Shown here: positions 1 through 64,000 of the stretch, piece by piece
How the letters are laid out: the number at the start of each line of letters is the position of its first letter
Numbering within the stretch: position 1 is the first letter of the stretch
DNA from: Klebsiella pneumoniae
Lineage (GTDB): Bacteria > Pseudomonadota > Gammaproteobacteria > Eutrophobiales > Eutrophobiaceae
Direction: 5' to 3'
Length of the DNA: 64,000 nucleotides
NCBI GenBank assembly: GCA_945878555.1
Contig: CAMDWI010000010.1
Span: 6,559 to 70,558, forward strand
Notes under the pieces: generated by a model
What the model was told of the DNA's origin: nothing
What the model saw: only the letters and a program-made list of their open reading frames with translations
Database searches by the model: none
Made by a program: the position numbers and the translations under genes

Positions 1-392
<392 letters not shown>

Positions 393-407
393 TGTATTCG
401 TGTCAGG

Positions 408-436
408 TTGACAATCATCCACAACAGGCATAGCGT
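408..436 (+). promoter_or_regulatory. Possible sigma70-type promoter for the first amidohydrolase gene (TTGACA -35; weak -10)
   Basis: TTGACA at 408-413 is followed 17 nt later by TAGCGT (431-436), a poor -10. The architecture parallels the better promoter at 2688-2716 upstream of the tandem paralog. Confidence 0.25.
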
Positions 437-491
437 CACAAACTGATTAATCCGCAGTTTTACCTGATGTTCCATATCGAGGGGGGGCCTT

Positions 492-2483
492 ATGATATCC
501 AGGTACAGTGGTAAATTTTCTTCAAAATGGGTGGCCAGCTGTATAGGTTTGATGCTGACGGGGGTAACAGGCATCGATGCCTTCGCGGCACCGGCACCGT
601 ATGCTGATACTGTTATCATCAATGGAAAGGTCATCACCGCCGATTCAGACGATATCAAGGCGATAACCATTGCCGAGGCCATCGCGATCCAGGGTGAACG
701 TATCCTCGCTGTAGGCACGAATAGCGAAATCCAGAAGCTGGTTGCCGACTGGACCGAGGTGGTCGATGCGAAAGGCAACACCGTCACGCCGGGTTATATT
801 GATACTCACAATCATATCTACGAGACTTCTACCGGTTTTCCGTGGGTCGTTAAATCTATCCCGGACCTGCTGGAAATCACGGTTCGAGGCAATACACCAC
901 AAGAACTGACCGACAAGGTGGTTCAGGCCGTTGAGGCGCGGGCGAAGCAGATACCGGCGGGCAAGTGGATCCGCATTGCGATGGGACCTCCGGCAATCGC
1001 CGTGCCGGCGATGAACACGGACCTGCTGAATCGTGCGGCGATCGATAAGGTCGCACCTAACCATCCGGTTTTGATCACCACCCGTGGCGGTTCTATCCTG
1101 AATGGTGCGTCTATTGCGGCTATCGAAGCCTATTATGGTAATGACTTGCCGGCCGATTACTGGATGGTTGATAAAGAACGGGGCTGGTCGGGGGATTATA
1201 CTGACTTCGGGCGTTGTACCAGTCTGGATCTGATTGGTACGCAGGATCAGGAGACCTTTAACAAGTACATCAAGGGTTACTTCGAAGTCATGCAGGCGAA
1301 TGCACAGATAGGTGTGACGACATACAAGAGCCATATCCAGTGCGAAGGCGGATTCAGTGCGACCAATCATATGGATCGTAATGACCTGATGCCGATACGG
1401 ATGGCGTGGGACCATCGTTGGCTGCAACCATTCTCTGACAGTATTGCCGAGTCTTATCGACGTATTGGTGATTTTGTAGGTAGTGGTTCCAACTTCTTCT
1501 TCAGTACCGGCAGTAGTGTTGGTGGTATTGATGCCGGGGGTGTGGGCTGGTGTACTTCAATGGTGGCCAAAAGTCCGGAAATCAAGATGCGTGAGCAGTG
1601 CCCACCTGAGCCGGAGGGTATTGATATCAAGGCGATAGATACATCCAATACCGGGGTTGGTACCGAAACGAAGAACCGGGGCCGTCGTACCGAGCATCTG
1701 GTCACGCTGGCGAAGCTGGCAGCGGAAGGTCGTATGACCAACATCCCTGGCTGGCATTCGGCCGGTGATGGTGCAACCGAGATTATGATGAAAACCTACC
1801 TGCATTATATGCCGCCGGAACGCATCAGGATGCTGCGCACCACGAGCGACCATTGCCATTCCGTGACACCGGAAGAGATCGAGAACGCCGCGCGCACGGG
1901 CCATACTTTTTCCTGTGATGCGACCGAAGTCCCGACCCAGGTCATCAAGGAAGGTTACGGTGAAGAATACCTGACCTGGAATGCGCCGGTCGCCAGTATG
2001 ATGAAGGCCGGTGTGAATACCGTTATCAGCCAGTTTGGTATTGAAACCGAATTGCGTGATTCGCCTTTTGAAGACGGAGTAATGTGGTTGACCCGCAAGA
2101 TCAACGGCGAGACCTGGGGTGTACCGGAAGAGGCTGTGCCGGATAAAATGACTTTGCTGCTGATGATGACCCGCCGTGCCGCCTATCCAATCTGGAAGGA
2201 ACATATGCTCGGATCAATTGAACCCGGTAAAATGGCTGATATTGTCATCCTGAATGGTGACTATATGGCCACACCGGTAGAGGAACTCGATAAGCTGACC
2301 TCAGTGATGACGTTGATTGGTGGCAAGGTATCTTACGAAGCCCCTGAACTGCGGGGTAACACATTCCGTTTTAATACGGCAGATGCGAGCTGGACGATCG
2401 ACATGAAGACACCAACGTCAATCTGGCGCTGGACGGAAGTGCCGAAGATCCCGCCGTTCCTGAACGGAGCCAACGGGTACTGA
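492..2483 (+). CDS. Secreted metal-dependent amidohydrolase (Amidohydro_3 / COG1574-like TIM-barrel hydrolase), tandem paralog 1
   Basis: 663-aa ORF with an N-terminal signal peptide (hydrophobic stretch then AFAAPAP). It has the amidohydrolase metal-binding motif VTPGYIDTHNHIYE (HxH) and the C-terminal GSIEPGKMADIVILNGD signature typical of Amidohydro_3 proteins. It has four paralogs in the window. Confidence 0.85.
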   Translation: MISRYSGKFSSKWVASCIGLMLTGVTGIDAFAAPAPYADTVIINGKVITADSDDIKAITIAEAIAIQGERILAVGTNSEIQKLVADWTEVVDAKGNTVTPGYIDTHNHIYETSTGFPWVVKSIPDLLEITVRGNTPQELTDKVVQAVEARAKQIPAGKWIRIAMGPPAIAVPAMNTDLLNRAAIDKVAPNHPVLITTRGGSILNGASIAAIEAYYGNDLPADYWMVDKERGWSGDYTDFGRCTSLDLIGTQDQETFNKYIKGYFEVMQANAQIGVTTYKSHIQCEGGFSATNHMDRNDLMPIRMAWDHRWLQPFSDSIAESYRRIGDFVGSGSNFFFSTGSSVGGIDAGGVGWCTSMVAKSPEIKMREQCPPEPEGIDIKAIDTSNTGVGTETKNRGRRTEHLVTLAKLAAEGRMTNIPGWHSAGDGATEIMMKTYLHYMPPERIRMLRTTSDHCHSVTPEEIENAARTGHTFSCDATEVPTQVIKEGYGEEYLTWNAPVASMMKAGVNTVISQFGIETELRDSPFEDGVMWLTRKINGETWGVPEEAVPDKMTLLLMMTRRAAYPIWKEHMLGSIEPGKMADIVILNGDYMATPVEELDKLTSVMTLIGGKVSYEAPELRGNTFRFNTADASWTIDMKTPTSIWRWTEVPKIPPFLNGANGY

Positions 2484-2531
2484 TTGAGACCCCGGGTAGC
2501 CGGGTCAATAATTCATATTTTTTGCATGATC

Positions 2532-2557
2532 GGGGGCGGTCAGACCTGACCGCTCTC
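2532..2557 (+). terminator. GC-rich hairpin downstream of amidohydrolase 1 (GCGGTCAG-acc-CTGACCGC); no U-tract
   Basis: Inverted repeat cgggggcggtcagacctgaccgctctcc, read directly from the sequence. A related hairpin follows the second paralog (4818-4843). The missing T-run argues against a canonical intrinsic terminator; it may be an attenuator or a REP-like element. Confidence 0.3.
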
Positions 2558-2687
2558 CGGTCGCTTTACCTCAGCTACTGAATTCCTGTGTATTTCAAAG
2601 AGCTTAGCCTGTTTGTATGGATCGGATACGCGTCTTGCAAGATGGATATTTCAGGTCTGAACACACTAATCCCCGGCACCCGGCAAG

Positions 2688-2716
2688 TTGACATTAGAGT
2701 AAAAGACGCATAATGT
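2688..2716 (+). promoter_or_regulatory. Sigma70-like promoter upstream of amidohydrolase paralog 2
   Basis: TTGACA at 2688-2693. The -10 candidates are CATAAT at 2709-2714 (15-nt spacer) or TAATGT at 2711-2716 (17-nt spacer). It lies ~60 nt upstream of the ATG at 2776. Confidence 0.45.
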
Positions 2717-2775
2717 TTAACGTTAATTTCAGTTGGTTGTTTCAAGGGTTTTCCTTTTATTCAGGGGGTACGACG

Positions 2776-4764
2776 ATGTCCGAGTACAGTGGTAAATTTA
2801 ATTCAAAATGGGCAGGCAGCTGTGTTGGCCTGGTTCTGGCTGGCATATTAAGCGGTGGTGTCTCTGCGGCACCTTCCCCATATGCCGAAACAGTCATCAT
2901 CAATGGCAAGGTCATCACCGCAGATTCAGATGACATCAATGCCGTCACAATTGCAGAAGCCGTCGCAATAAAAAATGACAAGATTATGGCTGTAGGCACA
3001 AACGCCGAGATCCAGAAGCTGGTTGCCGACTGGACCGAAGTTGTTGATGCGAAAGGCAATACGGTCACACCGGGTTATATCGATACCCACAATCATATTT
3101 ATGAGACAGCGACCGGTTTCCCCTGGGTTGTCAAATCAATCCCGGACCTGCTGGAAATTACGGTCAGGGGCAAGACACCGGAAGAACTGACCCAGAAGGT
3201 GATACAGGCTGTTGAGGCCCGTGCCAAGCAGATTCCTGCCGGCAAGTGGATACGCATTGCGATGGGACCACCGGAAACGGCTGTGCCGGCAATGAACAAG
3301 AACCTATTGAATCGTGCGGCGATTGACAAAATCGCCCCGAACCATCCAGTGCTGATTACCACCCGCGGTGGTTCCATCCTGAACGGTGCGTCGATTGCTG
3401 CTATTGAAGCCTATTATGGCAACGAACTGCCGGCCGACTACTGGATGGATGGCAAGGAGCGCGGTTGGTCTGGTGACTATACCGACTTCGGTCGTTGTAG
3501 CAGTCTGGATCTGATAGGTACGCAGGATCAGGAGACCTTTAACAAGTATATCAAGGGTTACTTCGAGGTTATGCAGTCGAATGCGCAGATAGGTGTGACC
3601 ACCTATTCCAGCCATATCCAGTGCGAAGGCGGTTTCAGTGCGACCAATCATATGGATCGTAACGACCTGATGCCGATCCGTATGTCCTGGAACCATCGCT
3701 GGTTACAGCCGTTCTCTGACAGCATTTCCGAGTCCTATCGCCGTATCGGTGACTTTGTCGGTAATGGTTCTGACTTCTTCTTCAGCACCGGTAGCAGCGT
3801 AGGTGGTATCGATGCCGGTGGTGTGGGCTGGTGTACCTCCATGGTTGCCAAGAGCGATGAAATCAAGATGCGTGAACAGTGCCCTCCGGCACCGGAAGGC
3901 ATCGAGCTGAATGCGTGGAAGAACCGCCCGGCGGATGATCCGAGTATTGCCGCAAATCGTGGCCGTCGTACCGAACATCTGGTAACACTGGCAAAGCTGG
4001 CAGCAGAAGGTCGTATGAGCAACATCCCTGGCTGGCATTCAGCTGGTGACGGTGCTACCGAGATCATGATGAAGACCTACCTGCATTATATGCCACCGGA
4101 ACGCATCAAGATGCTGCGTACCCAAAGCGACCATTGTCATTCGGTAACACCGGAAGAAATCGAGATTGCTTCCCGCACCGGTCATACCTTCTCCTGTGAC
4201 GCGACCGAGGTCCCGACCCAGGTTATCAAGGAAGGCTACGGTGAAGAGTATCTGACCTGGAACGCACCGGTTGCCAGTATGATGAAAGCTGGTGTTAATA
4301 CAGTTATCAGTGAGTTCGGTATTCAGGGTGAGTTGCGTGATTCCCCGTTTGAAGATGGTGTTGCCTGGTTAACCCGCAAAATCAATGGCGAGACCTGGGG
4401 TGTGCCTGAAGAGGCTGTGCCAGATAAAATGACACTGTTGCTGATGATGACCCGTTGGGGCGCCTACCCGCTGTGGAAGGAAAATGCTCTGGGTTCGATT
4501 GAGGTTGGCAAGCTGGCTGATATCGTTATCCTCAACGGCGATTATATGGCCACTCCGGTTGAAGAGTTGACCAAGCTGACATCAGTAATGACATTTATCG
4601 GTGGCAAGGTGTCCTATGAGGCCCCTGAACTGAGAGGCAATACCTTCCGGTTCAATACCGCAGATGCGAGTTGGACGATCGACATGAAGACACCAACGTC
4701 AATCTGGCGCTGGACGGAAGTGCCGAAGATCCCGCCGTTCCTGAACGGTGCCAACGGGTATTGA
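2776..4764 (+). CDS. Secreted metal-dependent amidohydrolase (Amidohydro_3-like), tandem paralog 2
   Basis: ORF 2713..4764. I prefer the ATG at 2776 (MSEYSGKFNSKW...) because it aligns with the start of paralog 1 (MISRYSGKFSSKW...). It has a signal peptide and the HxH motif VTPGYIDTHNHIYE. It is about 85% identical to paralog 1 overall, and the last ~33 codons are almost identical at the nucleotide level. Confidence 0.85.
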   Translation: MSEYSGKFNSKWAGSCVGLVLAGILSGGVSAAPSPYAETVIINGKVITADSDDINAVTIAEAVAIKNDKIMAVGTNAEIQKLVADWTEVVDAKGNTVTPGYIDTHNHIYETATGFPWVVKSIPDLLEITVRGKTPEELTQKVIQAVEARAKQIPAGKWIRIAMGPPETAVPAMNKNLLNRAAIDKIAPNHPVLITTRGGSILNGASIAAIEAYYGNELPADYWMDGKERGWSGDYTDFGRCSSLDLIGTQDQETFNKYIKGYFEVMQSNAQIGVTTYSSHIQCEGGFSATNHMDRNDLMPIRMSWNHRWLQPFSDSISESYRRIGDFVGNGSDFFFSTGSSVGGIDAGGVGWCTSMVAKSDEIKMREQCPPAPEGIELNAWKNRPADDPSIAANRGRRTEHLVTLAKLAAEGRMSNIPGWHSAGDGATEIMMKTYLHYMPPERIKMLRTQSDHCHSVTPEEIEIASRTGHTFSCDATEVPTQVIKEGYGEEYLTWNAPVASMMKAGVNTVISEFGIQGELRDSPFEDGVAWLTRKINGETWGVPEEAVPDKMTLLLMMTRWGAYPLWKENALGSIEVGKLADIVILNGDYMATPVEELTKLTSVMTFIGGKVSYEAPELRGNTFRFNTADASWTIDMKTPTSIWRWTEVPKIPPFLNGANGY

Positions 4765-4817
4765 TAGCTGCAGCAGGTTAGTCAGGATGTATAACTAACT
4801 CCCATGTGTTAACGATT

Positions 4818-4843
4818 GGGGGCGGTCTGTAAAGACCGCTCCC
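4818..4843 (+). terminator. GC-rich hairpin downstream of amidohydrolase 2 (GGGGGCGGTCT-gtaa-AGACCGCTCCC); no U-tract
   Basis: Inverted repeat read from the sequence; it is related to the 2532-2557 element. There is no T-run, so terminator function is uncertain. Confidence 0.3.
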
Positions 4844-4874
4844 AAATCGCATTTAGGTGATCGGGGTAATTTGT

Positions 4875-5309
4875 ATGAAAAATTTTGGTCAGTTCACTCT
4901 CTGTACAGTTGCGGTAATGCTGTTCGTCCTTTTACCGTTACGGCTGGTATGGTCTGCTGATGAAAATGCATCAGTGGCCCAGGTCTATCTGGAGTTTGAT
5001 CCTGCGACCGGTCAGTTTGTCTCAGTGCCAGCAACGGCTGAAAACAGTCCGGACGGTGCAAATGGAATGGGTGGTAGCACAGCCCCTCATGCTGCAACAG
5101 CCACACCGGATGCAGCGGGTGCTTCTTCTGCAACGGGTACGGCTGCTGCTGTCACTGCTGCACCGCAATCCCAGGCTGCGGCTGACGGAACTGCCGCCGT
5201 GGACGCATCTGCTCCTGCTGCGGGTGGTCTTTCACCGGTGCTGATCGGTGCTGTAGTCCTGATTGCACTGGGTGGAGTTGTAATGATGATGCGGAAGAAA
5301 ACCGCGTAG
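4875..5309 (+). CDS. Small secreted/anchored protein, amidohydrolase-associated family member A (signal peptide, YLEFDPATGQF motif, Ala/Thr-rich linker, C-terminal TM + RKK tail)
   Basis: ORF 4857 (GTG)..5309. I prefer the ATG at 4875 (MKNFGQFTLCTVAVMLFVLLPLRLVWSA is a good signal peptide). The mature part starts with ...VAQVYLEFDPATGQFVSVPA. An Ala/Thr/Gly-rich low-complexity region follows, then the hydrophobic segment VLIGAVVLIALGGVVMMM and an RKKTA end. The same architecture and motif recur in the ORFs at 29990-30370 and 43270-43644. An Ala-rich ORF can be a frame artefact, but the family recurrence argues that this one is real. Confidence 0.6.
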   Translation: MKNFGQFTLCTVAVMLFVLLPLRLVWSADENASVAQVYLEFDPATGQFVSVPATAENSPDGANGMGGSTAPHAATATPDAAGASSATGTAAAVTAAPQSQAAADGTAAVDASAPAAGGLSPVLIGAVVLIALGGVVMMMRKKTA

Positions 5310-5383
5310 TACAGGTAGTATTTGGCTTTTCTCCAGTGCTGCGGTATGTAGTACTGTAAAAACCAGAAAATTTGAGATACGAC

Positions 5384-5417
5384 CACAATGCCGGCACATG
5401 CCGGCATTGTGCTTTTA
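5384..5417 (+). terminator. Probable rho-independent terminator (perfect palindrome CACAATGCCGGCA-c-ATGCCGGCATTGTG followed by CTTTT)
   Basis: Read directly from the sequence. A 13-bp perfect stem with a short T-run lies ~75 nt after the stop of the small ORF. Confidence 0.5.
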
Positions 5418-5532
5418 ATGACTCCCACCCGACTTTCTGTCGGGTCCACTGTCTGATCACGTGGAGATAGAAATCTATACCGGATAACTTATACTGCCTG
5501 CCTTGATTGAAAATCCGGGTCCGGACGGGAAA

Positions 5533-6615
5533 ATGAACAGCTTGGTAGTAAAACTGGTCCTCGTAATCGTGGTTACGCTGGCAGTAGTGTCAGATATTCC
5601 CCGTCTCGGCGCACATCCACTCAGTCTCAGTTACAGCAGCTTCCGACTGGAGCAGAAACAGGTTGTAGCTGTCTATCGGCTGCCAATTGATGATATGGAT
5701 CTGTTGCTCAGGCTGGATAGCGACATTGATGGTGTAGTAACGATTGAAGAGGCTCGCCGGGCCAGTGAAGCGATACTTGAATATCTGCAAAACTGGACCA
5801 GAATATCCATCAACGGTGAAACAGTCAGTCCACAGTTGCAACTACTCGATATCTGGCAAGATAACGAACAGTTTCCCTATGTGCAGATTAGCGTTCTGTA
5901 TCCATCAGACAACGTCATTATCAAGCTGGACGCAAATGTTAATGTATTGACTGATCTGTATAAATATCATCGTAATCTCGCCGAGTTCATGCTCGGTGAT
6001 CAACGTGAGGAGCATATTTTTTATCTGGGTAATACCTGGACCGGCACTCGTGAGCTGCAACGAACATGGAGTGATGCAGGTCAGTTTATCAAGCTGGGTA
6101 TAGAGCATATATTTGGCGGATACGACCATATTCTGTTCCTGCTGGGTCTGCTATTGGTCGCAGGGAGCCTGCGCAGGCTGGTTGTCATTGTTACATCATT
6201 TACCGTGGCACACAGTATTACGCTGGCATTAAGTGCATTCGGGGTGGTACAACCTGCGGCACAAATGGTTGAGGTGATAGTTGCGCTCAGTATTGCCTGG
6301 GTGGGTCTGGAAAATATGGTTTTCAGCAATTTCAGATACCGCTGGATACTTACGTTTATTTTTGGTCTGGCCCATGGATTTGGTTTTGCCTCCGTGTTGC
6401 AAAATATGAATCTGCAGCGCGAGGGATTGCTGATGGCGCTGCTAACGTTTAATCTGGGTGTAGAAATCGGTCAGCTGTTGATAATCGCTGTATTCTGGCC
6501 CGTGTTGCAACAGCTTGCCAGGACCCGACAACGTGACCTGATCGTAAGGCTTGCCTCGATGGTCATCCTGATATTCGGAACATTATGGTTAGCGGAGAGA
6601 TTGAAATGGTTTTGA
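5533..6615 (+). CDS. HupE/UreJ-family membrane protein (putative metal-ion transporter) with an N-terminal periplasmic extension
   Basis: ORF 5503 (TTG)..6615; I prefer the ATG at 5533 (MNSLVVKLVLVIVV...). The C-terminal half has several TM segments and HupE/UreJ-like motifs (GGYDHILFLLGLLL, then ...GLAHGFGFA...). The N-terminal ~170 aa is soluble. Confidence 0.5.
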   Translation: MNSLVVKLVLVIVVTLAVVSDIPRLGAHPLSLSYSSFRLEQKQVVAVYRLPIDDMDLLLRLDSDIDGVVTIEEARRASEAILEYLQNWTRISINGETVSPQLQLLDIWQDNEQFPYVQISVLYPSDNVIIKLDANVNVLTDLYKYHRNLAEFMLGDQREEHIFYLGNTWTGTRELQRTWSDAGQFIKLGIEHIFGGYDHILFLLGLLLVAGSLRRLVVIVTSFTVAHSITLALSAFGVVQPAAQMVEVIVALSIAWVGLENMVFSNFRYRWILTFIFGLAHGFGFASVLQNMNLQREGLLMALLTFNLGVEIGQLLIIAVFWPVLQQLARTRQRDLIVRLASMVILIFGTLWLAERLKWF

Positions 6616-7388
6616 TGGATACAATCAAGAGAACAGCGACGATGTGGCTGGGTATGACTGTGCTGGCTTTTTTAATGACAGCAAATTGTTCGGCATCCGA
6701 AGTCATATTGACGGCAGACGGACTGAATGTGACCTTGAAACAAATCCAGCGGATACAGCTGGAAAATGACAAGGCCGATGCGGTAGTCCGGGCAGAAGGC
6801 CTGTATCAAATGGGTGTGCTGGTCAAGGATCTGGCCGCCCTGCTCAGTGAGGAAGTAGCCCTTTATGATTCCCAACAAGGAGGGTTGATAAACCTCGCCC
6901 TTGAACGGACAAAGGAGTTGGGGTTTGAGATCCGCTGGCTGGAGGAAAAGAAGCGGTTTATCTACGATGGCAAGGCGTTTTCGGAATCGCTAAAGCTTGA
7001 TCCTGAAGGTACCCATGCCGGCGAGAGTGCCTATTTGATACTGGAGAGCGAGTTTGTCGTTGCTGTAATTGATGATGAGTCAGGATTGCAGCAGGCAGCC
7101 AAACGCAAGACAGAATATATGCAGCGATATCCGGATCATGAAAGGGCCGCCGAGGTAGGGTTGTTACTGGCGATTGATTATCGGGACCTTTGGCGTCATT
7201 ACAAGTCAGTCGCAGATGCAGCAAACGAATCCCGATACCGGGAACTTACCCGGCAGCAATTTCAGCACATGATGGAAAAGTATGCCGGCGCCAGACAGGC
7301 GAAGATAGCGCAGGGTTTGCTCGCGCGATTTGAAACTGAACTGGCACTGCCTGCAAACGATCCGGTTGGGGAATCGGCAGCGGAATAG
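6615..7388 (+). CDS. Hypothetical secreted protein
   Basis: In-frame ATG at 6615 overlaps the upstream TGA (ATGA). It gives the signal peptide MDTIKRTATMWLGMTVLAFLMTANCSA. The alternative ATGs at 6585 and 6606 lie further upstream and would overlap the upstream gene. I recognise no family. Confidence 0.45.
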   Translation: MDTIKRTATMWLGMTVLAFLMTANCSASEVILTADGLNVTLKQIQRIQLENDKADAVVRAEGLYQMGVLVKDLAALLSEEVALYDSQQGGLINLALERTKELGFEIRWLEEKKRFIYDGKAFSESLKLDPEGTHAGESAYLILESEFVVAVIDDESGLQQAAKRKTEYMQRYPDHERAAEVGLLLAIDYRDLWRHYKSVADAANESRYRELTRQQFQHMMEKYAGARQAKIAQGLLARFETELALPANDPVGESAAE

Positions 7389-7473
7389 TCCGGTACGGTC
7401 CGGTGGTTTGCCCGCCCAAACCTTTTGAGCTAGTATCATTTACGGTGGTTTTTTCTATGAACGCGGGGGACAA

Positions 7474-8058
7474 GTGCTTCTATTGAACAGTTACGGTCTG
7501 CGAGCCGTCATGTTGCCTATCTTTATTTGTGGAGTGGTTTTGCTGGCACTCTCGTTATGGTTGCGCCCGGTGTCACAGGCTGAGCAGGCCGCGATGGATC
7601 AGGATTATGAGCGCGCGCTGTCACTATATGCAGTGGCTGAGGCACGCATCAATCAATCAGGCCTGACCCGACGGTTATTCAACGATAGCTACGATGCTGT
7701 ACTCGTCAACCAGTTCCGCATTCTTTATCGTCTTGACAGACTCGACCAGTTACTGGAAATAGCGGCGGCCCATGCCGATAGCGCGGCTGCCCGCTTCTGG
7801 AGCGGTGCCGCACTGTTTGCCCGCGCTGTTGCAGAGACCGAGAAGGAGGCCCAGATTGCATGGCTGGGTCGGGCGAGGGAAGAATTCCGCAGTGCCTTGC
7901 AACTGGTACCAGATGACTGGGATGTAAAATATAACTATGAACTGACCGAGCGTCTGCTGGCGGAATTGCGGGACAAGCCATCACCCCCTGATCAAATCAT
8001 GGAACTGTTGCGGCCGAAACCGAAAGAGGGTGCACCACCCTCCCGACCTGTGGGTTAG
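7474..8058 (+). CDS. Hypothetical membrane-anchored protein (Bat-cluster associated; possibly BatC/TPR-like)
   Basis: GTG start preceded by GGGGGA. The N-terminal TM is LPIFICGVVLLALSLWL; the rest is predicted helical. It sits immediately upstream of the VWA-MoxR-DUF58 cluster. The TPR assignment is only by position and composition. Confidence 0.4.
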   Translation: MLLLNSYGLRAVMLPIFICGVVLLALSLWLRPVSQAEQAAMDQDYERALSLYAVAEARINQSGLTRRLFNDSYDAVLVNQFRILYRLDRLDQLLEIAAAHADSAAARFWSGAALFARAVAETEKEAQIAWLGRAREEFRSALQLVPDDWDVKYNYELTERLLAELRDKPSPPDQIMELLRPKPKEGAPPSRPVG

Positions 8059-8077
8059 GTAACGGATCATCACAGCA

Positions 8078-9091
8078 ATGCCAATGCAGTTTCTCCGGCC
8101 CGAGCTGGCAATCTGGTTACTGCTGTTACCGCTGGTTGGGGTGTTATGGCTATTATATGTTCGGGACAAGAAAAGGTTCAGGGTGCAGGCTGGGTTTGGC
8201 CAGTCACTGCAGGCACAATCCAGCTTCAGCACCGGCCGTAATGAAATCCTGGTGCTGGTCGCGGCGTTTATTGCGGTCACAGCCATAGTACTTGCTGTCA
8301 TGCGTCCGCAGTTGTACCTGGACCGATCGCTGCCAGAGTATGAAAAGCAGGATCTGGTGCTGATCCTGGATCGGTCTGCATCAATGCAGGCACGTGATGT
8401 ACCACCTTCGAGATTCGCCAGGGCGATACAGGAGATCAAGGCTTTTCTTGGCGAGAAGCCGCCGGAGATTGAACGGGTCAGTCTGGTCGGCTTTGCAGGG
8501 ACCGCGATCACACTGTCACATCTGACACGTGACCTGGACACCTTGTTTTTTTTTCTTGACTGGACTGGTGAAGACCCCCGTGTGTATTACGGTACTGATC
8601 TGACCGCGGCGCTGACCAACGCGCTGGAGCTGGTAAAAAAGGACGAGGAACGCGGGAAGGAAACCGTCCCGGCCCGCAAGATTTTTCTGGTGCTGTCCGA
8701 CGGTGATGATCACAGTGAAAAGCTGGTGTCCATGCTGGACCAGCTGCAGCGTAACCAGATCCGGGTGCACAGCATTGGTATAGGATCGGAAACTGCCGTG
8801 CCTATGCCAATTGCGGAAGAAGGTGGAGAGACACAATATCTCGAGGATGAGGAGGGTAACCAATTGACCACACAATTTGACGAATCGACGCTGCGGATGG
8901 TGGCAGACATGACCGGGGGACGTTTTTTCCGTTCCACCACCGGCCATGAACTGGCGGATTTTATCGCCGAGATTGTACGTCAGGAAAAACGTCAGATCGG
9001 ATTCAAACGTTCAGAGGAGTTTATGGACCTGCACATACCCCTGTTATTACTTGCCAGTCTGGCCTCGATTGTTCTGCTGGTGAAAATATGA
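8078..9091 (+). CDS. VWA-domain membrane protein (BatA-like)
   Basis: Two N-terminal TM segments, then a VWA domain with the MIDAS motif LVLILDRSASMQ. The stop overlaps the moxR start (ATGA at 9088-9091). Confidence 0.75.
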   Translation: MPMQFLRPELAIWLLLLPLVGVLWLLYVRDKKRFRVQAGFGQSLQAQSSFSTGRNEILVLVAAFIAVTAIVLAVMRPQLYLDRSLPEYEKQDLVLILDRSASMQARDVPPSRFARAIQEIKAFLGEKPPEIERVSLVGFAGTAITLSHLTRDLDTLFFFLDWTGEDPRVYYGTDLTAALTNALELVKKDEERGKETVPARKIFLVLSDGDDHSEKLVSMLDQLQRNQIRVHSIGIGSETAVPMPIAEEGGETQYLEDEEGNQLTTQFDESTLRMVADMTGGRFFRSTTGHELADFIAEIVRQEKRQIGFKRSEEFMDLHIPLLLLASLASIVLLVKI

Positions 9092-10116
9092 GTACTGCAA
9101 GCACTGCAGCAACAATCACCCCGGCCGCTGCGTATGATTCCATTACGATGCTGGAGCGGGAAATTGCCAAGGTTATCGTTGGACAGCATCTGCTGGTACG
9201 CCGCCTGCTTACCGGCCTGTTTGCAGCTATCCCTTATTCCTTTACCGGGGGCAAGGTCAAGACCGGTTGTGGACATGTGTTGCTGGAAGGTGTCCCGGGT
9301 GTGGCAAAGACACTGACGGCCACCACGCTGGCTCATACAATATCGGCACAATTCCAGCGTATCCAGCTGACGCCTGATATGTTACCTGCCGACATTATCG
9401 GGACACGTATTTACGAGTCGAGTACGTCCAGTTTCCGGATTGAAAAGGGACCGGTATTTACCAATGTGTTGCTGGCCGACGAGATCAACCGCGCCACCTC
9501 CAAGACCCAGAGCGCCCTGCTTGAGGCCATGCAGGAACGCCAGGTCACTTTGGCCGACTCGACGTTTGAACTTGCGGATCCCTTCTGGGTGCTGGCTACC
9601 CAGAATCCGGTTGAACAGGAAGGTGTGTACAGCCTGCCCGAGGCGCAGCTGGATCGTTTTTGCATGATGCTGCGGGTTGGATACCCCGGTGCCGCCGAGG
9701 AAGTGGAAATGTTGCACCACCGTTTCCAGTCGCTGGATCTGGACCACCGTCTGACCACAGCCCAGGTAACTGAAACGCGGACGATGATCCGGGACACGGT
9801 CCATGTGGATGACAAGATCATGGAATATATCGTCCGTCTTGGTCGTGCTACCCGTGATCCTGGTGAAGCCGGTCTTGCCGATGTACGTGAAATGGTATTA
9901 CTCGGTATGTCACCACGTTCCTACCAGCACGTGCTCGCTCTTGCCCGGGTCAATGCCTTCATGAGTGGTCGTGATTACATGTTGCCGGCTGATGTGAAGG
10001 AAATTTTCCCGGATACCGCCAGACATCGAATTGCGAGGACAGTCAGGGCAGAGGTGGAAGGGATTGAGACAGACATGATTATCGCCAGGTTGCTGGATGC
10101 AGTACAGATCCCCTGA
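9088..10116 (+). CDS. MoxR-family AAA+ ATPase
   Basis: Walker A LEGVPGVAKT and Walker B LLADEINRA; length (342 aa) and motifs are typical of MoxR/RavA-class ATPases. It is followed by a DUF58 gene, as in canonical MoxR operons. Confidence 0.85.
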   Translation: MSTASTAATITPAAAYDSITMLEREIAKVIVGQHLLVRRLLTGLFAAIPYSFTGGKVKTGCGHVLLEGVPGVAKTLTATTLAHTISAQFQRIQLTPDMLPADIIGTRIYESSTSSFRIEKGPVFTNVLLADEINRATSKTQSALLEAMQERQVTLADSTFELADPFWVLATQNPVEQEGVYSLPEAQLDRFCMMLRVGYPGAAEEVEMLHHRFQSLDLDHRLTTAQVTETRTMIRDTVHVDDKIMEYIVRLGRATRDPGEAGLADVREMVLLGMSPRSYQHVLALARVNAFMSGRDYMLPADVKEIFPDTARHRIARTVRAEVEGIETDMIIARLLDAVQIP

Positions 10117-10128
10117 CAGGAATGCACA

Positions 10129-11010
10129 GTGCTGCCTGATCACCTGATTAGTGACCTCCGCTATATGGAGATATATACAGGACGGCGGTTTCCGAACCTG
10201 CGGGCGGGCTCCTTTCGCAGCAGGATGCGTGGCCCCGGTTTTGATTTTGATGAACACCGCGCCTACCGTGCCGGTGACGACGTGCGCCGGATAGACTGGA
10301 ATGTGACCGCACGACTGAATGCACCTTATGTACGCGAGACACATGCCGAGCGAGAACTGAACGTCATGATAGCCGTGGATGTCTCTCGCAGCATGATGCT
10401 GGGTACCGGTAAATATTCGAAAAAGGAGATCCAGTTGTTGCTGGCCGGGTGCCTGGTTTTTTCCTCATTGTCGGATCAGATCAATACCGGATTTCTCTCA
10501 TTTAGCGATCGGGTGCATGATTTTTACCCGCCGCGTCGGAACCGTGTCCAGGCCTGGCGGTTTCTGGAGCAGTTATGGGCGATGCAGCCGTCTGCAGGCG
10601 AGACAGGCATATTGTCGGCCGTCAGACATCTGGACAGCCATTTCCGCCAGGAAGGAGTCGTCTTTCTTATCTCCGATTTTCTGACGGCAGAAAATCTCGC
10701 TGAATCCCGCGAGTTAAAGATACTGGCAGCCAGACATGACATTATCGCGGTTGTTATTGAGGACGCGCTCGAACTGGAATTGCCTGGCGGTAATGCAGCT
10801 GTGGAGTTAAAGGACATGGAGACGGGACGGCGCAGGCGGATTGGATTAGATGCCTCCCAGCGGCAGCGTTATGCAGAGGCGATGCAACAACGCCGTCAGC
10901 AGCTGGTGGATGCGTTCTACCATGTCCCGATGGATTATGTGTTTGTGCGCTCGGACCAGCGCGCAGTGGAGTCATTATTGAACCTGTTTGCAGTGAGGAG
11001 GCGGATGTGA
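10129..11010 (+). CDS. DUF58-family protein (MoxR-associated, VWA-like)
   Basis: GTG start. The characteristic DUF58 N-terminal region is present (FDEHRAYRAGDDVRRIDWNVTARLNAPYVRE). It lies immediately downstream of moxR. Confidence 0.75.
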   Translation: MLPDHLISDLRYMEIYTGRRFPNLRAGSFRSRMRGPGFDFDEHRAYRAGDDVRRIDWNVTARLNAPYVRETHAERELNVMIAVDVSRSMMLGTGKYSKKEIQLLLAGCLVFSSLSDQINTGFLSFSDRVHDFYPPRRNRVQAWRFLEQLWAMQPSAGETGILSAVRHLDSHFRQEGVVFLISDFLTAENLAESRELKILAARHDIIAVVIEDALELELPGGNAAVELKDMETGRRRRIGLDASQRQRYAEAMQQRRQQLVDAFYHVPMDYVFVRSDQRAVESLLNLFAVRRRM

Positions 11011-12011
11011 AATTGACAGTGATGTTATCCGGTGTAGTGAGCCTGTTGTTACTGCTGGGCGGACCGACTGTGGCGCAACAGGCAGAGGCACCTGTGCTAC
11101 CGGGCGCAACAACCGACACGAGCAATGCCAACAGCCCGGTTCAGGTGCGACAGTGGGTAGATCGTACCGCCATTTTTCCCGGTGACAAGGTCAATTATTA
11201 TCTGGAAATCTCGGCCGCCCCTAACGTGGACATACTGTTGGATGATCTGGATGCCGGCCTGATCGAGTTGACCGGACTGGAATTCGTCAATATGGAACAG
11301 CGAACAGACGAGATTGATGGCACGCGTACCCGTCTGGTACATTATGAATTTACCACTTATGACCTGAACACACCGGTCATGCAGATAGGTGGCCAGACGG
11401 TGCGTTATTATTCCCGCAGCAATACCGCACAGTCCGGCTCTCCGGAGGGCGAAGTGGTGCTTCCACCCACGGCCGTATCATTACGCAGCACGCTCGCCGC
11501 CGAACCGCTACGGTCGAGGCTGCGTGACGGTACATCAACTGTCATAACCGCCGCCGATACCGGCTGGGTTTCAATAACCGGTCTGTTGCTGATATTGTTA
11601 TCAGCATTGCCGGTGGGAGTCTGGGCGATCAGCTGGTGGCGTCAACGGACCGAAGCCGTGCGGCAACAGGAGCAGGTCCATGCAACCGTGGTAGCTGAAC
11701 AAGGTGTCCTTGAGACCTTGCGTAGTGTGCGTTCTGAGAATGAGCCAGAGCGCCGGGCCGGGTATGATCAACTGGACAAGGTATTGCGCGACTGGCTTTT
11801 ACAATCAGGTGTCAGTCAGGGCACGACATGGACTTCAGGTGAGATGGCGCGTAAGTTGGCAGGCCACGGGCTGACGATGCCGGTGGATCAGTTGGTCGGC
11901 GTTATGGCGGATTGTGAACAGGCACGTTATGGCAGGGCTACCGATTTACCGGATGCCGGCCGCTTCCAGACCGGCGTCGAGCTGGTCCGGAGACTGTTGA
12001 TCGCGCAGTGA
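11007..12011 (+). CDS. Hypothetical membrane protein of the Bat-like cluster (possibly BatD-like)
   Basis: GTG start at 11007 preceded by GAGGAGG, overlapping the DUF58 stop. It has a signal peptide (MKLTVMLSGVVSLLLLLGGPTVAQQ), a periplasmic domain, one TM (ITGLLLILLSALPVGVWAISWW) and a cytoplasmic tail. I recognise no catalytic motif. Confidence 0.5.
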   Translation: MKLTVMLSGVVSLLLLLGGPTVAQQAEAPVLPGATTDTSNANSPVQVRQWVDRTAIFPGDKVNYYLEISAAPNVDILLDDLDAGLIELTGLEFVNMEQRTDEIDGTRTRLVHYEFTTYDLNTPVMQIGGQTVRYYSRSNTAQSGSPEGEVVLPPTAVSLRSTLAAEPLRSRLRDGTSTVITAADTGWVSITGLLLILLSALPVGVWAISWWRQRTEAVRQQEQVHATVVAEQGVLETLRSVRSENEPERRAGYDQLDKVLRDWLLQSGVSQGTTWTSGEMARKLAGHGLTMPVDQLVGVMADCEQARYGRATDLPDAGRFQTGVELVRRLLIAQ

Positions 12012-13027
12012 TGCCGCTGATCTTCCTCGAGCCACAGTTTATCTGGGTGCTGCCGTTACTGGCCATCCTTGGTCTGCTCTGGCGATTTTTCCGCAGGTCG
12101 AATTATATAGCGATAACGACACTCACGTGGCTGGATCCTGTTGTAGACAAAACCTCACTCTGGCGGCGTCTGCCTTCCATACTGATATTGCTGGCAACCG
12201 TGCTGATTGTGCTGGCGTTGATGGGCCCGGTTGTACCCTACACTGAACAGCAGGTCGAGTCCGAGGGACTGGATATTGCGATTGTGCTTGACCTGTCTGC
12301 CAGTATGCAGGAGGTGATGGACCGCAAGGAACCGCCACCCGGAACCCGGGTGGACCGGCGACTGGAAAAGATGACGATGGAGCAGGAAGGCAAGACCAGA
12401 CTGGTTACAACGCTGGATGCCTTGCGATTGTTTATTAATAGTCGGCGCGAAGACCGGATTGCCCTCATCGTATTTTCAGACAATGCCTATGTGGTCAGTC
12501 CATTAACCTTCGATTATGACTATTTGCTACAGTATCTCGATATGATCGATGCGAATATCCTGCAGGGCGAGGGCATGACCGCCATTGGTGACGGTATTGC
12601 ACTTGCAAATTACCTGCTTGACAGACAACGCGAGGACCCGCCACGTAGCCAGGTGATTGCTGTCTTTACTGATGGTGAGCACAACATTGGTCGGGAACCG
12701 GTCGAGGTGCTGGGCGAATCGAATGCAGTCGGCATACGTTTCCATGTAGTCGGGGTTGATCTGGAGGAGAAGATCAAGAGTAATGAGCCGGTCAAAAATC
12801 TGATTGGGGCAGTAACAGGCTATGGCGGGCGGTATTTTGATGCGAATACCGAGAGCGAGTTATTTGAGGCATCCAGGACTATCTCCGGCCTGGAGAAGGT
12901 CCAGCTGGTCAGTCGCGAGTACGTTCGCCATTCCCCCGTGTTTCACTGGTTTGCCTTGCCCGCTGGCCTGTTAGTGCTGATGGCGTTTGCCTTGAGAACC
13001 AACTCTTACTTTACCGATTTCACCTGA
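12011..13027 (+). CDS. VWA-domain membrane protein (BatA/BatB-like)
   Basis: Starts ATG at 12011 (or GTG at 12008) and overlaps the upstream stop. N-terminal TMs, then a VWA domain with IAIVLDLSASMQE, and a C-terminal TM. Confidence 0.75.
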   Translation: MPLIFLEPQFIWVLPLLAILGLLWRFFRRSNYIAITTLTWLDPVVDKTSLWRRLPSILILLATVLIVLALMGPVVPYTEQQVESEGLDIAIVLDLSASMQEVMDRKEPPPGTRVDRRLEKMTMEQEGKTRLVTTLDALRLFINSRREDRIALIVFSDNAYVVSPLTFDYDYLLQYLDMIDANILQGEGMTAIGDGIALANYLLDRQREDPPRSQVIAVFTDGEHNIGREPVEVLGESNAVGIRFHVVGVDLEEKIKSNEPVKNLIGAVTGYGGRYFDANTESELFEASRTISGLEKVQLVSREYVRHSPVFHWFALPAGLLVLMAFALRTNSYFTDFT

Positions 13028-13255
13028 GGTCACATTTAATTCATAATCCGGGTATTGATGATTTACGGGGATAGACGCCGGTTATTATTAAATTAAATTT
13101 AAAAAAATCAATTACATAGGATTGTTTTTATCAGATGTGCATCCATGGTTTACAGTGTTTTTCAAAAAATGGCGAGCCGATTATAAATAATGGTAAACTC
13201 CAAAAACCGATGTAATAGTCGGTATTTTTGTCCAGATTGATGTAACCGAAGGGGA

Positions 13256-14398
13256 ATGACCAAAATGAATATCAGATCCACAATACTTAAAGCAGCCGCG
13301 CTGCTGCTGTGCCTGACGCTGGGCAACGCGTATGCGCAAAACGGCGAAGGAGAGGATAATGATCGTCTCGAACGCGTGGGCCCGACCATGTGGCGCGTGC
13401 GTCCAACCGAATCGCCGTATGAAAACTGGTTTGCCGCCAACAAGGACAAGATGCCGCATTATGCTGGTCTCTTGATCCAGGATGCCCGTACCGAACCGCT
13501 TAACCAGCGTTGGGAGCAGTTTGGTGTTAACGGTTTGTACATCAAGATGGCCGACTACCAGATCACAGATGGCTGGTTGCTGGAAATTCCGGCAAAGGGC
13601 GAGATGAAACCACAGCGGCACATGTTTGAGGCTGGTCTGTATTTCTTCGGCGGCCCGGGCCATATTATCCTGCAACAGGAAGGCAAGCGTCCGCAGCGGG
13701 TGGATTTCAAATATCGCACGCTGTTCTCGGTACCGATGAACGTCCGTTACCAGATTTTTAACGATAGTGACAAGCCGGTGCGTATGGTGGCTGTAACCAG
13801 CTTCCCGTTCATGTTGAATGCGACCAACAGCGAGAAGTTCGTCTGGGAAAACGATTTTGCGTTCACTGATCGTTATGACGCCGAAGAAGATTTTGCGACC
13901 TACAGCGAACATACCGGTGCCAATGACACAGTCACCAACGTCGTACCGGATGCGGTTGAATTTGAACTGGATTCCTACGACCATCGTGGCAAGGGTACAA
14001 CGAACATGCACTGGAAGATGGCCGGTAACTCGGTACTCGACATGCACGTATCAGAAATGCCTGCCGGCGTGTTCAAGAAGGCCCACCGCCACAGTTCAGA
14101 CGCCTTTATTCTGTTGACCTCAGGCAAGGGTTATTCAATCACCTGGCCAGAAGGTCAGTATGAAAAACGGGTACGTGTAGACTGGCAGGAAGGAACAATC
14201 TTTGTTCCACCAATATACTGGTACCATCAGCATTACAACCCGGAACCGGAAGGTTCGGCACGGTATATGGCGATCAACGCACCACCGATCGTTGTAAACC
14301 TGGGTCTGCGGTTCAACGACCAGCTTGAGACTGATTTGCCTGAAGTCGAGGCCGAGTTCAAGGCTGAAGTCGAGAAGCGCAAGAACAACAAACAGTAA
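13256..14398 (+). CDS. Secreted bicupin-family protein (two cupin domains; paralog of 17742-18857 and 41675-42895)
   Basis: The signal peptide (MTKMNIRSTILKAAALLLCLTLGNAYAQ) is unusual for a cupin dioxygenase. The C-terminal cupin has the motifs KKAHRHSSDAFILLTSGKG and IYWYHQHYN. Overall it is collinear with the other two bicupin ORFs. Confidence 0.7.
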   Translation: MTKMNIRSTILKAAALLLCLTLGNAYAQNGEGEDNDRLERVGPTMWRVRPTESPYENWFAANKDKMPHYAGLLIQDARTEPLNQRWEQFGVNGLYIKMADYQITDGWLLEIPAKGEMKPQRHMFEAGLYFFGGPGHIILQQEGKRPQRVDFKYRTLFSVPMNVRYQIFNDSDKPVRMVAVTSFPFMLNATNSEKFVWENDFAFTDRYDAEEDFATYSEHTGANDTVTNVVPDAVEFELDSYDHRGKGTTNMHWKMAGNSVLDMHVSEMPAGVFKKAHRHSSDAFILLTSGKGYSITWPEGQYEKRVRVDWQEGTIFVPPIYWYHQHYNPEPEGSARYMAINAPPIVVNLGLRFNDQLETDLPEVEAEFKAEVEKRKNNKQ

Positions 14399-14421
14399 AT
14401 CTGTAACAGTTGTTCAAGATA

Positions 14422-14454
14422 GGCCATGCCGGTTTAACCGGCATGGCTTTTTTT
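14422..14454 (+). terminator. Rho-independent terminator (GGCCATGCCGG-tttaa-CCGGCATGGC + T7)
   Basis: Perfect 10-bp stem followed by TTTTTTT, read from the sequence 24 nt after the bicupin stop. Confidence 0.8.
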
Positions 14455-14726
14455 ATGTCCGCTCATCTAGCAGGTAAATGTCAGTGCATGCCCGCGCAGC
14501 ACAAAGGCAGAATACTCTTCGCAAAACGGCAAGGAAATAAAACACGGGCTGATTAGTGTATTGTTGCTTATCTACTACAGTGTCAATTATAACTTGATTT
14601 TCAGTCACAATAGTTGTAATTTCATGCGTCTGTATTATTTATACGTCATTAATGAGGCCAAACCGGAACCACCGGTCTGGTGAAATGGCGGTTAGATTTT
14701 TTTTATAACCAAAGAGGGGAAGTACT

Positions 14727-17450
14727 ATGCCCATAACATCTAGCTTTAAATACCGGACCGTGCTCGGCACAGTGATCGCCACTGTACTGGGTGTCAGCCC
14801 GAACCTTTCGCAGGCCCAGGCACTGGAAGAAATTGTGGTAACCGCCCAGCGCCGCGAGCAGTCCTTGCAGGAAGTCCCAATTTCAATCGAGACCTTCAGC
14901 GGTGCCCAGATTCAGGAACAGGGCTTCCGTAATATGGAAGACATCTCGACCTTTTCACCTGGCGTGTTTGTACAGTCCGGTGTGCAGGATCAGCAGGTAT
15001 CAGTACGTGGTTTCGGCACCATCGGTAACTCTCTTACTCTTGAGCAGGCTGTTCCAATCTTCCTCGACGGCATACACTATGGTCGTCAATCCCAGATCAA
15101 GACCGCGTTTCTTGACGTGGATCGCGTTGAAGTACTGAAGGGACCGCAGCCGGTATTCTTTGGTCAGAGCGCCTCTGCTGGTGCGTTTAACATCCGCAGC
15201 AAGGGACCAACCGATACCTGGGAAGGTGATGTCAATCTCGAACTCGGCAACAACGGCACGTTTGAAGGCAGTGCCGGTGCCGGTGGCCCAATCAATGATA
15301 CCTGGGGTATCCGAGTCGCCGCTGTCAAGGAAGTATCTGACGGCTTTCTGACCAATGCCATTACCGAAGACAAGTATCCGCGTTATGACTATCGTGGTGG
15401 AAGAATTACCCTGGCTTACACCCCTAACGAGGATTTCGAGGCTATCTCCAAATTTGATTATTCCAGACTGCGCAACGGTTCCGAAGCGGTTCTGGGTTGT
15501 CTGACTGATGGTACCCTGGTGCATGGTCGGAATGGACCATTCAATACTACTACGGGTGCGTTTGTAGCACCAAATGCCATAACTCCAGGTTCTGATCAGG
15601 CCATCTGGGATGATGCTCCCCGTGGTGTAGGCATGAACATACCGCATCTGCCTATTTCTGAAGACTGTTTTGAAGGTGATGTGGGTCTGAGTAACGAAGG
15701 TCCTTACTTCCAGCCGCCGGATACTATCCGCGAGCAGGAAATGGTTCGTGGGTTTCTGGATGTACGTGAAGCCGCTAACGGGTTTGCCTCCGTGGGTGAA
15801 GATGGTATCGAAGGTTTTGATACCGACGGTATCCTTGGCAAGGACTTTACTGATGCCTGGAGTGGCAACCTGAACCTGATCTATACGCTGGGTAACGATA
15901 TAGAGATCAACTGGCTGACCGGTTATAACTCCTACTGGCGCAGCTCGGTCAAGGACAACCGTCATGTACCTTTCCTGACCAACTATCAGGGCCGTGAAGA
16001 AAACTTTGATCAGTGGAGTTCAGAGTTACGCTTTACCTCCCCGACCGGTGGCACCATAGAATGGATGGGTGGTTTCGCCTGGCAGGATACCGCGAAGGAT
16101 AACTACTCTTCCAGTCTGCGTCCGAACTCATTCCGTGGCCAGCGCTTCAATTATCTGTGGGAAGATGTGACCTGGTTGAACGCATTTGCAACCGTTACCT
16201 TTAATTTCATGGATGACAAGGCCTCGCTGGATATCGGTGCCCGCTATTCGGATATCGAAAAAGATGTCTTTATCACCGGTTATACATCTCAGTGGATATA
16301 CGATGTTGAACCAGTATCTGAAGCGCGGAGAGTCAGGGTCAATGCAGCAGATGCGAGAATCTATACCGAGGGTGCCAACCTGAGCAATCTGTGGACCGTA
16401 CCTTTCCGTGCCTCGCGTAACGTTCCTCTGGAATGGTTCCCGTCGCGTGCCTCCGCTGTTGGTCTGACCGCGCCTGATTTCACCACCAGACTGTGTGATG
16501 AAGTGGATGATTGTGCGCCGCTGACAGAGAATTTTTCAGACAGCTTTATCGATCCGACCATCACCCTGCGTTACCGCCTGAACGATGATCACTCATTGTT
16601 TGCTCGTTTTGCCGAGGCCGCCAAGGCCGCCGGTTACGATACCGGACAGACCTCTATCCCGGCCAACCTGGATGAGATGCGGTTCGAAAATGAACTTGGC
16701 AGATCATTTGAAATCGGTTCAAAGGGTACCTTGTGGGACAGCCGTGTCAGATACGACGTGGCGCTGTTCAGGACAGACTTTATCGACCTGCAGTTGTCGG
16801 GTCTGGCACCTTTGTCAAATGATGAGTCAACCTCGGTCAGTCTGAATGCCGGTAAACAGCGTGTACAGGGTCTGGAGTTTGCGTTCCAGGCAGCGGCTAC
16901 CGACAATCTGACACTTGGTGTCCAGGGCGCGTTGATGGATGGCGAGATGGTCGAGTTCGACGGTTCCGGCTGTAACGAGACCGAGTTGTTCAACACAGTC
17001 TATGGCCTTAACACGCCGGGAGTACTGCCTTGTGTACTGGATACGCCGGACGGCGAAGACTTCGAGCGTACCGATCGATCAGGTACCGAGGCCCCGCGTA
17101 CACCGGACTGGAAGTTTGTGGGTGATGTCCGTTATACACTTCCGGTTTGGGATAATTATGAGTTCCTGTTTATCGCCAAGGGATATGTCTCGGATGGTTA
17201 CATTACCGCACGTGACTCGTTCTCAAGCACCGTCAAGTACAACCAGCATGGTGACCTGAACCTGCAGCTCGGTTTTGGTCCCCAGGACGGCACCTGGAAG
17301 TTGACCAGTTATGCGAACAACATCTTCGAGGCAAGGGAGTCGTATAATCCCGAGTTCGATCTGGCCCCTGGTGGTCTTACGACCGTACAGGTCACGCGGT
17401 CAAACTTCATGACCTATGGTGTCAGGTTTAACTACAACTTTAGTGAGTAA
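14727..17450 (+). CDS. TonB-dependent outer-membrane receptor
   Basis: 907 aa. It has a signal peptide and a plug-domain N-terminus (ALEEIVVTAQRREQSLQEVPISIETFSG) typical of proteobacterial TBDRs. The C-terminal Phe-containing beta-strand ends ...RFNYNFSE. The RBS is GAGGGGAAG. Confidence 0.9.
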   Translation: MPITSSFKYRTVLGTVIATVLGVSPNLSQAQALEEIVVTAQRREQSLQEVPISIETFSGAQIQEQGFRNMEDISTFSPGVFVQSGVQDQQVSVRGFGTIGNSLTLEQAVPIFLDGIHYGRQSQIKTAFLDVDRVEVLKGPQPVFFGQSASAGAFNIRSKGPTDTWEGDVNLELGNNGTFEGSAGAGGPINDTWGIRVAAVKEVSDGFLTNAITEDKYPRYDYRGGRITLAYTPNEDFEAISKFDYSRLRNGSEAVLGCLTDGTLVHGRNGPFNTTTGAFVAPNAITPGSDQAIWDDAPRGVGMNIPHLPISEDCFEGDVGLSNEGPYFQPPDTIREQEMVRGFLDVREAANGFASVGEDGIEGFDTDGILGKDFTDAWSGNLNLIYTLGNDIEINWLTGYNSYWRSSVKDNRHVPFLTNYQGREENFDQWSSELRFTSPTGGTIEWMGGFAWQDTAKDNYSSSLRPNSFRGQRFNYLWEDVTWLNAFATVTFNFMDDKASLDIGARYSDIEKDVFITGYTSQWIYDVEPVSEARRVRVNAADARIYTEGANLSNLWTVPFRASRNVPLEWFPSRASAVGLTAPDFTTRLCDEVDDCAPLTENFSDSFIDPTITLRYRLNDDHSLFARFAEAAKAAGYDTGQTSIPANLDEMRFENELGRSFEIGSKGTLWDSRVRYDVALFRTDFIDLQLSGLAPLSNDESTSVSLNAGKQRVQGLEFAFQAAATDNLTLGVQGALMDGEMVEFDGSGCNETELFNTVYGLNTPGVLPCVLDTPDGEDFERTDRSGTEAPRTPDWKFVGDVRYTLPVWDNYEFLFIAKGYVSDGYITARDSFSSTVKYNQHGDLNLQLGFGPQDGTWKLTSYANNIFEARESYNPEFDLAPGGLTTVQVTRSNFMTYGVRFNYNFSE

Positions 17451-17485
17451 GCAATAATCACAAGTAGTACGAAGTAATTAGATTA

Positions 17486-17518
17486 GCCGGGGCATGCCAA
17501 GTGCCCCGGCTTTTTTTT
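17486..17518 (+). terminator. Rho-independent terminator (GCCGGGGCA-tgccaagt-GCCCCGGC + T8)
   Basis: A strong GC stem followed by TTTTTTTT, directly after the TBDR stop. Confidence 0.85.
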
Positions 17519-17741
17519 GCGTATTAACATGGGCATGTCCCGCCATCCAGCCAAGTCTGCTTGATGCAGACACACCGTCCGGCTATAATCTTCAGGCTGA
17601 TAATGTCATCCATAACAAGACATTATGCACACTGAAAATCATCCCTTTCCCGTCCGGAACGATGATATTTCTCCAAGGTCAGCACTAGTCTGTACGGTCT
17701 GGTGCCTGCCGTTTAATCCAGAACAGAACGAGGAAGTACTC

Positions 17742-18857
17742 ATGGCCAAAGACGCAATTGTCTCCGAAGAAATGGCGAAAAAATTCGCCAGTGAAAAGGA
17801 AACTCCCTACACCCGCTGGGTGAAAAATGAAGGCCTCGATATCATCGACGCCATGTATGTCCCTGATCTGTATAACGTCGAATTGAAGCCCTGGGCCAGC
17901 CGCAACGGCCACGGTGTATTTATCAACCATGATGCGTCCAGGACCACGAATGACTCTTACGTTTGTGAAATCGACCCGGGCCAGAAACTGACCCCGCAAC
18001 GTCAGTTGTTCGAAGAAACCATCATGATACTGAGTGGCCGCGGTTCAACCACGGTCTGGAACGATGCGGGCAAGAAGGTATCATTCGAGTGGCAGGCAGG
18101 TTCGCTGTTCGCTGTGCCGCTGAATACCTGGCACCAGCACTACAATGGTTCCGGCAAGGAAAAGGCACGTTTTATCTCTGTGACCAATCTGCCGCCGATT
18201 ATGAATATCTATGAAGACCCGAACTTTATCTTCAATACCTCTTATGACTTCAAGGGCCGTTTCTCCGGTGAGGCGGACTACTTTGCAGCCAAGCAGGAGA
18301 TGAGTGGTCTGTTACTGGAGACAAATTTTGTGGCCGATGCGGTAAATCTGCCGCTGATCGAGGCGAAGGAGCGCGGCGCAGGTGGTGGTCATATCCGTTT
18401 CAATTTTGCGAAGAGCTCGCTGAATAGTCATATCTCCGAATTTCCGGTCGGTACCTACAAGAAGGCCCATGCACACGGCCCAGGCGCATACGTGATCACA
18501 CTGGCAGGCGAAGGCTACTGTCTGCTGTGGGCGGAAGGCGAAGAGCCAAAACCGTATTACTGGAAGAAAGGCACACTGATTACCCCACCAACGATGTGGT
18601 ATCACCAGTGGTTCAATACCGGCACCACACCGGCACGTTATCTGGCCTACAAGTACGAAGGCGTTGCAATTCGTAATTCACAGGGCGTACCCAAGGCCTG
18701 GATTAGCCGTCGCATTGGCGGTCATCAGATTGACTATGCGGATGAGAGCCGTCAGGTACGTACCATGTTTGCCGATGCACTGGCAGCCAAGGGTATGACA
18801 CCGAAGATGGATGCCGCCTACGAGGCTGAAAAGGCAACATTACCACCGCTGTCATAA
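17742..18857 (+). CDS. Bicupin-family protein (cupin-type; gentisate-1,2-dioxygenase-like architecture), cytoplasmic paralog
   Basis: ORF 17625..18857. I prefer the ATG at 17742 (MAKDAIVSEEM...) because it is preceded by GAGGAAG and aligns with the N-terminus of paralog 41675-42895. The cupin motifs are WHQHYN, KAHAHGPGAYVITLAGEG and MWYHQWFN. There is no signal peptide. Confidence 0.7.
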   Translation: MAKDAIVSEEMAKKFASEKETPYTRWVKNEGLDIIDAMYVPDLYNVELKPWASRNGHGVFINHDASRTTNDSYVCEIDPGQKLTPQRQLFEETIMILSGRGSTTVWNDAGKKVSFEWQAGSLFAVPLNTWHQHYNGSGKEKARFISVTNLPPIMNIYEDPNFIFNTSYDFKGRFSGEADYFAAKQEMSGLLLETNFVADAVNLPLIEAKERGAGGGHIRFNFAKSSLNSHISEFPVGTYKKAHAHGPGAYVITLAGEGYCLLWAEGEEPKPYYWKKGTLITPPTMWYHQWFNTGTTPARYLAYKYEGVAIRNSQGVPKAWISRRIGGHQIDYADESRQVRTMFADALAAKGMTPKMDAAYEAEKATLPPLS

Positions 18858-18865
18858 TCAGCTTT

Positions 18866-20494
18866 ATGGCTGATACACAGGTATTAATTGTCGGGGCAGG
18901 CCCGGTGGGCCTGACCCTGGCAATCATGCTGGGCCGACTTGGTGTGCGCTGTACACTGATAGAACGTAATCCGGCACCGTCCGGTCTGCCGAAAATGGAA
19001 CGCTGTAATGCCCGTACGATGGAGATCTACCGGCGCCTGGGTATAGTTGATCAGATCCGCAAGGCTGGCCTGCCAGAACACTGTCCCATGGATGTCTTTG
19101 TCGTCACCCGTCTGGTGGACGAGCCTATCCTGCGATTGCCCTATCCATCCGTAAAGGAATGCAAGGCGGACATTGCAGCACATAATGACGGTACACGGAC
19201 ACTGGAACCGTATCAGCTGATATCCCAGTACACGCTGGAACCGCTGCTGAAATCAATCGCTGAAAATGACCCGAACATCGATGTGCGTTTTGGTCATGAA
19301 TTTGTCCGGTTTGAGGACGAGGGCGATCATGTCATCACCCATATAAAAAAGACCGACGGGACTAAGCTGACCATCAGTGCGGATTATCTGGTCGGTTGTG
19401 ACGGTGGCGCCAGCCCGGTGCGCAAGCAGATGGGTATCAAGCTGGCAGGTGATGGTGAAATGTTGTCCCTGTATCAGGCGCTGTTCCGTTGTGACGACCT
19501 GTATGAACGTATCCCTATCGGCAAGGGCCGGCATTACCACGTGTGCGATGCCCAGTCCGGATTTATTATCGTGCAGGACGACACCCGTCACTTTACCCTG
19601 CATGCCGTGGTAGAGGACGAGTCGGAAATGCCGAAGTTGTTTGAAAGGTTGGTAGGCATGCCGATCAAATACGAGACGCTTTTTATCGGCAAATGGACGC
19701 AGCGCCTGCTCGTTGCCGACAAATACGGTGAAGGTCGAGTATTTATTGCCGGTGACTCTGCCCATCTGGTGATCCCTACCGGTGGTCTGGGTATGAATAC
19801 CGGTGTGGGTGATGCAACAGATTTGGCCTGGAAGCTGAAGGGAGCACTGGAGGGCTGGGCAGGCGAACATCTGCTTGCCTCCTACATGAGCGAACGGCTC
19901 CAGATTGGTATCCGCAACGTCAAGGCGTCAGGACGAGCCAATGAAGGCCGCTATCGCTGGCGTTCGGCCTATAAACCGGAGATTCGGGATCAGACACCTG
20001 AAGGTGCGAAGATCCGTGCCGAGGTGGCAGAAATCGCGAATATCGAGCAACGTAAGACCAACGAAATTCTCGGTATCGAGGCCGGATATCGTTATGTCGA
20101 TTCCCCGCTGATCTGGCCGGCAGCCGGTAAGGGGCCCGACCCGGATGCGCAATATTATATGCCGACCACCTGGCCCGGCTTTCGCCTGCCACACGTCTGG
20201 TTAAAAGACGGCAGCGCCATCCATGATCGGTTAGGCAAGGGCTATACGCTGCTGCGTTTTGACCAGGACCGCCATGATTTTTCAGAACTGGCTGCCGCGT
20301 TCCAAAAGACAGGCGCGCCATTCGAGCAGCTGAGTCTGGATGATGCACATGCGGTTGAGGTCTATGAGGGTTACACGCTGTTGTTACTGCGCCCCGACCT
20401 GCACATCGTCTGGCGTGGTAAGGAAGCACCCGGCGATCAACAATGGCTGGTCGATGTCGCCACCGGCCACCGTCTGCCGCCTGTGCTGAACTGA
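18866..20494 (+). CDS. FAD-dependent aromatic-ring monooxygenase (PheA/TfdB/MhpA-type flavoprotein hydroxylase)
   Basis: 542 aa. It has the N-terminal dinucleotide-binding motif LIVGAGPVGLTLA, a DG-type motif (GCDGGASPVR) and the GD motif IAGDSAHLVIPTGGLGMNTG, all typical of group A flavin monooxygenases. Confidence 0.8.
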   Translation: MADTQVLIVGAGPVGLTLAIMLGRLGVRCTLIERNPAPSGLPKMERCNARTMEIYRRLGIVDQIRKAGLPEHCPMDVFVVTRLVDEPILRLPYPSVKECKADIAAHNDGTRTLEPYQLISQYTLEPLLKSIAENDPNIDVRFGHEFVRFEDEGDHVITHIKKTDGTKLTISADYLVGCDGGASPVRKQMGIKLAGDGEMLSLYQALFRCDDLYERIPIGKGRHYHVCDAQSGFIIVQDDTRHFTLHAVVEDESEMPKLFERLVGMPIKYETLFIGKWTQRLLVADKYGEGRVFIAGDSAHLVIPTGGLGMNTGVGDATDLAWKLKGALEGWAGEHLLASYMSERLQIGIRNVKASGRANEGRYRWRSAYKPEIRDQTPEGAKIRAEVAEIANIEQRKTNEILGIEAGYRYVDSPLIWPAAGKGPDPDAQYYMPTTWPGFRLPHVWLKDGSAIHDRLGKGYTLLRFDQDRHDFSELAAAFQKTGAPFEQLSLDDAHAVEVYEGYTLLLLRPDLHIVWRGKEAPGDQQWLVDVATGHRLPPVLN

Positions 20495-20678
20495 AGCTGA
20501 ATAACTGTTCTGAATTGCGCTAGAGTTAGGAATCAGCCGTCTGGCTATAATCGTTCAAGACACGCTGTGAATACATCCATGTACGCTCGGGCGCCGCATC
20601 CATGCGGCTAACGGTCTTTCACAATTATAGCCAGACGGCTGATGTAACCGTTAGACTGAAACAGTTATTTAGTATCTG

Positions 20679-21410
20679 CTATTTCGCGCCAGGGGCCGGC
20701 TCATACGGACGACCCGCACGCCGACACCAGCGCTCCCAGGCCCGCTCGAACGTATAGGGACCACGGCGTTTCAGGATGGCATCCACCTCACCCTCACTCA
20801 GAAATGTAATCTCACCCAGCATACTGGCCTTGAATTGCAGCTCCGCATTCACTTCCAGATAGATCGCGCTGAATACTACCTCGCGTACTGAATGACCAAT
20901 GACGACACAACCATGCCCGCGCATCAGAGCCGCCCGGTTGCTACCCAGACTGACAGCCAGATCGCGTCCCATCGCCATATCGCTGACCAGCAGTGTAGTG
21001 TCGCCGAAATTGGTTCGAGAGTCCCAGATGGGTACATGGGAGCCCATGCCGGCACACATATGCAGCAACGGTTTCAAACTGGTCCCGGTGACACCGTAAG
21101 GGATGACATTCGGGCTGTGGTTATGGACCACGGCGGTGACCTCTGGTCGTGCCTCATAAATCGCGCCATGGATATGACGTTCGGCATACGGGTCCATGCC
21201 GCGCGCATCTATCGGTTTGCCTTCCAGCGTGAATTCAATCAAATCACTGACTTCAATACATTCAGGTGCACGTGAGCGAGACATGATATAGCGATCCGGG
21301 TATTGCGGATGGCGTATGCTGATATGTCCGAAAGAATCGACCACACCCTCCTTCGCAAGTATATGGTTGGCGGTGACCAGTTCTTCCAGCGCAGCATCAA
21401 TCAGAGTCAT
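20679..21410 (-). CDS. Class II aldolase/adducin-family protein
   Basis: 243 aa, matching the class II aldolase N-terminal-domain pattern (ANHILAKEGVVDSFGHISIRHP...HGAIYEARPEVTAVVHNHSPNVIPYG). Confidence 0.7.
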   Translation of the reverse strand: MTLIDAALEELVTANHILAKEGVVDSFGHISIRHPQYPDRYIMSRSRAPECIEVSDLIEFTLEGKPIDARGMDPYAERHIHGAIYEARPEVTAVVHNHSPNVIPYGVTGTSLKPLLHMCAGMGSHVPIWDSRTNFGDTTLLVSDMAMGRDLAVSLGSNRAALMRGHGCVVIGHSVREVVFSAIYLEVNAELQFKASMLGEITFLSEGEVDAILKRRGPYTFERAWERWCRRAGRPYEPAPGAK

Positions 21411-21507
21411 AAATCATTCCATCAGGTTATTGTTTCAGGATGTGGTGTATCAGAATTCAGTATATTTAATGCGATGGATTTCGCAACCGCTCAGGACATG
21501 AAGATAC

Positions 21508-22209
21508 TCAACCCTGTACCTTGACCCTGATTTTGCCAAGTCCGTCGATACTGCCGATCATAACGTCACCTGGCAGCACCGCACTGACCCCTTCTGGTGT
21601 GCCCGTCATGATCAAATCGCCAGGCTGCAGACCCTCGTAACGCGTGAAGTGGGCAATTATCTCCGGCACCGACCAGGTGAGCTGGTTGATATTGGAAGAC
21701 TGACGGATCTGGCCGTTAACATCCAGACTTATCGCCGCGGCTGTCATTCTGCCGGTTTGTTCAGCCGGTAGTATCGGACCTATCGGCGCGGAATAGCTGA
21801 ACGATTTACCGGACTCCCAGGGTTGTCGATTGCTGCACGCCTCCAGCTGCAGGTCGCGGCGTGTCATATCCAGGCCAACCGCATAACCATAGATATGATC
21901 CCACGCATCGGCCTCGGCTATATTGCTGCCGCCCTGGCTGATGGCGACGACCAGTTCTATCTCATGGTGGAAGTTCCTGGTCATCGGCGGATAAGGAATT
22001 GATATTTCGTCAATCCCCGCCTCTACCAGCGCACTGGCAGGTTTCATGAAAAAGAACGGCGGTATCCTGCCGGGATCCATGCCCATTTCCCGGGCATGGG
22101 CCGCATAGTTTCGGCCTACGCAGATGATCCGGTTGATCGGAAAGCGTTCAGCCTTGCCAATAATCGGAAGACTGTGAATTCTGGCGGGTGGCACAACATA
22201 GTCGGGCAT
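21508..22209 (-). CDS. Fumarylacetoacetate-hydrolase (FAH) family protein (e.g. fumarylpyruvate hydrolase or 2-keto-4-pentenoate hydratase type)
   Basis: 233 aa with the FAH-fold signature RIICVGRNYAAHAREMG...FFFMKP...EIELVVAI; the size matches short FAH-family hydrolases. Confidence 0.75.
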   Translation of the reverse strand: MPDYVVPPARIHSLPIIGKAERFPINRIICVGRNYAAHAREMGMDPGRIPPFFFMKPASALVEAGIDEISIPYPPMTRNFHHEIELVVAISQGGSNIAEADAWDHIYGYAVGLDMTRRDLQLEACSNRQPWESGKSFSYSAPIGPILPAEQTGRMTAAAISLDVNGQIRQSSNINQLTWSVPEIIAHFTRYEGLQPGDLIMTGTPEGVSAVLPGDVMIGSIDGLGKIRVKVQG

Positions 22210-22286
22210 GGTCTACTCCAGGACAATTTCTTTAAACGGTTTTTTTGGCCCGGCATTATAAACCAGAGTGTTTGATAGACATACAA

Positions 22287-23327
22287 TCAATATGTCTGAA
22301 ACACTTGCTCAAGTCTGGTGGCGGCTACCTTGTGGGCGAGTGCCAGCATCAATAAAATTCTGGCCTTTTGCGGGGTCAGGTTATCAGCCGAGGTGAAACC
22401 CCGTCCAGTCTGAACCCTGCCTTTGCCACCCCGATGGCTCATTATCACAGCGATACCCTTATCACGGGCCGAGGCCAGTGCGATTTCCATTGCAGGTGAA
22501 GCAGACCCTGTCGCAAAACCGGCAACAATAATCCCCCGGGCACCGGCGGCGACAGCGGCCTCGACCAGCTCCGGTCCAGCATCCGCGTAGACATATACGA
22601 TATCAACGCGGGGCAGGTCAGCGGTTACGCGGACATCATCCAGCCGGAATTCACTGTTAGCAGTATGGCGCCCATAGGGCATCCGGTAAAAGCGAATCTG
22701 ATCGGGGTCGGTCAATCCGAGCACGCCGAGGTCACCGGAATTCCAGGTTTCGGTACGATAGCTGATGGTCTTGGTCACGTCGCGTGCCGCGTGGATCATA
22801 TCTCCCGCGACCAGCATGACACCACGACCACCTGCCTCCGGATGGGCGGCCACACGGATCGCATCGAACAGATTGCGTGAGCCATCCTCACTTAATGTAC
22901 CCCGTTGCCGTTGCGCACCGACAACAACAACCGGTTTGTCGGTATCGAGCACCAGATTCAGGAAGTAGGAGGTCTCTTCAGAGGTGTTGGATCCATGGGT
23001 GACGACGATACCGTCTATGTCCGGATTCGCATTCAACTGCTGCATGATGACCTTCGCCAGATCGATCCAGTTCTGGATACTGATTTCAGAACTGCCGATA
23101 CGGACGTAGTCGTGTACCTCGATATTGGCCACTGTGCCCAGCTGCGGGATCTGCGTCATGACGGTTTCCACTGACATACGCCCATCCGGTGAATTTGCGA
23201 TTGTGCCACCGGTCGCAATGATCTTTACCAATGGCCTGTCGGTGTTGTCCTGAGCGCGTGTAGGCGGCATGGCAAAAATTGTTATCGATAGCAACAACGT
23301 GGACAGCCTTGCAATATACGGTCTCAT
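22287..23327 (-). CDS. Periplasmic L-asparaginase (type II family)
   Basis: ORF 22287..23384. I prefer the ATG at 23327 because GGAGG lies 6 nt upstream on the minus strand. It gives the signal peptide MRPYIARLSTLLLSITIFAMPPTRAQ. The asparaginase threonine motif VKIIATGGTIANSPDG and a conserved GIVVTHGSNT... block are present. Confidence 0.85.
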   Translation of the reverse strand: MRPYIARLSTLLLSITIFAMPPTRAQDNTDRPLVKIIATGGTIANSPDGRMSVETVMTQIPQLGTVANIEVHDYVRIGSSEISIQNWIDLAKVIMQQLNANPDIDGIVVTHGSNTSEETSYFLNLVLDTDKPVVVVGAQRQRGTLSEDGSRNLFDAIRVAAHPEAGGRGVMLVAGDMIHAARDVTKTISYRTETWNSGDLGVLGLTDPDQIRFYRMPYGRHTANSEFRLDDVRVTADLPRVDIVYVYADAGPELVEAAVAAGARGIIVAGFATGSASPAMEIALASARDKGIAVIMSHRGGKGRVQTGRGFTSADNLTPQKARILLMLALAHKVAATRLEQVFQTY

Positions 23328-23555
23328 AAACGCCTCCGATAAACGGACCAGACTGCATCCAGGTTTAATGTGAGTATCGATCAACAGATTATCTGATTTT
23401 ACGACTGGTTCCTATCCTCAACTCCTTCAACGGTTTGCTATCAGCATACGCATACCATCTGTATGCCCGCTTTAATTAATGATAATCTCTGGTATTAAAT
23501 TAGCAACCGATCTGACCCGGCCGGGTCAAAGAGACTATAACAACAGGAGGGCAGG

Positions 23556-24560
23556 GTGGTGATGAACAATCCGATTTTTGACCGGTGGACCCCGATACTG
23601 GCCAGACAGGTAATATTGTTGATCGGACTGGCTGGCAGCAGTGCACAGGCCCAGAATAGCGCTGAGCCTGTAGTGATACAGCTACAGGACAGTCAACTGA
23701 CGCGAGACGTATTTGATACCCGGTTCGGAATAGCCGTACGTATGTTGGCAATGCGTCAGGGTATCCAGTACGACGGTAAGGACCAGGAAAAGACCAACAC
23801 GTTACGCAAGCAGTATCTGCGTCAGCGTGCCAGTGAACTGGTCATGTTACAGCAGGCAGAAAAGCTGGGTGTTGTAGTGGACGAGGCCCAGCTTGACGCA
23901 GCAGTTGCAGATTTTTATCACAAGGCAGGCGAAGGCAAGGATCCGAAGCAGGCGCTGCGACAGGTGGGTTTTAGTGATGAATCAGGATTAAGGGACTATT
24001 TACGTGAAATGGAGCGGATACGACTGGCCACAGACAAACTGCGTGACCAGATCATCGTGCCACCCGGCGATGTGATGACGATGCATCATGATCTCGCAGA
24101 CCAGCTGGTCACGCCAGAGCAGATTTGCATGCGCCAGATAGCGGTGGCAGATGAACAGACTGCCCGTCAGTTGCTGGACAAGTTGAAAAGTGGCGCCGAC
24201 TTCGAGACGTTGGCGAAGGAAAACAGCACAGATAAAAAGACCGGTGCGAAAGGTGGTGACATGGGTTGTTTTGAAAAAGAGGGCATGATTGCCCGCACCG
24301 AATTTGAAAATCTGGCGTTTACTGCAAAACAGGGTGAAGTCGCCGGGCCGGTAAAGTCAGAGTTTGGCTATCACCTGATACTGGTCTATAACCGGATAGC
24401 GGCACACACGCCTACACTGAACGAGGCCTACGCCGATCTGGAACTGGAGATACGTCATGAGAAACTGCCCGATGTGCTGGCCGAGCTTATTGATGCGAGT
24501 GGCGTGCAGACCTTTCCGGATCGGCTGGGTATAAAGGAATCACAACCTGCTGAAGAGTAA
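23556..24560 (+). CDS. Periplasmic parvulin-type peptidyl-prolyl cis-trans isomerase (SurA/PpiD-like chaperone)
   Basis: Signal peptide, then an N-terminal chaperone-like helical region and a C-terminal PpiC/parvulin domain (ADFETLAKENSTDKKTGAKGGDMGCF...SEFGYHLILV). Confidence 0.75.
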   Translation: MVMNNPIFDRWTPILARQVILLIGLAGSSAQAQNSAEPVVIQLQDSQLTRDVFDTRFGIAVRMLAMRQGIQYDGKDQEKTNTLRKQYLRQRASELVMLQQAEKLGVVVDEAQLDAAVADFYHKAGEGKDPKQALRQVGFSDESGLRDYLREMERIRLATDKLRDQIIVPPGDVMTMHHDLADQLVTPEQICMRQIAVADEQTARQLLDKLKSGADFETLAKENSTDKKTGAKGGDMGCFEKEGMIARTEFENLAFTAKQGEVAGPVKSEFGYHLILVYNRIAAHTPTLNEAYADLELEIRHEKLPDVLAELIDASGVQTFPDRLGIKESQPAEE

Positions 24561-24581
24561 TTACCTGGAATAAAAAACAAA

Positions 24582-24619
24582 AGGCCTGGATAGTGTTACC
24601 TGTCCGGGCCTTTTGTTTT
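24582..24619. terminator. Bidirectional rho-independent terminator between convergent genes
   Basis: AAAAAACAAA-AGGCCTGGA-loop-TCCGGGCCT-TTTTGTTTT has an A-tract on one side and a T-tract on the other of a 9-bp stem. It sits between the PPIase stop (24560) and the tctB stop (24646). Confidence 0.75.
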
Positions 24620-24645
24620 CTGCCAACTAAACGGCAAGTACAGGA

Positions 24646-25164
24646 CTAGAATATCGAGTAACCGTTCCAGACCTGGTAGACCAGACCCTTGTTCAGGGCG
24701 ATGCTGAATACCTGTTCAAACAGCAGATAGATTGCAACGGTAACACTGACCGAGATGGTAAGAGATAGCCCCAGTTTTTCCTCGGCAACCATATGCAGCA
24801 GCATGAACATGAATATCATCATGCCGGCGTAATGGCCAACCAGAAATATCAGAACCAGCAACAATATCATCCAGGCAAAAAAACCGGCCACTCCATTAAA
24901 CTCGGTATATTTGCCAGTGATCATTTTATTGAATGCGAGTGCGATATCAGCAAATCCTGCCGCCTTGAACGACTTTTTTATCTGTATCGCAATCATAATC
25001 AACATCGGCACCAGGATGACAATCGGCGTCCTGGCCGAGACGAAGTCATAAGTCAGTGCCGAAGCAAAGGCACCTGCCATTAATGCGCCGATAAACAGGA
25101 TGAAACACAGGTCCAGTGCGGCCATGTGCCTGTCGGCCTGACCTTCTTTATGGTTATTTTCCAT
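24646..25164 (-). CDS. tctB: Tripartite tricarboxylate transporter small membrane subunit (TctB-like)
   Basis: 172-aa protein with 4 predicted TM helices. Its start overlaps the stop of the upstream tctA by 11 nt. The family is poorly conserved, so I assign it by size, topology and position. Confidence 0.55.
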   Translation of the reverse strand: MENNHKEGQADRHMAALDLCFILFIGALMAGAFASALTYDFVSARTPIVILVPMLIMIAIQIKKSFKAAGFADIALAFNKMITGKYTEFNGVAGFFAWMILLLVLIFLVGHYAGMMIFMFMLLHMVAEEKLGLSLTISVSVTVAIYLLFEQVFSIALNKGLVYQVWNGYSIF

Positions 25165-26668
25165 TTGCTGCCTCTTTTTTCTCTTGTATCAGTTTCCAGA
25201 TATTCCAGGCCATGAACACGACAGTGAATATCGCCAGCGTCAGTGGTACCGGGTCAAAGATGAAGTACGGGCCGGACAGCTGGAGCGCCAGATACAGGTT
25301 CTTCTCGATGGCAAATCCGAGAACGAAACCTATCAGCAGTGCAGCGCGCGAGTAACCCAGTTCCTTCATCAGGTAACCCACGATACCAAACACAACTGCC
25401 ACACCGATATCAAACCAGGCATGGTTGATTGCATACGCACCGGTCACAATCGTACAGATCAGTACGGGGACGATGATCTTTGCGCGGATAGCGGAGACCC
25501 GGGTCAACGGATTAATCAGGAACATGCCTCCGGCCATACCAAACAATGCACCTATCCAGATGGTATGGATCATGACAAACACAAGGTCAACATGGTCTGT
25601 TACCATCTTCGGACCGGTTTCAACTCCCATGATAAAGAAGCCTGCCAGCAGGATAGCCATTGACGAGCTGCCTGGTATACCGAACGCGAGTGTTGAACCC
25701 AGCGCACCGCCCTCAACACCGTTGACCGAGGCCTCCGGCGCGATGACACCTTTAACATTACCCTTGCCAAAGGTGTCCTTGTCTTTCGATATCTGTTTGG
25801 CATGGGCATAGCCTATAAATGAGGCCGATGCGCTTCCAAGTCCCGGGATAAGACCGAGGACAACACCAATTGCACTGCTGCGCATGACGATATTCCAGTT
25901 TGCAAAAGCGGCCCTGACGCCCTGAAATATCTGTTTCTGGGTTTCCCTGGCACTTAACGGAGCGCGATCCACCTTGCCGACCAACGATCCGCTTTTTGAC
26001 CATAACTCAAACATTTCGGATATGGCGAACAGTCCCAGAATGACGGCCACCAGGTCAACGCCGTCATGCAAGGCCAAAAGACCAAATGTAAAACGTTCCT
26101 GGTTGGTGACGTTGTCCAGTCCAACCATCGCCAGTAACAGGCCGGCCATTGCGGCGATGATACTCTTGAACAGATCCCCTTCTCCCAGTACCGATACAAA
26201 CGAGAGTGCGAGGAGGACAAGTACGAATATTTCAGCTGGGCCAAACAACAAAACAATGTAACGTAGCGCAGGAAGCAGCAAGGCGATGACCACGCAACCA
26301 AACAGGGCACCCAGGAAGCAGGCCGTCATGGCTGCCCCGACGGCGATACCGGTTTCACCCCTTTCGCGCATCGGTGTACCGTCAAACAAGGTTGGCACGC
26401 TGGTTCCGGTGCCAGGTATGCCAAACAGGATCGCTGTCAGACCACCACCTTGTGCCACGGTAGAATGTGCTCCGATCAGGAAGGCAACGCCAGTGGCCGG
26501 TTCCATCGTGTACAGAAACGGTATCAACATGGCCATCGCAAAATGTCCGCTCAGTCCCGGAATAACGCCGACGATAAACCCGAATATCGCACCACCCATC
26601 ATGTACGGTAATACATCCAGACTTATTGCCTGGAAGAACCCGCTGATCATCCCCTCAACTATACCCAT
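25154..26668 (-). CDS. tctA: Tripartite tricarboxylate transporter permease (TctA family)
   Basis: 504 aa and polytopic. The N-terminal motif GAIFGFIVGVIPGLSGHFAMAMLIPF and the internal repeat ...GIPGSSSMAILLAGF are typical of TctA. Confidence 0.85.
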   Translation of the reverse strand: MGIVEGMISGFFQAISLDVLPYMMGGAIFGFIVGVIPGLSGHFAMAMLIPFLYTMEPATGVAFLIGAHSTVAQGGGLTAILFGIPGTGTSVPTLFDGTPMRERGETGIAVGAAMTACFLGALFGCVVIALLLPALRYIVLLFGPAEIFVLVLLALSFVSVLGEGDLFKSIIAAMAGLLLAMVGLDNVTNQERFTFGLLALHDGVDLVAVILGLFAISEMFELWSKSGSLVGKVDRAPLSARETQKQIFQGVRAAFANWNIVMRSSAIGVVLGLIPGLGSASASFIGYAHAKQISKDKDTFGKGNVKGVIAPEASVNGVEGGALGSTLAFGIPGSSSMAILLAGFFIMGVETGPKMVTDHVDLVFVMIHTIWIGALFGMAGGMFLINPLTRVSAIRAKIIVPVLICTIVTGAYAINHAWFDIGVAVVFGIVGYLMKELGYSRAALLIGFVLGFAIEKNLYLALQLSGPYFIFDPVPLTLAIFTVVFMAWNIWKLIQEKKEAANGK

Positions 26669-26769
26669 AGTGCAGTCCCTGTTTTAAGTATGTAACTGGA
26701 AGTGAAATCATCATAAGAATTAACTGAAAAATCTCCCCCGACGAAATTGAAATATGATTCTGATTAATC

Positions 26770-27837
26770 CTATAACTGGCCGTTAATCGCCTTCACGAAA
26801 AGATCCTTGATGTCCGGGGGCATGTTCGTGGCGTTATTGGTAATTTCATGGATCTCCGCACCCGAGGCGTAGTCAAACAGCCTGCCGGTACGCAGGCCCA
26901 GTGCAATCAATTCAGGGTCATGCATCGCCTTGTCAAAAGCGTCCCGCAGGAACGCCAGTCTGTTTTCCGGTGTACCGGGTGGTGCGGCAACTGATCGGCC
27001 AACTGCAATCAGTGCATCCCAGGCCTTGAGGATTTCACGAGTGCGCTGGGGATTGTCGGTAATATCTGCAAATTCAAAAACGGCCGGTACATCCGGAAGC
27101 GCATCCATTCGCTTGCTGCCACTCTGCAACATAACAATCTCGGCACCGCCATCAATACCTTCTTCTGCGCTACCGTATGACCCCCATGTACCTTTGATGT
27201 TACCGCGCAGCATTTCCTGGCGCACGACGGATGAACTGTCAAAACCATGAATGATCTCCACATTCATTTTAAATGCCTCTTTGGTGATCACGGCATCTAC
27301 ATAGGTACTGCCACCAAGTCCCGTCGCGCCAATCTTCACAGGGGCAGGACTCTTGACGATATCTGCAAATGTATTAAAGCCGGCCGCCTTCGACATGACC
27401 AATACGCGTGGGTCAGCGACGATGCGCCCGAGGTACGCGAACTTATCAAGCTCGTAATTGGCACCTTTGACGCCAGCCAATTCGCTGGTTACCAGCGCAC
27501 TGCCATTGATCATGCCGATAACCAGACCGTCATTCGGTGCTATGTAAAGTTCATTGACACCTTTCATGCCACCGGCACCGGGAAGGTTTTCTACATCAAC
27601 ACGCGCACCGGTGTATTTCCGCAGGTACGGTGACAGCAAACGGGCGTATTCATCATAACCACCACCCGGTGCATAAGGAATAATCCAGGTAATAATCTGT
27701 CCCTTGAAGAAGGCAGCCACATCCTCGTTTTCATCGTGGACTACACCCTGGTTTCTGATCGTACCAACCACGAGTAATACACCGATCACAGCAAAGATCG
27801 TGACGAGACTGATCGCAATTTTCTTGTTCATAGGCAA
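26770..27837 (-). CDS. tctC: Tripartite tricarboxylate transporter substrate-binding protein (TctC/Bug family)
   Basis: 355 aa with an N-terminal anchor/signal. The motif IIPYAPGGGYDEYARLL matches the conserved Bug/TctC N-lobe (PGGxxD). It is divergent from the amidohydrolase at 28069. Confidence 0.8.
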   Translation of the reverse strand: MPMNKKIAISLVTIFAVIGVLLVVGTIRNQGVVHDENEDVAAFFKGQIITWIIPYAPGGGYDEYARLLSPYLRKYTGARVDVENLPGAGGMKGVNELYIAPNDGLVIGMINGSALVTSELAGVKGANYELDKFAYLGRIVADPRVLVMSKAAGFNTFADIVKSPAPVKIGATGLGGSTYVDAVITKEAFKMNVEIIHGFDSSSVVRQEMLRGNIKGTWGSYGSAEEGIDGGAEIVMLQSGSKRMDALPDVPAVFEFADITDNPQRTREILKAWDALIAVGRSVAAPPGTPENRLAFLRDAFDKAMHDPELIALGLRTGRLFDYASGAEIHEITNNATNMPPDIKDLFVKAINGQL

Positions 27838-28068
27838 AACCCTGGATTATCGAAATATAATAATTATGAGAGTGGGACTTATTTTTGTCTGAATGATACA
27901 CATTAAAACAAACTCAAGCCAGCATATCACGGTAGCCAAATAGGGAAAAGTGAGGGAATCTGGTGAATAGGGTTTGCCGCTTACCGGGTGTGAGGACTAG
28001 AATAATTTCAGTAAAATTGTCCAGTATATATTCTGTAACATCGCATCGAATCAGAGGAGCAACAATAG

Positions 28069-29937
28069 ATGAAAATTTCGAGGGGGAGAGTCGCGACTTT
28101 AATGGCTACCGTTGCTTGTGTCGTGATGCCTGCAATAGCCGCCGCCCAGCCACAGCTGGTCATGAATTATGCTGACACCGTACTTTATAACGGCCAGATA
28201 ATTACGGCAGACGACGCCTTTTCCATCAAGGAGGCGATTGCCATACGCGATGGCAAGTTTCTCGCCGTAGGCAAAACCGACGAAATCATGCCGCTGGCAG
28301 GTCCTGAGACCCGCAAGATAGACCTGCAGGGGAAGTCGGTGACACCCGGTTTTATATATTCGGATGGAGATAATGCGGTTCCCGGTGGTGATCTGGTCAA
28401 GGATTCACAATGGAACGGCACGATCCAGGGGCAGATTGGTGGAGATACACTGGAACAGATTGAGCAGACCATCACCCACATTGCCGAGAATGAGGCGCTG
28501 CCTGGCGAGATCGTCTTTATCAAGACGGCAGATAACTGGGCCGGCAAGATACTGGAGACCTGGAACAAGGATACGCTGGACGAGTTATCCCCGAATAATC
28601 CCACCCTGCTTTTACCCGATTGTTGCTATGCAATAGCGAACAGCGCCCTGATTAAGTTGATGCTGGAAAAAGGATTCCCACCCGATCACCTGCATCTGAT
28701 GAAGGATGCTAACGGCAATATTACTGGTCAACTCGGGGCGAACGCCGTTGGTTTTGTCGGTCGCGAGCTACGCCCGTTTCCGCCACCGGAATGGATACAG
28801 GAGAATGGCGTCAAGGCAGCCAGGGAGATGATTAAGGAATACGCTGCTGAAGGAATTACGCTGGCGACTGGGCATATGACCGGACTGACAGTGCTGATCC
28901 TGAACCACCTTTTCAAGGACGGAACGCTGGCGATGCGTGTACACCCGGCACTCGATCTGATGCGTCAGAATGCCTTCCCGGAGCGGACGCTGGGCCGGGT
29001 GGGAAATCTGATGGACTTTGCCTTGTCTGATAAACGTGGGCCGATGGTACAGATTGTCGGTACAGCTGTGGGGCCACACACTGGCGCACCCGATGCCGCC
29101 ATCGGTCTGATGACGCTGGAGGCGAAGACCAACATCCTGCCGGAACTCGGCAAGAACGCACACGGTTATGACCGCTGGAGTGGTCAGTTCTTCAACGACA
29201 AGGGCACAATGCAACTGACCGACGAACAACGCAAGGACACCGAATACCATAACTTTATGCTCGCACGCCAGTACGGATATAACGTGAATGGTGTTCATAA
29301 TATGGGTAGCGGTGGCATCATGCTGTCAATGGAGCTGATCGTTGCGGCAGAAGCCCAGAAGCAGCTGTATGAACCAAATCTGTCGAGGGCACAGGCACTG
29401 GATCATAACATCGACTGGATGCCGGAGAATTTTGAATATTTCAAACAGCACAAGGAACTGCTGACAAAATATCTGCGGGTCGGTGTCAGCCTGAGTACCG
29501 CAATGAGACAACGCGATGCGAAGATGTTTGGTTATGAAGACGTCGTTTCCGCCCAGTATGGTTGGGACGGTCTGGAACGTATGGCACCGTTACGTTCGCT
29601 GTTGGAGGCCGGTATTCCGTTTCATATAGAAGGAACAGACCCGAAGAACAAGCCATTGTCCATTGTTAAGGACGCGGTCACGCGTATTGACCGCAAGGGC
29701 AGGGTTGTTGCCCCGCAAGAGGCATTGACGCGTGAGCAGGCTATCATGGCGATAACCCGTTGGGGTGCCAGGTTTATCAGTGCGGAACACCTGTTTGGCA
29801 CGATTGAGGCCGGGAAATATGCCGACCTCGTTGTATTTGATGGCGACGTGATGAAAGCGCCAATCGAGCAGATTGATCAGATCCGTCCGGTGTTGACACT
29901 GGTGGGTGGCGAGGTCGCCTTCGAAGCCAAACCGTAA
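28069..29937 (+). CDS. Secreted Amidohydro_3-like protein lacking the canonical N-terminal HxH metal motif
   Basis: 622 aa. RBS GAGGAG; signal peptide ending AIAAAQP. It is collinear with the other amidohydrolases and keeps the C-terminal GTIEAGKYADLVVFDGD signature. At the position of ...PGYIDTHNHI it reads ...PGFIYSDGDNA instead. Confidence 0.8.
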   Translation: MKISRGRVATLMATVACVVMPAIAAAQPQLVMNYADTVLYNGQIITADDAFSIKEAIAIRDGKFLAVGKTDEIMPLAGPETRKIDLQGKSVTPGFIYSDGDNAVPGGDLVKDSQWNGTIQGQIGGDTLEQIEQTITHIAENEALPGEIVFIKTADNWAGKILETWNKDTLDELSPNNPTLLLPDCCYAIANSALIKLMLEKGFPPDHLHLMKDANGNITGQLGANAVGFVGRELRPFPPPEWIQENGVKAAREMIKEYAAEGITLATGHMTGLTVLILNHLFKDGTLAMRVHPALDLMRQNAFPERTLGRVGNLMDFALSDKRGPMVQIVGTAVGPHTGAPDAAIGLMTLEAKTNILPELGKNAHGYDRWSGQFFNDKGTMQLTDEQRKDTEYHNFMLARQYGYNVNGVHNMGSGGIMLSMELIVAAEAQKQLYEPNLSRAQALDHNIDWMPENFEYFKQHKELLTKYLRVGVSLSTAMRQRDAKMFGYEDVVSAQYGWDGLERMAPLRSLLEAGIPFHIEGTDPKNKPLSIVKDAVTRIDRKGRVVAPQEALTREQAIMAITRWGARFISAEHLFGTIEAGKYADLVVFDGDVMKAPIEQIDQIRPVLTLVGGEVAFEAKP

Positions 29938-29956
29938 GGTTCAGAGAGGTCGAACA

Positions 29957-29992
29957 GGCCCTCACTTCCATGCGGGAGTGGGGGCTTTTTTA
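29957..29992. terminator. Terminator-like imperfect hairpin followed by a T-run, between convergent genes
   Basis: CCCTCACTTCC-atgcg-GGAGTGGGGG then CTTTTTTAT. It lies between the stop of 28069-29937 (+) and the stop of 29990-30370 (-). Confidence 0.45.
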
Positions 29993-30370
29993 TGTTGGTG
30001 ATTTCCTGAAAAACAGGCTGGCCAGGCCAAGACTGAACAGCATCAATACAGCCGTGAAAGGGGCCTTCATAGACTGTAACGGCAAAACTGGCTGTGTACC
30101 CGCAGCGCTGGTTATAGCAGGGGGCTCAAGACTTCCAGCAGAGGGACCACTGACTGCTTGTGCATTGGAGTCCGGTTTTGTTGTCGTATATTTACCAGTA
30201 ACCGGGTCGACATAGATCAGGTAGGCGGGTGTATCACGATCACTTGCAGCCGCCGGGCGTGGATAAATTGCGCCACACAATACCAGCAGCATCACCGACA
30301 GAAAAACAGCTGTCTGGACTACTCTGGACGAATGCTGTCCGTTATCAACAGACAGAAAGATCAAGCTCAT
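29990..30370 (-). CDS. Small secreted/anchored protein, amidohydrolase-associated family member B
   Basis: 126 aa. Its ATG overlaps the TGA of the upstream amidohydrolase (ATGA at 30367-30370). N-terminal signal/TM, then ...PAYLIYVDPVTGKYTTTKP, a Ser/Ala/Pro-rich linker, the C-terminal hydrophobic segment FTAVLMLFSLGLASLFF and a basic RK tail. Confidence 0.65.
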   Translation of the reverse strand: MSLIFLSVDNGQHSSRVVQTAVFLSVMLLVLCGAIYPRPAAASDRDTPAYLIYVDPVTGKYTTTKPDSNAQAVSGPSAGSLEPPAITSAAGTQPVLPLQSMKAPFTAVLMLFSLGLASLFFRKSPT

Positions 30371-32220
30371 TGCGCTGCCGATTCCCAGAGTTTGGCGTCA
30401 AATACCAGTTTACCCCCGATATAGGTCAGATCAATACCAAGCTTGTCGATGTCGGAATCCGCGACTGCTACAAAATCTCCATTGAGTACGCTGATATCAG
30501 CCCATTTCCCGGGTTCCAGCGAACCCAGTTCATCTTCTTCCCCGATAAATCGCGCAACATTGATCGTCAGCATCTTCAGCGCGGTCATCCGGTCTATCGC
30601 CTGATCGGCACCCCATACCTTGCCATTATGGTCGGTACGTGTCACAAACCGTTCTATCAGCCAGGTGGGATGGTTATGCGGATCGGTCCCTTCAATGTGC
30701 AAACTGTAGCCGCGAGCCAGCAGGTCCTTGACCGGCTGCATCGTGTGCATTTTTTCGCCATATTGAGATTCCAGCAACGGGCGACCGTTGACCGACATGC
30801 GCTGGTCGAAGATCTCCGGGCTGAGCGCCATGGCGACATTGTCCCGGTATTTGTCGATCAGGGGATAGTTCGACTCATGCCAGACCAGATTGTGATCAAA
30901 GGCATTCGGCTTGCGTGCCTTGAAATACGGCTTCACACTGGTATTGAAATTGTCGATGGCGAGCAGGTTGGTCCGCAGGGCCGCGCTACCCATGTTGTGG
31001 TTCCCGCTCATATTCCAGCCGTATTTCAACAGCAGGCTGACAGTATTGTAGTCGGTCTGGGCCTTCAGGTCGTCCGTCATATCGTCCCAGGTCAGGCCGG
31101 TCCAGACCTCGCCGGTCCATTTGTTCAGCCCACGTGGTGTACCACCAATCTCCGGGTCGACCTTCTCCTTGTCATCGATGGTCAGCATGCCGAACTGGCT
31201 GTTGGAACCGTCATCGACCGGGCCGGTGGCAGCACCCACGATCTTCACCATCGGGCCGCGTACCGCGTCTGTCAGCGCAAAATTGACCAGATTGCCGACC
31301 CGTTTCAGATACTGTTCTGCGAACGGATTCTGGCGAATGAAGTCATGTCCCGGATACACACGGATATCGAGCTTGCCATCATGAAACAGCGAGTTCAGCA
31401 GACTGGTGGTCAATCCACTCATATGACCGGTTATTGTCGTCACACCCACGGAGAGATAGCCGCGCAGTACAGCAACGGTTTCTTCGTGTGCCTTTTCGAT
31501 ATATTCCGGGCTGGGCCAGGGCCTGACCTGCCAACCGATAAATCCGGCAGCCTGCTGGAACAGCTGTCCTGTCGGTTTGCCGTCGGCGTCCTTGACGACA
31601 CCGAACATATTCGGGTCCAGACCGGATTCCATAGCACGCTCCATCATGGCACTGTTTACGACTGCGACGGAGTCATTATAAAACAGCGCAATCGGATGGT
31701 CCGGGGATACCTCATCGAGGTCATTTGCGGTCCATTCCTCCGCCTGCCGTGGTGAGGCCTTGGGCATGTTAATGAATACCGGTTCTTCGGGTCGTGCCTT
31801 CGCTATCACCTCGCCGATAGAGTTCAGTAACTCGTCCATTTTTGCGCCGGTGATACGTTCTGTCGAGAGGGCACCGTCCACCTGGGTCATCTTGTAGATA
31901 TCACCCGCCGGTACGGCGCTGTCGCCGTCGTTATAGATAAAACCTGGCGTAACGGTCCTGCCCGAGAGGTCGACCTTTTGCGTCTGTGGACCGGCCAGTT
32001 CGAGTATCTCGATTGTCTTGCCTGTAGCAAGCACACGACCGTCACGTACGGCAATGGCTTCGGTAATCGTATTGTTTTGATCCAGTGTCAGCACCTTGCC
32101 GTTGAACATGATCAGTTCAGGATATTTGATCAGGATTTGGGGCTGGGCATGGCCAACAGTGTTATACAAGAAAAACAGCAATATTGTAGTAATTGATAAC
32201 TTTACTGATGGTATATGCAT
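30367..32220 (-). CDS. Secreted Amidohydro_3-like protein lacking the canonical N-terminal HxH metal motif (paralog of 28069-29937)
   Basis: 617 aa with a signal peptide (..YNTVGHAQP). It reads ...PGFIYNDGDSAVPAG in place of HxH. The C-terminal signature GSLEPGKWADISVLNGD is present. It is about 50% identical to 28069-29937. Confidence 0.8.
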   Translation of the reverse strand: MHIPSVKLSITTILLFFLYNTVGHAQPQILIKYPELIMFNGKVLTLDQNNTITEAIAVRDGRVLATGKTIEILELAGPQTQKVDLSGRTVTPGFIYNDGDSAVPAGDIYKMTQVDGALSTERITGAKMDELLNSIGEVIAKARPEEPVFINMPKASPRQAEEWTANDLDEVSPDHPIALFYNDSVAVVNSAMMERAMESGLDPNMFGVVKDADGKPTGQLFQQAAGFIGWQVRPWPSPEYIEKAHEETVAVLRGYLSVGVTTITGHMSGLTTSLLNSLFHDGKLDIRVYPGHDFIRQNPFAEQYLKRVGNLVNFALTDAVRGPMVKIVGAATGPVDDGSNSQFGMLTIDDKEKVDPEIGGTPRGLNKWTGEVWTGLTWDDMTDDLKAQTDYNTVSLLLKYGWNMSGNHNMGSAALRTNLLAIDNFNTSVKPYFKARKPNAFDHNLVWHESNYPLIDKYRDNVAMALSPEIFDQRMSVNGRPLLESQYGEKMHTMQPVKDLLARGYSLHIEGTDPHNHPTWLIERFVTRTDHNGKVWGADQAIDRMTALKMLTINVARFIGEEDELGSLEPGKWADISVLNGDFVAVADSDIDKLGIDLTYIGGKLVFDAKLWESAAQ

Positions 32221-32528
32221 GACTGCGCCCCCCGGTTGTCAGGCTACTCAGATATGAAAGTTTGAAGGGCAGGTCTCGCCCCGCCACGAGACGATTGTAT
32301 GCCCTTGATAACTCGAGAACAGTAAGCATCATAATTTGACATGCCAGTCAGAGGCAAGGCCGCAATTTACGATAAATTTACGCAGGATTTGCTGGCGATT
32401 TGCTATAGTTGACACTGCATATCATGTTTAATAGTATCGTTGAACTGATCAGCCTGATTTATATCAAAAGTAATGAACTTATATCGTCCATTAAGCAATG
32501 TGTCCTGACGGGGGAACGAGTGTATAAA

Positions 32529-33476
32529 ATGAATTTCAAGAAGCTGTTTGCCAGCATCATTTTACTGGCGGTCTCAACATCCCCGACTTTTGCGGCCTTT
32601 CCGGAAAAGGATATCAAGGTCATTATCGGTGTCAGCCCGGGTGGCGGTTTTGACACCTATATGCGCGCACTTATACCGATACTCGAAAAGTATCTGGGTA
32701 ATGATGTAAATGTGCTGCCAATTAATTCGCCGGGTAGTGGTGGCAGGCGCGGCGCCCTTGAAACATTCAAGGCCAAACCGGACGGTTATACCATCGGCAT
32801 GTTTAATATGCCGGGTGTATTGATCCCGCAGTTAACGGAAAAAGATGTGGGCTATGATCTGGAAAAGATTACCTGGCTGGCCACTCTGGGTAACGACCCG
32901 TATGCATTTATCGTCAACAAGAACAGTGATCTGAAAAGTTTTGAGCAGGTTCTGGCACAAAAGTCGCCCATACTGTTTGGCGCGACCGGCCCATCATCAA
33001 CCTCCTATGTTGCCACGATAATAATGAATGAAACACTGGGTATCCCATACGAAGTGGTGACCGGGTACACCGGTAGCAGTGAATATGCGATGGGTGTGAT
33101 GCGGGGAGATGTGGTTGCCGCATTACTCAGCATGTCCACCGCGCGTGGTTATATCAAGTCTGGTGACGTGAGGGCACTGGCGATGATTGGTATGAAGAGC
33201 ACGGGTCCGGGGATTGCGGATGCCGACAGTCTGGGCAAGCCTGATCTCGGCAAACTGAATGTAGTCCGTATGATAGGCGCGCCTCCCGGTTTGCCGGCAG
33301 ACATCCGGGCTATCTATGAAAAGGCCTTTATGTCAGCGATGGCGGATCCTGAGTTTACCAAGTGGCTGGAGGCTACCGGAAATGATGCATCGCCTGCCGG
33401 TGGGGAGGCAACATCTGCGACCGTGAGTGGACTGGTCGAGTTCTACAATAAATATATAAATGTGTTGAAAAAGTAA
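32529..33476 (+). CDS. tctC: Tripartite tricarboxylate transporter substrate-binding protein (TctC/Bug family), second copy
   Basis: ORF 32409..33476. I prefer the ATG at 32529, which gives the signal peptide MNFKKLFASIILLAVSTSPTFAAF. The motif VIIGVSPGGGFDTYMRALIP is present. Confidence 0.8.
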   Translation: MNFKKLFASIILLAVSTSPTFAAFPEKDIKVIIGVSPGGGFDTYMRALIPILEKYLGNDVNVLPINSPGSGGRRGALETFKAKPDGYTIGMFNMPGVLIPQLTEKDVGYDLEKITWLATLGNDPYAFIVNKNSDLKSFEQVLAQKSPILFGATGPSSTSYVATIIMNETLGIPYEVVTGYTGSSEYAMGVMRGDVVAALLSMSTARGYIKSGDVRALAMIGMKSTGPGIADADSLGKPDLGKLNVVRMIGAPPGLPADIRAIYEKAFMSAMADPEFTKWLEATGNDASPAGGEATSATVSGLVEFYNKYINVLKK

Positions 33477-33565
33477 ACCAGGTTCACGCGGTCACCCTAC
33501 AGTTGTGCCTCGACACAATTTGTCACTCCGCATTTCTATAAACCCGGACACACGGAAACAAACTG

Positions 33566-35059
33566 ATGCTAGAAGTATTGCTTGGCGCAACTGCTGATAT
33601 TTTCACGCTGAGAACCCTGTTATTCCTGCAACTCGGAGTGTTTGCAGGGTTGATCGTCGGTGTTATACCCGGGCTCGGCGGAACAACGGCACTCGCTATC
33701 CTGATGCCTCTCACATTCGGGATGGAACCTATCGATGCATTTGCCATGGCGGGTGGCATCATGGGATCTGTAGGCGCGGGTGGGGCTATCACGGCGATCC
33801 TGATTAATGCGCCTGGTACTGCACCGAATGCGGCGACCTGCCTTGATGGTTATCCGATGGCCCGTCAGGGACGGGCCGCAGAGGCGCTTGGTGCCACATC
33901 TACTGCCTCACCGCTCGGCGGCCTGTTTGGCATGGTGACCTTGTTAATGGTGTTGCCATTTGCCAAGGAGCTGGTGCTGATGTTCAGACCGCCGGAGTTT
34001 TTCCTGCTGGCTGTGTTTGGACTGATATCAATAGCACTGTCTGACACCCGGAATATGATCAGGGGGTTGGTCACTTCCTGTGTGGGGCTGATGCTGGCCT
34101 TTGTTGGCTACGACTCTGTCAGTGGTGGTGACAGGTTCACGCTCGGCTCTGACTACCTGTGGGACGGTATTCCGCTGGTCCCGTCGTTGATAGGCCTGTT
34201 TGCGATGACCGAGATGATACGTCTGACCATATCCGGTGGCAGTGTGGCGGCAGATGCAGACTCTGTCCAGTTGGATGGGATCATGAAGGGTGTGTGGGCA
34301 ACATTTCGGCACTGGAAAGTTGTGTTACGCGGCTCGATCATCGGCACGATAGTAGGCGCAGTACCCGGTGCCGGCGGGACAGTTGCGACTTTCATCTCCT
34401 ATTCTTCGACGAAAAACTCGGACCCGCACCCGGAGACGTTTGGTACGGGACGTATTGAGGGCGTAATCGCGCCGGAGGCCGCAAATAATGCCAAGGACAG
34501 CGGTGCGCTGTTACCAACACTGGCCTTTGGTATCCCGGGCAGTTCAGAAATGGCGGTATTTCTGGGAATTCTGGTTTTACACGGTATGCAGCCGGGACCG
34601 ACGATGCTGCTGGAGCATGAACGCGAGATTTATGGACTGATTATAGCGTTGACCCTGAGTGCTGTCCTGTCTGCTGTGCTGGCGCTGGTACTGATACGCT
34701 GGCTGGCACTGATAACATTGGTTAAAGGCCAGATCCTGGCACCGATAGTGATTATTACCAGTCTGGTCGGTGCCTATGCTATTGATTCGCGGCCGGGTGA
34801 TGTGATGGTTGCAGCGGGCATGGGTGTTATTGGTTATCTGATGGTGCGCTTCCATTATCCACGCCTGCCTCTGGTGATAGCACTGGTACTCGGAGAGACC
34901 GCCGAGCGTGGCTTTATGCAGTCGATGATGATAGGCCGGGGTAGCTGGGGCATTTTTGTCTCCTCGCCTGTCTCCATCATTATGGTGTTATTGATCGTAA
35001 TAAGCTTGTTGTGGTGGTTGGTACCTGTGACCCGGAACTGGCTGCGAGGGGAGAAATAA
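33566..35059 (+). CDS. tctA: Tripartite tricarboxylate transporter permease (TctA family), second copy
   Basis: 497 aa and polytopic, with GLIVGVIPGLGGTTALAILMPLTFGM and GIPGSSEMAVFLGIL repeats; it is homologous to 25154-26668. Confidence 0.85.
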   Translation: MLEVLLGATADIFTLRTLLFLQLGVFAGLIVGVIPGLGGTTALAILMPLTFGMEPIDAFAMAGGIMGSVGAGGAITAILINAPGTAPNAATCLDGYPMARQGRAAEALGATSTASPLGGLFGMVTLLMVLPFAKELVLMFRPPEFFLLAVFGLISIALSDTRNMIRGLVTSCVGLMLAFVGYDSVSGGDRFTLGSDYLWDGIPLVPSLIGLFAMTEMIRLTISGGSVAADADSVQLDGIMKGVWATFRHWKVVLRGSIIGTIVGAVPGAGGTVATFISYSSTKNSDPHPETFGTGRIEGVIAPEAANNAKDSGALLPTLAFGIPGSSEMAVFLGILVLHGMQPGPTMLLEHEREIYGLIIALTLSAVLSAVLALVLIRWLALITLVKGQILAPIVIITSLVGAYAIDSRPGDVMVAAGMGVIGYLMVRFHYPRLPLVIALVLGETAERGFMQSMMIGRGSWGIFVSSPVSIIMVLLIVISLLWWLVPVTRNWLRGEK

Positions 35060-35060
35060 T

Positions 35061-35522
35061 ATGAGTACACAACGTACAGGCAGGTTTATTAATATGCTGC
35101 CTTCATTATTGCTCGCCGCATTTGTGCTCGCCTATCTGGTCACCGGATACCAGACACTGGAGGCAGAGTCGCGTCAGGTGCCAATTATGACTGCCTGGAT
35201 TACCCTTTTCTTGCTGGCGCTGGATTTGTTTACCAGTTGGAAGGGTGGGAATGAGGAGAACCATAAGAAGACTGAGGTAGACCTTCCCCTGTTTATCGAG
35301 CTCCGGGCACCGCTGTCTCTGTTGGCGCTCATCGTAATGATCTACTTTGTCGGGTTCTATATTGGTGGCAGCATCTATCTGGTGCTCGCCTTGTGCTGGT
35401 TGGGTGATCAGAAGCTGCGGTTTTCTATCATTACAACAGTAATTACATTTTTGTCCATCTATCTGTTGTTTGAGAAGGGCTTGTCGTTTCAGCTGTTTCG
35501 GGGCGTCCTGTTAGCCAGTTGA
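35061..35522 (+). CDS. tctB: TctB-like small membrane subunit, second copy
   Basis: 153 aa with 4 TM helices. It starts 2 nt after the tctA stop (TAATATG). Confidence 0.55.
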   Translation: MSTQRTGRFINMLPSLLLAAFVLAYLVTGYQTLEAESRQVPIMTAWITLFLLALDLFTSWKGGNEENHKKTEVDLPLFIELRAPLSLLALIVMIYFVGFYIGGSIYLVLALCWLGDQKLRFSIITTVITFLSIYLLFEKGLSFQLFRGVLLAS

Positions 35523-35572
35523 TGCGGTACGGGGTGGTCAGGACAGGTTCCTGACCACCCTCGTGCAAACTA

Positions 35573-37069
35573 CTACTTATCGACTACGAAATAACCACCT
35601 TTGATAGCCTGGTCCCACTGCTCAAATACGGCTGGACCTACCCCGAATTTCACCCCATCGACAAACTCACCTGACATGTAGCCGTGTGTGCCGTAGGGAT
35701 ACTGTGTTAGTGACACCCTGGGTGCCGGCTGCATCTTTTTAAACAGGGGGATGATCACTTCTTCGTAGACATCCCGGCTGTGGTCCCGGCTATGGGCGGT
35801 GATCTGGAACATGATCGGCGGTACCGGTTTTACCCCGGCGCCTTTCAGTTCGGTTTTAAGCCCGACATAGTGTTCAACCATAGTCTCGGTCTCTTCCTCG
35901 TCCAGATTCAGCCGTTTTGCGGTGACACGTGCGGCCTCGCGTAATGAATCTTCGATGTCATGTGTGACCACATATTCAGCCTTGAATTCAGGGCGGGGCT
36001 GTACATCGCCCCAGTCCTCAAGGATGTCTTCCATGATCATCGGTAGCCGCATCATTGCCTCCGGGCCCTCCTGGCCCAGCAGTTCTGGACCGACATAGCG
36101 CGCATCATCACGCCAGCTGCGTATATACAGGTCGTTAAACGGGTCAGTACGCGACTCCAGACCATAGTCATCAACGACACGTTCATATCCATCAATCTTG
36201 CCCAATTCACCGCCCCAGGCATGTTTGGCGCGATTGATATAGCCAAACGAGGAGTTTTCCACGGCCAGAACACCGGCGATATTCGGTACGCGTTGTGACA
36301 GCATCATCGTGAATGGACCGCCGGTTGAGTGGCCATGTACATAGACGGAGTATTCGCCTTCAGGAAAATGCTTACGCATGACCGCGATACCGCCCTGCTC
36401 AAATGCAATCGGCCATCCGGCCATCCGGTTATAGAAGTTTGTTCCCGGCTTTGCCCTCGCCAGTGTGCGAATGCCATAACGCGGACGCTGTTCATGGTCT
36501 TCAACGATATCGTACTGGTCGCGCGTGATGTATTCGCCCTGTAACCAGATGGGGGTGCGGACCTCGAGTGAATACTTGTGATGGTCATAAGCGGTCACGT
36601 TCCTGCCCGGCCAGTCCCGGCTCTCTGTATGGAAGGCATGGCGCCCGGGGTAACTCATGCTGATGACCTTATAGCCAAGTTTGCGCGCAAGCAGACTGGC
36701 CTGACGGTGCATCGACTTGAAATCACCCGAACCACCGTGTAACAGATATATGCCTATCTTCTTGCCATCTGCACCGGTGGGTATTTTTGATGGGTCTTCA
36801 GGTTCATGTACCGATATACCAATGTCCCAGTCCATACCTACTGCATTTATGCGTACGATGTCCTCAACATATCCCTTCTCACCGCCCTTCAGTGGCAAAT
36901 CAGGACGAGACATGAAATTCCGAATCATGGCCTGGGTGTCCTCTTCTGCAATATCGCTGGGTGGCACATAGCGTTGGGCAAGGGTGGGTAGGGACAGGGT
37001 AATAATTATCAATGAGCAGAGTACCCTGGCCAGGGAGGGCCATAATACTGCTTTGGGTTGATTGGACAT
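35573..37069 (-). CDS. Secreted alpha/beta-fold hydrolase
   Basis: 498 aa with a signal peptide (..LSLPTLAQ). It has the nucleophile elbow VHGHSTGGPF (GxSxG) and an HGGSGD block typical of alpha/beta hydrolases. Confidence 0.7.
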   Translation of the reverse strand: MSNQPKAVLWPSLARVLCSLIIITLSLPTLAQRYVPPSDIAEEDTQAMIRNFMSRPDLPLKGGEKGYVEDIVRINAVGMDWDIGISVHEPEDPSKIPTGADGKKIGIYLLHGGSGDFKSMHRQASLLARKLGYKVISMSYPGRHAFHTESRDWPGRNVTAYDHHKYSLEVRTPIWLQGEYITRDQYDIVEDHEQRPRYGIRTLARAKPGTNFYNRMAGWPIAFEQGGIAVMRKHFPEGEYSVYVHGHSTGGPFTMMLSQRVPNIAGVLAVENSSFGYINRAKHAWGGELGKIDGYERVVDDYGLESRTDPFNDLYIRSWRDDARYVGPELLGQEGPEAMMRLPMIMEDILEDWGDVQPRPEFKAEYVVTHDIEDSLREAARVTAKRLNLDEEETETMVEHYVGLKTELKGAGVKPVPPIMFQITAHSRDHSRDVYEEVIIPLFKKMQPAPRVSLTQYPYGTHGYMSGEFVDGVKFGVGPAVFEQWDQAIKGGYFVVDK

Positions 37070-37289
37070 GACAAAACCTCCAGAGTATGAATTTTACGTG
37101 CAAATTTACAGCATCAGTCTAGATAAGTTTGGAGGAGCCGACAACCATCCGGACAAAGAAACAGGGATACAGATCAGATAAACAGGATTTCAGTAGAAGT
37201 AATGAATGAGGCAGGATTTAAATGCAGTGGGTATCTGCAAAAATGGCTCTCGCTGGCAATCAGACGATTGCCAGCGAGAGGTAACAGTG

Positions 37290-39905
37290 CTAGTTGTAGT
37301 TATATCTCAGCTGGATTCCGTAAGTCCGGAAAGAGTTCGAACTGATGGTTTCGTAAAGTATCGGATCCGGTAACAAATCAAATTCCGGGTAGTATTTGAT
37401 TCTTGGTTCGAGCAGGTTACGTCCGTATATGGACAGTTCCCAGGTATCATCCAGGTCAGCGATGCCCAGGCTGAGGTTCAGGTCGGAATGGGTCGGCATG
37501 CGGACAATCTGATCGAAGCTTTCGATATTGGTTACATAGCCGTCTGAATACTTGAACCGCCCGTTAAAGGTCATCTTGTAGCTGTCCAGGATCGGCCACC
37601 AGTAATCTGCGCCGATGGTGAACACCCATTCTGGCAGGCGTGGCAGTCTCTCTCCGGTACGGTCGATGGTATTTTCCAGGTCGTCATTTCCAACCAACGC
37701 AATCGACTCAGCAGCGCTGATACAAGGCCCACTATCGGCATTCACGGATTCAAAGGTGGTACAGCCCGCGTTGCTAAAGCTTCGCATCTTTCCGTCATAG
37801 ATGGCACCGTTAAAGCTCAGTGTCAGGCGGTCGGTAGCGGCAGCTAACAGGTCTGCCTCAAGGCCCTGTACCCGCAATTTGCCAGCGTTGACAGTCTGAC
37901 TGGCTACACCTGTATTGGTGACTACAGCGAGAGGCAGGGTAGTACCGATTTGCAGATTGTCGACGGTGGTACTGGAGGCCGAGACACCACCACGGGCGCG
38001 GCCGTCCCAGAAGGTTCCGCGTGCGCCAACCTCATACATGGTTGTCTTTTCCGGACCGAATACAAAGTTTTCCGGTTGCGGTGTACTCTTCAGTTCGACC
38101 TCGAACCCACCAGCCTTAAATGCTTCGGCATATTTGGCATACAGCGAAACATCTTCCATCGGGCGATAACGCAGTACAACCTGGGGATCGAAGAAGGTGC
38201 CGTCGTTCGTCGCGTCATTACGTGCGACACCGTCGGCTGGTGCATTGCGTTCCGGTGTCATCCCGATCGGGGTAGCGCCGACAAACCGTGAGTAGTTCGG
38301 GGTGGCAGTCAGACTGCGGAAGCGGTTATGAGTGGTCTCATTCGGTATGACAAATGGAGTTCCCGGTGCAAGTGGGTCGTCAAAGATCCACTCCTGAACG
38401 AACTGGATCTGTCCGCCGTGTTTTTTAACATCGGAGTAACGACCACCCAGGTCCAGTGACATCTTGTCATCAAAGAAGTTGAACGTTAGTGCCGCGAAGC
38501 CGCTGAGCCACTCTGCATCCTCGAATCCGACCGGATTACGTGCGGGCCTACGTACATTCGAACGCAGACCGATGGTCTTCAGGTCGAGGTCGTTGTTGTG
38601 ATAGTAGGCACCAATCATCCATTCGATCATGCCCCCGGTCGGCGAGCTGAGCTTCACTTCCTGACTCCACTGATCCAGAAATTCGGAACGGAAGGTGTAG
38701 TTCGACAGGAAGTATTGACCGCTGTTGTCTTCAGAGTTTTTGCGGACATAGCGGCTATAACCGGTTGTGGAACTCAGTTCTATATCGTTTGCGAAGGTGT
38801 ATCTCAAGTCGAGATAGCTGTCCCACGGGCTCAAATCGTCATGGGCCTCGATACTATCCGGACCCTGTGAACCCCAGGGCGAAGTGCGCATGTAGTCGGG
38901 AAGGAATCCGGACAGGTCGATGCTGGTCCTGTCTGAAGAGTTCAGGAAGACGAGCCCGTCGACTGCCGGATTCAGATATTCGAGAGACGGACGGATACCC
39001 CATTCGCCGAATTCTGCCGGTATCGGCTGGAAGTTTGCATTACTTAGCCCCGTTATTAACGTATGTCTTGCATAGCGTTCGGTTGGGATAGGATTCATAT
39101 CAGAGCCGATGCTGCGCGCGACCGCATTACCCTCTCCCTGGGTCTGCTTGTTGGCCATCTGGAATTTGGCAGTAGCCTGAAAATTTTCCGCTGGTGTCCA
39201 TTGAAGTATCGCCCGTCCCATGAATACCTGATATTTCGGGAAGGTATCGCCGGTAAGGATGTCTTTCATATAACCTGAGGATCGATCATATTTTCCGGCC
39301 ACGCGTATTCCCAGGGTATCGCTGATAGGGCCACCGACACCAAACTCAACAGCATTCTTGTCCTGGTTACCTGCTTCAGCACGTAGATTGCCTTCCCATG
39401 TAGAGGTAGGCTTACGCGTAGTAATACTGAATGCGCCGGCATTCGCGTTCTGTCCGAAATAGATCGGTTGGGGGCCGCGCAGGATTTCCACCCGCTCAGC
39501 GTCCAGAAATGCAGCCAGTATTTGTCCTGACCTTCCAAAGTGGATGCCATCAACAAAGGTAGGTGCAGACTGTTCCAGGGCCTGGTTGTTTCCAGCAGTA
39601 CCCACGCCGCGAATTGTGATATTAATTCTGTCTTGTCCCGCATCAATCGTGGCGCCAGGTGAAAACTGGGTAAGGTCTACCATGTCCCGGAAACCCTGTT
39701 TATCAATTTCAGCGCCGGTGAATGCCTCGATGGATATTGGCACTTCCTGAAGTGATTGTTCACGACGCTGGGCCGTTACGACAATTTCTTCCAGTGCCTG
39801 AGCCTGAACCTGAACCGATGGCACCGAGATAATTGCGCAGATGGCAGCGCCAATAATGGAACAGAATCTTGAACTGGATGGCTTTAGAAGCTTAGCCATA
39901 GACAT
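37290..39905 (-). CDS. TonB-dependent outer-membrane receptor (paralog of 14727-17450)
   Basis: 871 aa with a signal peptide. The plug-domain N-terminus is ALEEIVVTAQRREQSLQEVPISIEAFTG and the C-terminus ends ...RYNYN. Confidence 0.9.
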   Translation of the reverse strand: MSMAKLLKPSSSRFCSIIGAAICAIISVPSVQVQAQALEEIVVTAQRREQSLQEVPISIEAFTGAEIDKQGFRDMVDLTQFSPGATIDAGQDRINITIRGVGTAGNNQALEQSAPTFVDGIHFGRSGQILAAFLDAERVEILRGPQPIYFGQNANAGAFSITTRKPTSTWEGNLRAEAGNQDKNAVEFGVGGPISDTLGIRVAGKYDRSSGYMKDILTGDTFPKYQVFMGRAILQWTPAENFQATAKFQMANKQTQGEGNAVARSIGSDMNPIPTERYARHTLITGLSNANFQPIPAEFGEWGIRPSLEYLNPAVDGLVFLNSSDRTSIDLSGFLPDYMRTSPWGSQGPDSIEAHDDLSPWDSYLDLRYTFANDIELSSTTGYSRYVRKNSEDNSGQYFLSNYTFRSEFLDQWSQEVKLSSPTGGMIEWMIGAYYHNNDLDLKTIGLRSNVRRPARNPVGFEDAEWLSGFAALTFNFFDDKMSLDLGGRYSDVKKHGGQIQFVQEWIFDDPLAPGTPFVIPNETTHNRFRSLTATPNYSRFVGATPIGMTPERNAPADGVARNDATNDGTFFDPQVVLRYRPMEDVSLYAKYAEAFKAGGFEVELKSTPQPENFVFGPEKTTMYEVGARGTFWDGRARGGVSASSTTVDNLQIGTTLPLAVVTNTGVASQTVNAGKLRVQGLEADLLAAATDRLTLSFNGAIYDGKMRSFSNAGCTTFESVNADSGPCISAAESIALVGNDDLENTIDRTGERLPRLPEWVFTIGADYWWPILDSYKMTFNGRFKYSDGYVTNIESFDQIVRMPTHSDLNLSLGIADLDDTWELSIYGRNLLEPRIKYYPEFDLLPDPILYETISSNSFRTYGIQLRYNYN

Positions 39906-40087
39906 ACCCCCTTTTGATTTGTTAAATAGGCAACAGTGTTGTTAGTACAACATAAATTACAATAATACAACTGTCAATGCGAATACAAAAGCCCCCCGGA
40001 GGTAAATTCCCCCGTTATTCCTTATTAACTCAAGGAATCTGGATAACGTATTAGCACTACGGGGGAGCTTGTGTCGTTCAGTGGCGT

Positions 40088-41590
40088 TTATACCTGACCC
40101 AGAGCGGCGGTAGAAGGGAATACCAGTGATTTGATTACAACGGGTACGGCACCGGAGGTCGCTATCATCGCACCGATGTCGATAAAATCGAATTCCTTCA
40201 GTCTGATACCATCAATCGACACGACAGGGTTTTGCAGGTCACAGTCTGAGTGGCAATGCAGGCCTATCAAGCCGCCCACATCGCCTTCATTGACCAGTAC
40301 CAGAGGTGTGTCGGCAGAGAGCACCGCTGACATACCCTTGATCACACCACGACAGAACGCATCCAGTCGCGCGTAGGTTGCGGAACCCTCCCACCGGAAA
40401 CAGACCGCCACAGTCCGGCTACTGTCTGTCAGTTCCGAGCGGACCAGCGCCTCTGATACCGCATGGGCAATATCATCTATGACCAGCGTCTCGGTCTGCA
40501 GCGGTAAATCCGGGATAATGACCGGCATATTACGCAATGGCAGGCTGGCACCGGCAGAAACATATATGGTGTTACCACTGACCTGGATGGTGTACTGCGA
40601 GGCACCGATAACCGTGGCTCGTATACCTTGGGCAGGTATGGCCAGCCTGGGTCCCCAGTTTTCTGCACGTTTTCTCACTGCAGCGGCAAGCAGCGGTCCG
40701 AGATCCCCGAAATGACCACTCTCTTTACCGTAGATATATTCTGACACTCCGCCAGAAAAGGTCATGATATCCGGTATGACACGCGTGTCTTTAAGCGGCG
40801 CCAGACGTAACAGCGCGCTTGCTGCCTCGTCCAGTGGCGCGGCCCCCATCGCCTGCATTACGCAATCTGCCATCCGTTCAACCAGTGTATTGAGCTGGTT
40901 CGGGTTCAGTTGTGTACCAATTTCAATGTCGATACCTGCCTCGCTGGCAAATCGTCGGCCTGCCTCTTCCAGCCGGTAGACCCGGCCGTTTTCATCCACA
41001 CAGATAATACGTGCACCGACATCAATAACAGTCATGTCTGCGATATGGCCGGCATGACAGACCGAAATCTTCGACGTTCCCCCGCCGATATCGACATTCA
41101 TGACCCTGACATTATCACTGCGGGACATATCAACCGCACCGGAGCCGTAGGCTACCAGCGTAGTCTCCAGCGCGTCACCGGCACTGACGGCAACAAACTT
41201 GCCTGCCTGATTGGCAAACAGTTCACCTATGGCGCGGGCATTACTGCGTCTGACCGCGACCCCTGTCAGTATCAATGCGCCGGTGTCAATCTGATCCGGT
41301 AACAGGCTGGCGAGCTGATACTGCTGGCTGATAAACCGCCCCAGCGCATCTGCGTCTATGGTCGTTTCATCAGAGTAGGGTGTCAGCAACACCTCGGATT
41401 CGAATTCGACTTCACGTTTTGACACCAGATACCGGTTCCCGAATCGTTCCATCGTAATCCGGGAAAAAATGATGTGTGAAGTCGAGGATCCGATATCGAC
41501 ACCAACACTGAGCAGTTCGATCTCGTTTTCCTGTTCCAGTGTGCGACCGGCATTTGTGAAAATGATGGTATCGGTTGAAATATCTGACAT
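40088..41590 (-). CDS. EutA-like ASKHA-superfamily protein (ethanolamine-utilisation reactivase family), orphan
   Basis: 500 aa. The N-terminus LLSVGVDIGSSTSHIIFSRITM and the internal block VMNVDIGGGTSKISV...GARIICVDENGRVY align with the E. coli EutA motifs (LLSVGIDIGTTTTQVIFSRLEL; LNIDIGGGTANYALF). I see no eutBC genes in the window. Confidence 0.6.
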   Translation of the reverse strand: MSDISTDTIIFTNAGRTLEQENEIELLSVGVDIGSSTSHIIFSRITMERFGNRYLVSKREVEFESEVLLTPYSDETTIDADALGRFISQQYQLASLLPDQIDTGALILTGVAVRRSNARAIGELFANQAGKFVAVSAGDALETTLVAYGSGAVDMSRSDNVRVMNVDIGGGTSKISVCHAGHIADMTVIDVGARIICVDENGRVYRLEEAGRRFASEAGIDIEIGTQLNPNQLNTLVERMADCVMQAMGAAPLDEAASALLRLAPLKDTRVIPDIMTFSGGVSEYIYGKESGHFGDLGPLLAAAVRKRAENWGPRLAIPAQGIRATVIGASQYTIQVSGNTIYVSAGASLPLRNMPVIIPDLPLQTETLVIDDIAHAVSEALVRSELTDSSRTVAVCFRWEGSATYARLDAFCRGVIKGMSAVLSADTPLVLVNEGDVGGLIGLHCHSDCDLQNPVVSIDGIRLKEFDFIDIGAMIATSGAVPVVIKSLVFPSTAALGQV

Positions 41591-41674
41591 AGGGATGGTG
41601 GTTATTCGCTGGTGGTAGTTGGAAAAATCCCGGGGACGTATCAGGAGACTGTCCCCGGGACATGCATAGACAAA

Positions 41675-42895
41675 TTATTTCTTGTAGACGTAGTCCTTGT
41701 ATTCTGGCGGAACGTCATACAGTGACTGGTCCATACGGGTGGTATCGCCCTCTTTCGCGAGGATACCTTCGTACTCCTTGCGCAGATACGGGTCTTCCAT
41801 CCAGTACGGGATGGCGGTACCGCCCTCTGGCAGTTCCATGCCGGTATAGTCCATGTGTTTCTCTCCGGGAGGACCCGGGTCACGGCCGGGATTGTGCGGG
41901 CCGAACCAGGCGGTCAGTCGTAACGGCTCCTTCGAGGCGCTGAAATGCTGGTGATACCAGCGGGCTCCGCCAGGTGCGGCGGTTACCATGCCACCGGGTA
42001 TATAATCTATGCGACGGACCTGATCGCCATTGCCGTCCTTCCAGGGGGTGGGTCCCAGATGTTCTGGCCAGGTATAGGTGTAACCCTTGCCTTTCAGACA
42101 GATCAGGATCGCGGCGGAGGTATGCGCATGCGCCTTTGAGTAGCGCCCACCTTCGTGCTGACCAATCCAGAAATAGAAGGAGTTGCGTGTCATGTGCGGT
42201 TCGATGCGGCGCCAGCCCGGTGAGCGGCGGTTATCCAGCGGCAGGTCGCAATTGATGGCGTCCGGGATAAAGTTGGTGCGACGCATGGCCAGTCCGCGTA
42301 CAGGGTCAGTTTCAACATCGGCCTTGTACTTGTAAAAATCGTCCTCGGTGCTGAAGCGGTCGGAAAATACGAACGGGTTATTGAACACCGCATCAATATT
42401 CTGCAAGGAATTAATTACTACCGGTGCGGTTGTGCCTGCCTGCATCAGCGCAGGTGTATTGGTAGCATTCACTATCCGGTGCCAGGCATTCATCGGAATC
42501 GAGAATAACGAGCCTTTCTGCCATTCAAAGATATGTTTTTTGCTTTCCAGGCCATCCAGCCACACCTCGGTTGACCCGCGACCTTCGACGACCAGATAGA
42601 TCTTCTCGAACATGTGGCGTTCCGGGTTCAGTGCGCCAGCGGCAGGAATTTCAACGGCATAACCGCCCCACTTGCCTTCGGTACCATATAACTGGATGTA
42701 GCAGCCCTTGCCACCCACCCGTTTCCAGGGTTTTAAAGGTAGTTCGCGTATATCGCGAATACCGAGCTCACGGAATACCGGGATGCCTTCGGATTCCATG
42801 AATGTATCGTAAGCCAACGGCAGTTTTTTGAACTTGCCGAATCCTGCCCGTTTGCCTTCGGTCGGTTCGACCCAGGGTTTATGCTCGTCTGACAT
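41675..42895 (-). CDS. Bicupin-family protein (paralog of 17742-18857)
   Basis: 406 aa with the cupin motifs SKAHAHTSAAILICLKGKG and RWYHQHFS. Its N-terminal 100 aa is collinear with 17742-18857 (..LVVEGRGSTEVWLDG vs ..MILSGRGSTTVWNDAG). Confidence 0.7.
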   Translation of the reverse strand: MSDEHKPWVEPTEGKRAGFGKFKKLPLAYDTFMESEGIPVFRELGIRDIRELPLKPWKRVGGKGCYIQLYGTEGKWGGYAVEIPAAGALNPERHMFEKIYLVVEGRGSTEVWLDGLESKKHIFEWQKGSLFSIPMNAWHRIVNATNTPALMQAGTTAPVVINSLQNIDAVFNNPFVFSDRFSTEDDFYKYKADVETDPVRGLAMRRTNFIPDAINCDLPLDNRRSPGWRRIEPHMTRNSFYFWIGQHEGGRYSKAHAHTSAAILICLKGKGYTYTWPEHLGPTPWKDGNGDQVRRIDYIPGGMVTAAPGGARWYHQHFSASKEPLRLTAWFGPHNPGRDPGPPGEKHMDYTGMELPEGGTAIPYWMEDPYLRKEYEGILAKEGDTTRMDQSLYDVPPEYKDYVYKK

Positions 42896-43161
42896 GAATT
42901 ACTCCATTTGAAGGTGACAAATTTAAACAGGGTTGGATGATACCTAGTAAGTGAGTTTATTTCCAGTTTACAGCGAAATCCGTTCAATCTTTCATTCAGC
43001 TCCTGATAAAAAAAGGCCTGACGCTACAGCCGGGTAAAAAAAGATGGTTACGACTTTATCACCTGGTCAGAGTGGAATCCTGGATTAATAATCCGGACAC
43101 CCAATCCGGAGACAACAAGCCTGATCCGTGCGAAATTCTTGCACAATGTTGATCTTAGTAA

Positions 43162-43189
43162 TTTATTGACACTCTTATTTTTTTATACT
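43162..43189 (+). promoter_or_regulatory. Possible promoter upstream of the small-protein/amidohydrolase pair (weak)
   Basis: An AT-rich block holds TTGACA (43166-43171) and TATACT (43184-43189), but the spacing is suboptimal (12 nt). Pairing the -10 with TTTATT at 43162 instead gives 16 nt. It sits ~80 nt upstream of 43270. Confidence 0.25.
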
Positions 43190-43269
43190 AGGTTAGCCCG
43201 CTGATAACGGGTTGATATTGTTGTCTGGTATAACCTGTATTTGCAGCGGTATTGAGGGGAACGAGAGTT

Positions 43270-43644
43270 ATGGGCAGGGTCATGTTTATGTTACAGATAA
43301 CAGTATTGTTGATACTGCTGTCTGGCGCCGCCAGTGCATCGGATGGTGATGTCGATTACTCCTCGCCTTACATCACTGTTGACCCCAAGACGGGTCAATT
43401 GATCACAGTAAACCCCGGGCCACGTCTAAAGACTCATTCAGCCGAGGACATGCCGGGGATGTCACAGATGGAGACGGAACAATCACCAGCCCAAACCAGT
43501 CCGGTTGCAAGTCAGCCTGTTGCAGACCAACCGGCAACAGCGACAGACCCTAAACAATCCGGCTTTATCGCCATTGTTGTGGTTGGACTGCTGGTTTTCG
43601 CAACTATGGCATACCGGCGATTAAGGCACCGTCAGCCGGGCTAA
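43270..43644 (+). CDS. Small secreted/anchored protein, amidohydrolase-associated family member C
   Basis: ORF 43252 (TTG)..43644. I prefer the ATG at 43270, which has GAGGGGA 9 nt upstream. Signal peptide MGRVMFMLQITVLLILLSGAASA, then ...SSPYITVDPKTGQLITVNP, a Pro/Gln/Ser/Thr/Ala-rich linker, the hydrophobic segment FIAIVVVGLLVFATMAY and an RRLRHRQPG tail. Confidence 0.65.
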   Translation: MGRVMFMLQITVLLILLSGAASASDGDVDYSSPYITVDPKTGQLITVNPGPRLKTHSAEDMPGMSQMETEQSPAQTSPVASQPVADQPATATDPKQSGFIAIVVVGLLVFATMAYRRLRHRQPG

Positions 43645-43717
43645 CCGAAACAGCCATTTTTTCCTGTACACAAGCAGAATTATTATTTCAGTTTAATTAT
43701 CAGGGGGTAGTCAGATT

Positions 43718-45934
43718 ATGAACAGATACAGATTTTTCCCGGCGATGCTAGCATCGACCTTACTGGCAGCGATGCTTGCACCGGTAGTACCGGCGCAGAC
43801 TACCGCGACCGTACCAAGTGAGCTCGTCAGTTATCCGGAGACGATTGTCGTCAACGGCAAGATATACACGATGGATAACAAGTCGGTCTTGTCGAATGAT
43901 CCAGGTACGGTAGTCGAGGCAATGGTCATCCGTGGTGGCAAGGTCTTCGCGACCGGGAACCGTGCCGACATGATGAAGTTTGCAGGTCCGCAGACCCGTG
44001 TTATTGACGTAAAGGGCAAGACAGTCATACCGGGCATCATCGAAACGCATGTACACCCCGAAAGTACGATGAATGCAGTCCGCCTGTTCGAGGCAGAACG
44101 GGATCAGTATTCATTACCGCCAGGTCTCCATACTGCGATCCTGTTGCCAAGTGACAATGCAGCGGATACCTACGCAGCCGTGGCCGAATTTATCAAGAAA
44201 TATCCACCGGAACCGGGCGAATGGGTCCACATCCGTCTGGTTGAAAATCCCGATACCAATTACCCTGATATAGGTGCTTTGACGAACGGTATTTATAATG
44301 ATTTTCTGACCTTGGGTGAATTCAGCAAGGCCATACCGAATAACCCGGCCACGCTGGCCAGTGGTACCACGCCAAGCGCGATTGAGCAGCCTGGTCTGGT
44401 TGTTCGGGTACGCCTGGCCGATGATGGCAAGGCGAAGATGGAGCCGTTGAGTGTACCGCAGGCGCTGAAAGAACTGACCAATCCTGCGGTCTATGCGGAC
44501 GCACAGGATCCGTTCCGTCAGTTGTTCAAGGAAAACGCCGACAAGGCACGTGAAGATTCCTATCACGCCCACCTTGCACAGGGTTGCGGATATTCTGAAC
44601 TGTACCCGCACCATATGCAGCATTGCAGTCACAGAAATATCCTCCTGAATCAGAAGGGTCTGGACAAGACGCTGGAGTCCTGGCCGGGCTTCAAGGTTGC
44701 AGCGAATGACATGACCGGCCTTAGCAAGTTAGGCAAGGAAGGTGACAGAGGTATTGTGGGTGGAGTATTCCAGGAAAGTGGTGCCTGGGAGCGGGTGATC
44801 AATCCGCCAAGGATGCCAAGGCAGTTGACCATGGACCTGCTCGAAGGTGCGCTGAAAATGTACACCAGTGCCGGTGTGACCATGCTGGCGTCCAGCGTGG
44901 AATACGGCACAGCCATGACCGCTGTTTATGACCTGCTGCGCCGTGACAAGCGTCTGCCGGTCAGGTGGGGTTATGGGTTTGAAATGTTCAGAAGCCCGGT
45001 GATGTACCCGAACAATGCGCTGACAGTGGTCGAGATGGGTGCGCACCACGGCTCTATCGATACGAATGAATGGTTCTGGCCGATGGGTATCACCGACGGC
45101 GGTGTGGGTGACTCCCGTCAGGTGGCCTGTTTCGGCGATGATTTGCCCGGTCCCGAGATGTTAAAGAGCAGGGAGTTATGCTGGGAAGAAGACGCCTATC
45201 GTATCAAGAAGGTCCTGCAGCCAGCATTGATGACAGGCTGGCGTCCATTCAGTCTGCATTCATTTGGCAGCGAGGCGTTCAGAAAGCATGTGGCCTGGAT
45301 TGAAGAGGCCAGGGTAATGGGTCGTATGTCAATGGATGATATCCGTGCCTTACGTATTGGCTTTGCCCACGGTGGTGCTATCGGCAAGGTGCCCGAGGTT
45401 GTTGAGTTGATGAAGCGTTACAACCTGTATGTGCCTATCCAGCCGAATGACGTATCAGCCTCGCTGACCCAGGTGAAACGCTACGGACCGGAAGGCCTGG
45501 AGTTTCTGGCCCCGACCAAGACATTGCTTGAGGCCGGTGTACATATCGTCGGCGAGACCGAGTACAGTCATCCGCGCCCGGACATCTATTTCAATGCGCT
45601 GGACATGTTTGTAAATCGCCGTGTAAGACATGAAAGCATGCCGAAGGGTGAAGGCGAGATAGTGATGCCGGAAGAGGCTGTCAGCCGAGCAACCGCATTG
45701 CGCCTGTATACCAGCAAGGCAGCAGAGTGGCTGTTTGCCGAACATGTGGCCGGAACACTGGAGCCGGGCAAGTTTGCTGACTTTACCGTGCTGGAGCGCG
45801 ATTACTTTACGGTACCCGCAGATGAAATCCTGGACAACAAGGCCATCATGACACTCGTTGGTGATCAGATTATCTATCAGGATCCTGAATACAAGCCGGG
45901 AATTGCCACCGCGAATGCGACGGCGGCACAGTAA
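43718..45934 (+). CDS. Secreted metal-dependent amidohydrolase (Amidohydro_3-like), long form
   Basis: 738 aa. RBS GGGGG; signal peptide ..LAPVVPAQT. The HxH motif is VIPGIIETHVHPES and the C-terminal signature is GTLEPGKFADFTVLERD. Confidence 0.8.
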   Translation: MNRYRFFPAMLASTLLAAMLAPVVPAQTTATVPSELVSYPETIVVNGKIYTMDNKSVLSNDPGTVVEAMVIRGGKVFATGNRADMMKFAGPQTRVIDVKGKTVIPGIIETHVHPESTMNAVRLFEAERDQYSLPPGLHTAILLPSDNAADTYAAVAEFIKKYPPEPGEWVHIRLVENPDTNYPDIGALTNGIYNDFLTLGEFSKAIPNNPATLASGTTPSAIEQPGLVVRVRLADDGKAKMEPLSVPQALKELTNPAVYADAQDPFRQLFKENADKAREDSYHAHLAQGCGYSELYPHHMQHCSHRNILLNQKGLDKTLESWPGFKVAANDMTGLSKLGKEGDRGIVGGVFQESGAWERVINPPRMPRQLTMDLLEGALKMYTSAGVTMLASSVEYGTAMTAVYDLLRRDKRLPVRWGYGFEMFRSPVMYPNNALTVVEMGAHHGSIDTNEWFWPMGITDGGVGDSRQVACFGDDLPGPEMLKSRELCWEEDAYRIKKVLQPALMTGWRPFSLHSFGSEAFRKHVAWIEEARVMGRMSMDDIRALRIGFAHGGAIGKVPEVVELMKRYNLYVPIQPNDVSASLTQVKRYGPEGLEFLAPTKTLLEAGVHIVGETEYSHPRPDIYFNALDMFVNRRVRHESMPKGEGEIVMPEEAVSRATALRLYTSKAAEWLFAEHVAGTLEPGKFADFTVLERDYFTVPADEILDNKAIMTLVGDQIIYQDPEYKPGIATANATAAQ

Positions 45935-45990
45935 GTTCAGTATGGCAGCGTTCAGAGGTATCTGAACGCAGGTAGTAAACAGTAACATCA

Positions 45991-46044
45991 GCCCGCCTGT
46001 GCCGGACAGCAGTTAACTCCGGTGCAGGCGGGCAAATGTTTGTT
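45991..46044 (+). terminator. Possible terminator (GCCCGCCTG ... CAGGCGGGC with a large loop, then AAATGTTTGTT)
   Basis: Two 9-bp GC-rich arms 25 nt apart with an inner CCGG/CCGG pair; the weak T-run lowers my confidence. Confidence 0.3.
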
Positions 46045-46269
46045 AAGGGTGGGGAGCGTTGATGCTGTGGCCTGGAATTACATACCACAGCGTGTAGAGC
46101 TGACAGGCAGATGGCGATATAAATCCTGCTGTGATTCCGACCGTAATTTGTTGCCCCCTGTTGTTTCCCTGGATGAAAGTCGCTGATTGTCTGTGGTCGC
46201 CCCTTGGTGAGGGTGCATCAGGGTTTTACAGGCTAACGTAATAAAAATTTTTAACAGGAGATTGATCTG

Positions 46270-47289
46270 ATGTCGATGACGACTGAACAGCAGCCTGCTG
46301 CCGACCTGCCGAAGCTGGAGCAGGTGCATGACAGTATCGTTGCACTTGAGAATGAGGTCCGGAAACGTATTGTGGGTATGGACAAGGAGATGGATCAGAC
46401 CCTGATTTGTCTGTTTGCCGGTGGTCACATCCTGCTCGAAGGTGTACCTGGACTCGCCAAGACCCTGTTTTTCAAGACACTGGCCGAAGCGGCAGATGTC
46501 GAGTTTCGCCGTATTTCGTTTGCAGCAGATCTGTTACCCAAGGACATTATCGGAATCGAGCATTTTGATTTTGCCACCAAGAAGCTGGAGCTGGTGGTCA
46601 AGGGGCCGCTGCATACCAACTTCCTGTTAACGGATGAATTGAACCGTGCCCGTACCAGCTCAAAGGGTTCTGTACTGGAGCCGATGGAAGAAGGCCAGGT
46701 TACGACGGAGTTGGGGGGGACCTATAAACTGAAAGAACTGTTTATGGTAATCGCCACCCAGAATCCGGTGGAGGAAGAGGGTACCTTCGGCCTCGGCAGG
46801 GCAGAAAAGGACAGATTTCTGATGATGGTACCGCTCGGCTATCCCTCGCCGGAAGACGAGGAGACCATCATTACCCGCTACGGAGTTACGGGTGGTATGC
46901 CGGTTATCAAGCCGGTCATCCATGAAAAAGAAATACTGGCAGCACGCAAGGCCATCCGTTCCGGTGTGCATGTCGAGCCGTCAATCGTGCATAAAATCCA
47001 GCAGATCCTGAATGAGACCCGCCCGGAACGTACGGGGATAACCAGTATAAAACAGCTGGTTCAGCGTGGTGGTGGCGCGTCTCCCCGTGCTGGCCTCAGC
47101 ATGATCCAGGCAGCACGCGTCCATGCCGTATTGCAGGGTAATGCGTTTGTCCGACCGGATGATATTGCTGCCGTTGTATTACCGATATTGCGTCATCGTC
47201 TGGTCTTCAAGCCAGGTGAAGTTGAACTGGAAGAGACGGAAGTTCGCCTGCACGAAATTATTGATGAAATAATCAGCAAGGTGCTCTGA
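46270..47289 (+). CDS. MoxR-family AAA+ ATPase (second copy)
   Basis: RBS AGGAG. Walker A LEGVPGLAKT and Walker B LLTDELNRA. 339 aa; paralogous to 9088-10116. Confidence 0.85.
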   Translation: MSMTTEQQPAADLPKLEQVHDSIVALENEVRKRIVGMDKEMDQTLICLFAGGHILLEGVPGLAKTLFFKTLAEAADVEFRRISFAADLLPKDIIGIEHFDFATKKLELVVKGPLHTNFLLTDELNRARTSSKGSVLEPMEEGQVTTELGGTYKLKELFMVIATQNPVEEEGTFGLGRAEKDRFLMMVPLGYPSPEDEETIITRYGVTGGMPVIKPVIHEKEILAARKAIRSGVHVEPSIVHKIQQILNETRPERTGITSIKQLVQRGGGASPRAGLSMIQAARVHAVLQGNAFVRPDDIAAVVLPILRHRLVFKPGEVELEETEVRLHEIIDEIISKVL

Positions 47290-47291
47290 CC

Positions 47292-48191
47292 TTGGATAGC
47301 AAGCAACTTCTGTTGCAGATCCAGCGTCGGCCCGTCACCTTTGTGCCGGGCAAGAAGGTAGTTAGCATACTGCCTGGCGAGTGGACCAGCCCGTTTTCCG
47401 GCAAGGGGTACGAGCCGATGGGCTATCGTGACTTCCAGCTGGGTGATGATCCGCGCCGGATTAATCTGACCGCCTCTGCAAGACGGGGAATTCCGACCAT
47501 TGTTGAACGTGTCGCGCTGCGTGATTTTAATGTCATGGTTGTGGTCGATGGCTCACCGTCAATGCGGGTGCGGGACAAGATGGAGACCCAGATCAGCGCG
47601 GTCGCGCTACTGTTGTATTCTGCCTGGCAGGCTGAAACTACCTTCAGCTTCGGTATCCGGACTGAAACCGGTATACGCAGTTTTGGCCTCGGTATCGGTT
47701 CGCGCCATTTCTATCATCTTTACCGCGCATTATGGCACTTTTATTCCGGTACCGATGACGGACGCATGAAGGGTGTGCGGGTTCCGTTGAACAGTTGTCT
47801 GCCACCAAATGCGATGCTGCTTTATTGTTCAGACTTTCTTGAGGGCGACGGCAAGCTGATTGATATGGCAAGGTTATGGCGTTCAGTGCAACGATATGAC
47901 TTTATACCCGTAATCATCCAGGATGAACTTGAGTACAGCTTCCCGGACTTGCCTTCGAGTACATTCATACCCTTCTCCAATCCTGAAACCGGTGCAAGGG
48001 AAGAGATCTGGATATCACCGAAAATCGCACGTGACATACGCTCGGTCCATCAGGCGCGTTTTGCCGAGCTTACAGGCATGATGGCATCACGTGGACTCAG
48101 TCCCCTGCATTTTGATTCGGCAAATGTTGAAACACACAGCCGGGAGATTGATCGGTATTTCCGTAAACGCAAGGGCCGGAATGCGGCATGA
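47292..48191 (+). CDS. DUF58-family protein (second copy)
   Basis: TTG start 2 nt after the moxR stop. The DUF58 N-terminal pattern is ...GYRDFQLGDDPRRINLTASARRGIPTIVERV. Confidence 0.65.
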   Translation: MDSKQLLLQIQRRPVTFVPGKKVVSILPGEWTSPFSGKGYEPMGYRDFQLGDDPRRINLTASARRGIPTIVERVALRDFNVMVVVDGSPSMRVRDKMETQISAVALLLYSAWQAETTFSFGIRTETGIRSFGLGIGSRHFYHLYRALWHFYSGTDDGRMKGVRVPLNSCLPPNAMLLYCSDFLEGDGKLIDMARLWRSVQRYDFIPVIIQDELEYSFPDLPSSTFIPFSNPETGAREEIWISPKIARDIRSVHQARFAELTGMMASRGLSPLHFDSANVETHSREIDRYFRKRKGRNAA

Positions 48192-49918
48192 ACAGGATCT
48201 TGTCCGCGCTGGATAGGGTCTCCCTCAGGCTGATGCTGCTACCGGCACTCGCTGTAATGTTTATATGTGGCTTTATCTTCATAGCATCGCTGGGTGGCAC
48301 TGCCGGACATCTGGTCCGCTTCGAGCCACAGCAGTCCGGTGATTTGCCAGCGGATCAGCAAATCGGCGGCTGGGCCAGTCTGGACAAGGACAGCTATATC
48401 CTCGGTGAGCAGGCCGGTTTCAGCATTCGCATTCTGTATCGACCGGCTGCTGTCATCCCTGACTTTGATACCTTCAAACGTAACATCGGCTTTCTGCCGT
48501 TCGATCAGTTAAATTCCAGCGAAACTGAGCACGATATTGGCAAGGGGATCCGCGAGTATAGACTGGAATATACCCTGCATGTGATCGGCGCGAGAAAACC
48601 AGGCAGTTATCCGTTTAATCCCGCCGTGCTTCCGTATTCAAATGCCGGGGCCACAGGCAGTGATCTGCACACACTGAGGATCAACCGCCCGGAACTGCGT
48701 ATCGGCTCGCTCTATCACTGGGATGCGGGACTGATACCATTGCGACCGATCCGCGGTCACATACTGGAACAGCAAGCCTTGCGTCAGTCAGCCATGCTGG
48801 CAGGCGCTGTGGTGTTGTTGAGCATGCTGGCATTTTTACTCTGGCGATACGGAAGGCGCCGTCAACTGCATGAAATGAGCAGCGCTGAACAGCTCTGGTT
48901 CCAGTTCAGGCAACCGCGAGACCCGGCGATGGACAACCGGTCCGTGATGCTGGCATATGAACGGATCTTTACCCGCCTCTTGCAAGAGCAGATATCGATG
49001 GATCCGGAAATGTTCTGGTCCGGTCATCAGCCCGCAGATGATGCCTGGTGCGGCAGTGTCGATCAGGCGAGGACGCTGTTATGGCGTTTGTATCAGCCGG
49101 GAGAAACAGTGGATGACGATGTTCGTCTCATGCATGTATTACTGGCAGACAGGCTTGCTCTCAGTGTAGAGGAACAAAGACTGGTCGTTGAGCAACAACC
49201 TTCATTGATCGAGCGACTGAAGTTGCAACAGTCGGTGGCAACGGTAATTATCATTACAGGCATTAGCGGAGTGTCCCTGCTGGCACTTGCGGTGACGCCT
49301 GACATGTGGCTTGCCTCTGAGGTACGTAATTACAACCAGACTGTTGACCTTATCAATGCGTCCCATGGTTACGACGAAGACCTGTTGCTGGAATTACAGT
49401 CTTTTGCGGCAACTGCGGAGATACCGGAGATCCGGGCAGCGGCTTTTTATAATAGTGGCACGACCCGGGCCAGATACAGTTTTGCTGACAGTGGTCCTGC
49501 GGTCCAGTCCCGGATACTCGAACTGGTGTTTCAGGCAGAGACGGCGGAAGACCTGATGCAGACACTGTTGCTGAGTGAGATGTCTCCTTCGGAAGAAGAC
49601 GTGGTCAAAATGATGATAGCGGCAGCCGAGAAATTGTTGCAGGCCGAACTCGATCTTCAGGCGGCCACACGTGGACTGCGGGCCAGTGACGATGTCCTCA
49701 GAAATCTGGAACTGGTTACACGTTGGCGTCACGCGATTCTTACCCGTCTGTTGCAGTTACGTGAATTGTTCAGTACGAAGCCTGGCGAGGCGGGTGATGA
49801 AGAGATAATTTCAGATCAGGGTGTCGTTGATATTATCAACGCAAAGATACCGGAAGAATATGACGATGCCGAGATGGCCAAAGACAACAGCCACTACATA
49901 ATCTTTGAGCGGTTCTGA
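48188..49918 (+). CDS. Hypothetical membrane protein of the second Bat-like cluster (BatD-like topology)
   Basis: The ATGA overlaps the DUF58 stop. N-terminal TM, then a ~190-aa periplasmic segment, a central TM (AGAVVLLSMLAFLLWRY) and a long helical cytoplasmic domain. This is the same topology as 11007-12011. Confidence 0.5.
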   Translation: MNRILSALDRVSLRLMLLPALAVMFICGFIFIASLGGTAGHLVRFEPQQSGDLPADQQIGGWASLDKDSYILGEQAGFSIRILYRPAAVIPDFDTFKRNIGFLPFDQLNSSETEHDIGKGIREYRLEYTLHVIGARKPGSYPFNPAVLPYSNAGATGSDLHTLRINRPELRIGSLYHWDAGLIPLRPIRGHILEQQALRQSAMLAGAVVLLSMLAFLLWRYGRRRQLHEMSSAEQLWFQFRQPRDPAMDNRSVMLAYERIFTRLLQEQISMDPEMFWSGHQPADDAWCGSVDQARTLLWRLYQPGETVDDDVRLMHVLLADRLALSVEEQRLVVEQQPSLIERLKLQQSVATVIIITGISGVSLLALAVTPDMWLASEVRNYNQTVDLINASHGYDEDLLLELQSFAATAEIPEIRAAAFYNSGTTRARYSFADSGPAVQSRILELVFQAETAEDLMQTLLLSEMSPSEEDVVKMMIAAAEKLLQAELDLQAATRGLRASDDVLRNLELVTRWRHAILTRLLQLRELFSTKPGEAGDEEIISDQGVVDIINAKIPEEYDDAEMAKDNSHYIIFERF

Positions 49919-49927
49919 CAGGGCAGT

Positions 49928-50992
49928 ATGAACGCGCTGGCAGCGATAGTTGAATCAATCAGTTTCGCTACTCCCGAACTGGCGCTTTTGATATTGCCGC
50001 TGGTAATGATATTGATATGGCAGTTGTATGGGGATCGGAGGCTCGGTGCCCTGCAGCTTACCGGGCTTGAATATCTGGCAGGCTCCGGCATACGCAACAG
50101 CCAATCCAGAAAACGGTTACAGGTTGCGATGCGGTGCGTGATGGTTGCCGGGCTGGGACTCTTGCTCGCCGGGCCTGTTTATCGCTCCGCCACACCACTG
50201 TTTTCCCAGGATACCAGGGTATTACAAAGGAATTTTGTGGTGGCGTTTGATATGTCACCGTCGATGAATCTCCCTGCCAGTTCGAAAGGTTTTGGTGGTG
50301 ATGATTTGAAGGAAGGTGATGGTGGTGTTACCCGTTATGAGATGGCCAGAGATGCATTTCACGATTTTCTGGACAGGTTTCGGGGCGAGCGATTTGGACT
50401 GATCCTGTTCAGCACCGAACCCTTTTTTGCACGCTGGCCGACGATTGAGACGGAGAACCGTTTTGATGAGGTGCTGGAAAGCATACGACGTGGGTCGGGT
50501 ACCCAGCTGGAGGCGTTTTCCTCACTGACAAATATTGACAAGGGTTTGCTGATGGCACGCAAGGCCTTTAATGGAGAGGAAGGCGCGATCATCCTGATTT
50601 CAGATGCAGAGGACGATCTGGAGAACCTGGGGCGTGGTGTGCGTAGCCTGCGCCAGGCCGGAATTCGTTTATATACACTGGGGGTTGGAATACCGGACGA
50701 TATCCTGGCAAGGATATCGCAGGAATTTGCCGCGGACCCGGGTTTCCGGATATTCCGTGCAGATTCCGGGCAGGACATGGAAGAGGCCTATCGTGTTGTC
50801 AGCGAGATTGAGGAGTCGCCACAGTTTGTTGATGAGACCCGGGTCTTTGAGACGGATTTACGGGCCCCGTTAGCTGCACTACTCGCAATAATTGCGGTCT
50901 TGTTGCTAGTCATCAATGAAGTTATGTTCCATCAGACTGTTAGCATGAAACTATCATCCCGCCCTGTACTGAAGGTCAGCGATGGGTTTTGA
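49928..50992 (+). CDS. VWA-domain membrane protein (BatA-like, second cluster)
   Basis: N-terminal TMs, then a VWA domain with MIDAS FVVAFDMSPSMN, and a C-terminal TM (LAALLAIIAVLLLVI). Confidence 0.75.
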   Translation: MNALAAIVESISFATPELALLILPLVMILIWQLYGDRRLGALQLTGLEYLAGSGIRNSQSRKRLQVAMRCVMVAGLGLLLAGPVYRSATPLFSQDTRVLQRNFVVAFDMSPSMNLPASSKGFGGDDLKEGDGGVTRYEMARDAFHDFLDRFRGERFGLILFSTEPFFARWPTIETENRFDEVLESIRRGSGTQLEAFSSLTNIDKGLLMARKAFNGEEGAIILISDAEDDLENLGRGVRSLRQAGIRLYTLGVGIPDDILARISQEFAADPGFRIFRADSGQDMEEAYRVVSEIEESPQFVDETRVFETDLRAPLAALLAIIAVLLLVINEVMFHQTVSMKLSSRPVLKVSDGF

Positions 50993-51953
50993 TTATCCCT
51001 GGGTCCTGGCCCTGTTTGCAATGCTCGTACCACTGGTATGGGCGATGCGCAAGAGCGGGACAGTGACCAGGACAATACTGCTGAAGTTCCGCAGTGCGCC
51101 ACCGACATCCCGTTATTTCAGGTTGCGTAATCTATTTACCATTCTGTTTACTTCTGCGCTGGTGCTTGTCGGTGCAGGTCCGTATATCGAACCACAACAG
51201 ACAGCTGACTACCTGTTTCTGGTTGATACCTCACGCAGCATGCATGCACGCAACTCCTGTGACGAACCGACGTTTCTGGATCGCGCAAAAAATGTCATGT
51301 TCGATGTGATGGATGATGTACCCGAAGCCAGATTCGGAATCGTGGCCTTTGACAGGCTGGCTTTCCCGGTAACACAGCTGACCTTTAATCACAGTTATCT
51401 CCGCTCTGCCATCAATAACGGTGTGTTTGTAGGCATGACCTACCGGGCGACTGACACGGATCTGTTCAACGCACTAAAAGTGATTGCTGCCAAAAAGCAG
51501 ACCATGCCGGAGTTGTATGGAAATGTCGAATATGCCGTGCTGATAAGTGATGGTTATCTGGATGAAGAGGACTGGCGACAGAATATGGAACAGCCAATGA
51601 AGGACCTTTTGGCGTCCGGTATTACGCTTCTGGTCGTTGGTGTGGGTAATCCTGTCGACACACCAATCCCGGTAACGGATATTGATGAGGTATGCAGTGA
51701 TGCCCTGACTGAAATCGATGGCAAGACCATCCGGATCCCGTTGCGCAAGGATATCCTGCAGACTATCGCTGCAGGCGGGCAGGGTGAATATTTTGATGAG
51801 ACGACCACGGGGGAGCTGGTCAACTATCTGCGTGGCCGAACCCTGAAACAGGCGACCGATGATGTGCAGTTCGGAACCGATCAGCGTAAAAATATCGGAC
51901 TGATGTTTTTGTATCCGGCAACGCTGGCGCTGGCCGGTTTGTTACTTCTGTAG
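50982..51953 (+). CDS. VWA-domain membrane protein (BatB-like, second cluster)
   Basis: Overlaps the upstream gene by 11 nt. VWA MIDAS motif YLFLVDTSRSMH, with N- and C-terminal TMs. Confidence 0.75.
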   Translation: MGFDYPWVLALFAMLVPLVWAMRKSGTVTRTILLKFRSAPPTSRYFRLRNLFTILFTSALVLVGAGPYIEPQQTADYLFLVDTSRSMHARNSCDEPTFLDRAKNVMFDVMDDVPEARFGIVAFDRLAFPVTQLTFNHSYLRSAINNGVFVGMTYRATDTDLFNALKVIAAKKQTMPELYGNVEYAVLISDGYLDEEDWRQNMEQPMKDLLASGITLLVVGVGNPVDTPIPVTDIDEVCSDALTEIDGKTIRIPLRKDILQTIAAGGQGEYFDETTTGELVNYLRGRTLKQATDDVQFGTDQRKNIGLMFLYPATLALAGLLLL

Positions 51954-51973
51954 AAAGTCAGGTAGCCGCCGGT

Positions 51974-53332
51974 CTACGGACTCCGACCTGCAGCCCTGAA
52001 TTCGGGTATTGTTTCATTCAGAATGGCCAGAATGGCAGTGCGGTCTACCGTATTTAGGTGGGTAAACTCATCCGTGTCCTTGTTCTCGAGGATCGTAGCC
52101 AGTCTCTGATAGATATGCTGTTTGACCAGAACAGGCAGATTATCAAATGCAGCTGAATAGATCAGATAACTGAGCGGATAACGGAATAATCTGGTTTTCA
52201 GGTCAAATTCGCGCAAGGAACGCCCCTGACTGTCACTCGGACCGAGTCCGGTGAACCATTCCGCATAAGCGGGATTACCTTCTAACGTGTCTGTCAGTGG
52301 TACCTCATCTGCCATCAACAACGCCCCGATCAGTGGTGCGGAAATATCATTTATTAACCGGGCAACAACCTCAGGGATTTTATTAATGTCCTGTCCGGAC
52401 CCCGCCAGTAATTCCGGGTTTCCGTTCAGTGCAGAGCGAATGTCATAATTGACCCGTGTAATCAGGTTCTGTACTTCAACCTGATGTTCAATCACCATCA
52501 ATGCGACAATATCACTGGTTTTAGCGGGATACGGATCGGTATTCAGCAGTGTATCCAGACTTGTGACGTTGCCGATTCGCAGGCTCTCCAGCTGGAACAG
52601 GTCAGCAGGGTCATTTACGGCGATATTACCCAGATGAACCTGTTTACCGTGTTTGCCGGTCACATACCATCCGCCCCATCGGCTTTCCAGCGGGGTAGAG
52701 GTGTCTGTGAGTATCCAGCCTTCATGCGATACCAGATTACCATTCGCACCGGTATAACCTGAACCGAGGATAAAGCGAGGTACACCTCCTCCCGTCATTG
52801 AATAGGAATCGTGACAACGCAGACACTGGCCGGTTTCTTGTACAAACCGGGGGGTCGACTCTGCGTTCTGCTCAAGTGTATAAAATACCGGACCCAGATG
52901 CGGATCCATCGACGCAATTTCGAGCACACCCGATCCGGGCACCATTGCGATATAGGTTGTGTCGTTAAAATAGATGGCCCGGGGCGTTTTCGGTGTGATA
53001 TTCGCGATATTCAGACTGGTACGGGAAAATACCAGTACTTGTGAGGCTGGACTGATCTTTAGTGATTCCAGCAGAGCATCCAGGTAACCCCTGTCTGCAT
53101 GAAATTTCAGTCCGGAATTATTACCTGTTTCAATTGTGGCTATCGGATCGGTACGTGCTGTACTTGAATAACGCATGACACCGTACTCGATATCACTTTC
53201 TGTGTCGGAGTCAGACCCATACGGTGAGGAGGAGTTATCATTTGATTGTCCTGCCACAGGGAGTCCGCTCAGCAACAGTCCCATCGACAGGAAGATTGAC
53301 ATCATTCTTGAATAGCAGGTATCAGGTGTCAT
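51974..53332 (-). CDS. Hypothetical secreted protein with a single CxxCH heme-binding motif
   Basis: ORF 51974..53380 (TTG). I prefer the in-frame ATG at 53332 (MTPDTCYSRMMSIFLSMGLLLSGLPVAGQ is a signal peptide), but the start is uncertain. The internal motif GQCLRCHDS reads as CxxCH. It is immediately downstream of, and co-oriented with, the cytochrome c gene. Confidence 0.5.
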   Translation of the reverse strand: MTPDTCYSRMMSIFLSMGLLLSGLPVAGQSNDNSSSPYGSDSDTESDIEYGVMRYSSTARTDPIATIETGNNSGLKFHADRGYLDALLESLKISPASQVLVFSRTSLNIANITPKTPRAIYFNDTTYIAMVPGSGVLEIASMDPHLGPVFYTLEQNAESTPRFVQETGQCLRCHDSYSMTGGGVPRFILGSGYTGANGNLVSHEGWILTDTSTPLESRWGGWYVTGKHGKQVHLGNIAVNDPADLFQLESLRIGNVTSLDTLLNTDPYPAKTSDIVALMVIEHQVEVQNLITRVNYDIRSALNGNPELLAGSGQDINKIPEVVARLINDISAPLIGALLMADEVPLTDTLEGNPAYAEWFTGLGPSDSQGRSLREFDLKTRLFRYPLSYLIYSAAFDNLPVLVKQHIYQRLATILENKDTDEFTHLNTVDRTAILAILNETIPEFRAAGRSP

Positions 53333-53459
53333 CAGTATAAATGGGTCAGGACAAACCGGTTTATCGGGGTATCTATACAAGACCGGCCTGACAGGTATCG
53401 CTCCTGCAGGCCGGTTTGTGTGTCATCGCCAAGTCTCCGGTCAAGAGACTTGTGTCCGC

Positions 53460-53774
53460 TTATTTGCCTCCGGAGAGGTATTCAGCCAGATGCTCGATAT
53501 CTTCATCAGTCAGTGTGCTAGCCATCGGATTCATGGTCGGCCCTGCACGTTCGCCGCTACGGAAAGCAGTCAATTGTGTCTGAATATAGGCTTTTTCAAG
53601 CCCTGCCAGCTTGGGAAACATTTCCGGCGCCTGGCTGTCACCCGCAGGTCCGTGACAACCGACACATCCCTTGGACAAATAGGTAGCTTCACCAGCAGCG
53701 GCGTCCGCCTGTACAGTAGATATTGCAGAGACGGTAAGTAGTCCTGACATAAACAGAACGTGTATGCTTTTCAT
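53460..53774 (-). CDS. Class I c-type cytochrome (mono-haem, c-551/c-552-like)
   Basis: 104 aa with a signal peptide. The heme-binding CxxCH is SKGCVGCHG, with a downstream Met ligand candidate (GPTMNPM). The size is typical. Confidence 0.8.
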   Translation of the reverse strand: MKSIHVLFMSGLLTVSAISTVQADAAAGEATYLSKGCVGCHGPAGDSQAPEMFPKLAGLEKAYIQTQLTAFRSGERAGPTMNPMASTLTDEDIEHLAEYLSGGK

Positions 53775-54293
53775 CAGATTTCCTCAGTAATGTAGTTCAA
53801 AAAATTTGGTCCGGTACATCAGTAGGCTGCAAATTGCCTAACCCCTGTCCAGTTCATCAATTAGGCTGTTACAGCTCCAATCAGTTCATGACAAACCTGC
53901 TTTTTTTTGTTTATCAGGTCTGCCTGCAACTACGCCGGGTAATATTCTACTTTATCATGCACGGATTAAACAGGGGGTATCCCGGTCTGTATCACAGGAT
54001 TGTGACCTGGGGTGGAGAATTACCCTGTTCAGGTGTTTTTACGCATTCTGGACAGTTCCTCCTGTCAGATATCATCTTTGTCCCATAAATAATGGTTGCT
54101 AAAGAATCTGGCGAGGTCGTAGTATTTGCGAGGCAAAATTACACTGGCTGGATCTATATAAACAGGTTCAGTTTTTTTAAGTGAGGTGAGGCGCCTTGAA
54201 TCGCAAATATTGGGGGGCAGCGTACACAGATTTTGCAGAGGCGGGTCCGGGTGAGACCTGGCCATCTGAATATCATTCTACGAGGAGGGAGTT

Positions 54294-55265
54294 ATGGGAT
54301 TAATGGGTAAAATAAGCGGTCATACCGCAAAAAGGGGTGTTTTTTCAGCATTTTTATTGACAACTTGTGCACTGTCGGTATTTCTGAGTACCAACGTGTC
54401 AGCCCAGTTGACACCTGACAGACTGGATTCCGCAAATCGTGCCAACAACGAGGATCAGACTCCGCGCGATCCGATCCAGATTGCCAGCAATATCTGGTGG
54501 GTTGGTCATTCGGAAGTCGGTTCATTTCTGATAACTACCTCGGAAGGCCTGATCCTGATGGACACTACGTCGCCTGAACACGTGACATGGGTAATCGACA
54601 GTATCAAGAAGGCCGGTTTCAAACTTGAGGACATCAAGTATATTCTCAATTCACATCCTCATGCAGAACATATAGGAGGCCTGGCCCAGTTCAAAAAGGT
54701 CGCACCGAATGCAAAGGTAGTAACCTCGGCAGGAACAGCGGCAATCATTGCCAGCGGCGGTAAAAGCGATTTTCGCAATATGATGCAGGGTGATGAGGGG
54801 GCGGAATACTTCGAGCCGGTTCAGGTGGATGCCACGATTGGTGATATGGAAGAGATAAAACTCGGTGATGTGACCCTTGTTGCTCATATTACATCAGGCC
54901 ATACCCCAGGAGCCACAACCTGGACGATGAAGGTCATGGACAACGGTAAGGAATACAATGCTGTTTACATGAGTGGCATGTCAGCCTCGGGCGTCGACCG
55001 CGGCCCACTTATAAAGAACGAACTTTATCCGGAAATAGCAGATGACTTTGAAAAATCCTTTGCACATCTGAAGACGCTGCAGTGTGATTTCTATTTGTAT
55101 GCACGTGCGTCATCAATTGATCTGGACAAGAAAGTCGCCCTGAAAAAAGAGGGCAGCACCGCCGAAAATCCGTTTATTGACCCGGCAGGCTGCGCACATT
55201 ACATCAATTTTTATGAATCCAGATACAGAAAGCAGCTTGAAGAGGAACAGGCTGCCAAGATGTAG
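54294..55265 (+). CDS. Secreted metallo-beta-lactamase-fold hydrolase (subclass B3-like)
   Basis: RBS GAGGAGGGAG with a signal peptide. The motif NSHPHAEHIGG is an HxHxDH-type variant with Glu at the Asp position. Downstream His motifs are VAHITSGHTPGATTW. Confidence 0.7.
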   Translation: MGLMGKISGHTAKRGVFSAFLLTTCALSVFLSTNVSAQLTPDRLDSANRANNEDQTPRDPIQIASNIWWVGHSEVGSFLITTSEGLILMDTTSPEHVTWVIDSIKKAGFKLEDIKYILNSHPHAEHIGGLAQFKKVAPNAKVVTSAGTAAIIASGGKSDFRNMMQGDEGAEYFEPVQVDATIGDMEEIKLGDVTLVAHITSGHTPGATTWTMKVMDNGKEYNAVYMSGMSASGVDRGPLIKNELYPEIADDFEKSFAHLKTLQCDFYLYARASSIDLDKKVALKKEGSTAENPFIDPAGCAHYINFYESRYRKQLEEEQAAKM

Positions 55266-55374
55266 TCAGGACCGTGTCATTACGGGAAGATAGATGGAAA
55301 AATCCTGACTGCAGCGGCCTCGTGCCGCTGCAGTCAGTTTGGAACAGGCAAAAGTACAGGAGCCGGGGGTGCGT

Positions 55375-55899
55375 ATGAGCATATACAACACAGTAAAAAG
55401 CATTACAGGAATACTTCTGGCGTTCGGACCCGTGCTGGTGTGGGGGCATGCCCAGTTACTCGTGGCTCCAGCACCGGATGATCCGACACCAACAGCCTTT
55501 GTTTCACCCCTCCCTCGGGAAGATAACGTTCGTATGAAGGACTTGTTGCCGTGCGGTGGATTTCGCTCACAGCCGCCGGCCAGCGTAAAAGGGGAACCGC
55601 AGCGGTCATATACCACGGGTTCTACCATACGGGTACAGTGGAAGGAAACCAATGACCATACTGGTGTATGGCGTATCGATTTATCTGCAGATGAAGAAAA
55701 ATCATGGCAAGTCCTGTTCAATATGAAGGATGGTGCTGATGGGGAAATCAGTGAAGAAGCGCCAAAGTATTACTGGGCAGATATTACCCTGCCCTCCGGG
55801 ATAAAGTGTAAAAACTGCACGTTTCGCCTCACCCAGTCAATGGGGGAAATTGATGATGGAAATGACTATTTCTCCTGTGCGGATATCACAATAAATTGA
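55375..55899 (+). CDS. Small secreted hypothetical protein (predicted mature N-terminus begins with His)
   Basis: ORF 55339 (TTG)..55899; I prefer the ATG at 55375, downstream of AGGAG/GGGGG. Signal peptide MSIYNTVKSITGILLAFGPVLVWG; the predicted cleavage site VWG|HAQ leaves a His at +1. I recognise no family. Confidence 0.5.
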   Translation: MSIYNTVKSITGILLAFGPVLVWGHAQLLVAPAPDDPTPTAFVSPLPREDNVRMKDLLPCGGFRSQPPASVKGEPQRSYTTGSTIRVQWKETNDHTGVWRIDLSADEEKSWQVLFNMKDGADGEISEEAPKYYWADITLPSGIKCKNCTFRLTQSMGEIDDGNDYFSCADITIN

Positions 55900-56222
55900 C
55901 GAATGTATGAGTCGGATGAAATGACTTTTCGCCCGGGACTATCAGGTGGTGCAGGTTAATATGCAGACGGGACAGCGTCCGCTCAAATCCATTATTGTTT
56001 GATTTGGATCAAAAACGGAATTGCTTGTTTATATATACTTTAGGCTGGGCATCTTCAGCAAAACACACCAGACAGATGCTAAGATGTTGAATTGTATATA
56101 AAATTTGTTTTTCTGAACCTGTCTGCTTCTCATCGAAATGTGATAGCAGCTTAGTGAACAACTATAAAATATGTAGTAGACTGGTCGCGATTTATTCAGT
56201 AACAATTTTGGAGGGGTTTTAC

Positions 56223-58655
56223 GTGAGATTACGCCTTACTTTATTAGGCCTTTATTCTGTATTTTCCGTGGCAGGGGTGCAGGCGCAGGAGACACCAGCG
56301 GCTGAAAATTCGATTGCTTCATACCGTTCTGTTATGGATCGTTATTGTGTTACCTGTCATAACGAAACCCTTAAAACGGCAAACCTGATGCTCGACAAGG
56401 CCGATATAAACGACCTGAATGTTGAGCCGATGGTGTGGGAGAAGGTGTTGCTTAAAATGCAGACACGTTCCATGCCGCCGGTCGGTATGCCCAGGCCAGA
56501 TGAGTCGTTTTATATCGGATTTGGTGAACATCTTGAACGTGAACTTGATCTGGCCAATCAGGCTGATCCAAACCCAGGCAAGACTGTCTCTGCCCATCGT
56601 CTGAACCGTACTGAATATACCAATGTAATCCGCGACCTGCTGGCAGTTGATGTTGATGGTGCCTCTATGCTTCCTCCGGACAATTCGGGTGGTTTTGATA
56701 ACCTTGGCGATCTGTTATCGGTATCACAGGTGCTTATGGAGAAGTATATGGCTGCGGCACGGCAGGTCAGCCGTCTTGCTGTAGGTGACCCGACAATCGA
56801 CACGGACGTACATGAATACGTCGTATCCCCGTTCCTGCTCCAGAACGAACGGATGAATGAAGATCTGCCGTTTGGTACTCGAGGTGGTATAGCTGTAAAC
56901 CACCTGTTCCCGCTTGAAGGTGAATATGAGCTGAATGTTCGGCTGCTGCGTACCGATGGCACCGGTCTGGTCATAGGTATCGATGAACCACATCAGCTGG
57001 ATGTACGTGTAGATGGTAAGCGAGTTCAGTTGTTAACCGTAGGTGGTAAAAACGTAGCTCTTGCAATGGGTGCAGGGCGTGCAGACAAGACCCCGCCGGT
57101 ATTTGAGCAGGCCCAGTATGAACGTACGGCTGATGATGTGCTGAAAGTGCGATTCCCGGTCAGCGCAGGGGCGAAGTCGGTACAGGTAGCATTTCTGGAA
57201 GAGAATTTCGCCTGGGAAGGCCAGATACCCCAGCGTTCATATGATAGCTACATGAAATCCAGAATGGAGAATGATTACCAGCGCGCATGGACCGAACCTT
57301 CGGTCTCGAGCGTCACCATCACCGGGCCGTTTAATGTCAAAGGTGCCGGAAATACTGCGAGTAGGGAAAAAGTATTTATCTGTAACCCCAAAACCAGTAA
57401 AGCCGAGTCGGCGTGTGCAGAAAAAATAATCGCCAACCTGGCACGCAAGGCATTTCGCCGTCCGGTCAAGGATGCCGATATCAAACCGCTGATCTCGTTA
57501 TATGAACAGGGTGCCAAAGAGGGTGGTTCGTTTGAGTCAGGGGTACAGATGGCAATTGAAGGTCTGCTCGTCAGTACGGAGTTTCTGTTCCGTATCGAGC
57601 GTGAGCCTGCCAATGTAGCAGCCAACCAGAATTATGAGTTGAGTGACATCGAACTTGCATCACGATTGTCATTTTTCCTCTGGAGCAGTATCCCTGATGA
57701 AGAATTGCTGAAGGTCGCCGAGCAGGGCAAGCTTGGCAAGCCGGCGGTTCTGGACCAACAGGTCAAGAGAATGCTTGCTGATGAGCGTTCTACAACACTG
57801 GTAAGTAATTTTGCCGAACAGTGGCTGCTGTTGCGTAACCTGCCGCATACGGAAAAGAACCAGGAAATCTTCCCACAGTTTGACGAAAACCTGCGTAAGG
57901 ACTTCCAGAAAGAGACGGAGTTGTTCCTTGGCAGTATCTTCCGCGATGATCGTTCGATACTCGACTTGTTCAGGGCAGATTACAAGTACCTGAACGAAAG
58001 GCTGGCTCGCCATTACGATATCCCGGATGTCTATGGTAATCGTTTTCGCCGCGTATCTGTCTCGGATATAAATAAACAGGGGCTTTTAGCACAGGGTGCT
58101 GTACTCGCGATCACCTCCTATCCAAACCGCACCTCGCCGGTATTACGAGGAAAATGGGTTCTGGAGAATATTATGGCAGCGCCGCCACCGCCGCCACCGA
58201 CTGTGATACCACCACTACAGGAATCTGATGACAAGGGTAAGGTTATGTCGATGCGTCAGGCAATGGAGAAGCATCGCGCCAATCCGGTATGTGCAGTGTG
58301 CCACAATCGTATGGATCCTATAGGATTTGGTCTGGAGAATTTCAATCCGATAGGCCAGTGGCGTACCGAAGATGCCGGTAGCCCGATAGACTCGTCTGGT
58401 ATGCTACCAGACGGAACCAAGTTCCAGGGGCCAGCAGAATTGCAGAAGGCATTGTTGAACCAGTCTTCGGTCATAGCGAGTGCATTTACCCAAAAACTGC
58501 TGACCTATGCATTGGGGCGTGATATAGCCTATTACGATATGACATCAGTGCGCAAAATTGTGCACGAGTCCAAAGCGAGTGATTACAGGTTTTCATCAAT
58601 AGTTACCGGAATTGTTAACAGTTTACCATTTCAGATGAGGAGGACGGGCTCATGA
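56223..58655 (+). CDS. Large secreted multi-DUF protein with an N-terminal CxxCH (Planctomycete-type DUF1595/DUF1587/DUF1592/DUF1588/DUF1585-like; alternatively PSCyt/DUF1549/DUF1553-like)
   Basis: ORF 56154 (GTG)..58655. I prefer the GTG at 56223 with GGAGG 8 nt upstream, which gives the signal peptide (M)RLRLTLLGLYSVFSVAGVQAQE. The N-terminus has the heme-like motif DRYCVTCHNETLK. The block HRLNRTEYTNVIRDLL is, as far as I recall, the hallmark of these Planctomycete-type families. The family name is from memory. Confidence 0.7.
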   Translation: MRLRLTLLGLYSVFSVAGVQAQETPAAENSIASYRSVMDRYCVTCHNETLKTANLMLDKADINDLNVEPMVWEKVLLKMQTRSMPPVGMPRPDESFYIGFGEHLERELDLANQADPNPGKTVSAHRLNRTEYTNVIRDLLAVDVDGASMLPPDNSGGFDNLGDLLSVSQVLMEKYMAAARQVSRLAVGDPTIDTDVHEYVVSPFLLQNERMNEDLPFGTRGGIAVNHLFPLEGEYELNVRLLRTDGTGLVIGIDEPHQLDVRVDGKRVQLLTVGGKNVALAMGAGRADKTPPVFEQAQYERTADDVLKVRFPVSAGAKSVQVAFLEENFAWEGQIPQRSYDSYMKSRMENDYQRAWTEPSVSSVTITGPFNVKGAGNTASREKVFICNPKTSKAESACAEKIIANLARKAFRRPVKDADIKPLISLYEQGAKEGGSFESGVQMAIEGLLVSTEFLFRIEREPANVAANQNYELSDIELASRLSFFLWSSIPDEELLKVAEQGKLGKPAVLDQQVKRMLADERSTTLVSNFAEQWLLLRNLPHTEKNQEIFPQFDENLRKDFQKETELFLGSIFRDDRSILDLFRADYKYLNERLARHYDIPDVYGNRFRRVSVSDINKQGLLAQGAVLAITSYPNRTSPVLRGKWVLENIMAAPPPPPPTVIPPLQESDDKGKVMSMRQAMEKHRANPVCAVCHNRMDPIGFGLENFNPIGQWRTEDAGSPIDSSGMLPDGTKFQGPAELQKALLNQSSVIASAFTQKLLTYALGRDIAYYDMTSVRKIVHESKASDYRFSSIVTGIVNSLPFQMRRTGS

Positions 58656-59986
58656 TAATTTTCAAAAAGGCGATACCCAGGCGTACATTTTTGCGTGGTT
58701 TGAGTGCCTCGGTCGCATTACCGATGTTGAGCGCAATGGTACCGGCACTGGCGAATCCGAACGATCCTGCCAGCAAGATGCCGATTCGTGTTGGATACGT
58801 ATATACACCGAATGGCATAATCCGTGACAGGTGGACGCCTAAGGTCGCGGGCGCCAATTATGAAATGACCGACATCCTGAAACAGTGGGAGCCGTTCCGT
58901 GACCAGATGCTGGTACTCAGCCATATGGATAACGGTGCTTCCGAGAGCGTCAGCGGACACTCGGGTGGAAGTTCGATGTTCCTGACCGGTATCGAGCCGA
59001 ACAAGTCATTAAGCGAAGTTCGATGCGGAATTTCAGTGGATCAGGTTATTGCAGCCGAATTCGGCAAGCACACACCGCTTTCCTCGTTACAGGTTTGTAT
59101 CGAGAATGCTGCAGAACTTGCTGGCCAGTCTGCTGCCGGGTATAGCTCGGCTTATACCAACACCATATCCTGGGCCAGCCCGACTACCCCATTGCCGATG
59201 GAACATCGTCCTCGTGAAGTTTTCGAGCGTTTGTTTGGTGATGGTGGTACTGATCCTGCGGCCCGCCAGAGCCGTTTGAGCAGACAGCGCAGTATTCTCG
59301 ACTTTGTTCGAGAGGATATGGCAAGGGTAAACAAGACACTCGGGATGGAAGACAGCGCCAAGTTGAGTGAATATCTTGATGCAGTTCGTGGCGTGGAATT
59401 CCAGATTCAGAAGGCAGAAGCAAAAACAGATATGGAGTTGCCAGAAATGAATCGTCCAGTGGGTATCCCTGCCCATGGGGATCATCTCAAGTTAATGTAT
59501 GACCTGTTATTACTGGCGTACCAGACCGATATGACCCGGGTATTTACCTTTATGGTGGCCCGTGAATACAGTGAAATGGTATTTACCCATCTCGGTCACA
59601 AAGACCCCTACCATCCGCTGACACACCATCGCGGTGATCCGGTCAGGAAACGCCAGGCTGGTGAAATTGATGTATACCACGCCTCATTGTTTGGCGAGTT
59701 CCTGGGCAAACTGAAGGCAGCCAAGGATGCAGACGGTTCCTCAATGCTGGATAACTCGCTTCTGGTTTACGGTGCGGGAATGGGTGATGGTGACGTACAC
59801 AGCCAGTGGAACATACCAGTTGCGTTAATCGGTGGCGCTGGCGGCATAAAGGGTGGGCGTCATATAGCTTACAAGCAGGGTACACCGATGTGTAATCTGC
59901 ATGTGACTATGCTGAACAAACTGGGCATGCCTACAGAGACGTTCGGGAAGTCTTCCGGAGAGCTTGATCTGAGCCTTTCCGCATAA
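58652..59986 (+). CDS. Tat-signal protein, DUF1552-like (HxxSHH-family; alternatively DUF1501), partner of the upstream multi-DUF protein
   Basis: ATGA overlap with the upstream stop. The N-terminus IPRRTFLRGLSASVALPMLSAM is a twin-arginine motif with the LPxLxAM pattern I associate with DUF1552. The internal motif YHPLTHHRGDP resembles the DUF1552 HxxSHH motif. 444 aa. Confidence 0.65.
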   Translation: MIIFKKAIPRRTFLRGLSASVALPMLSAMVPALANPNDPASKMPIRVGYVYTPNGIIRDRWTPKVAGANYEMTDILKQWEPFRDQMLVLSHMDNGASESVSGHSGGSSMFLTGIEPNKSLSEVRCGISVDQVIAAEFGKHTPLSSLQVCIENAAELAGQSAAGYSSAYTNTISWASPTTPLPMEHRPREVFERLFGDGGTDPAARQSRLSRQRSILDFVREDMARVNKTLGMEDSAKLSEYLDAVRGVEFQIQKAEAKTDMELPEMNRPVGIPAHGDHLKLMYDLLLLAYQTDMTRVFTFMVAREYSEMVFTHLGHKDPYHPLTHHRGDPVRKRQAGEIDVYHASLFGEFLGKLKAAKDADGSSMLDNSLLVYGAGMGDGDVHSQWNIPVALIGGAGGIKGGRHIAYKQGTPMCNLHVTMLNKLGMPTETFGKSSGELDLSLSA

Positions 59987-60012
59987 CAGTAGATATTTAA
60001 AGAGGTTATTAG

Positions 60013-61833
60013 ATGAGCATGAAGGGGAAACGTTTGTCCGGTTGGGTGGCTCCATTACTCGTACTGTGTTCAGCAGCCAGTCTGGCTGCTGAACCTGATT
60101 ACCGCCTGGTTGAATCTGCGCGAAATCAGAACTGGCAGCAGGTGCAGGAACTAATCAAGGACAAGGCAGATGCAAGGTCTGCGCAACCAGACGGGGCGAC
60201 AGCGTTGGCCTGGGCTGTTTATTGGGATAATCTTGAAACAGTTAACCAGTTGATTGCAGCTGGCGCGGATGTGAATGCTGCGAATGACTATGGTGTAACT
60301 CCGTTGAATCTCGCTTGCAAGAACCGCAACCCCCAGATCGTGAAGGCCTTGCTAGAGGCGAAGGCAGATCCGAATATTGCGCTCTGGAGTGGTGAGACAC
60401 CGCTGATGACGGCTGCACGTACAGGCGTTGTCGAGGTTGCACAGTTGTTACTGGAACATGGTGCCAATATCAATGTTCAGGAACCAAAGCGTGGCCAGAC
60501 CGCATTAATGTGGGCTATCTCTTTCCGAAATCCGGAAGTGGCGAAGTTGTTGATTGATAAAGGTGCAGATGTTGCGCTCAAGACCAGAAAATATCAGGAA
60601 GCAGGTTACGCACCTATGGTGCTGGAGGCCTATGCTGGAAATGTTGAAGGCACTCCCCAGGGTGGTTATACCGCATTGATGTTTGCTGCCCGTGTAGGAG
60701 ATATGGAAACCAGTAAGTTATTGCTGGCGCATGGCGCAGTCATTAATGAATCCTCCGTTGAAGAGGGCCCGGCGCTGGTTATTGCCAGTGCGGGAGGATT
60801 TGAAGACCTTGCCTTGTATCTGCTTGAACAAGGTGCGGATCCCAAGAGTGCTGATAGTAATGGCATGACCTCTTTGCACTATACAATGCGAGATGGTCTC
60901 AAGCTGTTACACGGATATGAGATTGTCGCCGCCACCAGGGTATGTGGATATGCGGCTGATTCCCGTTGTAAACCGATTGAGACAGTTAGTCCGGAAGAAC
61001 TAGAGAAAGCAAATACACCAGGTTCAGGTCTGTATATCGTTGAAGGTACGGTAGACACGAATAATAATAACGACGGTGAAAGTATGACCGACGAAATTTT
61101 ACCTGGTGGCAATATGTATGAACTGGCAGAGGCCTTGCTGGCAAAAGGAGCAGACCCGGATGCGGAGATGAAGTATCCACCTTCCAGGTTACGTATGGAC
61201 AGTTTGCCCTGGCTAAATCTGGAAGGTGCTACACCTTTCTTTCTGGCGACAGCATCACTGGATACCTCTGCAATGGAGATGTTGCTGGAACACGGTGCAA
61301 AACCATTGGTTTCAACCAGACCCAATCCCGCCGTGCTGGAAAAACAGACGAAGGTCTACGCTGACGATAACCAGATTCTGGGTAACGGTTCTTCATTGAT
61401 GGTAGCTGTAGGTCTGGGTAAGAAGAATGACTTTACTCCTACGGAAGAGAAGAGTGCGCTTGATAGTGCCAAACGACTGGTTGCCCTGGGCGCAGATGTT
61501 AATGAAGCCACGGCTACGGGCTGGACAGCATTACATGCCGCTGCCTTTGTGGGTGCAAATTCGCTGGTCAGTTATCTGGTGGATCAGGGTGCAAAGGTCA
61601 ATGTTCAGACCGGTTGTGGACGCACACCATTAAGCCTTGCGCTGGGAGTAAGCGTAATTGGTCTGCTTGACCGTACTGTGCCGCATGAGTCTACAGCAGA
61701 CTTGTTAAAGTCGCTCGGGGCCGACGATGCAAAGGCCTCTGCGCCTGCTGGACAATGTGTGCTTGGCCGAGGTGGTCTGGAAGTTGATATCGAGTTGAAG
61801 AAGCAGATTGAGCAGGCCAAGAGCCAGCTTTGA
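60013..61833 (+). CDS. Secreted ankyrin-repeat protein
   Basis: RBS AAGAGG. Signal peptide MSMKGKRLSGWVAPLLVLCSAASLAA. There are at least 8 ankyrin-type repeats (e.g. GATALAWAVYWDNLETVNQLIAAGADVNAANDYGVTPLNLACKNRNPQIVKALLEAKADPN) with a non-repeat insert around residues 290-370. Confidence 0.8.
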   Translation: MSMKGKRLSGWVAPLLVLCSAASLAAEPDYRLVESARNQNWQQVQELIKDKADARSAQPDGATALAWAVYWDNLETVNQLIAAGADVNAANDYGVTPLNLACKNRNPQIVKALLEAKADPNIALWSGETPLMTAARTGVVEVAQLLLEHGANINVQEPKRGQTALMWAISFRNPEVAKLLIDKGADVALKTRKYQEAGYAPMVLEAYAGNVEGTPQGGYTALMFAARVGDMETSKLLLAHGAVINESSVEEGPALVIASAGGFEDLALYLLEQGADPKSADSNGMTSLHYTMRDGLKLLHGYEIVAATRVCGYAADSRCKPIETVSPEELEKANTPGSGLYIVEGTVDTNNNNDGESMTDEILPGGNMYELAEALLAKGADPDAEMKYPPSRLRMDSLPWLNLEGATPFFLATASLDTSAMEMLLEHGAKPLVSTRPNPAVLEKQTKVYADDNQILGNGSSLMVAVGLGKKNDFTPTEEKSALDSAKRLVALGADVNEATATGWTALHAAAFVGANSLVSYLVDQGAKVNVQTGCGRTPLSLALGVSVIGLLDRTVPHESTADLLKSLGADDAKASAPAGQCVLGRGGLEVDIELKKQIEQAKSQL

Positions 61834-61874
61834 TTTTACTCTCGTCAGCAGTCCATCAGGACTGATTGAGAAAA

Positions 61875-61899
61875 GGCACCCGGTGGGTGCCTTTTTTTT
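61875..61899 (+). terminator. Rho-independent terminator (GGCACCC-ggt-GGGTGCC + T8)
   Basis: Read from the sequence 40 nt after the ankyrin-gene stop. Confidence 0.8.
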
Positions 61900-62023
61900 C
61901 CCAGGAAGTATTACGGGGGTAAATTGACTGTAACGGTATGAATGATATATGTTTGGAAAGTATCTGCAGGCTGTACAAGGCGCGACACAGGTTATGATTT
62001 AAATACATGCAGGAGCGGGGGCA

Positions 62024-64000
62024 TTGAACAGGTTTTTCACCACAATCATCACCGGTATTGCCGGCGGCGTATTAATTGTTGCATCCGGAACGAGTCAGGC
62101 ACAACAGGCCTCTCCCTATCGTGCGTTACTCGACAAATATTGCGTAAGTTGTCATAACGAAACCCTGAAGACCGCAGGCCTGATGCTGGATAAGGTGAAC
62201 GTGGATGATATCAGCCAGAATCCACAAGTCTGGGAGCGCGTGATTATGAAGCTGACATTACGCGCCATGCCACCTGTAGGTATACCTGTTCGTCCTTCCG
62301 AGGATGAATATGACTCCATGCTCACCTATCTTCAATCCGGCCTCGATCATCTGGCTGAAGAGAATCCGGAGCCAGGCCGTGTGACCGTACACAGGCTGAA
62401 CCGGACAGAATATGCAAATGCCATCCGTGATCTGTTGGATATGCAGGTAGATACCACAAAGATGTTGCCCCCTGACAATATTGGTCAGGGGTTTGACAAT
62501 ATTGCAGAAGTACTCGCGGTGTCGCCGCTGCTTATGGAACAGTACATGTTTGCCGCAGGCAGGATCAGCCGTCTTGCCGTCGGACCTGCGGAAATGCAGC
62601 CCGCCAGTGAAACCTACAATATACCTGATACGTTCCGACAGGATGCCTATATGGGTGAGGACCTTCCATTTGGTTCCAGAGGAGGTTCGGTCATCCGCCA
62701 TCACTTCCCGATGGATGGTGAATATACCGTTAGCATCAAAATGCACAGAAGCATGGAAGGTTATATCCGCGGGATACAAAACGAACACAAGCTCGATGTG
62801 CGTTTGAATGATCAGCGTATTGGTATGATGAGTATAGGTGGCAAATTTATTGCCCGTTCAGGTCCCTTGTTCAATGAAAGCCAGAACCCGCAGTACGCAG
62901 GTGACCCCGAGCAGACTGGTTATGAATTTACGGCGGATGAAGAACTGGTATTGAAATTTCCGGCCAGCGCAGGTACCCATACACTGGGCGTTACATTTGT
63001 AGATGAATCAGTCAAACCGACCGGGATTATGACACCAGCATTGCTGTTACCCGATATTGGCCATTACAAGGGGGGTAATCCAGCGGTTGCCAGCGTTACT
63101 GTCAGCGGTCCCTATCAGGTCAAGGGTCCCGGTGATACACCGAGCCGTAACAGGATATTTACTTGCAAACCCGGGTCCACTGCCCCGGACAAGGACAAGC
63201 AGGCCTGTGCACATAGCATACTCGCAATGTTGGCGCGTCAGGCCTATCGTCGACCGGTAAATGATGAAGACATGGCTGATCTGATGTCACTATACAATAC
63301 CGGGGCGAACGAAAAGGGTTTTGAAAGCGGAATTGAACTGGCCTTGCAAAGTATTCTTGCCGGTCCCGAATTCCTGTTCCGGGTTGCGCAGGACCCAGCT
63401 GGTGTGACTGCAGGTACAGTTTATCCAATCAGTGATATTGAGCTGGCTTCCAGACTTTCATTTTTCCTGTGGAGTACCATCCCGGATAAAGAATTACTGG
63501 ATCTGGCTGAGCAGGGCAAGTTGCGTGAGCCGGGTATCCTCGAGGAACAAATTCGCCGGATGATGGCAGATACCCGCTCGGGTGCCTTGATAGATAATTT
63601 CGGAGAACAGTGGCTGGTGTTGCGTAATGTGGATATCGCTGCGCCACATCCGAATATCTTCCCTGAGTTTGATAATGAACTACGAGAGGCGTTCAAACAG
63701 GAAACCCGATTGTGGTTTGAAAGCATGATTCGCGAGGATCATAGTATTCTGGAGATGCTTACCTCGAACTATACATACGTGAATGAGCGTCTCGCGCGTC
63801 ATTACGGTATTCCTGACATATATGGCAGCCGGTTCCGTCGCATAAGTCTGGATGGTCTGGAAGAGCGCAAGGGATTGCTGGGCAAGGGCAGTCTGTTGCT
63901 GGCCACCTCGTATAACAACCGGACTTCACCGGTTTTGCGCGGCAAATGGGTACTGGAAAATCTGCTGGATATGCCACCACCGCCGCCGCCTGAAAATGTC
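62024..64000 (+). CDS. Second copy of the large CxxCH multi-DUF protein (paralog of 56223-58655); 3' end beyond the window
   Basis: The frame is open from the stop at 62000-62002 to the window end. I propose the TTG start at 62024 with AGGAG 8 nt upstream; the signal peptide is ...FFTTIITGIAGGVLIVASGTSQAQQ. The translation is collinear with 56223-58655 (LLDKYCVSCHNETLKTAGLMLDK...; HRLNRTEYANAIRDLL...; SFFLWSTIPDKELLDLAEQGKL...). Confidence 0.7.
   Translation, partial: MNRFFTTIITGIAGGVLIVASGTSQAQQASPYRALLDKYCVSCHNETLKTAGLMLDKVNVDDISQNPQVWERVIMKLTLRAMPPVGIPVRPSEDEYDSMLTYLQSGLDHLAEENPEPGRVTVHRLNRTEYANAIRDLLDMQVDTTKMLPPDNIGQGFDNIAEVLAVSPLLMEQYMFAAGRISRLAVGPAEMQPASETYNIPDTFRQDAYMGEDLPFGSRGGSVIRHHFPMDGEYTVSIKMHRSMEGYIRGIQNEHKLDVRLNDQRIGMMSIGGKFIARSGPLFNESQNPQYAGDPEQTGYEFTADEELVLKFPASAGTHTLGVTFVDESVKPTGIMTPALLLPDIGHYKGGNPAVASVTVSGPYQVKGPGDTPSRNRIFTCKPGSTAPDKDKQACAHSILAMLARQAYRRPVNDEDMADLMSLYNTGANEKGFESGIELALQSILAGPEFLFRVAQDPAGVTAGTVYPISDIELASRLSFFLWSTIPDKELLDLAEQGKLREPGILEEQIRRMMADTRSGALIDNFGEQWLVLRNVDIAAPHPNIFPEFDNELREAFKQETRLWFESMIREDHSILEMLTSNYTYVNERLARHYGIPDIYGSRFRRISLDGLEERKGLLGKGSLLLATSYNNRTSPVLRGKWVLENLLDMPPPPPPENV

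What the first reader, a model, noticed from the sequence alone, without database searches (positions are those of the whole stretch)
28069..32220. Two amidohydrolase paralogs have replaced the canonical HxH metal-binding motif with S/N-D-G-D
Three paralogs keep the textbook amidohydrolase motif after the conserved TPG-[FY]-I block (GYIDTHNHI twice; IIETHVHPE once). At the same position 28069-29937 reads PGFIYSDGDNAVPGG and 30367-32220 reads PGFIYNDGDSAVPAG, so both lack histidines. Both keep the rest of the fold, including the C-terminal ...G(K)xADxxV(L/F)(N/D)GD signature. They may be pseudo-enzymes such as binding proteins, or they may use a non-canonical carboxylate-rich metal site. These are the two paralogs that flank small protein B.
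Basis: partly seen in the sequence, partly recalled or inferred. Interest (0 to 1): 0.7.

Follow-up and report, generated by a model that had tools for sequence, protein, structure and literature searches.

The report
Amidohydrolases with Asp-x-Asp replacing His-x-His
Two exported enzymes of the amidohydrolase family carry two aspartates where the textbook pair of metal-binding histidines should be; the swap is conserved across a distinct clade of marine and sediment bacteria, so they are probably working enzymes with a rebuilt active site rather than dead copies.

Summary
A (28069-29937, +) reads PGFIYSDGDNAVPGG and B (30367-32220, -) reads PGFIYNDGDSAVPAG. Profile alignments to solved structures (AtzA, 3ICJ, 3IGH) put D-G-D exactly in register with H-x-H.

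This is not decay. 116 of 118 A-type and 118 of 118 B-type homologs, down to about 50% identity, keep both Asp. The Asp-x-Asp proteins form one clade (50/50 bootstraps) inside His-x-His relatives, and account for only 8 of the best 150 cluster representatives.

- **Kept:** the strand-5 His, the strand-6 His, a strand-2 His, a strand-3 Asp and a strand-8 Glu.
- **Not kept:** the canonical strand-4 Lys column is Ala/Ser, and the canonical strand-8 Asp is not conserved.
- **New in the clade:** a strand-8 His and a GD..K loop.

Both proteins have signal peptides. Each is transcribed divergently from its own TctCAB carboxylate transporter. B is translationally coupled to a small membrane-tethered protein from an undescribed family.

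My best reading is an active periplasmic hydrolase with an intact beta-metal site and a remodelled alpha site (0.4). A carboxylate-rich two-metal site is the main rival (0.3), and a pseudo-enzyme is unlikely (0.12). I could not read the model coordinates, so the site geometry is inferred. I rate this a new variant of a known kind.

The parts
28069..29937 (+). Paralog A: 622-aa exported YtcJ-like amidohydrolase (Pfam Amidohydro_3) of the 'A-type' Asp-x-Asp subfamily
28363..28371 (+). Codons for D99-G100-D101, which replace the strand-1 His-x-His
   Evidence: register confirmed; conserved in 117 and 118 of 118 homologs.
30367..32220 (-). Paralog B: 617-aa exported YtcJ-like amidohydrolase of the 'B-type' Asp-x-Asp subfamily, 38% identical to A
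   Evidence: Pfam PF07969 E=1.6e-31. BLASTP A vs B 38% identity. AF2 model pLDDT 93.3. B-type invariants include K154, H292, K326, D336, D337 and H517.
31921..31929 (-). Codons for D98-G99-D100 of B, which replace His-x-His
   Evidence: conserved in 118 of 118 B-type homologs.
29990..30370 (-). Small protein (126 aa). It has a signal peptide, a conserved mature N-terminus SDRDTPAYLIYVDPVTGKY, a Pro/Ser/Thr-rich linker, and a C-terminal transmembrane helix followed by basic residues. Its start overlaps B's stop (ATGA).
   Evidence: overlap. Homologs lie beside Asp-x-Asp amidohydrolases in 11 pairs (10 downstream, 1 upstream) on 9 contigs, and in 3 of 3 blind look-ups. The family has at least 252 members with no Pfam or NCBIfam match. 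117 of 120 have a C-terminal TM segment followed by K/R.
26770..27837 (-). TctC-type periplasmic binding protein, transcribed divergently from A
   Evidence: Pfam PF03401 E=5.8e-12.
25154..26668 (-). TctA large permease of the first tripartite tricarboxylate transporter
   Evidence: Pfam PF01970 E=5.7e-116.
24646..25164 (-). TctB small permease subunit (weak match)
   Evidence: Pfam PF07331 E=4.9e-4, below the curated cutoff; supported by its position after TctA.
32409..33476 (+). Second TctC-type binding protein, transcribed divergently from B
   Evidence: Pfam PF03401 E=4.7e-20; 31% identical to the first TctC.
33566..35059 (+). Second TctA permease
   Evidence: Pfam PF01970 E=1.4e-130; 37% identical to the first TctA.
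35061..35522 (+). Second TctB subunit
   Evidence: Pfam PF07331 E=3e-10.
37290..39905 (-). TonB-dependent outer-membrane receptor near the module; a possible import step (context only)
   Evidence: Pfam Plug plus TonB_dep_Rec_b-barrel. A TonB-dependent receptor directly precedes a B-type/A-type pair in L007.

Best explanation
A and B are most likely active, Sec-exported periplasmic hydrolases of the YtcJ-like (Amidohydro_3) branch of the amidohydrolase superfamily. I propose that they keep one catalytic metal in the beta site. That site would be held by the strand-5 His (H410 in A, H408 in B), the strand-6 His (H446/H443), and a third ligand from strand 2 (H269/H266) and/or strand 3 (D296/D293). 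The strand-1 His-x-His, which builds the alpha site in textbook members, was replaced once by Asp-x-Asp at the base of this clade. In the best-understood beta-mononuclear relatives the strand-1 pair is not a metal ligand. In D-aminoacylase and OngB it sits next to the catalytic strand-8 Asp and helps proton transfer, and in E. coli NagA it is Gln-x-Asn. Here the canonical strand-8 Asp is no longer conserved. I therefore propose that D99/D101, helped by the clade-specific H519, invariant E521 and the D108/K111 loop, took over the carboxylate (general base/acid or substrate-binding) role. Each enzyme is encoded back to back with its own TctCAB carboxylate importer, and TonB-dependent receptors lie nearby. 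The likely job is to cleave an imported amide or ester in the periplasm and release a carboxylate for uptake. A and B would act on different substrates or on successive steps. Shown: the motif, its register, its conservation, the single origin of the clade, the fold, and the gene neighbourhood. Inferred: metal content, which residues are ligands, catalytic activity, and substrate.
For: Register of D-G-D with H-x-H. Conservation: 116 of 118 A-type and 118 of 118 B-type homologs. H410 and H446 are invariant in all 61 subfamily sequences, HxH members included, and align to 3ICJ 'VHAIGD' and 'IEHA'. H269, D296, H519 and E521 are invariant in both subfamilies. In both AF2 models (pLDDT 93) these residues lie at or just after the C-terminal ends of predicted strands: 95-98, 263-270, 290-295, 406-410, 442-447 and 518-520. 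The canonical Lys column is Ala/Ser/Thr across the whole subfamily, and the canonical Asp column is Thr with a variable neighbour. The clade is monophyletic in 50 of 50 bootstraps, sister to HxH proteins. Precedents: NagA with QXN binds one metal, and an HXH-to-QXN mutant stays active while AXA is dead (PMC6016474). In OngB and D-aminoacylase, Zn is bound by Cys/His/His only, and the HxH histidines lie 3.4-3.8 A from the catalytic Asp and are essential (PMC12017989). Context: the divergent TctCAB operons are 31-37% identical to each other, matching the 38% between A and B. The same TctCAB linkage appears in L001 and L089.
Against: I could not read the model coordinates, so no distances support the ligand assignments. 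Strand numbering rests on DSSP strings and on sequence alignment to 3ICJ. B-type proteins have an invariant Lys (K326) at the end of strand 4, which could be carbamylated and bridge two metals; that fits the rival better. Four His plus several carboxylates are enough for a two-metal site. Position 328 varies (Q/T/S/K/R) across the clade, so A-type and B-type may not share one mechanism. TctCAB linkage is seen only in the closer relatives (about 70% identity or more). Distant A-type homologs sit beside a Peptidase_M24 gene and an NMT1-like binding protein instead. No activity or substrate is known for any member.
Confidence: 0.4

Rival explanations
1. Carboxylate-rich two-metal site. D99 and D101 are true ligands of an alpha-site metal. 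H519 (strand 8) and H269 (strand 2) come from the two strands that flank strand 1 and replace the lost histidines. In B-type proteins K326, perhaps carbamylated, bridges to the beta metal. The harder ligand set would favour Mn, Fe, Mg or Ca over Zn.
For: Four invariant His (H269, H410, H446, H519) plus D99, D101, D296 and E521 equal or exceed the ligand count of a canonical binuclear site. H519 is specific to the clade: 7 of 8 representatives have it and no HxH relative does. K326 is invariant in 118 of 118 B-type proteins and is the last residue of predicted strand 322-326. Renal dipeptidase already uses His-x-Asp on strand 1 (my own knowledge, Seibert and Raushel 2005).
Against: A-type proteins have Q/T/S at the K326 position, and no member has Lys at the canonical column. 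H269 also occurs in many HxH relatives, so it is not a compensating change. No geometry is available. No amidohydrolase with Asp-x-Asp ligands turned up in the literature searches.
Confidence: 0.3
2. Non-catalytic binding proteins (pseudo-enzymes). The barrel pocket binds a ligand or the N-terminal hairpin of the small tethered protein. It would act as a periplasmic receptor or scaffold for the neighbouring transporter rather than as a hydrolase.
Against: Each TctCAB operon already encodes its own TctC binding protein. The strand-5 and strand-6 histidines and about ten further polar residues are invariant, which is more than simple binding usually requires. HxH paralogs in the same window (D and E) also have small tethered partners, so the partner is not tied to loss of catalysis.
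Confidence: 0.12
3. Metal-independent catalysis. The two Asp form an acid/base pair and the histidines only position substrate or water, as in metal-independent members of the superfamily.
For: A metal-independent subset of amidohydrolases is recognised (PMC12017989). Two carboxylates three residues apart at a barrel strand end could act as acid and base. The canonical Lys and Asp are lost.
Against: The pair of strand-5 and strand-6 histidines that form the beta-metal site is strictly retained, together with a third potential ligand. Nothing positive points to metal independence.
Confidence: 0.08

Closest known systems
YtcJ-like metal-dependent amidohydrolases (Pfam Amidohydro_3 PF07969, COG1574, cd01300), e.g. 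PDB 3ICJ and 3IGH from Pyrococcus
   Different: 3ICJ has HxH, the GVKLF Lys and the STDSP Asp. A and B have DxD, Ala at the Lys column, and Thr at the Asp column. A and B are exported and about 130 residues longer. Sequence identity is only 15-18%.
[quoted passage not shown]
   Same: This is an active amidohydrolase in which the strand-1 HxH is naturally replaced (by QXN). It keeps a single metal on a strand-3 carboxylate plus the strand-5 and strand-6 histidines (PMC6016474). A and B keep an invariant strand-3 Asp and the same two histidines.
   Different: NagA belongs to another family (Amidohydro_1, about 380 aa, cytoplasmic, dimeric). Its replacement residues are neutral Gln and Asn, not two Asp. 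NagA keeps the catalytic strand-8 Asp.
D-aminoacylases and the OngB deacetylase (subtype V, Amidohydro_3-type fold)
   Same: The enzymes are beta-mononuclear. The third ligand comes from strand 2, and the strand-1 pair does not bind the catalytic metal but assists catalysis (PMC12017989). H269 in A sits at a comparable strand-2 position. The substrates are N-acyl amino acids or amino-sugar acids that yield carboxylates, which fits the TctCAB context.
   Different: These enzymes keep HxH and the strand-8 Asp, use Cys rather than His on strand 2, and are cytoplasmic. Sequence relatedness to A and B is only local.
Renal dipeptidase (His-x-Asp on strand 1)
   Same: It is a precedent for a carboxylate ligand in the strand-1 motif of a binuclear amidohydrolase (my own knowledge, Seibert and Raushel 2005, not checked here).
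   Different: Only one of the two positions is Asp. It is a different family and has a different overall ligand set.

Membership tests
Amidohydrolase superfamily / Pfam Amidohydro_3 (YtcJ-like) | (beta/alpha)8 barrel with a composite beta-sandwich domain | tested here: met
Amidohydrolase superfamily / Pfam Amidohydro_3 (YtcJ-like) | His-x-His at the C-terminal end of strand 1 | tested here: not met
   Asp-Gly-Asp lies in exact register, and there is no His nearby.
Amidohydrolase superfamily / Pfam Amidohydro_3 (YtcJ-like) | Carbamylated Lys on strand 4 that bridges the two metals | tested here: not met
   The 3ICJ 'GVKLF' Lys aligns to A333 in A and to Ala in B; the column is Ser/Ala/Thr in the whole subfamily. 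B-type proteins have an invariant K326 five residues upstream whose role is unknown.
Amidohydrolase superfamily / Pfam Amidohydro_3 (YtcJ-like) | His at the end of strand 5 and His at the end of strand 6 | tested here: met
   H410/H446 in A and H408/H443 in B are invariant in every alignment and align to the 3ICJ His residues.
Amidohydrolase superfamily / Pfam Amidohydro_3 (YtcJ-like) | Catalytic or ligand Asp after strand 8 | tested here: inconclusive
   The 3ICJ 'STDSP' Asp aligns to T523. The next residue is D in A and B, but E/D/G across A-type and D/S/G/N across B-type proteins. E521 and H519, two and four residues earlier, are invariant.
Amidohydrolase superfamily / Pfam Amidohydro_3 (YtcJ-like) | Bound divalent metal and hydrolytic activity | not testable with these tools
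   This needs purified protein.
Beta-mononuclear amidohydrolases (NagA E. coli type or D-aminoacylase type) | A third beta-site ligand from strand 2 or strand 3, in addition to the two histidines | tested here: inconclusive
   H269 (strand 263-270) and D296 (just after strand 290-295) are invariant in both subfamilies.
Inactive amidohydrolase-fold proteins (CRMP, DHOase-like domains) | Loss of the active-site residues without conserved polar replacements | tested here: not met
   The replacements are themselves invariant: D99, D101, D108, K111 and H519.

The most novel reading that the evidence does not exclude
The Asp-x-Asp proteins are a new metal-site subtype of the amidohydrolase superfamily. 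The ligand or catalytic set would have moved from strand 1 and strand 8 (HxH, Asp) to Asp-x-Asp plus a new strand-8 His. They would work as part of an undescribed periplasmic module in which a small, membrane-tethered hairpin protein docks the soluble hydrolase at the inner membrane, next to its dedicated TctCAB importer.
Probability: 0.25. Interest if true: 0.7.

Novelty: new variant of a known kind. Interest (0 to 1): 0.5.

Why it matters
The amidohydrolase superfamily is a standard example of how one barrel fold supports many metal-site variants. About nine subtypes are recognised, all defined by which strand-end residues hold the metal.

A conserved clade with Asp-x-Asp on strand 1, no canonical Lys and no fixed strand-8 Asp would add a variant. 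It would also give a natural experiment on how a metal or catalytic site is rebuilt from neighbouring strands.

In practice, automatic annotation calls these proteins 'amidohydrolase YtcJ', and no NCBIfam model reaches its cutoff. The clade recurs in sediment Gammaproteobacteria such as Woeseiaceae, beside TonB receptors and carboxylate importers. It may therefore mark an uncharacterised route for using amide-linked organic matter.

The paired small tethered protein family (at least 252 members, no annotation) is a second, separate lead.

Tried and rejected
- **Genome scan.** Scanning genome contigs with the single protein returned only one close relative, L001.
- **Metagenome scan.** The tool chose generic C-terminal patterns, so it returned mostly unrelated HxH amidohydrolases. 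Only L009 was of the Asp-x-Asp type, and I did not use the scan further.
- **Structure library.** afdb50 was not installed.
- **Fusion model.** I tried to model B fused to its small protein through a Gly-Ser linker, to test docking.
- **Model coordinates.** They are not exposed, so I could not measure active-site distances. All ligand assignments rest on alignment and on DSSP strand ends.
- **Contaminated profile.** My first small-protein HMM included seven amidohydrolase sequences and gave false hits. I rebuilt it from sequences under 200 aa.
- **Literature searches.** None found a description of Asp-x-Asp amidohydrolases, of amidohydrolase-TctCAB modules, or of the small protein.
- **Family scans.** NCBIfam scans of A, B and the neighbours and Pfam scans gave no substrate clue.
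- **Rejected idea: H207-x-H209 as a relocated HxH.** This pair is invariant in A-type proteins, but B-type proteins have M-F-G there, so it cannot explain the clade.
- **Rejected idea: H269 as a compensating change.** Many HxH relatives also carry it.
- **Rejected idea: fusion proteins.** No natural fusion of enzyme and small protein was found among the longer homologs; their extra length is N-terminal.
Full report
**Observation**

A reads ...TPGFIYSDGDNAVPGG... and B reads ...TPGFIYNDGDSAVPAG.... The D-G-D codons are at 28363-28371 in A and 31921-31929 in B.

- Both proteins match Pfam Amidohydro_3 well above the cutoff, with E=1.8e-30 and 1.6e-31.
- No NCBIfam model reaches its cutoff for either.
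- A and B are 38% identical over their full length.
- The three other paralogs in the window carry HxH. These are C (492-2483), D (2713-4764) and E (43718-45934).

**Register of the motif**

HMMER aligns the family profile 'PGfiysdgd' to atrazine chlorohydrolase 'PGFINAHTH'.

A broader profile of 61 subfamily members aligns end to end with the YtcJ-like structures 3ICJ (E=2e-55) and 3IGH. A MAFFT alignment that includes the 3ICJ sequence gave the following mapping.

| Canonical element (3ICJ) | Residue in A | Residue in B |
|---|---|---|
| Two His of 'DSHLH' (strand 1) | D99, D101 | D98, D100 |
| His of 'VHAIGD' (strand 5) | H410 | H408 |
| His of 'IEHA' (strand 6) | H446 | H443 |
| Lys of 'GVKLF' (strand 4) | A333 | Ala |
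| Asp of 'STDSP' (strand 8) | T523 (D524 follows) | Thr (D513 follows) |

Neither protein has a histidine within about 15 residues before or 25 after the motif. The motif is therefore replaced, not shifted.

**Is it degeneration or a conserved feature?**

A search of 5.8 billion proteins with A returned 116 full-length homologs down to 49% identity.

- 117 of the 118 aligned sequences keep D99 and all 118 keep D101.
- D108 and K111 are kept in 118 of 118.
- H269, H410, D445, H446, H519 and E521 are also invariant or nearly so.

The same search with B gave 117 homologs down to 55% identity.

- All 118 aligned sequences keep D98, D100, D107 and K110.
- They also keep H266, D293, K326, H408, H443, H508 and E510.

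The two subfamilies differ at other invariant positions.

- **A-type:** D155, H207, H209, H337 and D342, with Q/T/S at position 328.
- **B-type:** K154, H292, K326, D336, D337 and H517.

This pattern indicates two distinct specificities under purifying selection, not decay.

**How rare is it, and did it arise once?**

A profile search of 1.84 billion cluster representatives found 1,391 relatives at E<=1e-30. Among the best 150:

- Only eight carry the Asp-type strand-1 motif or a degenerate form of it (P0121-P0128).
- The remaining full-length representatives carry HxH or a near variant that keeps the first His.

In a neighbour-joining tree rooted on 3ICJ, the ten Asp-type sequences form one clade in 50 of 50 bootstrap replicates. 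The clade is sister to a group of HxH proteins.

Compared with that sister group, the clade gained H519, D108/K111 and N447. It changed E296 to D296 and R269 to H269. H269 also occurs in many other HxH relatives, so it is not a compensating change. H519 is specific to the clade.

**Fold**

AlphaFold2 models of A and B are confident, with mean pLDDT 93.0 and 93.3 and pTM 0.89 and 0.90.

The best solved matches are the uncharacterised YtcJ-like hydrolases:

- 3ICJ and 3IGH by Foldseek, E about 1e-24.

In the DSSP strings the conserved polar residues sit at or just after the ends of predicted strands.

| Predicted strand in A | Conserved residue(s) |
|---|---|
| 95-98 | D99, D101 |
| 263-270 | H269 |
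| 290-295 | D296 |
| 324-328 | Q328 (K326 in B) |
| 406-410 | H410 |
| 442-447 | H446 |
| 518-520 | H519, E521 |

That is where amidohydrolase active sites lie (established knowledge). The tools do not expose coordinates, so I could measure no distances. All statements about ligands are inference.

**What this means for mechanism**

The superfamily is classified by its metal ligands into about nine subtypes. [quoted passage not shown] Two precedents matter here.

[quoted passage not shown] An HXH-to-QXN mutant of a mycobacterial NagA stays active, whereas AXA is dead (PMC6016474).
- **D-aminoacylase and OngB.** Zn is held by Cys, His and His. The HxH histidines do not bind it. They lie 3.4-3.8 A from the catalytic Asp and are essential (PMC12017989).

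The whole ~600-aa subfamily, HxH members included, lacks Lys at the canonical bridging column. A beta-type site may therefore be its ancestral state.

My preferred reading (0.4) has three parts.

- The beta site is intact, built from H410, H446 and either H269 or D296.
- D99 and D101 took over a carboxylate role, as general base/acid or in substrate binding.
- They did so as the strand-8 Asp lost conservation.

In B-type proteins, K326 could bridge the two metals. A non-catalytic binding protein (0.12) and a metal-independent enzyme (0.08) are less likely.

**Location and neighbourhood**

Both proteins begin with a hydrophobic segment ending in AAA|QP (A) or GHA|QP (B). I read these as Sec signal peptides (direct reading). 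They are modelled as low-confidence N-terminal helices.

The local map is a mirror image:

- TctB-TctA-TctC (24646-27837, minus strand), transcribed divergently from A.
- The small ORF and B on the minus strand.
- TctC-TctA-TctB (32409-35522, plus strand), transcribed divergently from B.

The two transporters are 31-37% identical to each other. That matches the 38% between A and B, so an old duplication of a whole enzyme-plus-importer unit is likely.

The arrangement recurs elsewhere.

- It is syntenic in a related MAG, L001, at 85% identity.
- TctCAB linkage recurs in L089.
- TonB-dependent receptors lie nearby at 37290-39905 and 14727-17450. One directly precedes a B-type/A-type pair in L007.

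A-type and B-type genes often share a contig. Sixteen contig lengths are common to the two hit lists.

More distant A-type homologs (about 50% identity) sit beside a Peptidase_M24 gene and an NMT1-like binding protein instead. The transporter partner is therefore not fixed across the clade.

From this I infer a periplasmic step that releases a carboxylate for uptake. The substrate is unknown.

**The small protein**

ORF 29990-30370 (-) starts at an ATGA overlap with B's stop codon. It encodes the following elements:

- a signal peptide;
- a conserved mature N-terminus, SDRDTPAYLIYVDPVTGKY;
- a Pro/Ser/Thr-rich linker;
- a C-terminal transmembrane helix followed by basic residues.

Similar genes lie beside Asp-x-Asp amidohydrolases in 11 pairs on 9 contigs: ten directly downstream (4-bp overlap to 36-bp gap; one 22-bp overlap reflects the longest-ORF start in L001) and one 40 bp upstream (L089). 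One motif type accompanies B-type enzymes ('IYVDPxTGKY'). Another accompanies A-type enzymes ('VDYSAPYVTLEDGELVTKYP').

A profile search found at least 252 members, none annotated and none with a Pfam domain. Of 120 examined, 117 have the C-terminal TM-plus-basic design.

Three members were chosen because their contigs had not appeared in earlier hit lists. Each lies 8-13 bp downstream of a 630-655-aa Asp-x-Asp amidohydrolase.

The window holds two more members:

- about 43270-43641 (+), just upstream of HxH paralog E;
- 4857-5309 (+), just downstream of HxH paralog D.

The partner therefore belongs to the wider exported subfamily, not only to the Asp-x-Asp clade. A has no adjacent partner of its own. 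A tether or accessory-subunit role is my guess.

**Comparison with known families**

These proteins are members of the amidohydrolase superfamily and of the YtcJ-like/Amidohydro_3 branch by fold and sequence. They fail three of the six textbook ligand features.

| Feature | Result in A and B |
|---|---|
| HxH on strand 1 | Not met |
| Lys on strand 4 | Not met |
| Asp on strand 8 | Inconclusive |
| Two histidines of the beta site | Met |

They resemble E. coli NagA and the D-aminoacylases in how they may work, but they belong to neither family.

The literature searches found no description of an Asp-x-Asp amidohydrolase. The held library lacks most subscription journals, so this absence is only weak evidence.

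**Verdict**

I rate this a new variant of a known kind, with interest 0.5. The point of interest is a conserved, single-origin remodelling of a textbook active site in an environmentally recurrent clade. The finding is limited by the lack of any biochemical or geometric evidence.

Noticed in passing
window 29990-30370 (-), 43270-43641 (+), 4857-5309 (+); also L002 11954-12208, L003 9926-10246, L005 9984-10319, L089 884-1321 and 9869-10171, L092 6001-6303, L093 782-1078 and 6001-6318, L094 6001-6381: An unannotated family of small exported proteins (about 85-175 aa) lies directly beside exported Amidohydro_3 genes. Each has an acidic, hairpin-like conserved N-terminus, a low-complexity linker and a C-terminal membrane anchor. 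The motif subtype tracks the enzyme subtype. At least 252 members exist, with no Pfam or NCBIfam match.
   Followed up: partly
window 24646-35522: There is a mirror-image arrangement: TctBAC and A are divergent on one side, and B and TctCAB are divergent on the other. All paralog pairs are 31-38% identical, which suggests an old inverted duplication of a whole enzyme-plus-transporter unit.
   Followed up: partly
window 35573-45934; L090 1-6546; L091 1-6278: A conserved gene block recurs in other genomes next to a B-type enzyme: a 730-738-aa HxH amidohydrolase (paralog E), a ~405-aa cupin, an EutA-like ATPase (500 aa) and a ~495-aa protein with no family match. The window also has a TonB-dependent receptor inserted in this block. 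EutA homologs normally reactivate B12 enzymes, yet no such enzyme is nearby.
   Followed up: no
window 28685-28693 (A residues H207-L-H209): A-type proteins have an invariant His-x-His in the insertion domain (117 of 118 at each His), together with invariant H337 and D342. B-type proteins lack all of these. These residues may line the A-type substrate pocket.
   Followed up: partly
window 5503-6615 (+): A HupE/UreJ_2 plus DUF6702 membrane protein lies just downstream of paralogs C and D and their small partner. HupE/UreJ proteins are linked to Ni/Co uptake for urease and hydrogenase, so this could hint at the metal these amidohydrolases use.
   Followed up: no
window 492-2483 and 2713-4764 (+): Paralogs C and D are a tandem duplicate. 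They share a nearly identical ~45-aa C-terminal extension (…RGNTFRFNTADASWTIDMKTPTSIWRWTEVPKIPPFLNGANGY) that A, B and E lack.
   Followed up: no
window 8078-13027 and 46270-51953 (+): There are two separate MoxR-type AAA ATPase / DUF58 / von Willebrand A (BatA-like) gene clusters, one on each side of the amidohydrolase region.
   Followed up: no
window 56154-61833 (+): Planctomycete-style DUF1592/1588/1585/1587/1595 and DUF1552 proteins are followed by a 606-aa ankyrin-repeat protein. This is an unusual set for a gammaproteobacterial contig.
   Followed up: no
window 30229-31755 (+) and 29970-30215 (+): A 508-aa ORF lies antisense to B, and an 81-aa ORF lies antisense to the small protein. 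Neither has homologs or family support, and both are probably shadow ORFs rather than genes.
   Followed up: partly
L002 12212-14725, L003 12534-14964, L092 6307-8854, L093 6320-8727: In distant A-type loci the enzyme plus small-protein pair is followed on the opposite strand by a Creatinase_N/Peptidase_M24 gene and by an NMT1-like binding protein. This is a recurrent alternative context that may point to a peptide-like or amidino-type substrate.
   Followed up: no

Follow-up and report, generated by a model that had tools for sequence, protein, structure and literature searches.

A small-protein gene conserved beside secreted YtcJ-like amidohydrolases and its possible role as a membrane tether

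Is a 126-codon open reading frame, which lies between two convergent amidohydrolase genes and whose start codon overlaps the stop codon of one of them, a functional partner of these enzymes or a coincidental neighbour? The question arose from the first-pass annotation of a 64,000-nucleotide stretch of DNA, here referred to as the window, and concerns the reading frame that we call B and the amidohydrolases AH617 and AH622 (Table 1). The layout described in that annotation is borne out, as B is placed between the two genes and both encode Amidohydro_3 proteins; the sequence also agrees with the annotated ATGA on the minus strand, the ATG of B and the TGA of AH617 forming a 4-nt overlap with three bases in common. 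The spacing between B and the stop codon of the convergent gene is indeed close, but the spacer measures 52 nt (29938–29989), the annotated 53 being the difference between the coordinates.

Table 1. Coordinates in the window of gene B, its protein segments and the neighbouring features.
Feature	Position	Strand	Basis or remarks
Small-protein gene B, 126 aa	29990..30370	-	ORF and translation; stop codon TAA 29990-29992
ATGA start/stop overlap	30367..30370	-	B ATG 30370-30368 over AH617 TGA 30369-30367
B signal peptide, residues 1-42	30245..30370	-	hydrophobic core 16-37; cleavage AAA/SD predicted
Conserved head SDRDTPAYLIYVDPVTGKYTTTKP, residues 43-66	30173..30244	-	almost invariant, 24 residues, predicted beta-hairpin
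Low-complexity stalk, residues 67-102	30065..30172	-	variable in sequence and length; pLDDT <50
C-terminal TM helix, residues 103-121, and basic tail RKSPT	29993..30064	-	hydropathy
AH617, 617 aa, secreted YtcJ-like amidohydrolase	30367..32220	-	Pfam Amidohydro_3 (PF07969) 1.6e-31
D-G-D in place of HxH, AH617	31921-31929	-	FIYNDGD, D98 and D100
AH622, 622 aa, convergent paralogue	28069..29937	+	Amidohydro_3 1.8e-30; 38% identical to AH617
D-G-D in place of HxH, AH622	28363-28371	+	FIYSDGD
Shared terminator hairpin and T-run	29956..29992		14-bp GC-rich stem 29956-29987, between convergent genes
Paralogue A, 144 aa	4875..5309	+	110 nt 3' of tandem amidohydrolases 492-2483, 2713-4764; family HMM 1e-27
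Paralogue C, 124 aa	43270..43644	+	73 nt 5' of 738-aa amidohydrolase 43718-45934
TctB-TctA-TctC genes, left arm	24646..27837	-	Pfam TctC, TctA above gathering cut-off; TctB 20.7 bits < 29.1
TctC-TctA-TctB genes, right arm	32409..35522	+	Pfam TctC, TctA, TctB

B is a real, conserved gene under purifying selection, which is strongest on the motif, here called the head, that follows the signal peptide. A search of 5.8 billion proteins returned 16 homologues of B, 61–100% identical and mostly 123–126 aa long, and in comparisons with four orthologues the dN/dS was 0.24–0.44 over the whole gene and 0.07–0.20 for the 26 codons after the signal peptide. B is already called as a gene in public records, and its relatives occur in MAGs labelled Gammaproteobacteria, one homologue being labelled Woeseiaceae. 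It could be argued that B is not a functional gene, or that its adjacency to the enzyme is coincidental, given that Pfam and NCBIfam scans of the small proteins yielded no match above cut-off and that ATGA overlaps are common in the window. However, with a conserved length, a dN/dS well below 1, a strongly constrained motif, about 210 related clusters and the strict synteny described below, we regard this as extremely improbable. Two antisense ORFs, 30229–31755 and 29970–30215, both on the plus strand, were taken as shadow ORFs of the minus-strand genes.

The overlap alone is ordinary, as 4-nt overlaps occur at 6 of the 34 same-strand junctions of the 64-kb window; what goes beyond chance is the conservation of the ORF as a gene and of the overlap at orthologous loci. 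Looking in related genomes for the same arrangement, as had been proposed, we found the ATGA in six lineages (the window, L002, L004, L006, L018 and L020), including L006, where it is in frame although the gene caller picked a downstream ATG, and a GTGA/TGATG overlap in a seventh, L022. By contrast, in the more distant orthologues L008, L009 and L014 the overlap is lost, the enzyme ending in TAA and the small gene following 5–23 nt later; the head encoded in L008 and L009 is ~51% identical to that of B. Across the ATGA lineages the last codon of AH617 varies between CAA, AAA and CGA, always ending in A and followed by TGA. Moreover, no Shine-Dalgarno sequence was found for B at the usual distance (−5 to −12), whereas AH622 and paralogue C have one, and this fits translation of B by re-initiation. 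The persistence of the ATGA despite the varying last codon of the enzyme, together with the missing Shine-Dalgarno sequence, supports co-transcription and coupling; thus, judging from the sequence, B is probably co-transcribed with AH617 and coupled to it by re-initiation within the ATGA clade. Roughly stoichiometric expression, which the first-pass annotation had also deduced from the overlap, goes beyond what these features support.

A terminator-like hairpin had also been annotated between B and the convergent amidohydrolase gene, and it was found as a 14-bp hairpin followed by a T-run, which includes the complement of the TAA of B. It is conserved in orthologues: its position is kept and the changes in its stem are compensatory in L002, L004, L006, L018 and L020, and A- and T-runs flank it on both sides in most of them. 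A GC-rich stem-loop, a U-run and compensatory changes are thus present, as in an intrinsic (bidirectional) terminator. In the window, the plus strand folds with −28.2 kcal/mol (z = −4.0) and carries T6, whereas the minus strand folds with −17.3 kcal/mol (z = −2.5) and has no U-run; because of this weaker fold and the missing U-run, the hairpin is here chiefly a terminator of the convergent plus-strand gene and a weak one for B. An Rfam scan of 27000–33500 gave no match.

The window contains two paralogues of B, namely A and C, with the same architecture. A profile search of 1.84 billion representative proteins returned 210 relatives at E ≤ 1e-3, almost all of 74–170 aa; four longer matches were aligned via multiple short stretches, and no enzyme fusions were seen among the 210. 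The absence of fusions and the narrow range of lengths argue for a dedicated small protein. The family, which amounts to about 210 clusters at 50% identity, is undescribed and is represented by a model in neither Pfam nor NCBIfam. A metagenome scan with the family alignment had three loci confirmed, the confirmation using the B-type sequence alone.

Wherever a family member was recovered together with its flanks, an Amidohydro_3 protein is encoded by the nearest same-strand gene; this holds in about 20 distinct loci and for three enzyme subfamilies. B-type loci account for about ten of them, and in every orthologous locus recovered the B orthologue is directly 3' of the enzyme gene, on the same strand; AH622 is present in every B-type locus with enough flanking sequence. 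C-type loci are seven, and C orthologues lie 5' of genes for Amidohydro_3 proteins of 736–739 aa in L010, L012, L023 and L025. Two further members, in L008 and L009, are located between or upstream of amidohydrolase genes. The distance to the enzyme gene ranges from −4 to +23 nt for the B type and from 35 to 92 nt for the C type, and is 110 nt for A. The pair also persists in changed surroundings, with an MFS transporter upstream in L023 and rearranged Tct genes in L008, L009 and L014.

The first-pass annotation had taken the tight coupling itself as a sign that the small protein is a functional partner. The small gene does accompany the enzyme at every orthologous locus recovered, but A and C are separated from their enzyme genes by 110 and 73 nt, so that tight coupling characterises one clade rather than the whole family. 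Partnership is better supported by the adjacency conserved across three enzyme subfamilies than by the ATGA itself. In short, the amidohydrolase has in the small gene a conserved companion rather than a chance neighbour, and the genomic case for partnership is strong. On the other hand, the partner is not universal: in L016 (GCA_038131795.1, a 2.5-Mb contig) an enzyme of the AH617 family with 59% identity and the DGD motif (6001–7830) adjoins an NMT1-like binding protein, with no small neighbour and no convergent paralogue at the locus, so that an enzyme of this family does not in general need a partner. Beside these modules we also observed two Bat-like operons (VWA, MoxR AAA+, DUF58, VWA/BatA) at 8078–13027 and 46270–51953, both on the plus strand and each 3' of an amidohydrolase/small-protein module; DUF58-VWA genes are likewise found 3' of the C-type pair in L010, L012, L023 and L025.

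The architecture of B suggests how such a companion could act. The signal peptide is of the Sec type, with a long variable n-region and a hydrophobic core; it is the most variable part of B (dN 0.33–0.92), and an AxA-type site can be read right before the invariant Ser-Asp in all orthologues. In the head, D55, P56, T58 and G59 are invariant, and D44, D46, I52, V54, T63 and P66 are at least 90% conserved, among 33 sequences of three subtypes; AlphaFold models it as a beta-hairpin formed by the strands YLIY and KYTT, with the turn DPVTG. The stalk is rich in Pro, Ala, Ser, Thr and Gln and is predicted to be disordered by AlphaFold; from the motif to the TM helix it spans 27–75 residues, with a median of 53, in 165 family members, in which the TM helix precedes a tail with an average net charge of +2.9. 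B is therefore predicted to be a type-I (N-out, C-in) single-pass inner-membrane protein. Two other readings were considered and rejected. B lacks a lipobox [LVI][ASTVI][GAS]C, as its LVLC has Leu at −1, and orthologues have Ser for Cys; since the Cys is not conserved, B is not a lipoprotein. Tat-inserted tail-anchored proteins are dealt with in a preprint (bioRxiv 10.1101/2023.11.02.564894); no motif of the S/T-R-R-x-F-L-K type could be read in B, AH617 or AH622.

All family members end in a hydrophobic helix with a basic cluster, as do secreted proteins that bear PEP-CTERM, GlyGly-CTERM or LPXTG signals, and the C-terminal segment could in principle be a cleavable sorting signal of this type, after whose removal the head and stalk would be passed to another envelope component. 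In line with this, a Pro is found at most 6 residues before the helix or in its first 3 in 62% of the members, PEP-CTERM Pfam models gave sub-threshold matches in 10 of 33 members, and paralogue A gave a weak GG_III-CTERM match (14.1 bits, cut-off 22). Nevertheless, none of the scores reached its curated cut-off (LPXTG 11.9 bits against 15.9; PEP-CTERM E ≥ 0.008), the family shows no conserved signature motif ahead of the helix, and the part of the window ORFs scanned against Pfam included neither an exosortase nor a rhombosortase family, so that cleavage at this end appears very unlikely.

The enzymes themselves belong to the YtcJ-like Amidohydro_3 family, with PF07969 scores of 110.8 bits for AH617 and 107.3 bits for AH622 (cut-off 29.7). 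All five Amidohydro_3 proteins of the window read as having a signal-peptide-like start and no membrane anchor of their own. AH617 was modelled by AlphaFold with a pLDDT of about 90 or higher, and its best Foldseek matches are 3IGH and 3ICJ (E = 8e-26; TM-score 0.52 by query and 0.67 by target), uncharacterised YtcJ-like hydrolases from Pyrococcus. They share with AH617 the Pfam family and the fold, a (beta/alpha)8 barrel with the composite beta domain, but are only 18–20% identical to it, and AH617 differs in having a signal peptide and an invariant D-G-D for HxH. A PDB sequence search with AH617 gave matches in terminal regions only; its family counts 463 matches at E ≤ 1e-10, and no characterised close relative was found among the PDB and structure matches.

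The strand-1 HxH metal ligands are absent from both AH617 and AH622. D98 and D100 of AH617 are invariant in 56 homologues, and the D-G-D aligns to the HGH of PDB 4GBD, whereas the enzymes paired with A (AH663 and AH683) and with C (AH738) keep HxH. The other ligands would be expected to be a Lys or Glu from strand 4, a His each from strands 5 and 6 and an Asp from strand 8; in AH617, with strands assigned by sequence, H408 and D442-H443 do not vary, conservation of K326 reaches at least 90%, and an EGTD lines up with the strand-8 G-TD of the PDB relatives. In E. coli NagA, QxN replaces HxH and the metal site is mononuclear (PMC6016474); as this enzyme is active, a member of the amidohydrolase superfamily can work without the strand-1 HxH. 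NagA differs from the enzymes described here in having QxN instead of DxD, in being cytoplasmic, in belonging to another subfamily and in having no partner protein. The D-G-D may represent either a novel variant of the metal site or, as in NagA, a mononuclear one.

An unusual metal site next to a protein with an acidic head raises the possibility that B acts as a maturation or metal-delivery factor, whose head would transiently bind the exported enzyme and aid metal loading or folding at the membrane, without being a stable subunit. The enzymes are metal-dependent hydrolases, D44 and D46 stand at the very N-terminus of the mature protein, and paralogue A is followed by a 370-aa membrane protein (5503–6615, plus strand) with HupE_UreJ_2 (3.9e-48) and DUF6702 domains, which belongs to a family linked to Ni/Co supply and may point to metal supply for periplasmic hydrolases. 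Yet small partners accompany both HxH-type (AH738, AH663, AH683) and DxD-type enzymes, which argues against a link between their role and the odd metal site; they have none of the His and Cys residues typical of metallochaperones, the HupE link is confined to one locus, and a long stalk with a permanent anchor fits a tether better. We therefore consider such a role unlikely.

The genes around the B locus form a mirror-image duplication (24646–35522), in which TctB-TctA-TctC and AH622 face the small gene with AH617 and TctC-TctA-TctB, and the whole arrangement is conserved in L002, L004 and L018. In both arms TctC, TctA and TctB lie in one operon, as expected for a tripartite tricarboxylate transporter, with the left TctB below cut-off. 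It is conceivable, therefore, that the small protein serves another partner and merely shares the operon with the enzyme, being an accessory or regulatory subunit of TctCBA or of a TonB-dependent receptor, or the stalk of a periplasmic sensor: B lies between two Tct operons, and C-type genes are often near genes for TonB-dependent receptors, EutA and cupins. Still, no neighbour other than the amidohydrolase is constant: A- and C-type members have no Tct genes beside them, and the TonB, cupin and EutA genes give way to an MFS gene in L023 and are missing from L025, so that we hold such a role to be rather unlikely.

As for the wider surroundings, the window contains three cupin proteins of ~400 aa (13256–14398, 17625–18857 and 41675–42895), two TonB-dependent receptors (14727–17450 and 37290–39905), an EutA-like protein (40088–41590) and a 498-aa protein without Pfam match (35573–37069), and this set recurs beside these amidohydrolase clusters in the MAGs L002, L004, L010, L016 and L024. 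A FAD-dependent aromatic-ring hydroxylase, a class II aldolase, an FAA-hydrolase-family protein and a periplasmic-type asparaginase adjoin the locus (18866–23384), the first three being syntenic in L002 and L004. At 56154–59986 on the plus strand, a DUF1592/DUF1588/DUF1585/DUF1587/DUF1595 (PSD-type) gene overlaps a DUF1552 (HXXSHH) gene by ATGA, and a gene for a 606-aa ankyrin-repeat protein follows at 60013–61833.

We tentatively favour, at a little less than an even chance, the reading that the small protein serves periplasmic amidohydrolases as a membrane tether or anchor subunit, with its head docking on the enzyme; a head on a long membrane-rooted stalk, encoded with a secreted enzyme lacking an anchor and beside inner-membrane uptake systems, speaks for it. 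According to this proposal, B would be transcribed with AH617 and its translation would start by re-initiation at the ATGA, so that it would be made only when AH617 is made. Sec export and cleavage by signal peptidase would leave the 24-residue acidic beta-hairpin at the new N-terminus, held in the periplasm on the flexible stalk of some 35–70 residues, which would be rooted in the inner membrane by the C-terminal helix with its positively charged tail in the cytoplasm. From these features we infer that the head would dock on the secreted YtcJ-like amidohydrolase, probably the AH617/AH622 pair, and that the otherwise soluble enzyme would be tethered at the periplasmic face of the inner membrane, beside the TctCBA transporters encoded on both sides, where the product of hydrolysis could be released at the site of uptake. 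In AlphaFold runs on fusions of the B ectodomain with each mature enzyme, the hairpin was present in both, and its block had a pLDDT of 70 with AH617 and 54 with AH622; this difference is small, the AH622 model was poorer overall, the peptide part had no alignment depth and the runs were read for pLDDT and secondary structure only.

A pure tether role leaves the conserved acidic D-x-D at the mature N-terminus unexplained. In a bolder version, the small proteins would be obligate trans-acting subunits in a hitherto unrecognised class of heteromeric, membrane-tethered enzymes of the amidohydrolase superfamily, and their free acidic head would insert into the enzyme to complete or gate its active or metal site; we give this a small chance. 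If it were true, abundant YtcJ enzymes of uncultured gammaproteobacteria would be inactive or mislocalised without their partner. More generally, there are many YtcJ-like Amidohydro_3 proteins, of which hardly any has a known function, and if a dedicated anchored partner exists, these enzymes would act at the surface of the inner membrane, coupled to uptake, and not free in the periplasm; heterologous expression and assays that omit the small gene may then fail or mislead, and a new small-protein family of about 210 clusters should be taken up in genome annotation. Within the amidohydrolase superfamily, the invariant change from HxH to DxD in AH617 and AH622 may in addition constitute a new variant of the metal site.

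In the literature searched, no small partner is described for YtcJ-like amidohydrolases, and the proposed tether can be compared with systems of other enzymes. In the [NiFe]-hydrogenases, the small subunits HyaA and HybO keep the catalytic subunit on the periplasmic side of the inner membrane by a single C-terminal TM helix, and the likeness to the role proposed for B lies in a co-expressed partner that anchors a periplasmic enzyme through such a helix. Anchors of the HyaA/HybO type, however, belong to large cofactor-bearing subunits that are exported folded by Tat, whereas B has 126 aa, a Sec-type signal peptide, no twin-arginine motif and conservation restricted to the 24-residue head; it shares no sequence similarity with them, and its partner is a hydrolase and not a redox enzyme. 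A second comparison is offered by AtzG, reportedly a 68-aa partner of the 1-carboxybiuret hydrolase AtzE, which is said to be encoded by a very small ORF beside the hydrolase gene that was missed in annotation and proved to be an obligate partner of the enzyme. AtzG resembles B in being an overlooked very small ORF beside a hydrolase gene; it differs in that both AtzG and AtzE are located in the cytoplasm, AtzE belongs to the amidase-signature enzymes and falls outside the amidohydrolase superfamily, and AtzG has neither signal peptide nor membrane helix and is unrelated to B in sequence. Thus, while neither system is homologous to the B family and AtzG is the looser parallel, the closest functional analogy is a C-tail-anchored small subunit of a periplasmic enzyme.

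What the first reader, a model, noticed from the sequence alone, without database searches (positions are those of the whole stretch)
43252..43644. Small-protein member C sits immediately upstream of the 738-aa amidohydrolase (same pairing, opposite gene order)
In this third locus the small anchored protein (signal peptide, YITVDPKTGQLITV motif, PQSAT-rich linker, TM, RRLRHR tail) precedes the amidohydrolase by 73 nt on the same strand. At 4875 the small gene follows the amidohydrolase instead. Linkage is therefore kept while gene order varies. That pattern fits a functional pairing more than a polar operon artefact.
Basis: seen in the sequence. Interest (0 to 1): 0.7.

Follow-up and report, generated by a model that had tools for sequence, protein, structure and literature searches.

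The report
Small membrane-anchored partner of periplasmic amidohydrolases
A real 124-residue gene encodes an exported, membrane-anchored mini-protein from an undescribed family that sits next to a periplasmic amidohydrolase gene in every locus examined; it probably tethers or modulates that enzyme, but it is dispensable, because several related genomes have lost it.

Summary
The ORF is real, although its start is ATG 43270 (124 aa), not TTG 43252. It has a signal peptide, a 33-residue conserved module (DGDVDYSSPYITVDPKTGQLITVNPGPRLKTH), a disordered A/S/T/P/Q linker, one TM helix and a basic tail. It ends 73 nt before a 738-aa Amidohydro_3 (YtcJ-like) gene.

The window holds three such small genes (A, B, C) and five amidohydrolase paralogues. 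The family has no Pfam or NCBIfam model. It is rare (59 clusters by word search, 255 representatives by full HMM) and occurs mostly in uncultured Gammaproteobacteria (order UBA4486, Woeseiaceae).

In all 25 distinct loci with enough flank, the small gene is adjacent to an amidohydrolase. Gene order is fixed within a subtype: C lies upstream or divergent, A and B lie downstream.

The reverse does not hold. Most paralogues have no partner, and the gene was lost at least twice within the C-orthologue clade.

My best reading (about 0.4) is a C-tail-anchored periplasmic adaptor whose N-terminal beta-hairpin docks the enzyme at the inner membrane. Binding is inferred, not shown. This is an undescribed family of a familiar general kind, of moderate interest.

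The parts
43139..43196 (+). Conserved upstream block (TTGCACAAT ... AGTAATTTATTGACACTCTTATTTTTTTATACTAGGTTAG). It includes a perfect -35-like TTGACA at 43166-43171 and is a candidate promoter/operator for the small gene plus the amidohydrolase.
   Evidence: Invariant across window, L067, L001, L068 and L078 while the flanks diverge. The exact pattern occurs in only 5 loci. It is unique in the window, with 0 matches in shuffles. No hexamer pair here passes the sigma-70 scan.
43254..43259 (+). Shine-Dalgarno-like GAGGGG, 10 nt before ATG 43270.
   Evidence: Read from the sequence. Conserved in orthologues. It accounts for the apparent 'VLRG' conservation upstream of the true start.
43270..43644 (+). 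Small-protein member C coding sequence (124 aa plus stop).
   Evidence: the exact 124-aa product is called in public assemblies; codon-level purifying selection.
43270..43338 (+). Signal peptide (aa 1-23). The predicted SPase I site is ASA|SD.
   Evidence: Hydrophobic N-terminal segment; AF2 helix 2-17. An A-x-A-like site followed by an invariant Asp at mature position 2 in all 62 aligned members. Cleavage is inferred, not tested.
43339..43437 (+). Conserved periplasmic module (aa 24-56): SDGDVDYSSPYITVDPKTGQLITVNPGPRLKTH, a predicted beta-hairpin / mini-sheet.
   Evidence: 26 invariant columns in 18 C-type sequences that are otherwise 39-50% identical. AF2 strands 28-30, 34-37, 44-47, 51-53 with pLDDT about 88. 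8 synonymous and 0 non-synonymous changes.
43438..43560 (+). Low-complexity disordered linker (aa 57-97), rich in P/Q/S/A/T.
   Evidence: pLDDT below 50 for aa 64-93. 1 synonymous and 9 non-synonymous changes. Family-wide the linker has a median of 55 aa and is A/S/T/P/G/Q-rich with no Cys.
43561..43641 (+). C-terminal transmembrane helix (aa 98-115) and basic cytoplasmic tail RRLRHRQPG (aa 116-124).
   Evidence: AF2 helix 94-120. 188 of 195 family members have a C-terminal hydrophobic helix and 189 of 195 have at least 2 K/R in the tail. 6 synonymous and 0 non-synonymous changes.
43645..43717 (+). 73-nt intergenic spacer with AGGGGG (43702-43707) ahead of the amidohydrolase ATG. No terminator-like hairpin.
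43718..45934 (+). 738-aa periplasmic YtcJ-like amidohydrolase (Amidohydro_3), the partner of member C. The HxH motif is present and it has an N-terminal signal peptide.
   Evidence: Pfam PF07969 E 4.6e-35. AF2 mean pLDDT 78.6. Closest solved structures are 3icj and 3igh, both uncharacterised hydrolases. HxH alignment.
4875..5309 (+). Small-protein member A (144 aa), downstream of the tandem amidohydrolases 492..2483 and 2713..4764.
   Evidence: A-type context is conserved in L073-75 and the P0021 contig.
29990..30370 (-). Small-protein member B (126 aa). It overlaps the stop of the 617-aa amidohydrolase (30367..32220, minus strand) by 4 nt and is convergent with the 622-aa amidohydrolase 28069..29937 (+).

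Best explanation
Member C is a Sec-exported, C-tail-anchored (N-out, C-in) inner-membrane mini-protein. Its only conserved extracytoplasmic part is a 33-residue N-terminal module. This module is predicted to fold as a beta-hairpin around a DPxTG turn and is held on a flexible tether of about 40-55 residues.

The most likely mechanism is that the hairpin module binds the adjacent, Sec-exported periplasmic YtcJ-like amidohydrolase, for example by adding strands to one of its beta-sheets. That would keep the enzyme at the outer face of the inner membrane, next to the uptake systems encoded alongside (TctABC-type transporters, with TonB-dependent receptors feeding the periplasm).

The protein would be an accessory, not an obligatory subunit: the enzyme persists in lineages that have lost the small gene.

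Shown: gene reality, architecture, selection pattern, exclusive adjacency, and repeated loss. Inferred: signal cleavage, topology, and same-compartment location. Not shown: physical binding and any effect on localisation or activity.
For: Architecture:
- Signal helix, beta-strands at pLDDT about 88, a disordered linker and a C-terminal helix.
- The same layout appears in about 190 of 195 fetched family members.

Selection:
- It is concentrated on the module and the TM/tail and relaxed in the linker.
- The module evolves more slowly than the enzyme. For example, it is 93% identical where the enzymes are 74% identical, and 73% where they are 56%.

Linkage:
- The amidohydrolase is the only constant neighbour in 25 of 25 distinct loci, across upstream, downstream, divergent and overlapping arrangements.
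- The cupin, MoxR/VWA, HupE-like, Tct and TonB-receptor neighbours come and go.
- Module subtype tracks enzyme clade (Spearman 0.78, 0 of 2000 permutations).
- B disappears together with the 617-aa enzyme in L005 and L017, while the neighbouring 622-aa enzyme stays.

Compartment:
- Both proteins carry N-terminal signal peptides.
- None of 118 amidohydrolase paralogues has its own C-terminal anchor.

Dispensability fits an accessory or localisation role.
Against: - No direct test of binding was possible.
- Enzymes that lost the partner show no clustered or convergent substitutions that would mark a relaxed interface. Of 414 columns invariant among partnered enzymes, 28 differ, and these are scattered. 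The sample is small.
- L071 pairs a C-like module (57-73% identical to C-types) with an enzyme only 26-30% identical to the C partners. Module sequence is therefore not strictly dictated by enzyme clade and could recognise something else.
- Most paralogues, and a third of the orthologues, work without it.
- The module/enzyme correlation is expected for any co-inherited neighbours.
Confidence: 0.4

Rival explanations
1. Maturation or metal-delivery helper. The acidic N-terminal module acts transiently in the periplasm to load metal into, or assist folding of, the Sec-exported and therefore unfolded amidohydrolase, rather than anchoring it. Relevant features are the invariant Asp at mature position 2, further Asp/Glu residues, and a conserved His in C-types.
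For: Family-wide invariants are D25 plus the D38-P39-x-T41-G42 turn. C-types also conserve D27, D29 and H56. A-type genes are always followed by a DUF6702-HupE_UreJ_2 membrane protein; HupE/UreJ proteins are annotated as Ni/Co permeases. MoxR/VWA chaperone-like cassettes sit beside the A and C loci.
Against: The HupE-like and MoxR genes are absent from many C- and B-type loci that keep the small gene. B partners lack the HxH metal ligands yet keep a small partner. No known metal-binding motif is present. Loss of the small gene leaves the enzyme intact.
Confidence: 0.15
2. Pathway accessory that does not touch the enzyme. The tethered hairpin binds another conserved periplasmic or envelope component and is merely co-regulated with the amidohydrolase. 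Candidates are a substrate-binding protein of the Tct transporter, a TonB-dependent receptor, or peptidoglycan.
For: A C-like module is shared by two very different enzyme clades (L071). The module is more conserved than the enzyme. There is no interface signature in enzymes that lost it. TonB-dependent receptors and TctABC genes are frequent in these islands.
Against: No neighbour other than the amidohydrolase is constant. B is translationally coupled to its enzyme by a 4-nt overlap. Subtype tracks enzyme clade.
Confidence: 0.2
3. Sorting-signal substrate. The C-terminal TM helix plus basic cluster is a PEP-CTERM/GlyGly-CTERM-like tag that is cleaved by an exosortase or rhombosortase, releasing or re-attaching a small peptide.
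For: Low-complexity region, TM helix and basic tail at the extreme C-terminus. Sub-threshold PEP-CTERM hits occur in 10 of 62 members (best E 0.0081). GG_III-CTERM scores 14.2 bits for member A. A-types have a recurrent GG-x-SP before the helix.
Against: All hits are below the curated cut-offs and there is none for member C. No signature motif is conserved across subtypes; C has SGFIAI, B has KAPFTA. No sortase-type gene was seen in any of the neighbourhoods listed. The TM and tail are under purifying selection as a unit, which fits a permanent anchor as well.
Confidence: 0.08
4. Tethered pseudo-substrate or regulator. The free mature N-terminus (X-Asp-...) or the hairpin occupies the active site or a lid of the amidohydrolase and modulates its activity.
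For: An invariant Asp at mature position 2 is seen in all 62 aligned members, whatever the subtype. The short module is extremely conserved. The protein is dispensable.
Against: Purely inferential. The enzyme's substrate is unknown, since the closest structures are uncharacterised. There is no structural model of a complex.
Confidence: 0.12

Closest known systems
C-terminal sorting domains (PEP-CTERM/exosortase, GlyGly-CTERM/rhombosortase, LPXTG/sortase)
   Same: Low-complexity spacer, one hydrophobic helix and a cluster of basic residues at the extreme C-terminus. Weak sub-threshold profile matches.
   Different: No PEP, GG or LPXTG signature is conserved across the family. All scores are below the curated cut-offs and member C has none. 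The protein is tiny, with its conserved part at the other end. No sortase-type gene appears in the neighbourhoods.
Tail-anchored subunits of periplasmic enzymes, e.g. the C-terminal anchors of [NiFe]-hydrogenase small subunits and formate dehydrogenase FdnH (from my own knowledge, not tested here)
   Same: A single C-terminal TM helix holds a periplasmic catalytic unit at the inner membrane.
   Different: In those systems the anchor is part of a redox subunit exported by Tat. Here it would be a separate 124-aa Sec-type protein with a hairpin adaptor, and the enzyme is a hydrolase.
Small obligate partners of amide hydrolases, e.g. AtzG with the amidase AtzE, which is GatC-like (from my own knowledge)
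   Same: A short protein encoded beside an amide-bond hydrolase and acting with it.
   Different: AtzG is soluble, cytoplasmic and required. The enzyme family differs (amidase signature, not the amidohydrolase superfamily). The protein here is exported, membrane-anchored and dispensable.
Mucin-like type I single-pass proteins (podoplanin, endomucin)
   Same: Signal peptide, S/T/P/A-rich extended ectodomain, one TM helix and a short tail. Sub-threshold Pfam matches reflect this composition.
   Different: These are eukaryotic families. The hits rest on composition only, so there is no homology.
DPETG-type beta-hairpin turns, as in the GB1 hairpin and the designed mini-protein chignolin GYDPETGTWG (from my own knowledge)
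   Same: An aromatic/hydrophobic strand, then D-P-x-T-G, then a return strand. AF2 predicts strands 34-37 and 44-47 around the turn.
   Different: This is only a local structural motif. It says nothing about function.
YtcJ-like Amidohydro_3 enzymes (PDB 3icj, 3igh), for the partner enzyme
   Same: Pfam PF07969 above the cut-off. Best fold and sequence matches.
   Different: The partner is about 200 aa longer, with a His/Cys-rich insertion. It is periplasmic. No substrate is known for either.

Membership tests
Any curated protein family (Pfam-A, NCBIfam) for the small protein | Profile score at or above the curated cut-off | tested here: not met
   Pfam gives 0 families at E<=0.01 for A, B and C. 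Scanning all 62 members at E<=1 gives only composition-driven sub-threshold hits. The best NCBIfam hit for C is anchor_EppA at 15.6 bits against a cut-off of 90.
PEP-CTERM / exosortase substrates | PEP (Pro-Glu-Pro) motif directly before the C-terminal TM helix, with a profile score above the cut-off | tested here: not met
   PF07589 matches 10 of 62 members only sub-threshold (best E 0.0081) and does not match member C. There is no PEP motif in C (…DPKQSGFIAIVVV…), A or B.
PEP-CTERM / exosortase substrates | An exosortase (EpsH/Xrt) gene in the genome | not testable with these tools
   Only the 64-kb window and fetched loci are available. None of the listed neighbourhoods shows one.
GlyGly-CTERM / GG_III-CTERM (rhombosortase) | Gly-Gly signature before the helix, with an NCBIfam score above the cut-off | tested here: not met
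   NF041738 scores 14.2 bits against a cut-off of 22 for member A only, and gives nothing for B or C.
LPXTG sortase substrates | LPXTG motif, with a TIGR01167 score above the cut-off | tested here: not met
   TIGR01167 scores 11.8 bits against 15.9 for A only. No LPXTG motif is present, and the hosts are Gammaproteobacteria.
The new small-protein family itself (signal peptide - X-D-x-[DEN] - hairpin [DN]PxTG - linker - TM - basic tail) | Full-length architecture and a profile match | tested here: met
   Member C scores 7.6e-39 against the family HMM. The invariant columns D25, D38, P39, T41 and G42 are present.
The new small-protein family itself | Adjacency to an Amidohydro_3 gene | tested here: met
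   The gap to the 738-aa enzyme is 73 nt. 25 of 25 distinct family loci are adjacent.
Amidohydro_3 / YtcJ-like metal-dependent hydrolases (partner enzyme) | PF07969 above the gathering score | tested here: met
   122.4 bits against a cut-off of 29.7.
Amidohydro_3 / YtcJ-like metal-dependent hydrolases (partner enzyme) | HxH metal-ligand motif after the first barrel strand | tested here: met
   ETHVHPES is present in the 738-aa enzyme and invariant in its clade. It is absent from the 617- and 622-aa paralogues.
Amidohydro_3 / YtcJ-like metal-dependent hydrolases (partner enzyme) | Catalytic activity and substrate | not testable with these tools
   The closest solved structures, 3icj and 3igh, are uncharacterised.

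The most novel reading that the evidence does not exclude
These genes define a previously undescribed family of C-tail-anchored periplasmic adaptor proteins. Their 30-residue N-terminal beta-hairpin specifically captures a cognate soluble amidohydrolase, with three or more hairpin subtypes for three or more enzyme clades. This would build membrane-tethered hydrolase stations that couple periplasmic amide hydrolysis to uptake in uncultured aquatic Gammaproteobacteria.
Probability: 0.35. Interest if true: 0.6.

Novelty: new variant of a known kind. Interest (0 to 1): 0.45.

Why it matters
Small membrane proteins are routinely left as 'hypothetical'. Here, a family with no curated model shows one of the cleanest gene-neighbour rules one can get (25 of 25 loci), with a strongly expanded set of periplasmic amidohydrolases, in abundant but uncultured aquatic Gammaproteobacteria (UBA4486 / Ca. 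Eutrophobiales, Woeseiaceae).

If the hairpin is a docking module, it would show a simple and portable way for Gram-negative cells to hold soluble periplasmic enzymes at the membrane. It would also supply a 33-residue tag with a defined partner.

The family further flags these amidohydrolase islands, which carry TonB-dependent receptors, bicupins, Tct transporters and MoxR/VWA cassettes, as a coherent but uncharacterised system for using organic nitrogen or amide compounds.

If the protein is only an ordinary accessory, the practical gain is a family definition and a corrected start codon.

Tried and rejected
- **Metagenome scan with the whole-family alignment.** The C-type-only scan gave just 6 loci.
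- **Interface signature in enzymes that lost the partner.** Differences are scattered and there are no convergent changes. Uninformative at this sample size.
- **Natural fusions (Rosetta stone).** None of 118 amidohydrolase paralogues has a C-terminal anchor, and no amidohydrolase ORF matches the hairpin HMM. The few long proteins hit by the family profile (P0200, P0225, P0268, P0271) match through repeated DPxTG strands. P0271 is a repeat protein with a true PEP-CTERM tail, so it is not a family member.
- **Rfam.** No RNA family is present anywhere in the window. The terminator-like hairpin at 43192-43216 is not conserved in orthologues, so I rejected it as an attenuator.
- **Sigma-70 scan.** It does not call a promoter in 43100-43200. 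TTGACA at 43166 lies only 12 nt from TATACT, or 17 nt from a weak TAGGTT.
- **Lipoprotein or Tat routes for the enzymes.** I rejected these from the N-terminal sequences: no lipobox after a hydrophobic region and no twin-arginine.
- **Literature.** Searches on Eutrophobius/UBA4486, YtcJ and small membrane partners found nothing about this pairing.

Full report
**1. The observation**

An ORF occupies 43252..43644 on the + strand. The TTG at 43252 is only the first possible start. A GAGGGG Shine-Dalgarno sequence (43254-43259) sits 10 nt before ATG 43270. Public gene calls give exactly the 124-aa product that starts at that ATG. That protein lies in a 90%-identity cluster of 26 natural variants, and all 15 listed are 124 aa long. 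I therefore place the CDS at 43270..43644.

The 73-nt gap to the next gene is also exact. Pfam assigns the 738-aa product to Amidohydro_3 (PF07969, E 4.6e-35).

A six-frame motif scan finds exactly three such small proteins in the window:
- A at 4875..5309, after two tandem amidohydrolases.
- B at 29990..30370 on the minus strand. It overlaps the stop of a 617-aa amidohydrolase by 4 nt and is convergent with a fifth amidohydrolase at 28069..29937.
- C, the present finding.

**2. The gene is real and under selection**

I compared C with a 90%-identical orthologue (L067). The changes split as follows:
- aa 25-56 (conserved module): 8 synonymous, 0 non-synonymous.
- TM helix plus tail: 6 synonymous, 0 non-synonymous.
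- linker: 1 synonymous, 9 non-synonymous.

Eighteen C-type sequences that are only 39-50% identical overall keep 26 invariant columns, all within DGDVDYS[SA]PYITVDPxTGQ[LV][IV]TxNPGPxLKxH.

AlphaFold2 run on that alignment predicts:
- a signal helix (2-17);
- four short strands (28-30, 34-37, 44-47, 51-53) at pLDDT about 88;
- a disordered stretch (64-93, pLDDT below 50);
- a C-terminal helix (94-120).

The strands 34-37 and 44-47 flank the DPKTG turn. From my own knowledge, this is the classic hairpin turn of GB1 and chignolin.

By the positive-inside rule the basic tail is cytoplasmic and the module is periplasmic. The amidohydrolase also starts with a signal peptide. The two products should therefore meet in the periplasm. 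This is an inference from sequence, since no signal-peptide predictor was available.

**3. The family**

Neither Pfam nor NCBIfam has a model for it.

- A word-indexed search of 5.8 billion proteins found 59 clusters, all 100-167 aa.
- A full HMM search of 1.84 billion representatives found 255 at E<=1e-3 and 90 at E<=1e-10. Nearly all are 80-170 aa and match end to end.
- Of 200 fetched members, 195 carry the [DN][PA]x[TA]G turn, 188 have a C-terminal hydrophobic helix and 189 have at least two K/R in the tail. The linker has a median length of 55 aa, is A/S/T/P/G/Q-rich and contains no Cys.

Three subtypes match the three window genes:
- A: WSADENASVAQVYLEFDPATGQF.
- B: ASDRDTPAYLIYVDPVTGKY.
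- C: as given above.

Across all 62 aligned members the invariant residues are an Asp at mature position 2 and D-P-x-T-G.

Hosts are uncultured Gammaproteobacteria. Most belong to GTDB order UBA4486, also named Ca. Eutrophobiales (PMC11758582). Others are Woeseiaceae and some soil and sediment organisms.

**4. Linkage, tested in both directions**

*Starting from the small gene.* Every distinct locus with enough flank has an Amidohydro_3 gene directly adjacent: 25 of 25 (built). The only locus without one is L067, where the contig ends 52 nt after the small gene.

The arrangement is subtype-specific:

| Subtype | Position relative to the enzyme | Distinct loci |
|---|---|---|
| C-type | upstream, same strand | 10 |
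| C-type | divergent | 3 (L012, L013, L018) |
| A-like | downstream | 8 |
| B-like | downstream | 4 |

Distant members follow the same rule (P0204, P0232, P0256). No other neighbour is constant. The bicupin, EutA-like protein, TonB-dependent receptor, TctABC, DUF6702-HupE_UreJ_2 and MoxR-DUF58-VWA genes come and go.

*Starting from the enzyme.* A scan of 185,579 species genomes with an alignment of the 738-aa clade returned 66 loci. These come from a handful of MAGs that each carry many paralogues. Only 10 of the 66 loci hold a small gene.

Within the strict orthologue clade (69-86% identity, same EutA-like/cupin synteny):
- The small gene is present in the window, L001, L002/L080, L003, L004, L068, L069, L078 and L085.
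- It is absent in L005, L017, L084 and L087, where the cupin-amidohydrolase spacer is only 156-197 nt.

A neighbour-joining tree places the absences on two separate branches, so there were at least two losses. A third presence/absence split separates L012/L013/L018 from L011/L014. The small protein is thus specific to these enzymes but dispensable for them.

**5. Mechanism**

The anatomy is that of a tether: a short, extremely conserved periplasmic module on a long floppy spacer, fixed to the inner membrane by a conserved tail anchor.

Several lines point to the enzyme as the thing being held:
- The amidohydrolase is the only invariant neighbour.
- Module subtype tracks enzyme clade (Spearman 0.78 between module and enzyme identities, 0 of 2000 permutations).
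- B disappears together with its 617-aa enzyme, while the adjacent 622-aa enzyme remains.
- None of 118 paralogues has its own anchor.

I therefore favour a docking adaptor that keeps the soluble enzyme at the membrane near the co-encoded uptake systems, with confidence of about 0.4.

The caveats are real:
- The correlation is expected for any co-inherited neighbours.
- Enzymes that lost the partner show no clustered or convergent changes.
- L071 combines a C-like module with an enzyme only 26-30% identical to the C partners.

These caveats keep alive four rival readings:
- a helper in metal loading or folding;
- a pseudo-substrate or regulator using the invariant X-Asp N-terminus;
- a binder of a different envelope component;
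- least likely, a cleavable sorting signal, for which all PEP-CTERM, GlyGly and LPXTG profile scores are below cut-off and there are none for C.

**6. Regulation**

There is no terminator-like hairpin between the small gene and the enzyme, and an AGGGGG ribosome-binding site precedes the enzyme's ATG. Co-transcription is therefore likely.

Upstream, a 58-nt block (43139-43196) is invariant in orthologues of 80% identity or more while its flanks diverge. It is unique in the window. It contains a perfect TTGACA, but the consensus scan calls no sigma-70 promoter there. It is best described as a conserved candidate promoter/operator. The divergent C-type loci show that co-transcription is not required for the association.

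**7. The enzyme**

The AlphaFold2 model has mean pLDDT 78.6. The closest solved relatives, by sequence and by fold, are the uncharacterised YtcJ-like hydrolases 3icj and 3igh. No substrate can be named.

**8. Verdict**

This is an undescribed family. The kind of thing it appears to be, a small membrane-anchored accessory of a periplasmic enzyme, is familiar. Interest is moderate.

Noticed in passing
window 492-2483, 2713-4764, 28069-29937, 30367-32220 (-), 43718-45934; loci L001-L066: The window carries five Amidohydro_3 paralogues in 64 kb. Single MAGs of this lineage carry many more: at least 8 separate loci come from the 2.18-Mb contig of L_MB228 and 5 from Ca. Eutrophobius brisbanensis. 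This is a lineage-specific expansion of exported YtcJ-like hydrolases.
   Followed up: partly
window 30367-32220 (-) and 28069-29937 (+); L071 539-2482; L003 6870-8750: The 617-aa and 622-aa paralogues and their relatives lack the HxH metal-ligand motif. It is replaced by FIY[NS]DGD[NS] with a 5-residue deletion. They may be catalytically divergent or inactive, yet the 617-aa one keeps a small partner.
   Followed up: partly
window about 44570-44632 (aa 285-305 of the 738-aa enzyme): The 738-aa clade has an insertion of about 200 aa relative to its paralogues. It contains a nearly invariant His/Cys-rich stretch, HAHLxQGCG…YPHHxQHCSHR. AF2 models this stretch with pLDDT below 50 (residues 283-303). 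It could be an extra metal or redox site.
   Followed up: no
L036, L037, L039, L041, L044, L062 (e.g. L037 4450-10240): Tandem arrays of three or four exported proteins of about 460-470 aa match only residues about 302-733 of the 738-aa enzyme. They lack the N-terminal half that contains HxH. They are conserved in several UBA4486 genomes.
   Followed up: no
window 8078-13027 and 46270-51953: Two MoxR(AAA_3)-DUF58-VWA/BatA-like cassettes are present. Each lies immediately beside an amidohydrolase plus small-gene cluster. The same juxtaposition recurs in L001, L004, L011-L013, L018, L069 and L078.
   Followed up: partly
window 5503-6615 (+); L073-L075 6644-7729: A 370-aa DUF6702-HupE_UreJ_2 membrane protein always follows the A-type small gene. 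After it comes a protein of about 250 aa with no Pfam match. This hints at metal handling in the A-type module.
   Followed up: partly
window 37290-42895 (-): A TonB-dependent receptor, an EutA-like protein (PF06277, E 2e-116, with no ethanolamine lyase genes nearby) and a 406-aa bicupin are conserved divergently from the C pair in most orthologous loci. A second bicupin (13256-14398) and receptor (14727-17450) flank the A cluster.
   Followed up: partly
window 35573-37069 (-); L073 2178-3689; L011-L014, L018 (493-494 aa): A protein of about 495-500 aa with no Pfam match recurs next to TonB-dependent receptors or amidohydrolases in these islands. Whether these copies are homologous to one another was not checked.
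   Followed up: no
window 43139-43196: A 58-nt intergenic block is perfectly conserved among orthologues whose proteins are 82-97% identical, while the surrounding intergenic DNA diverges. It contains TTGCACAAT and TTGACA.
   Followed up: yes
L004, L010, L060 (record titles): Some source MAGs carrying these loci are labelled Anaerolineales or Klebsiella pneumoniae. Their loci are syntenic with, and 55-73% identical to, the UBA4486 ones. These labels are probably binning or labelling errors in the public records.
   Followed up: no
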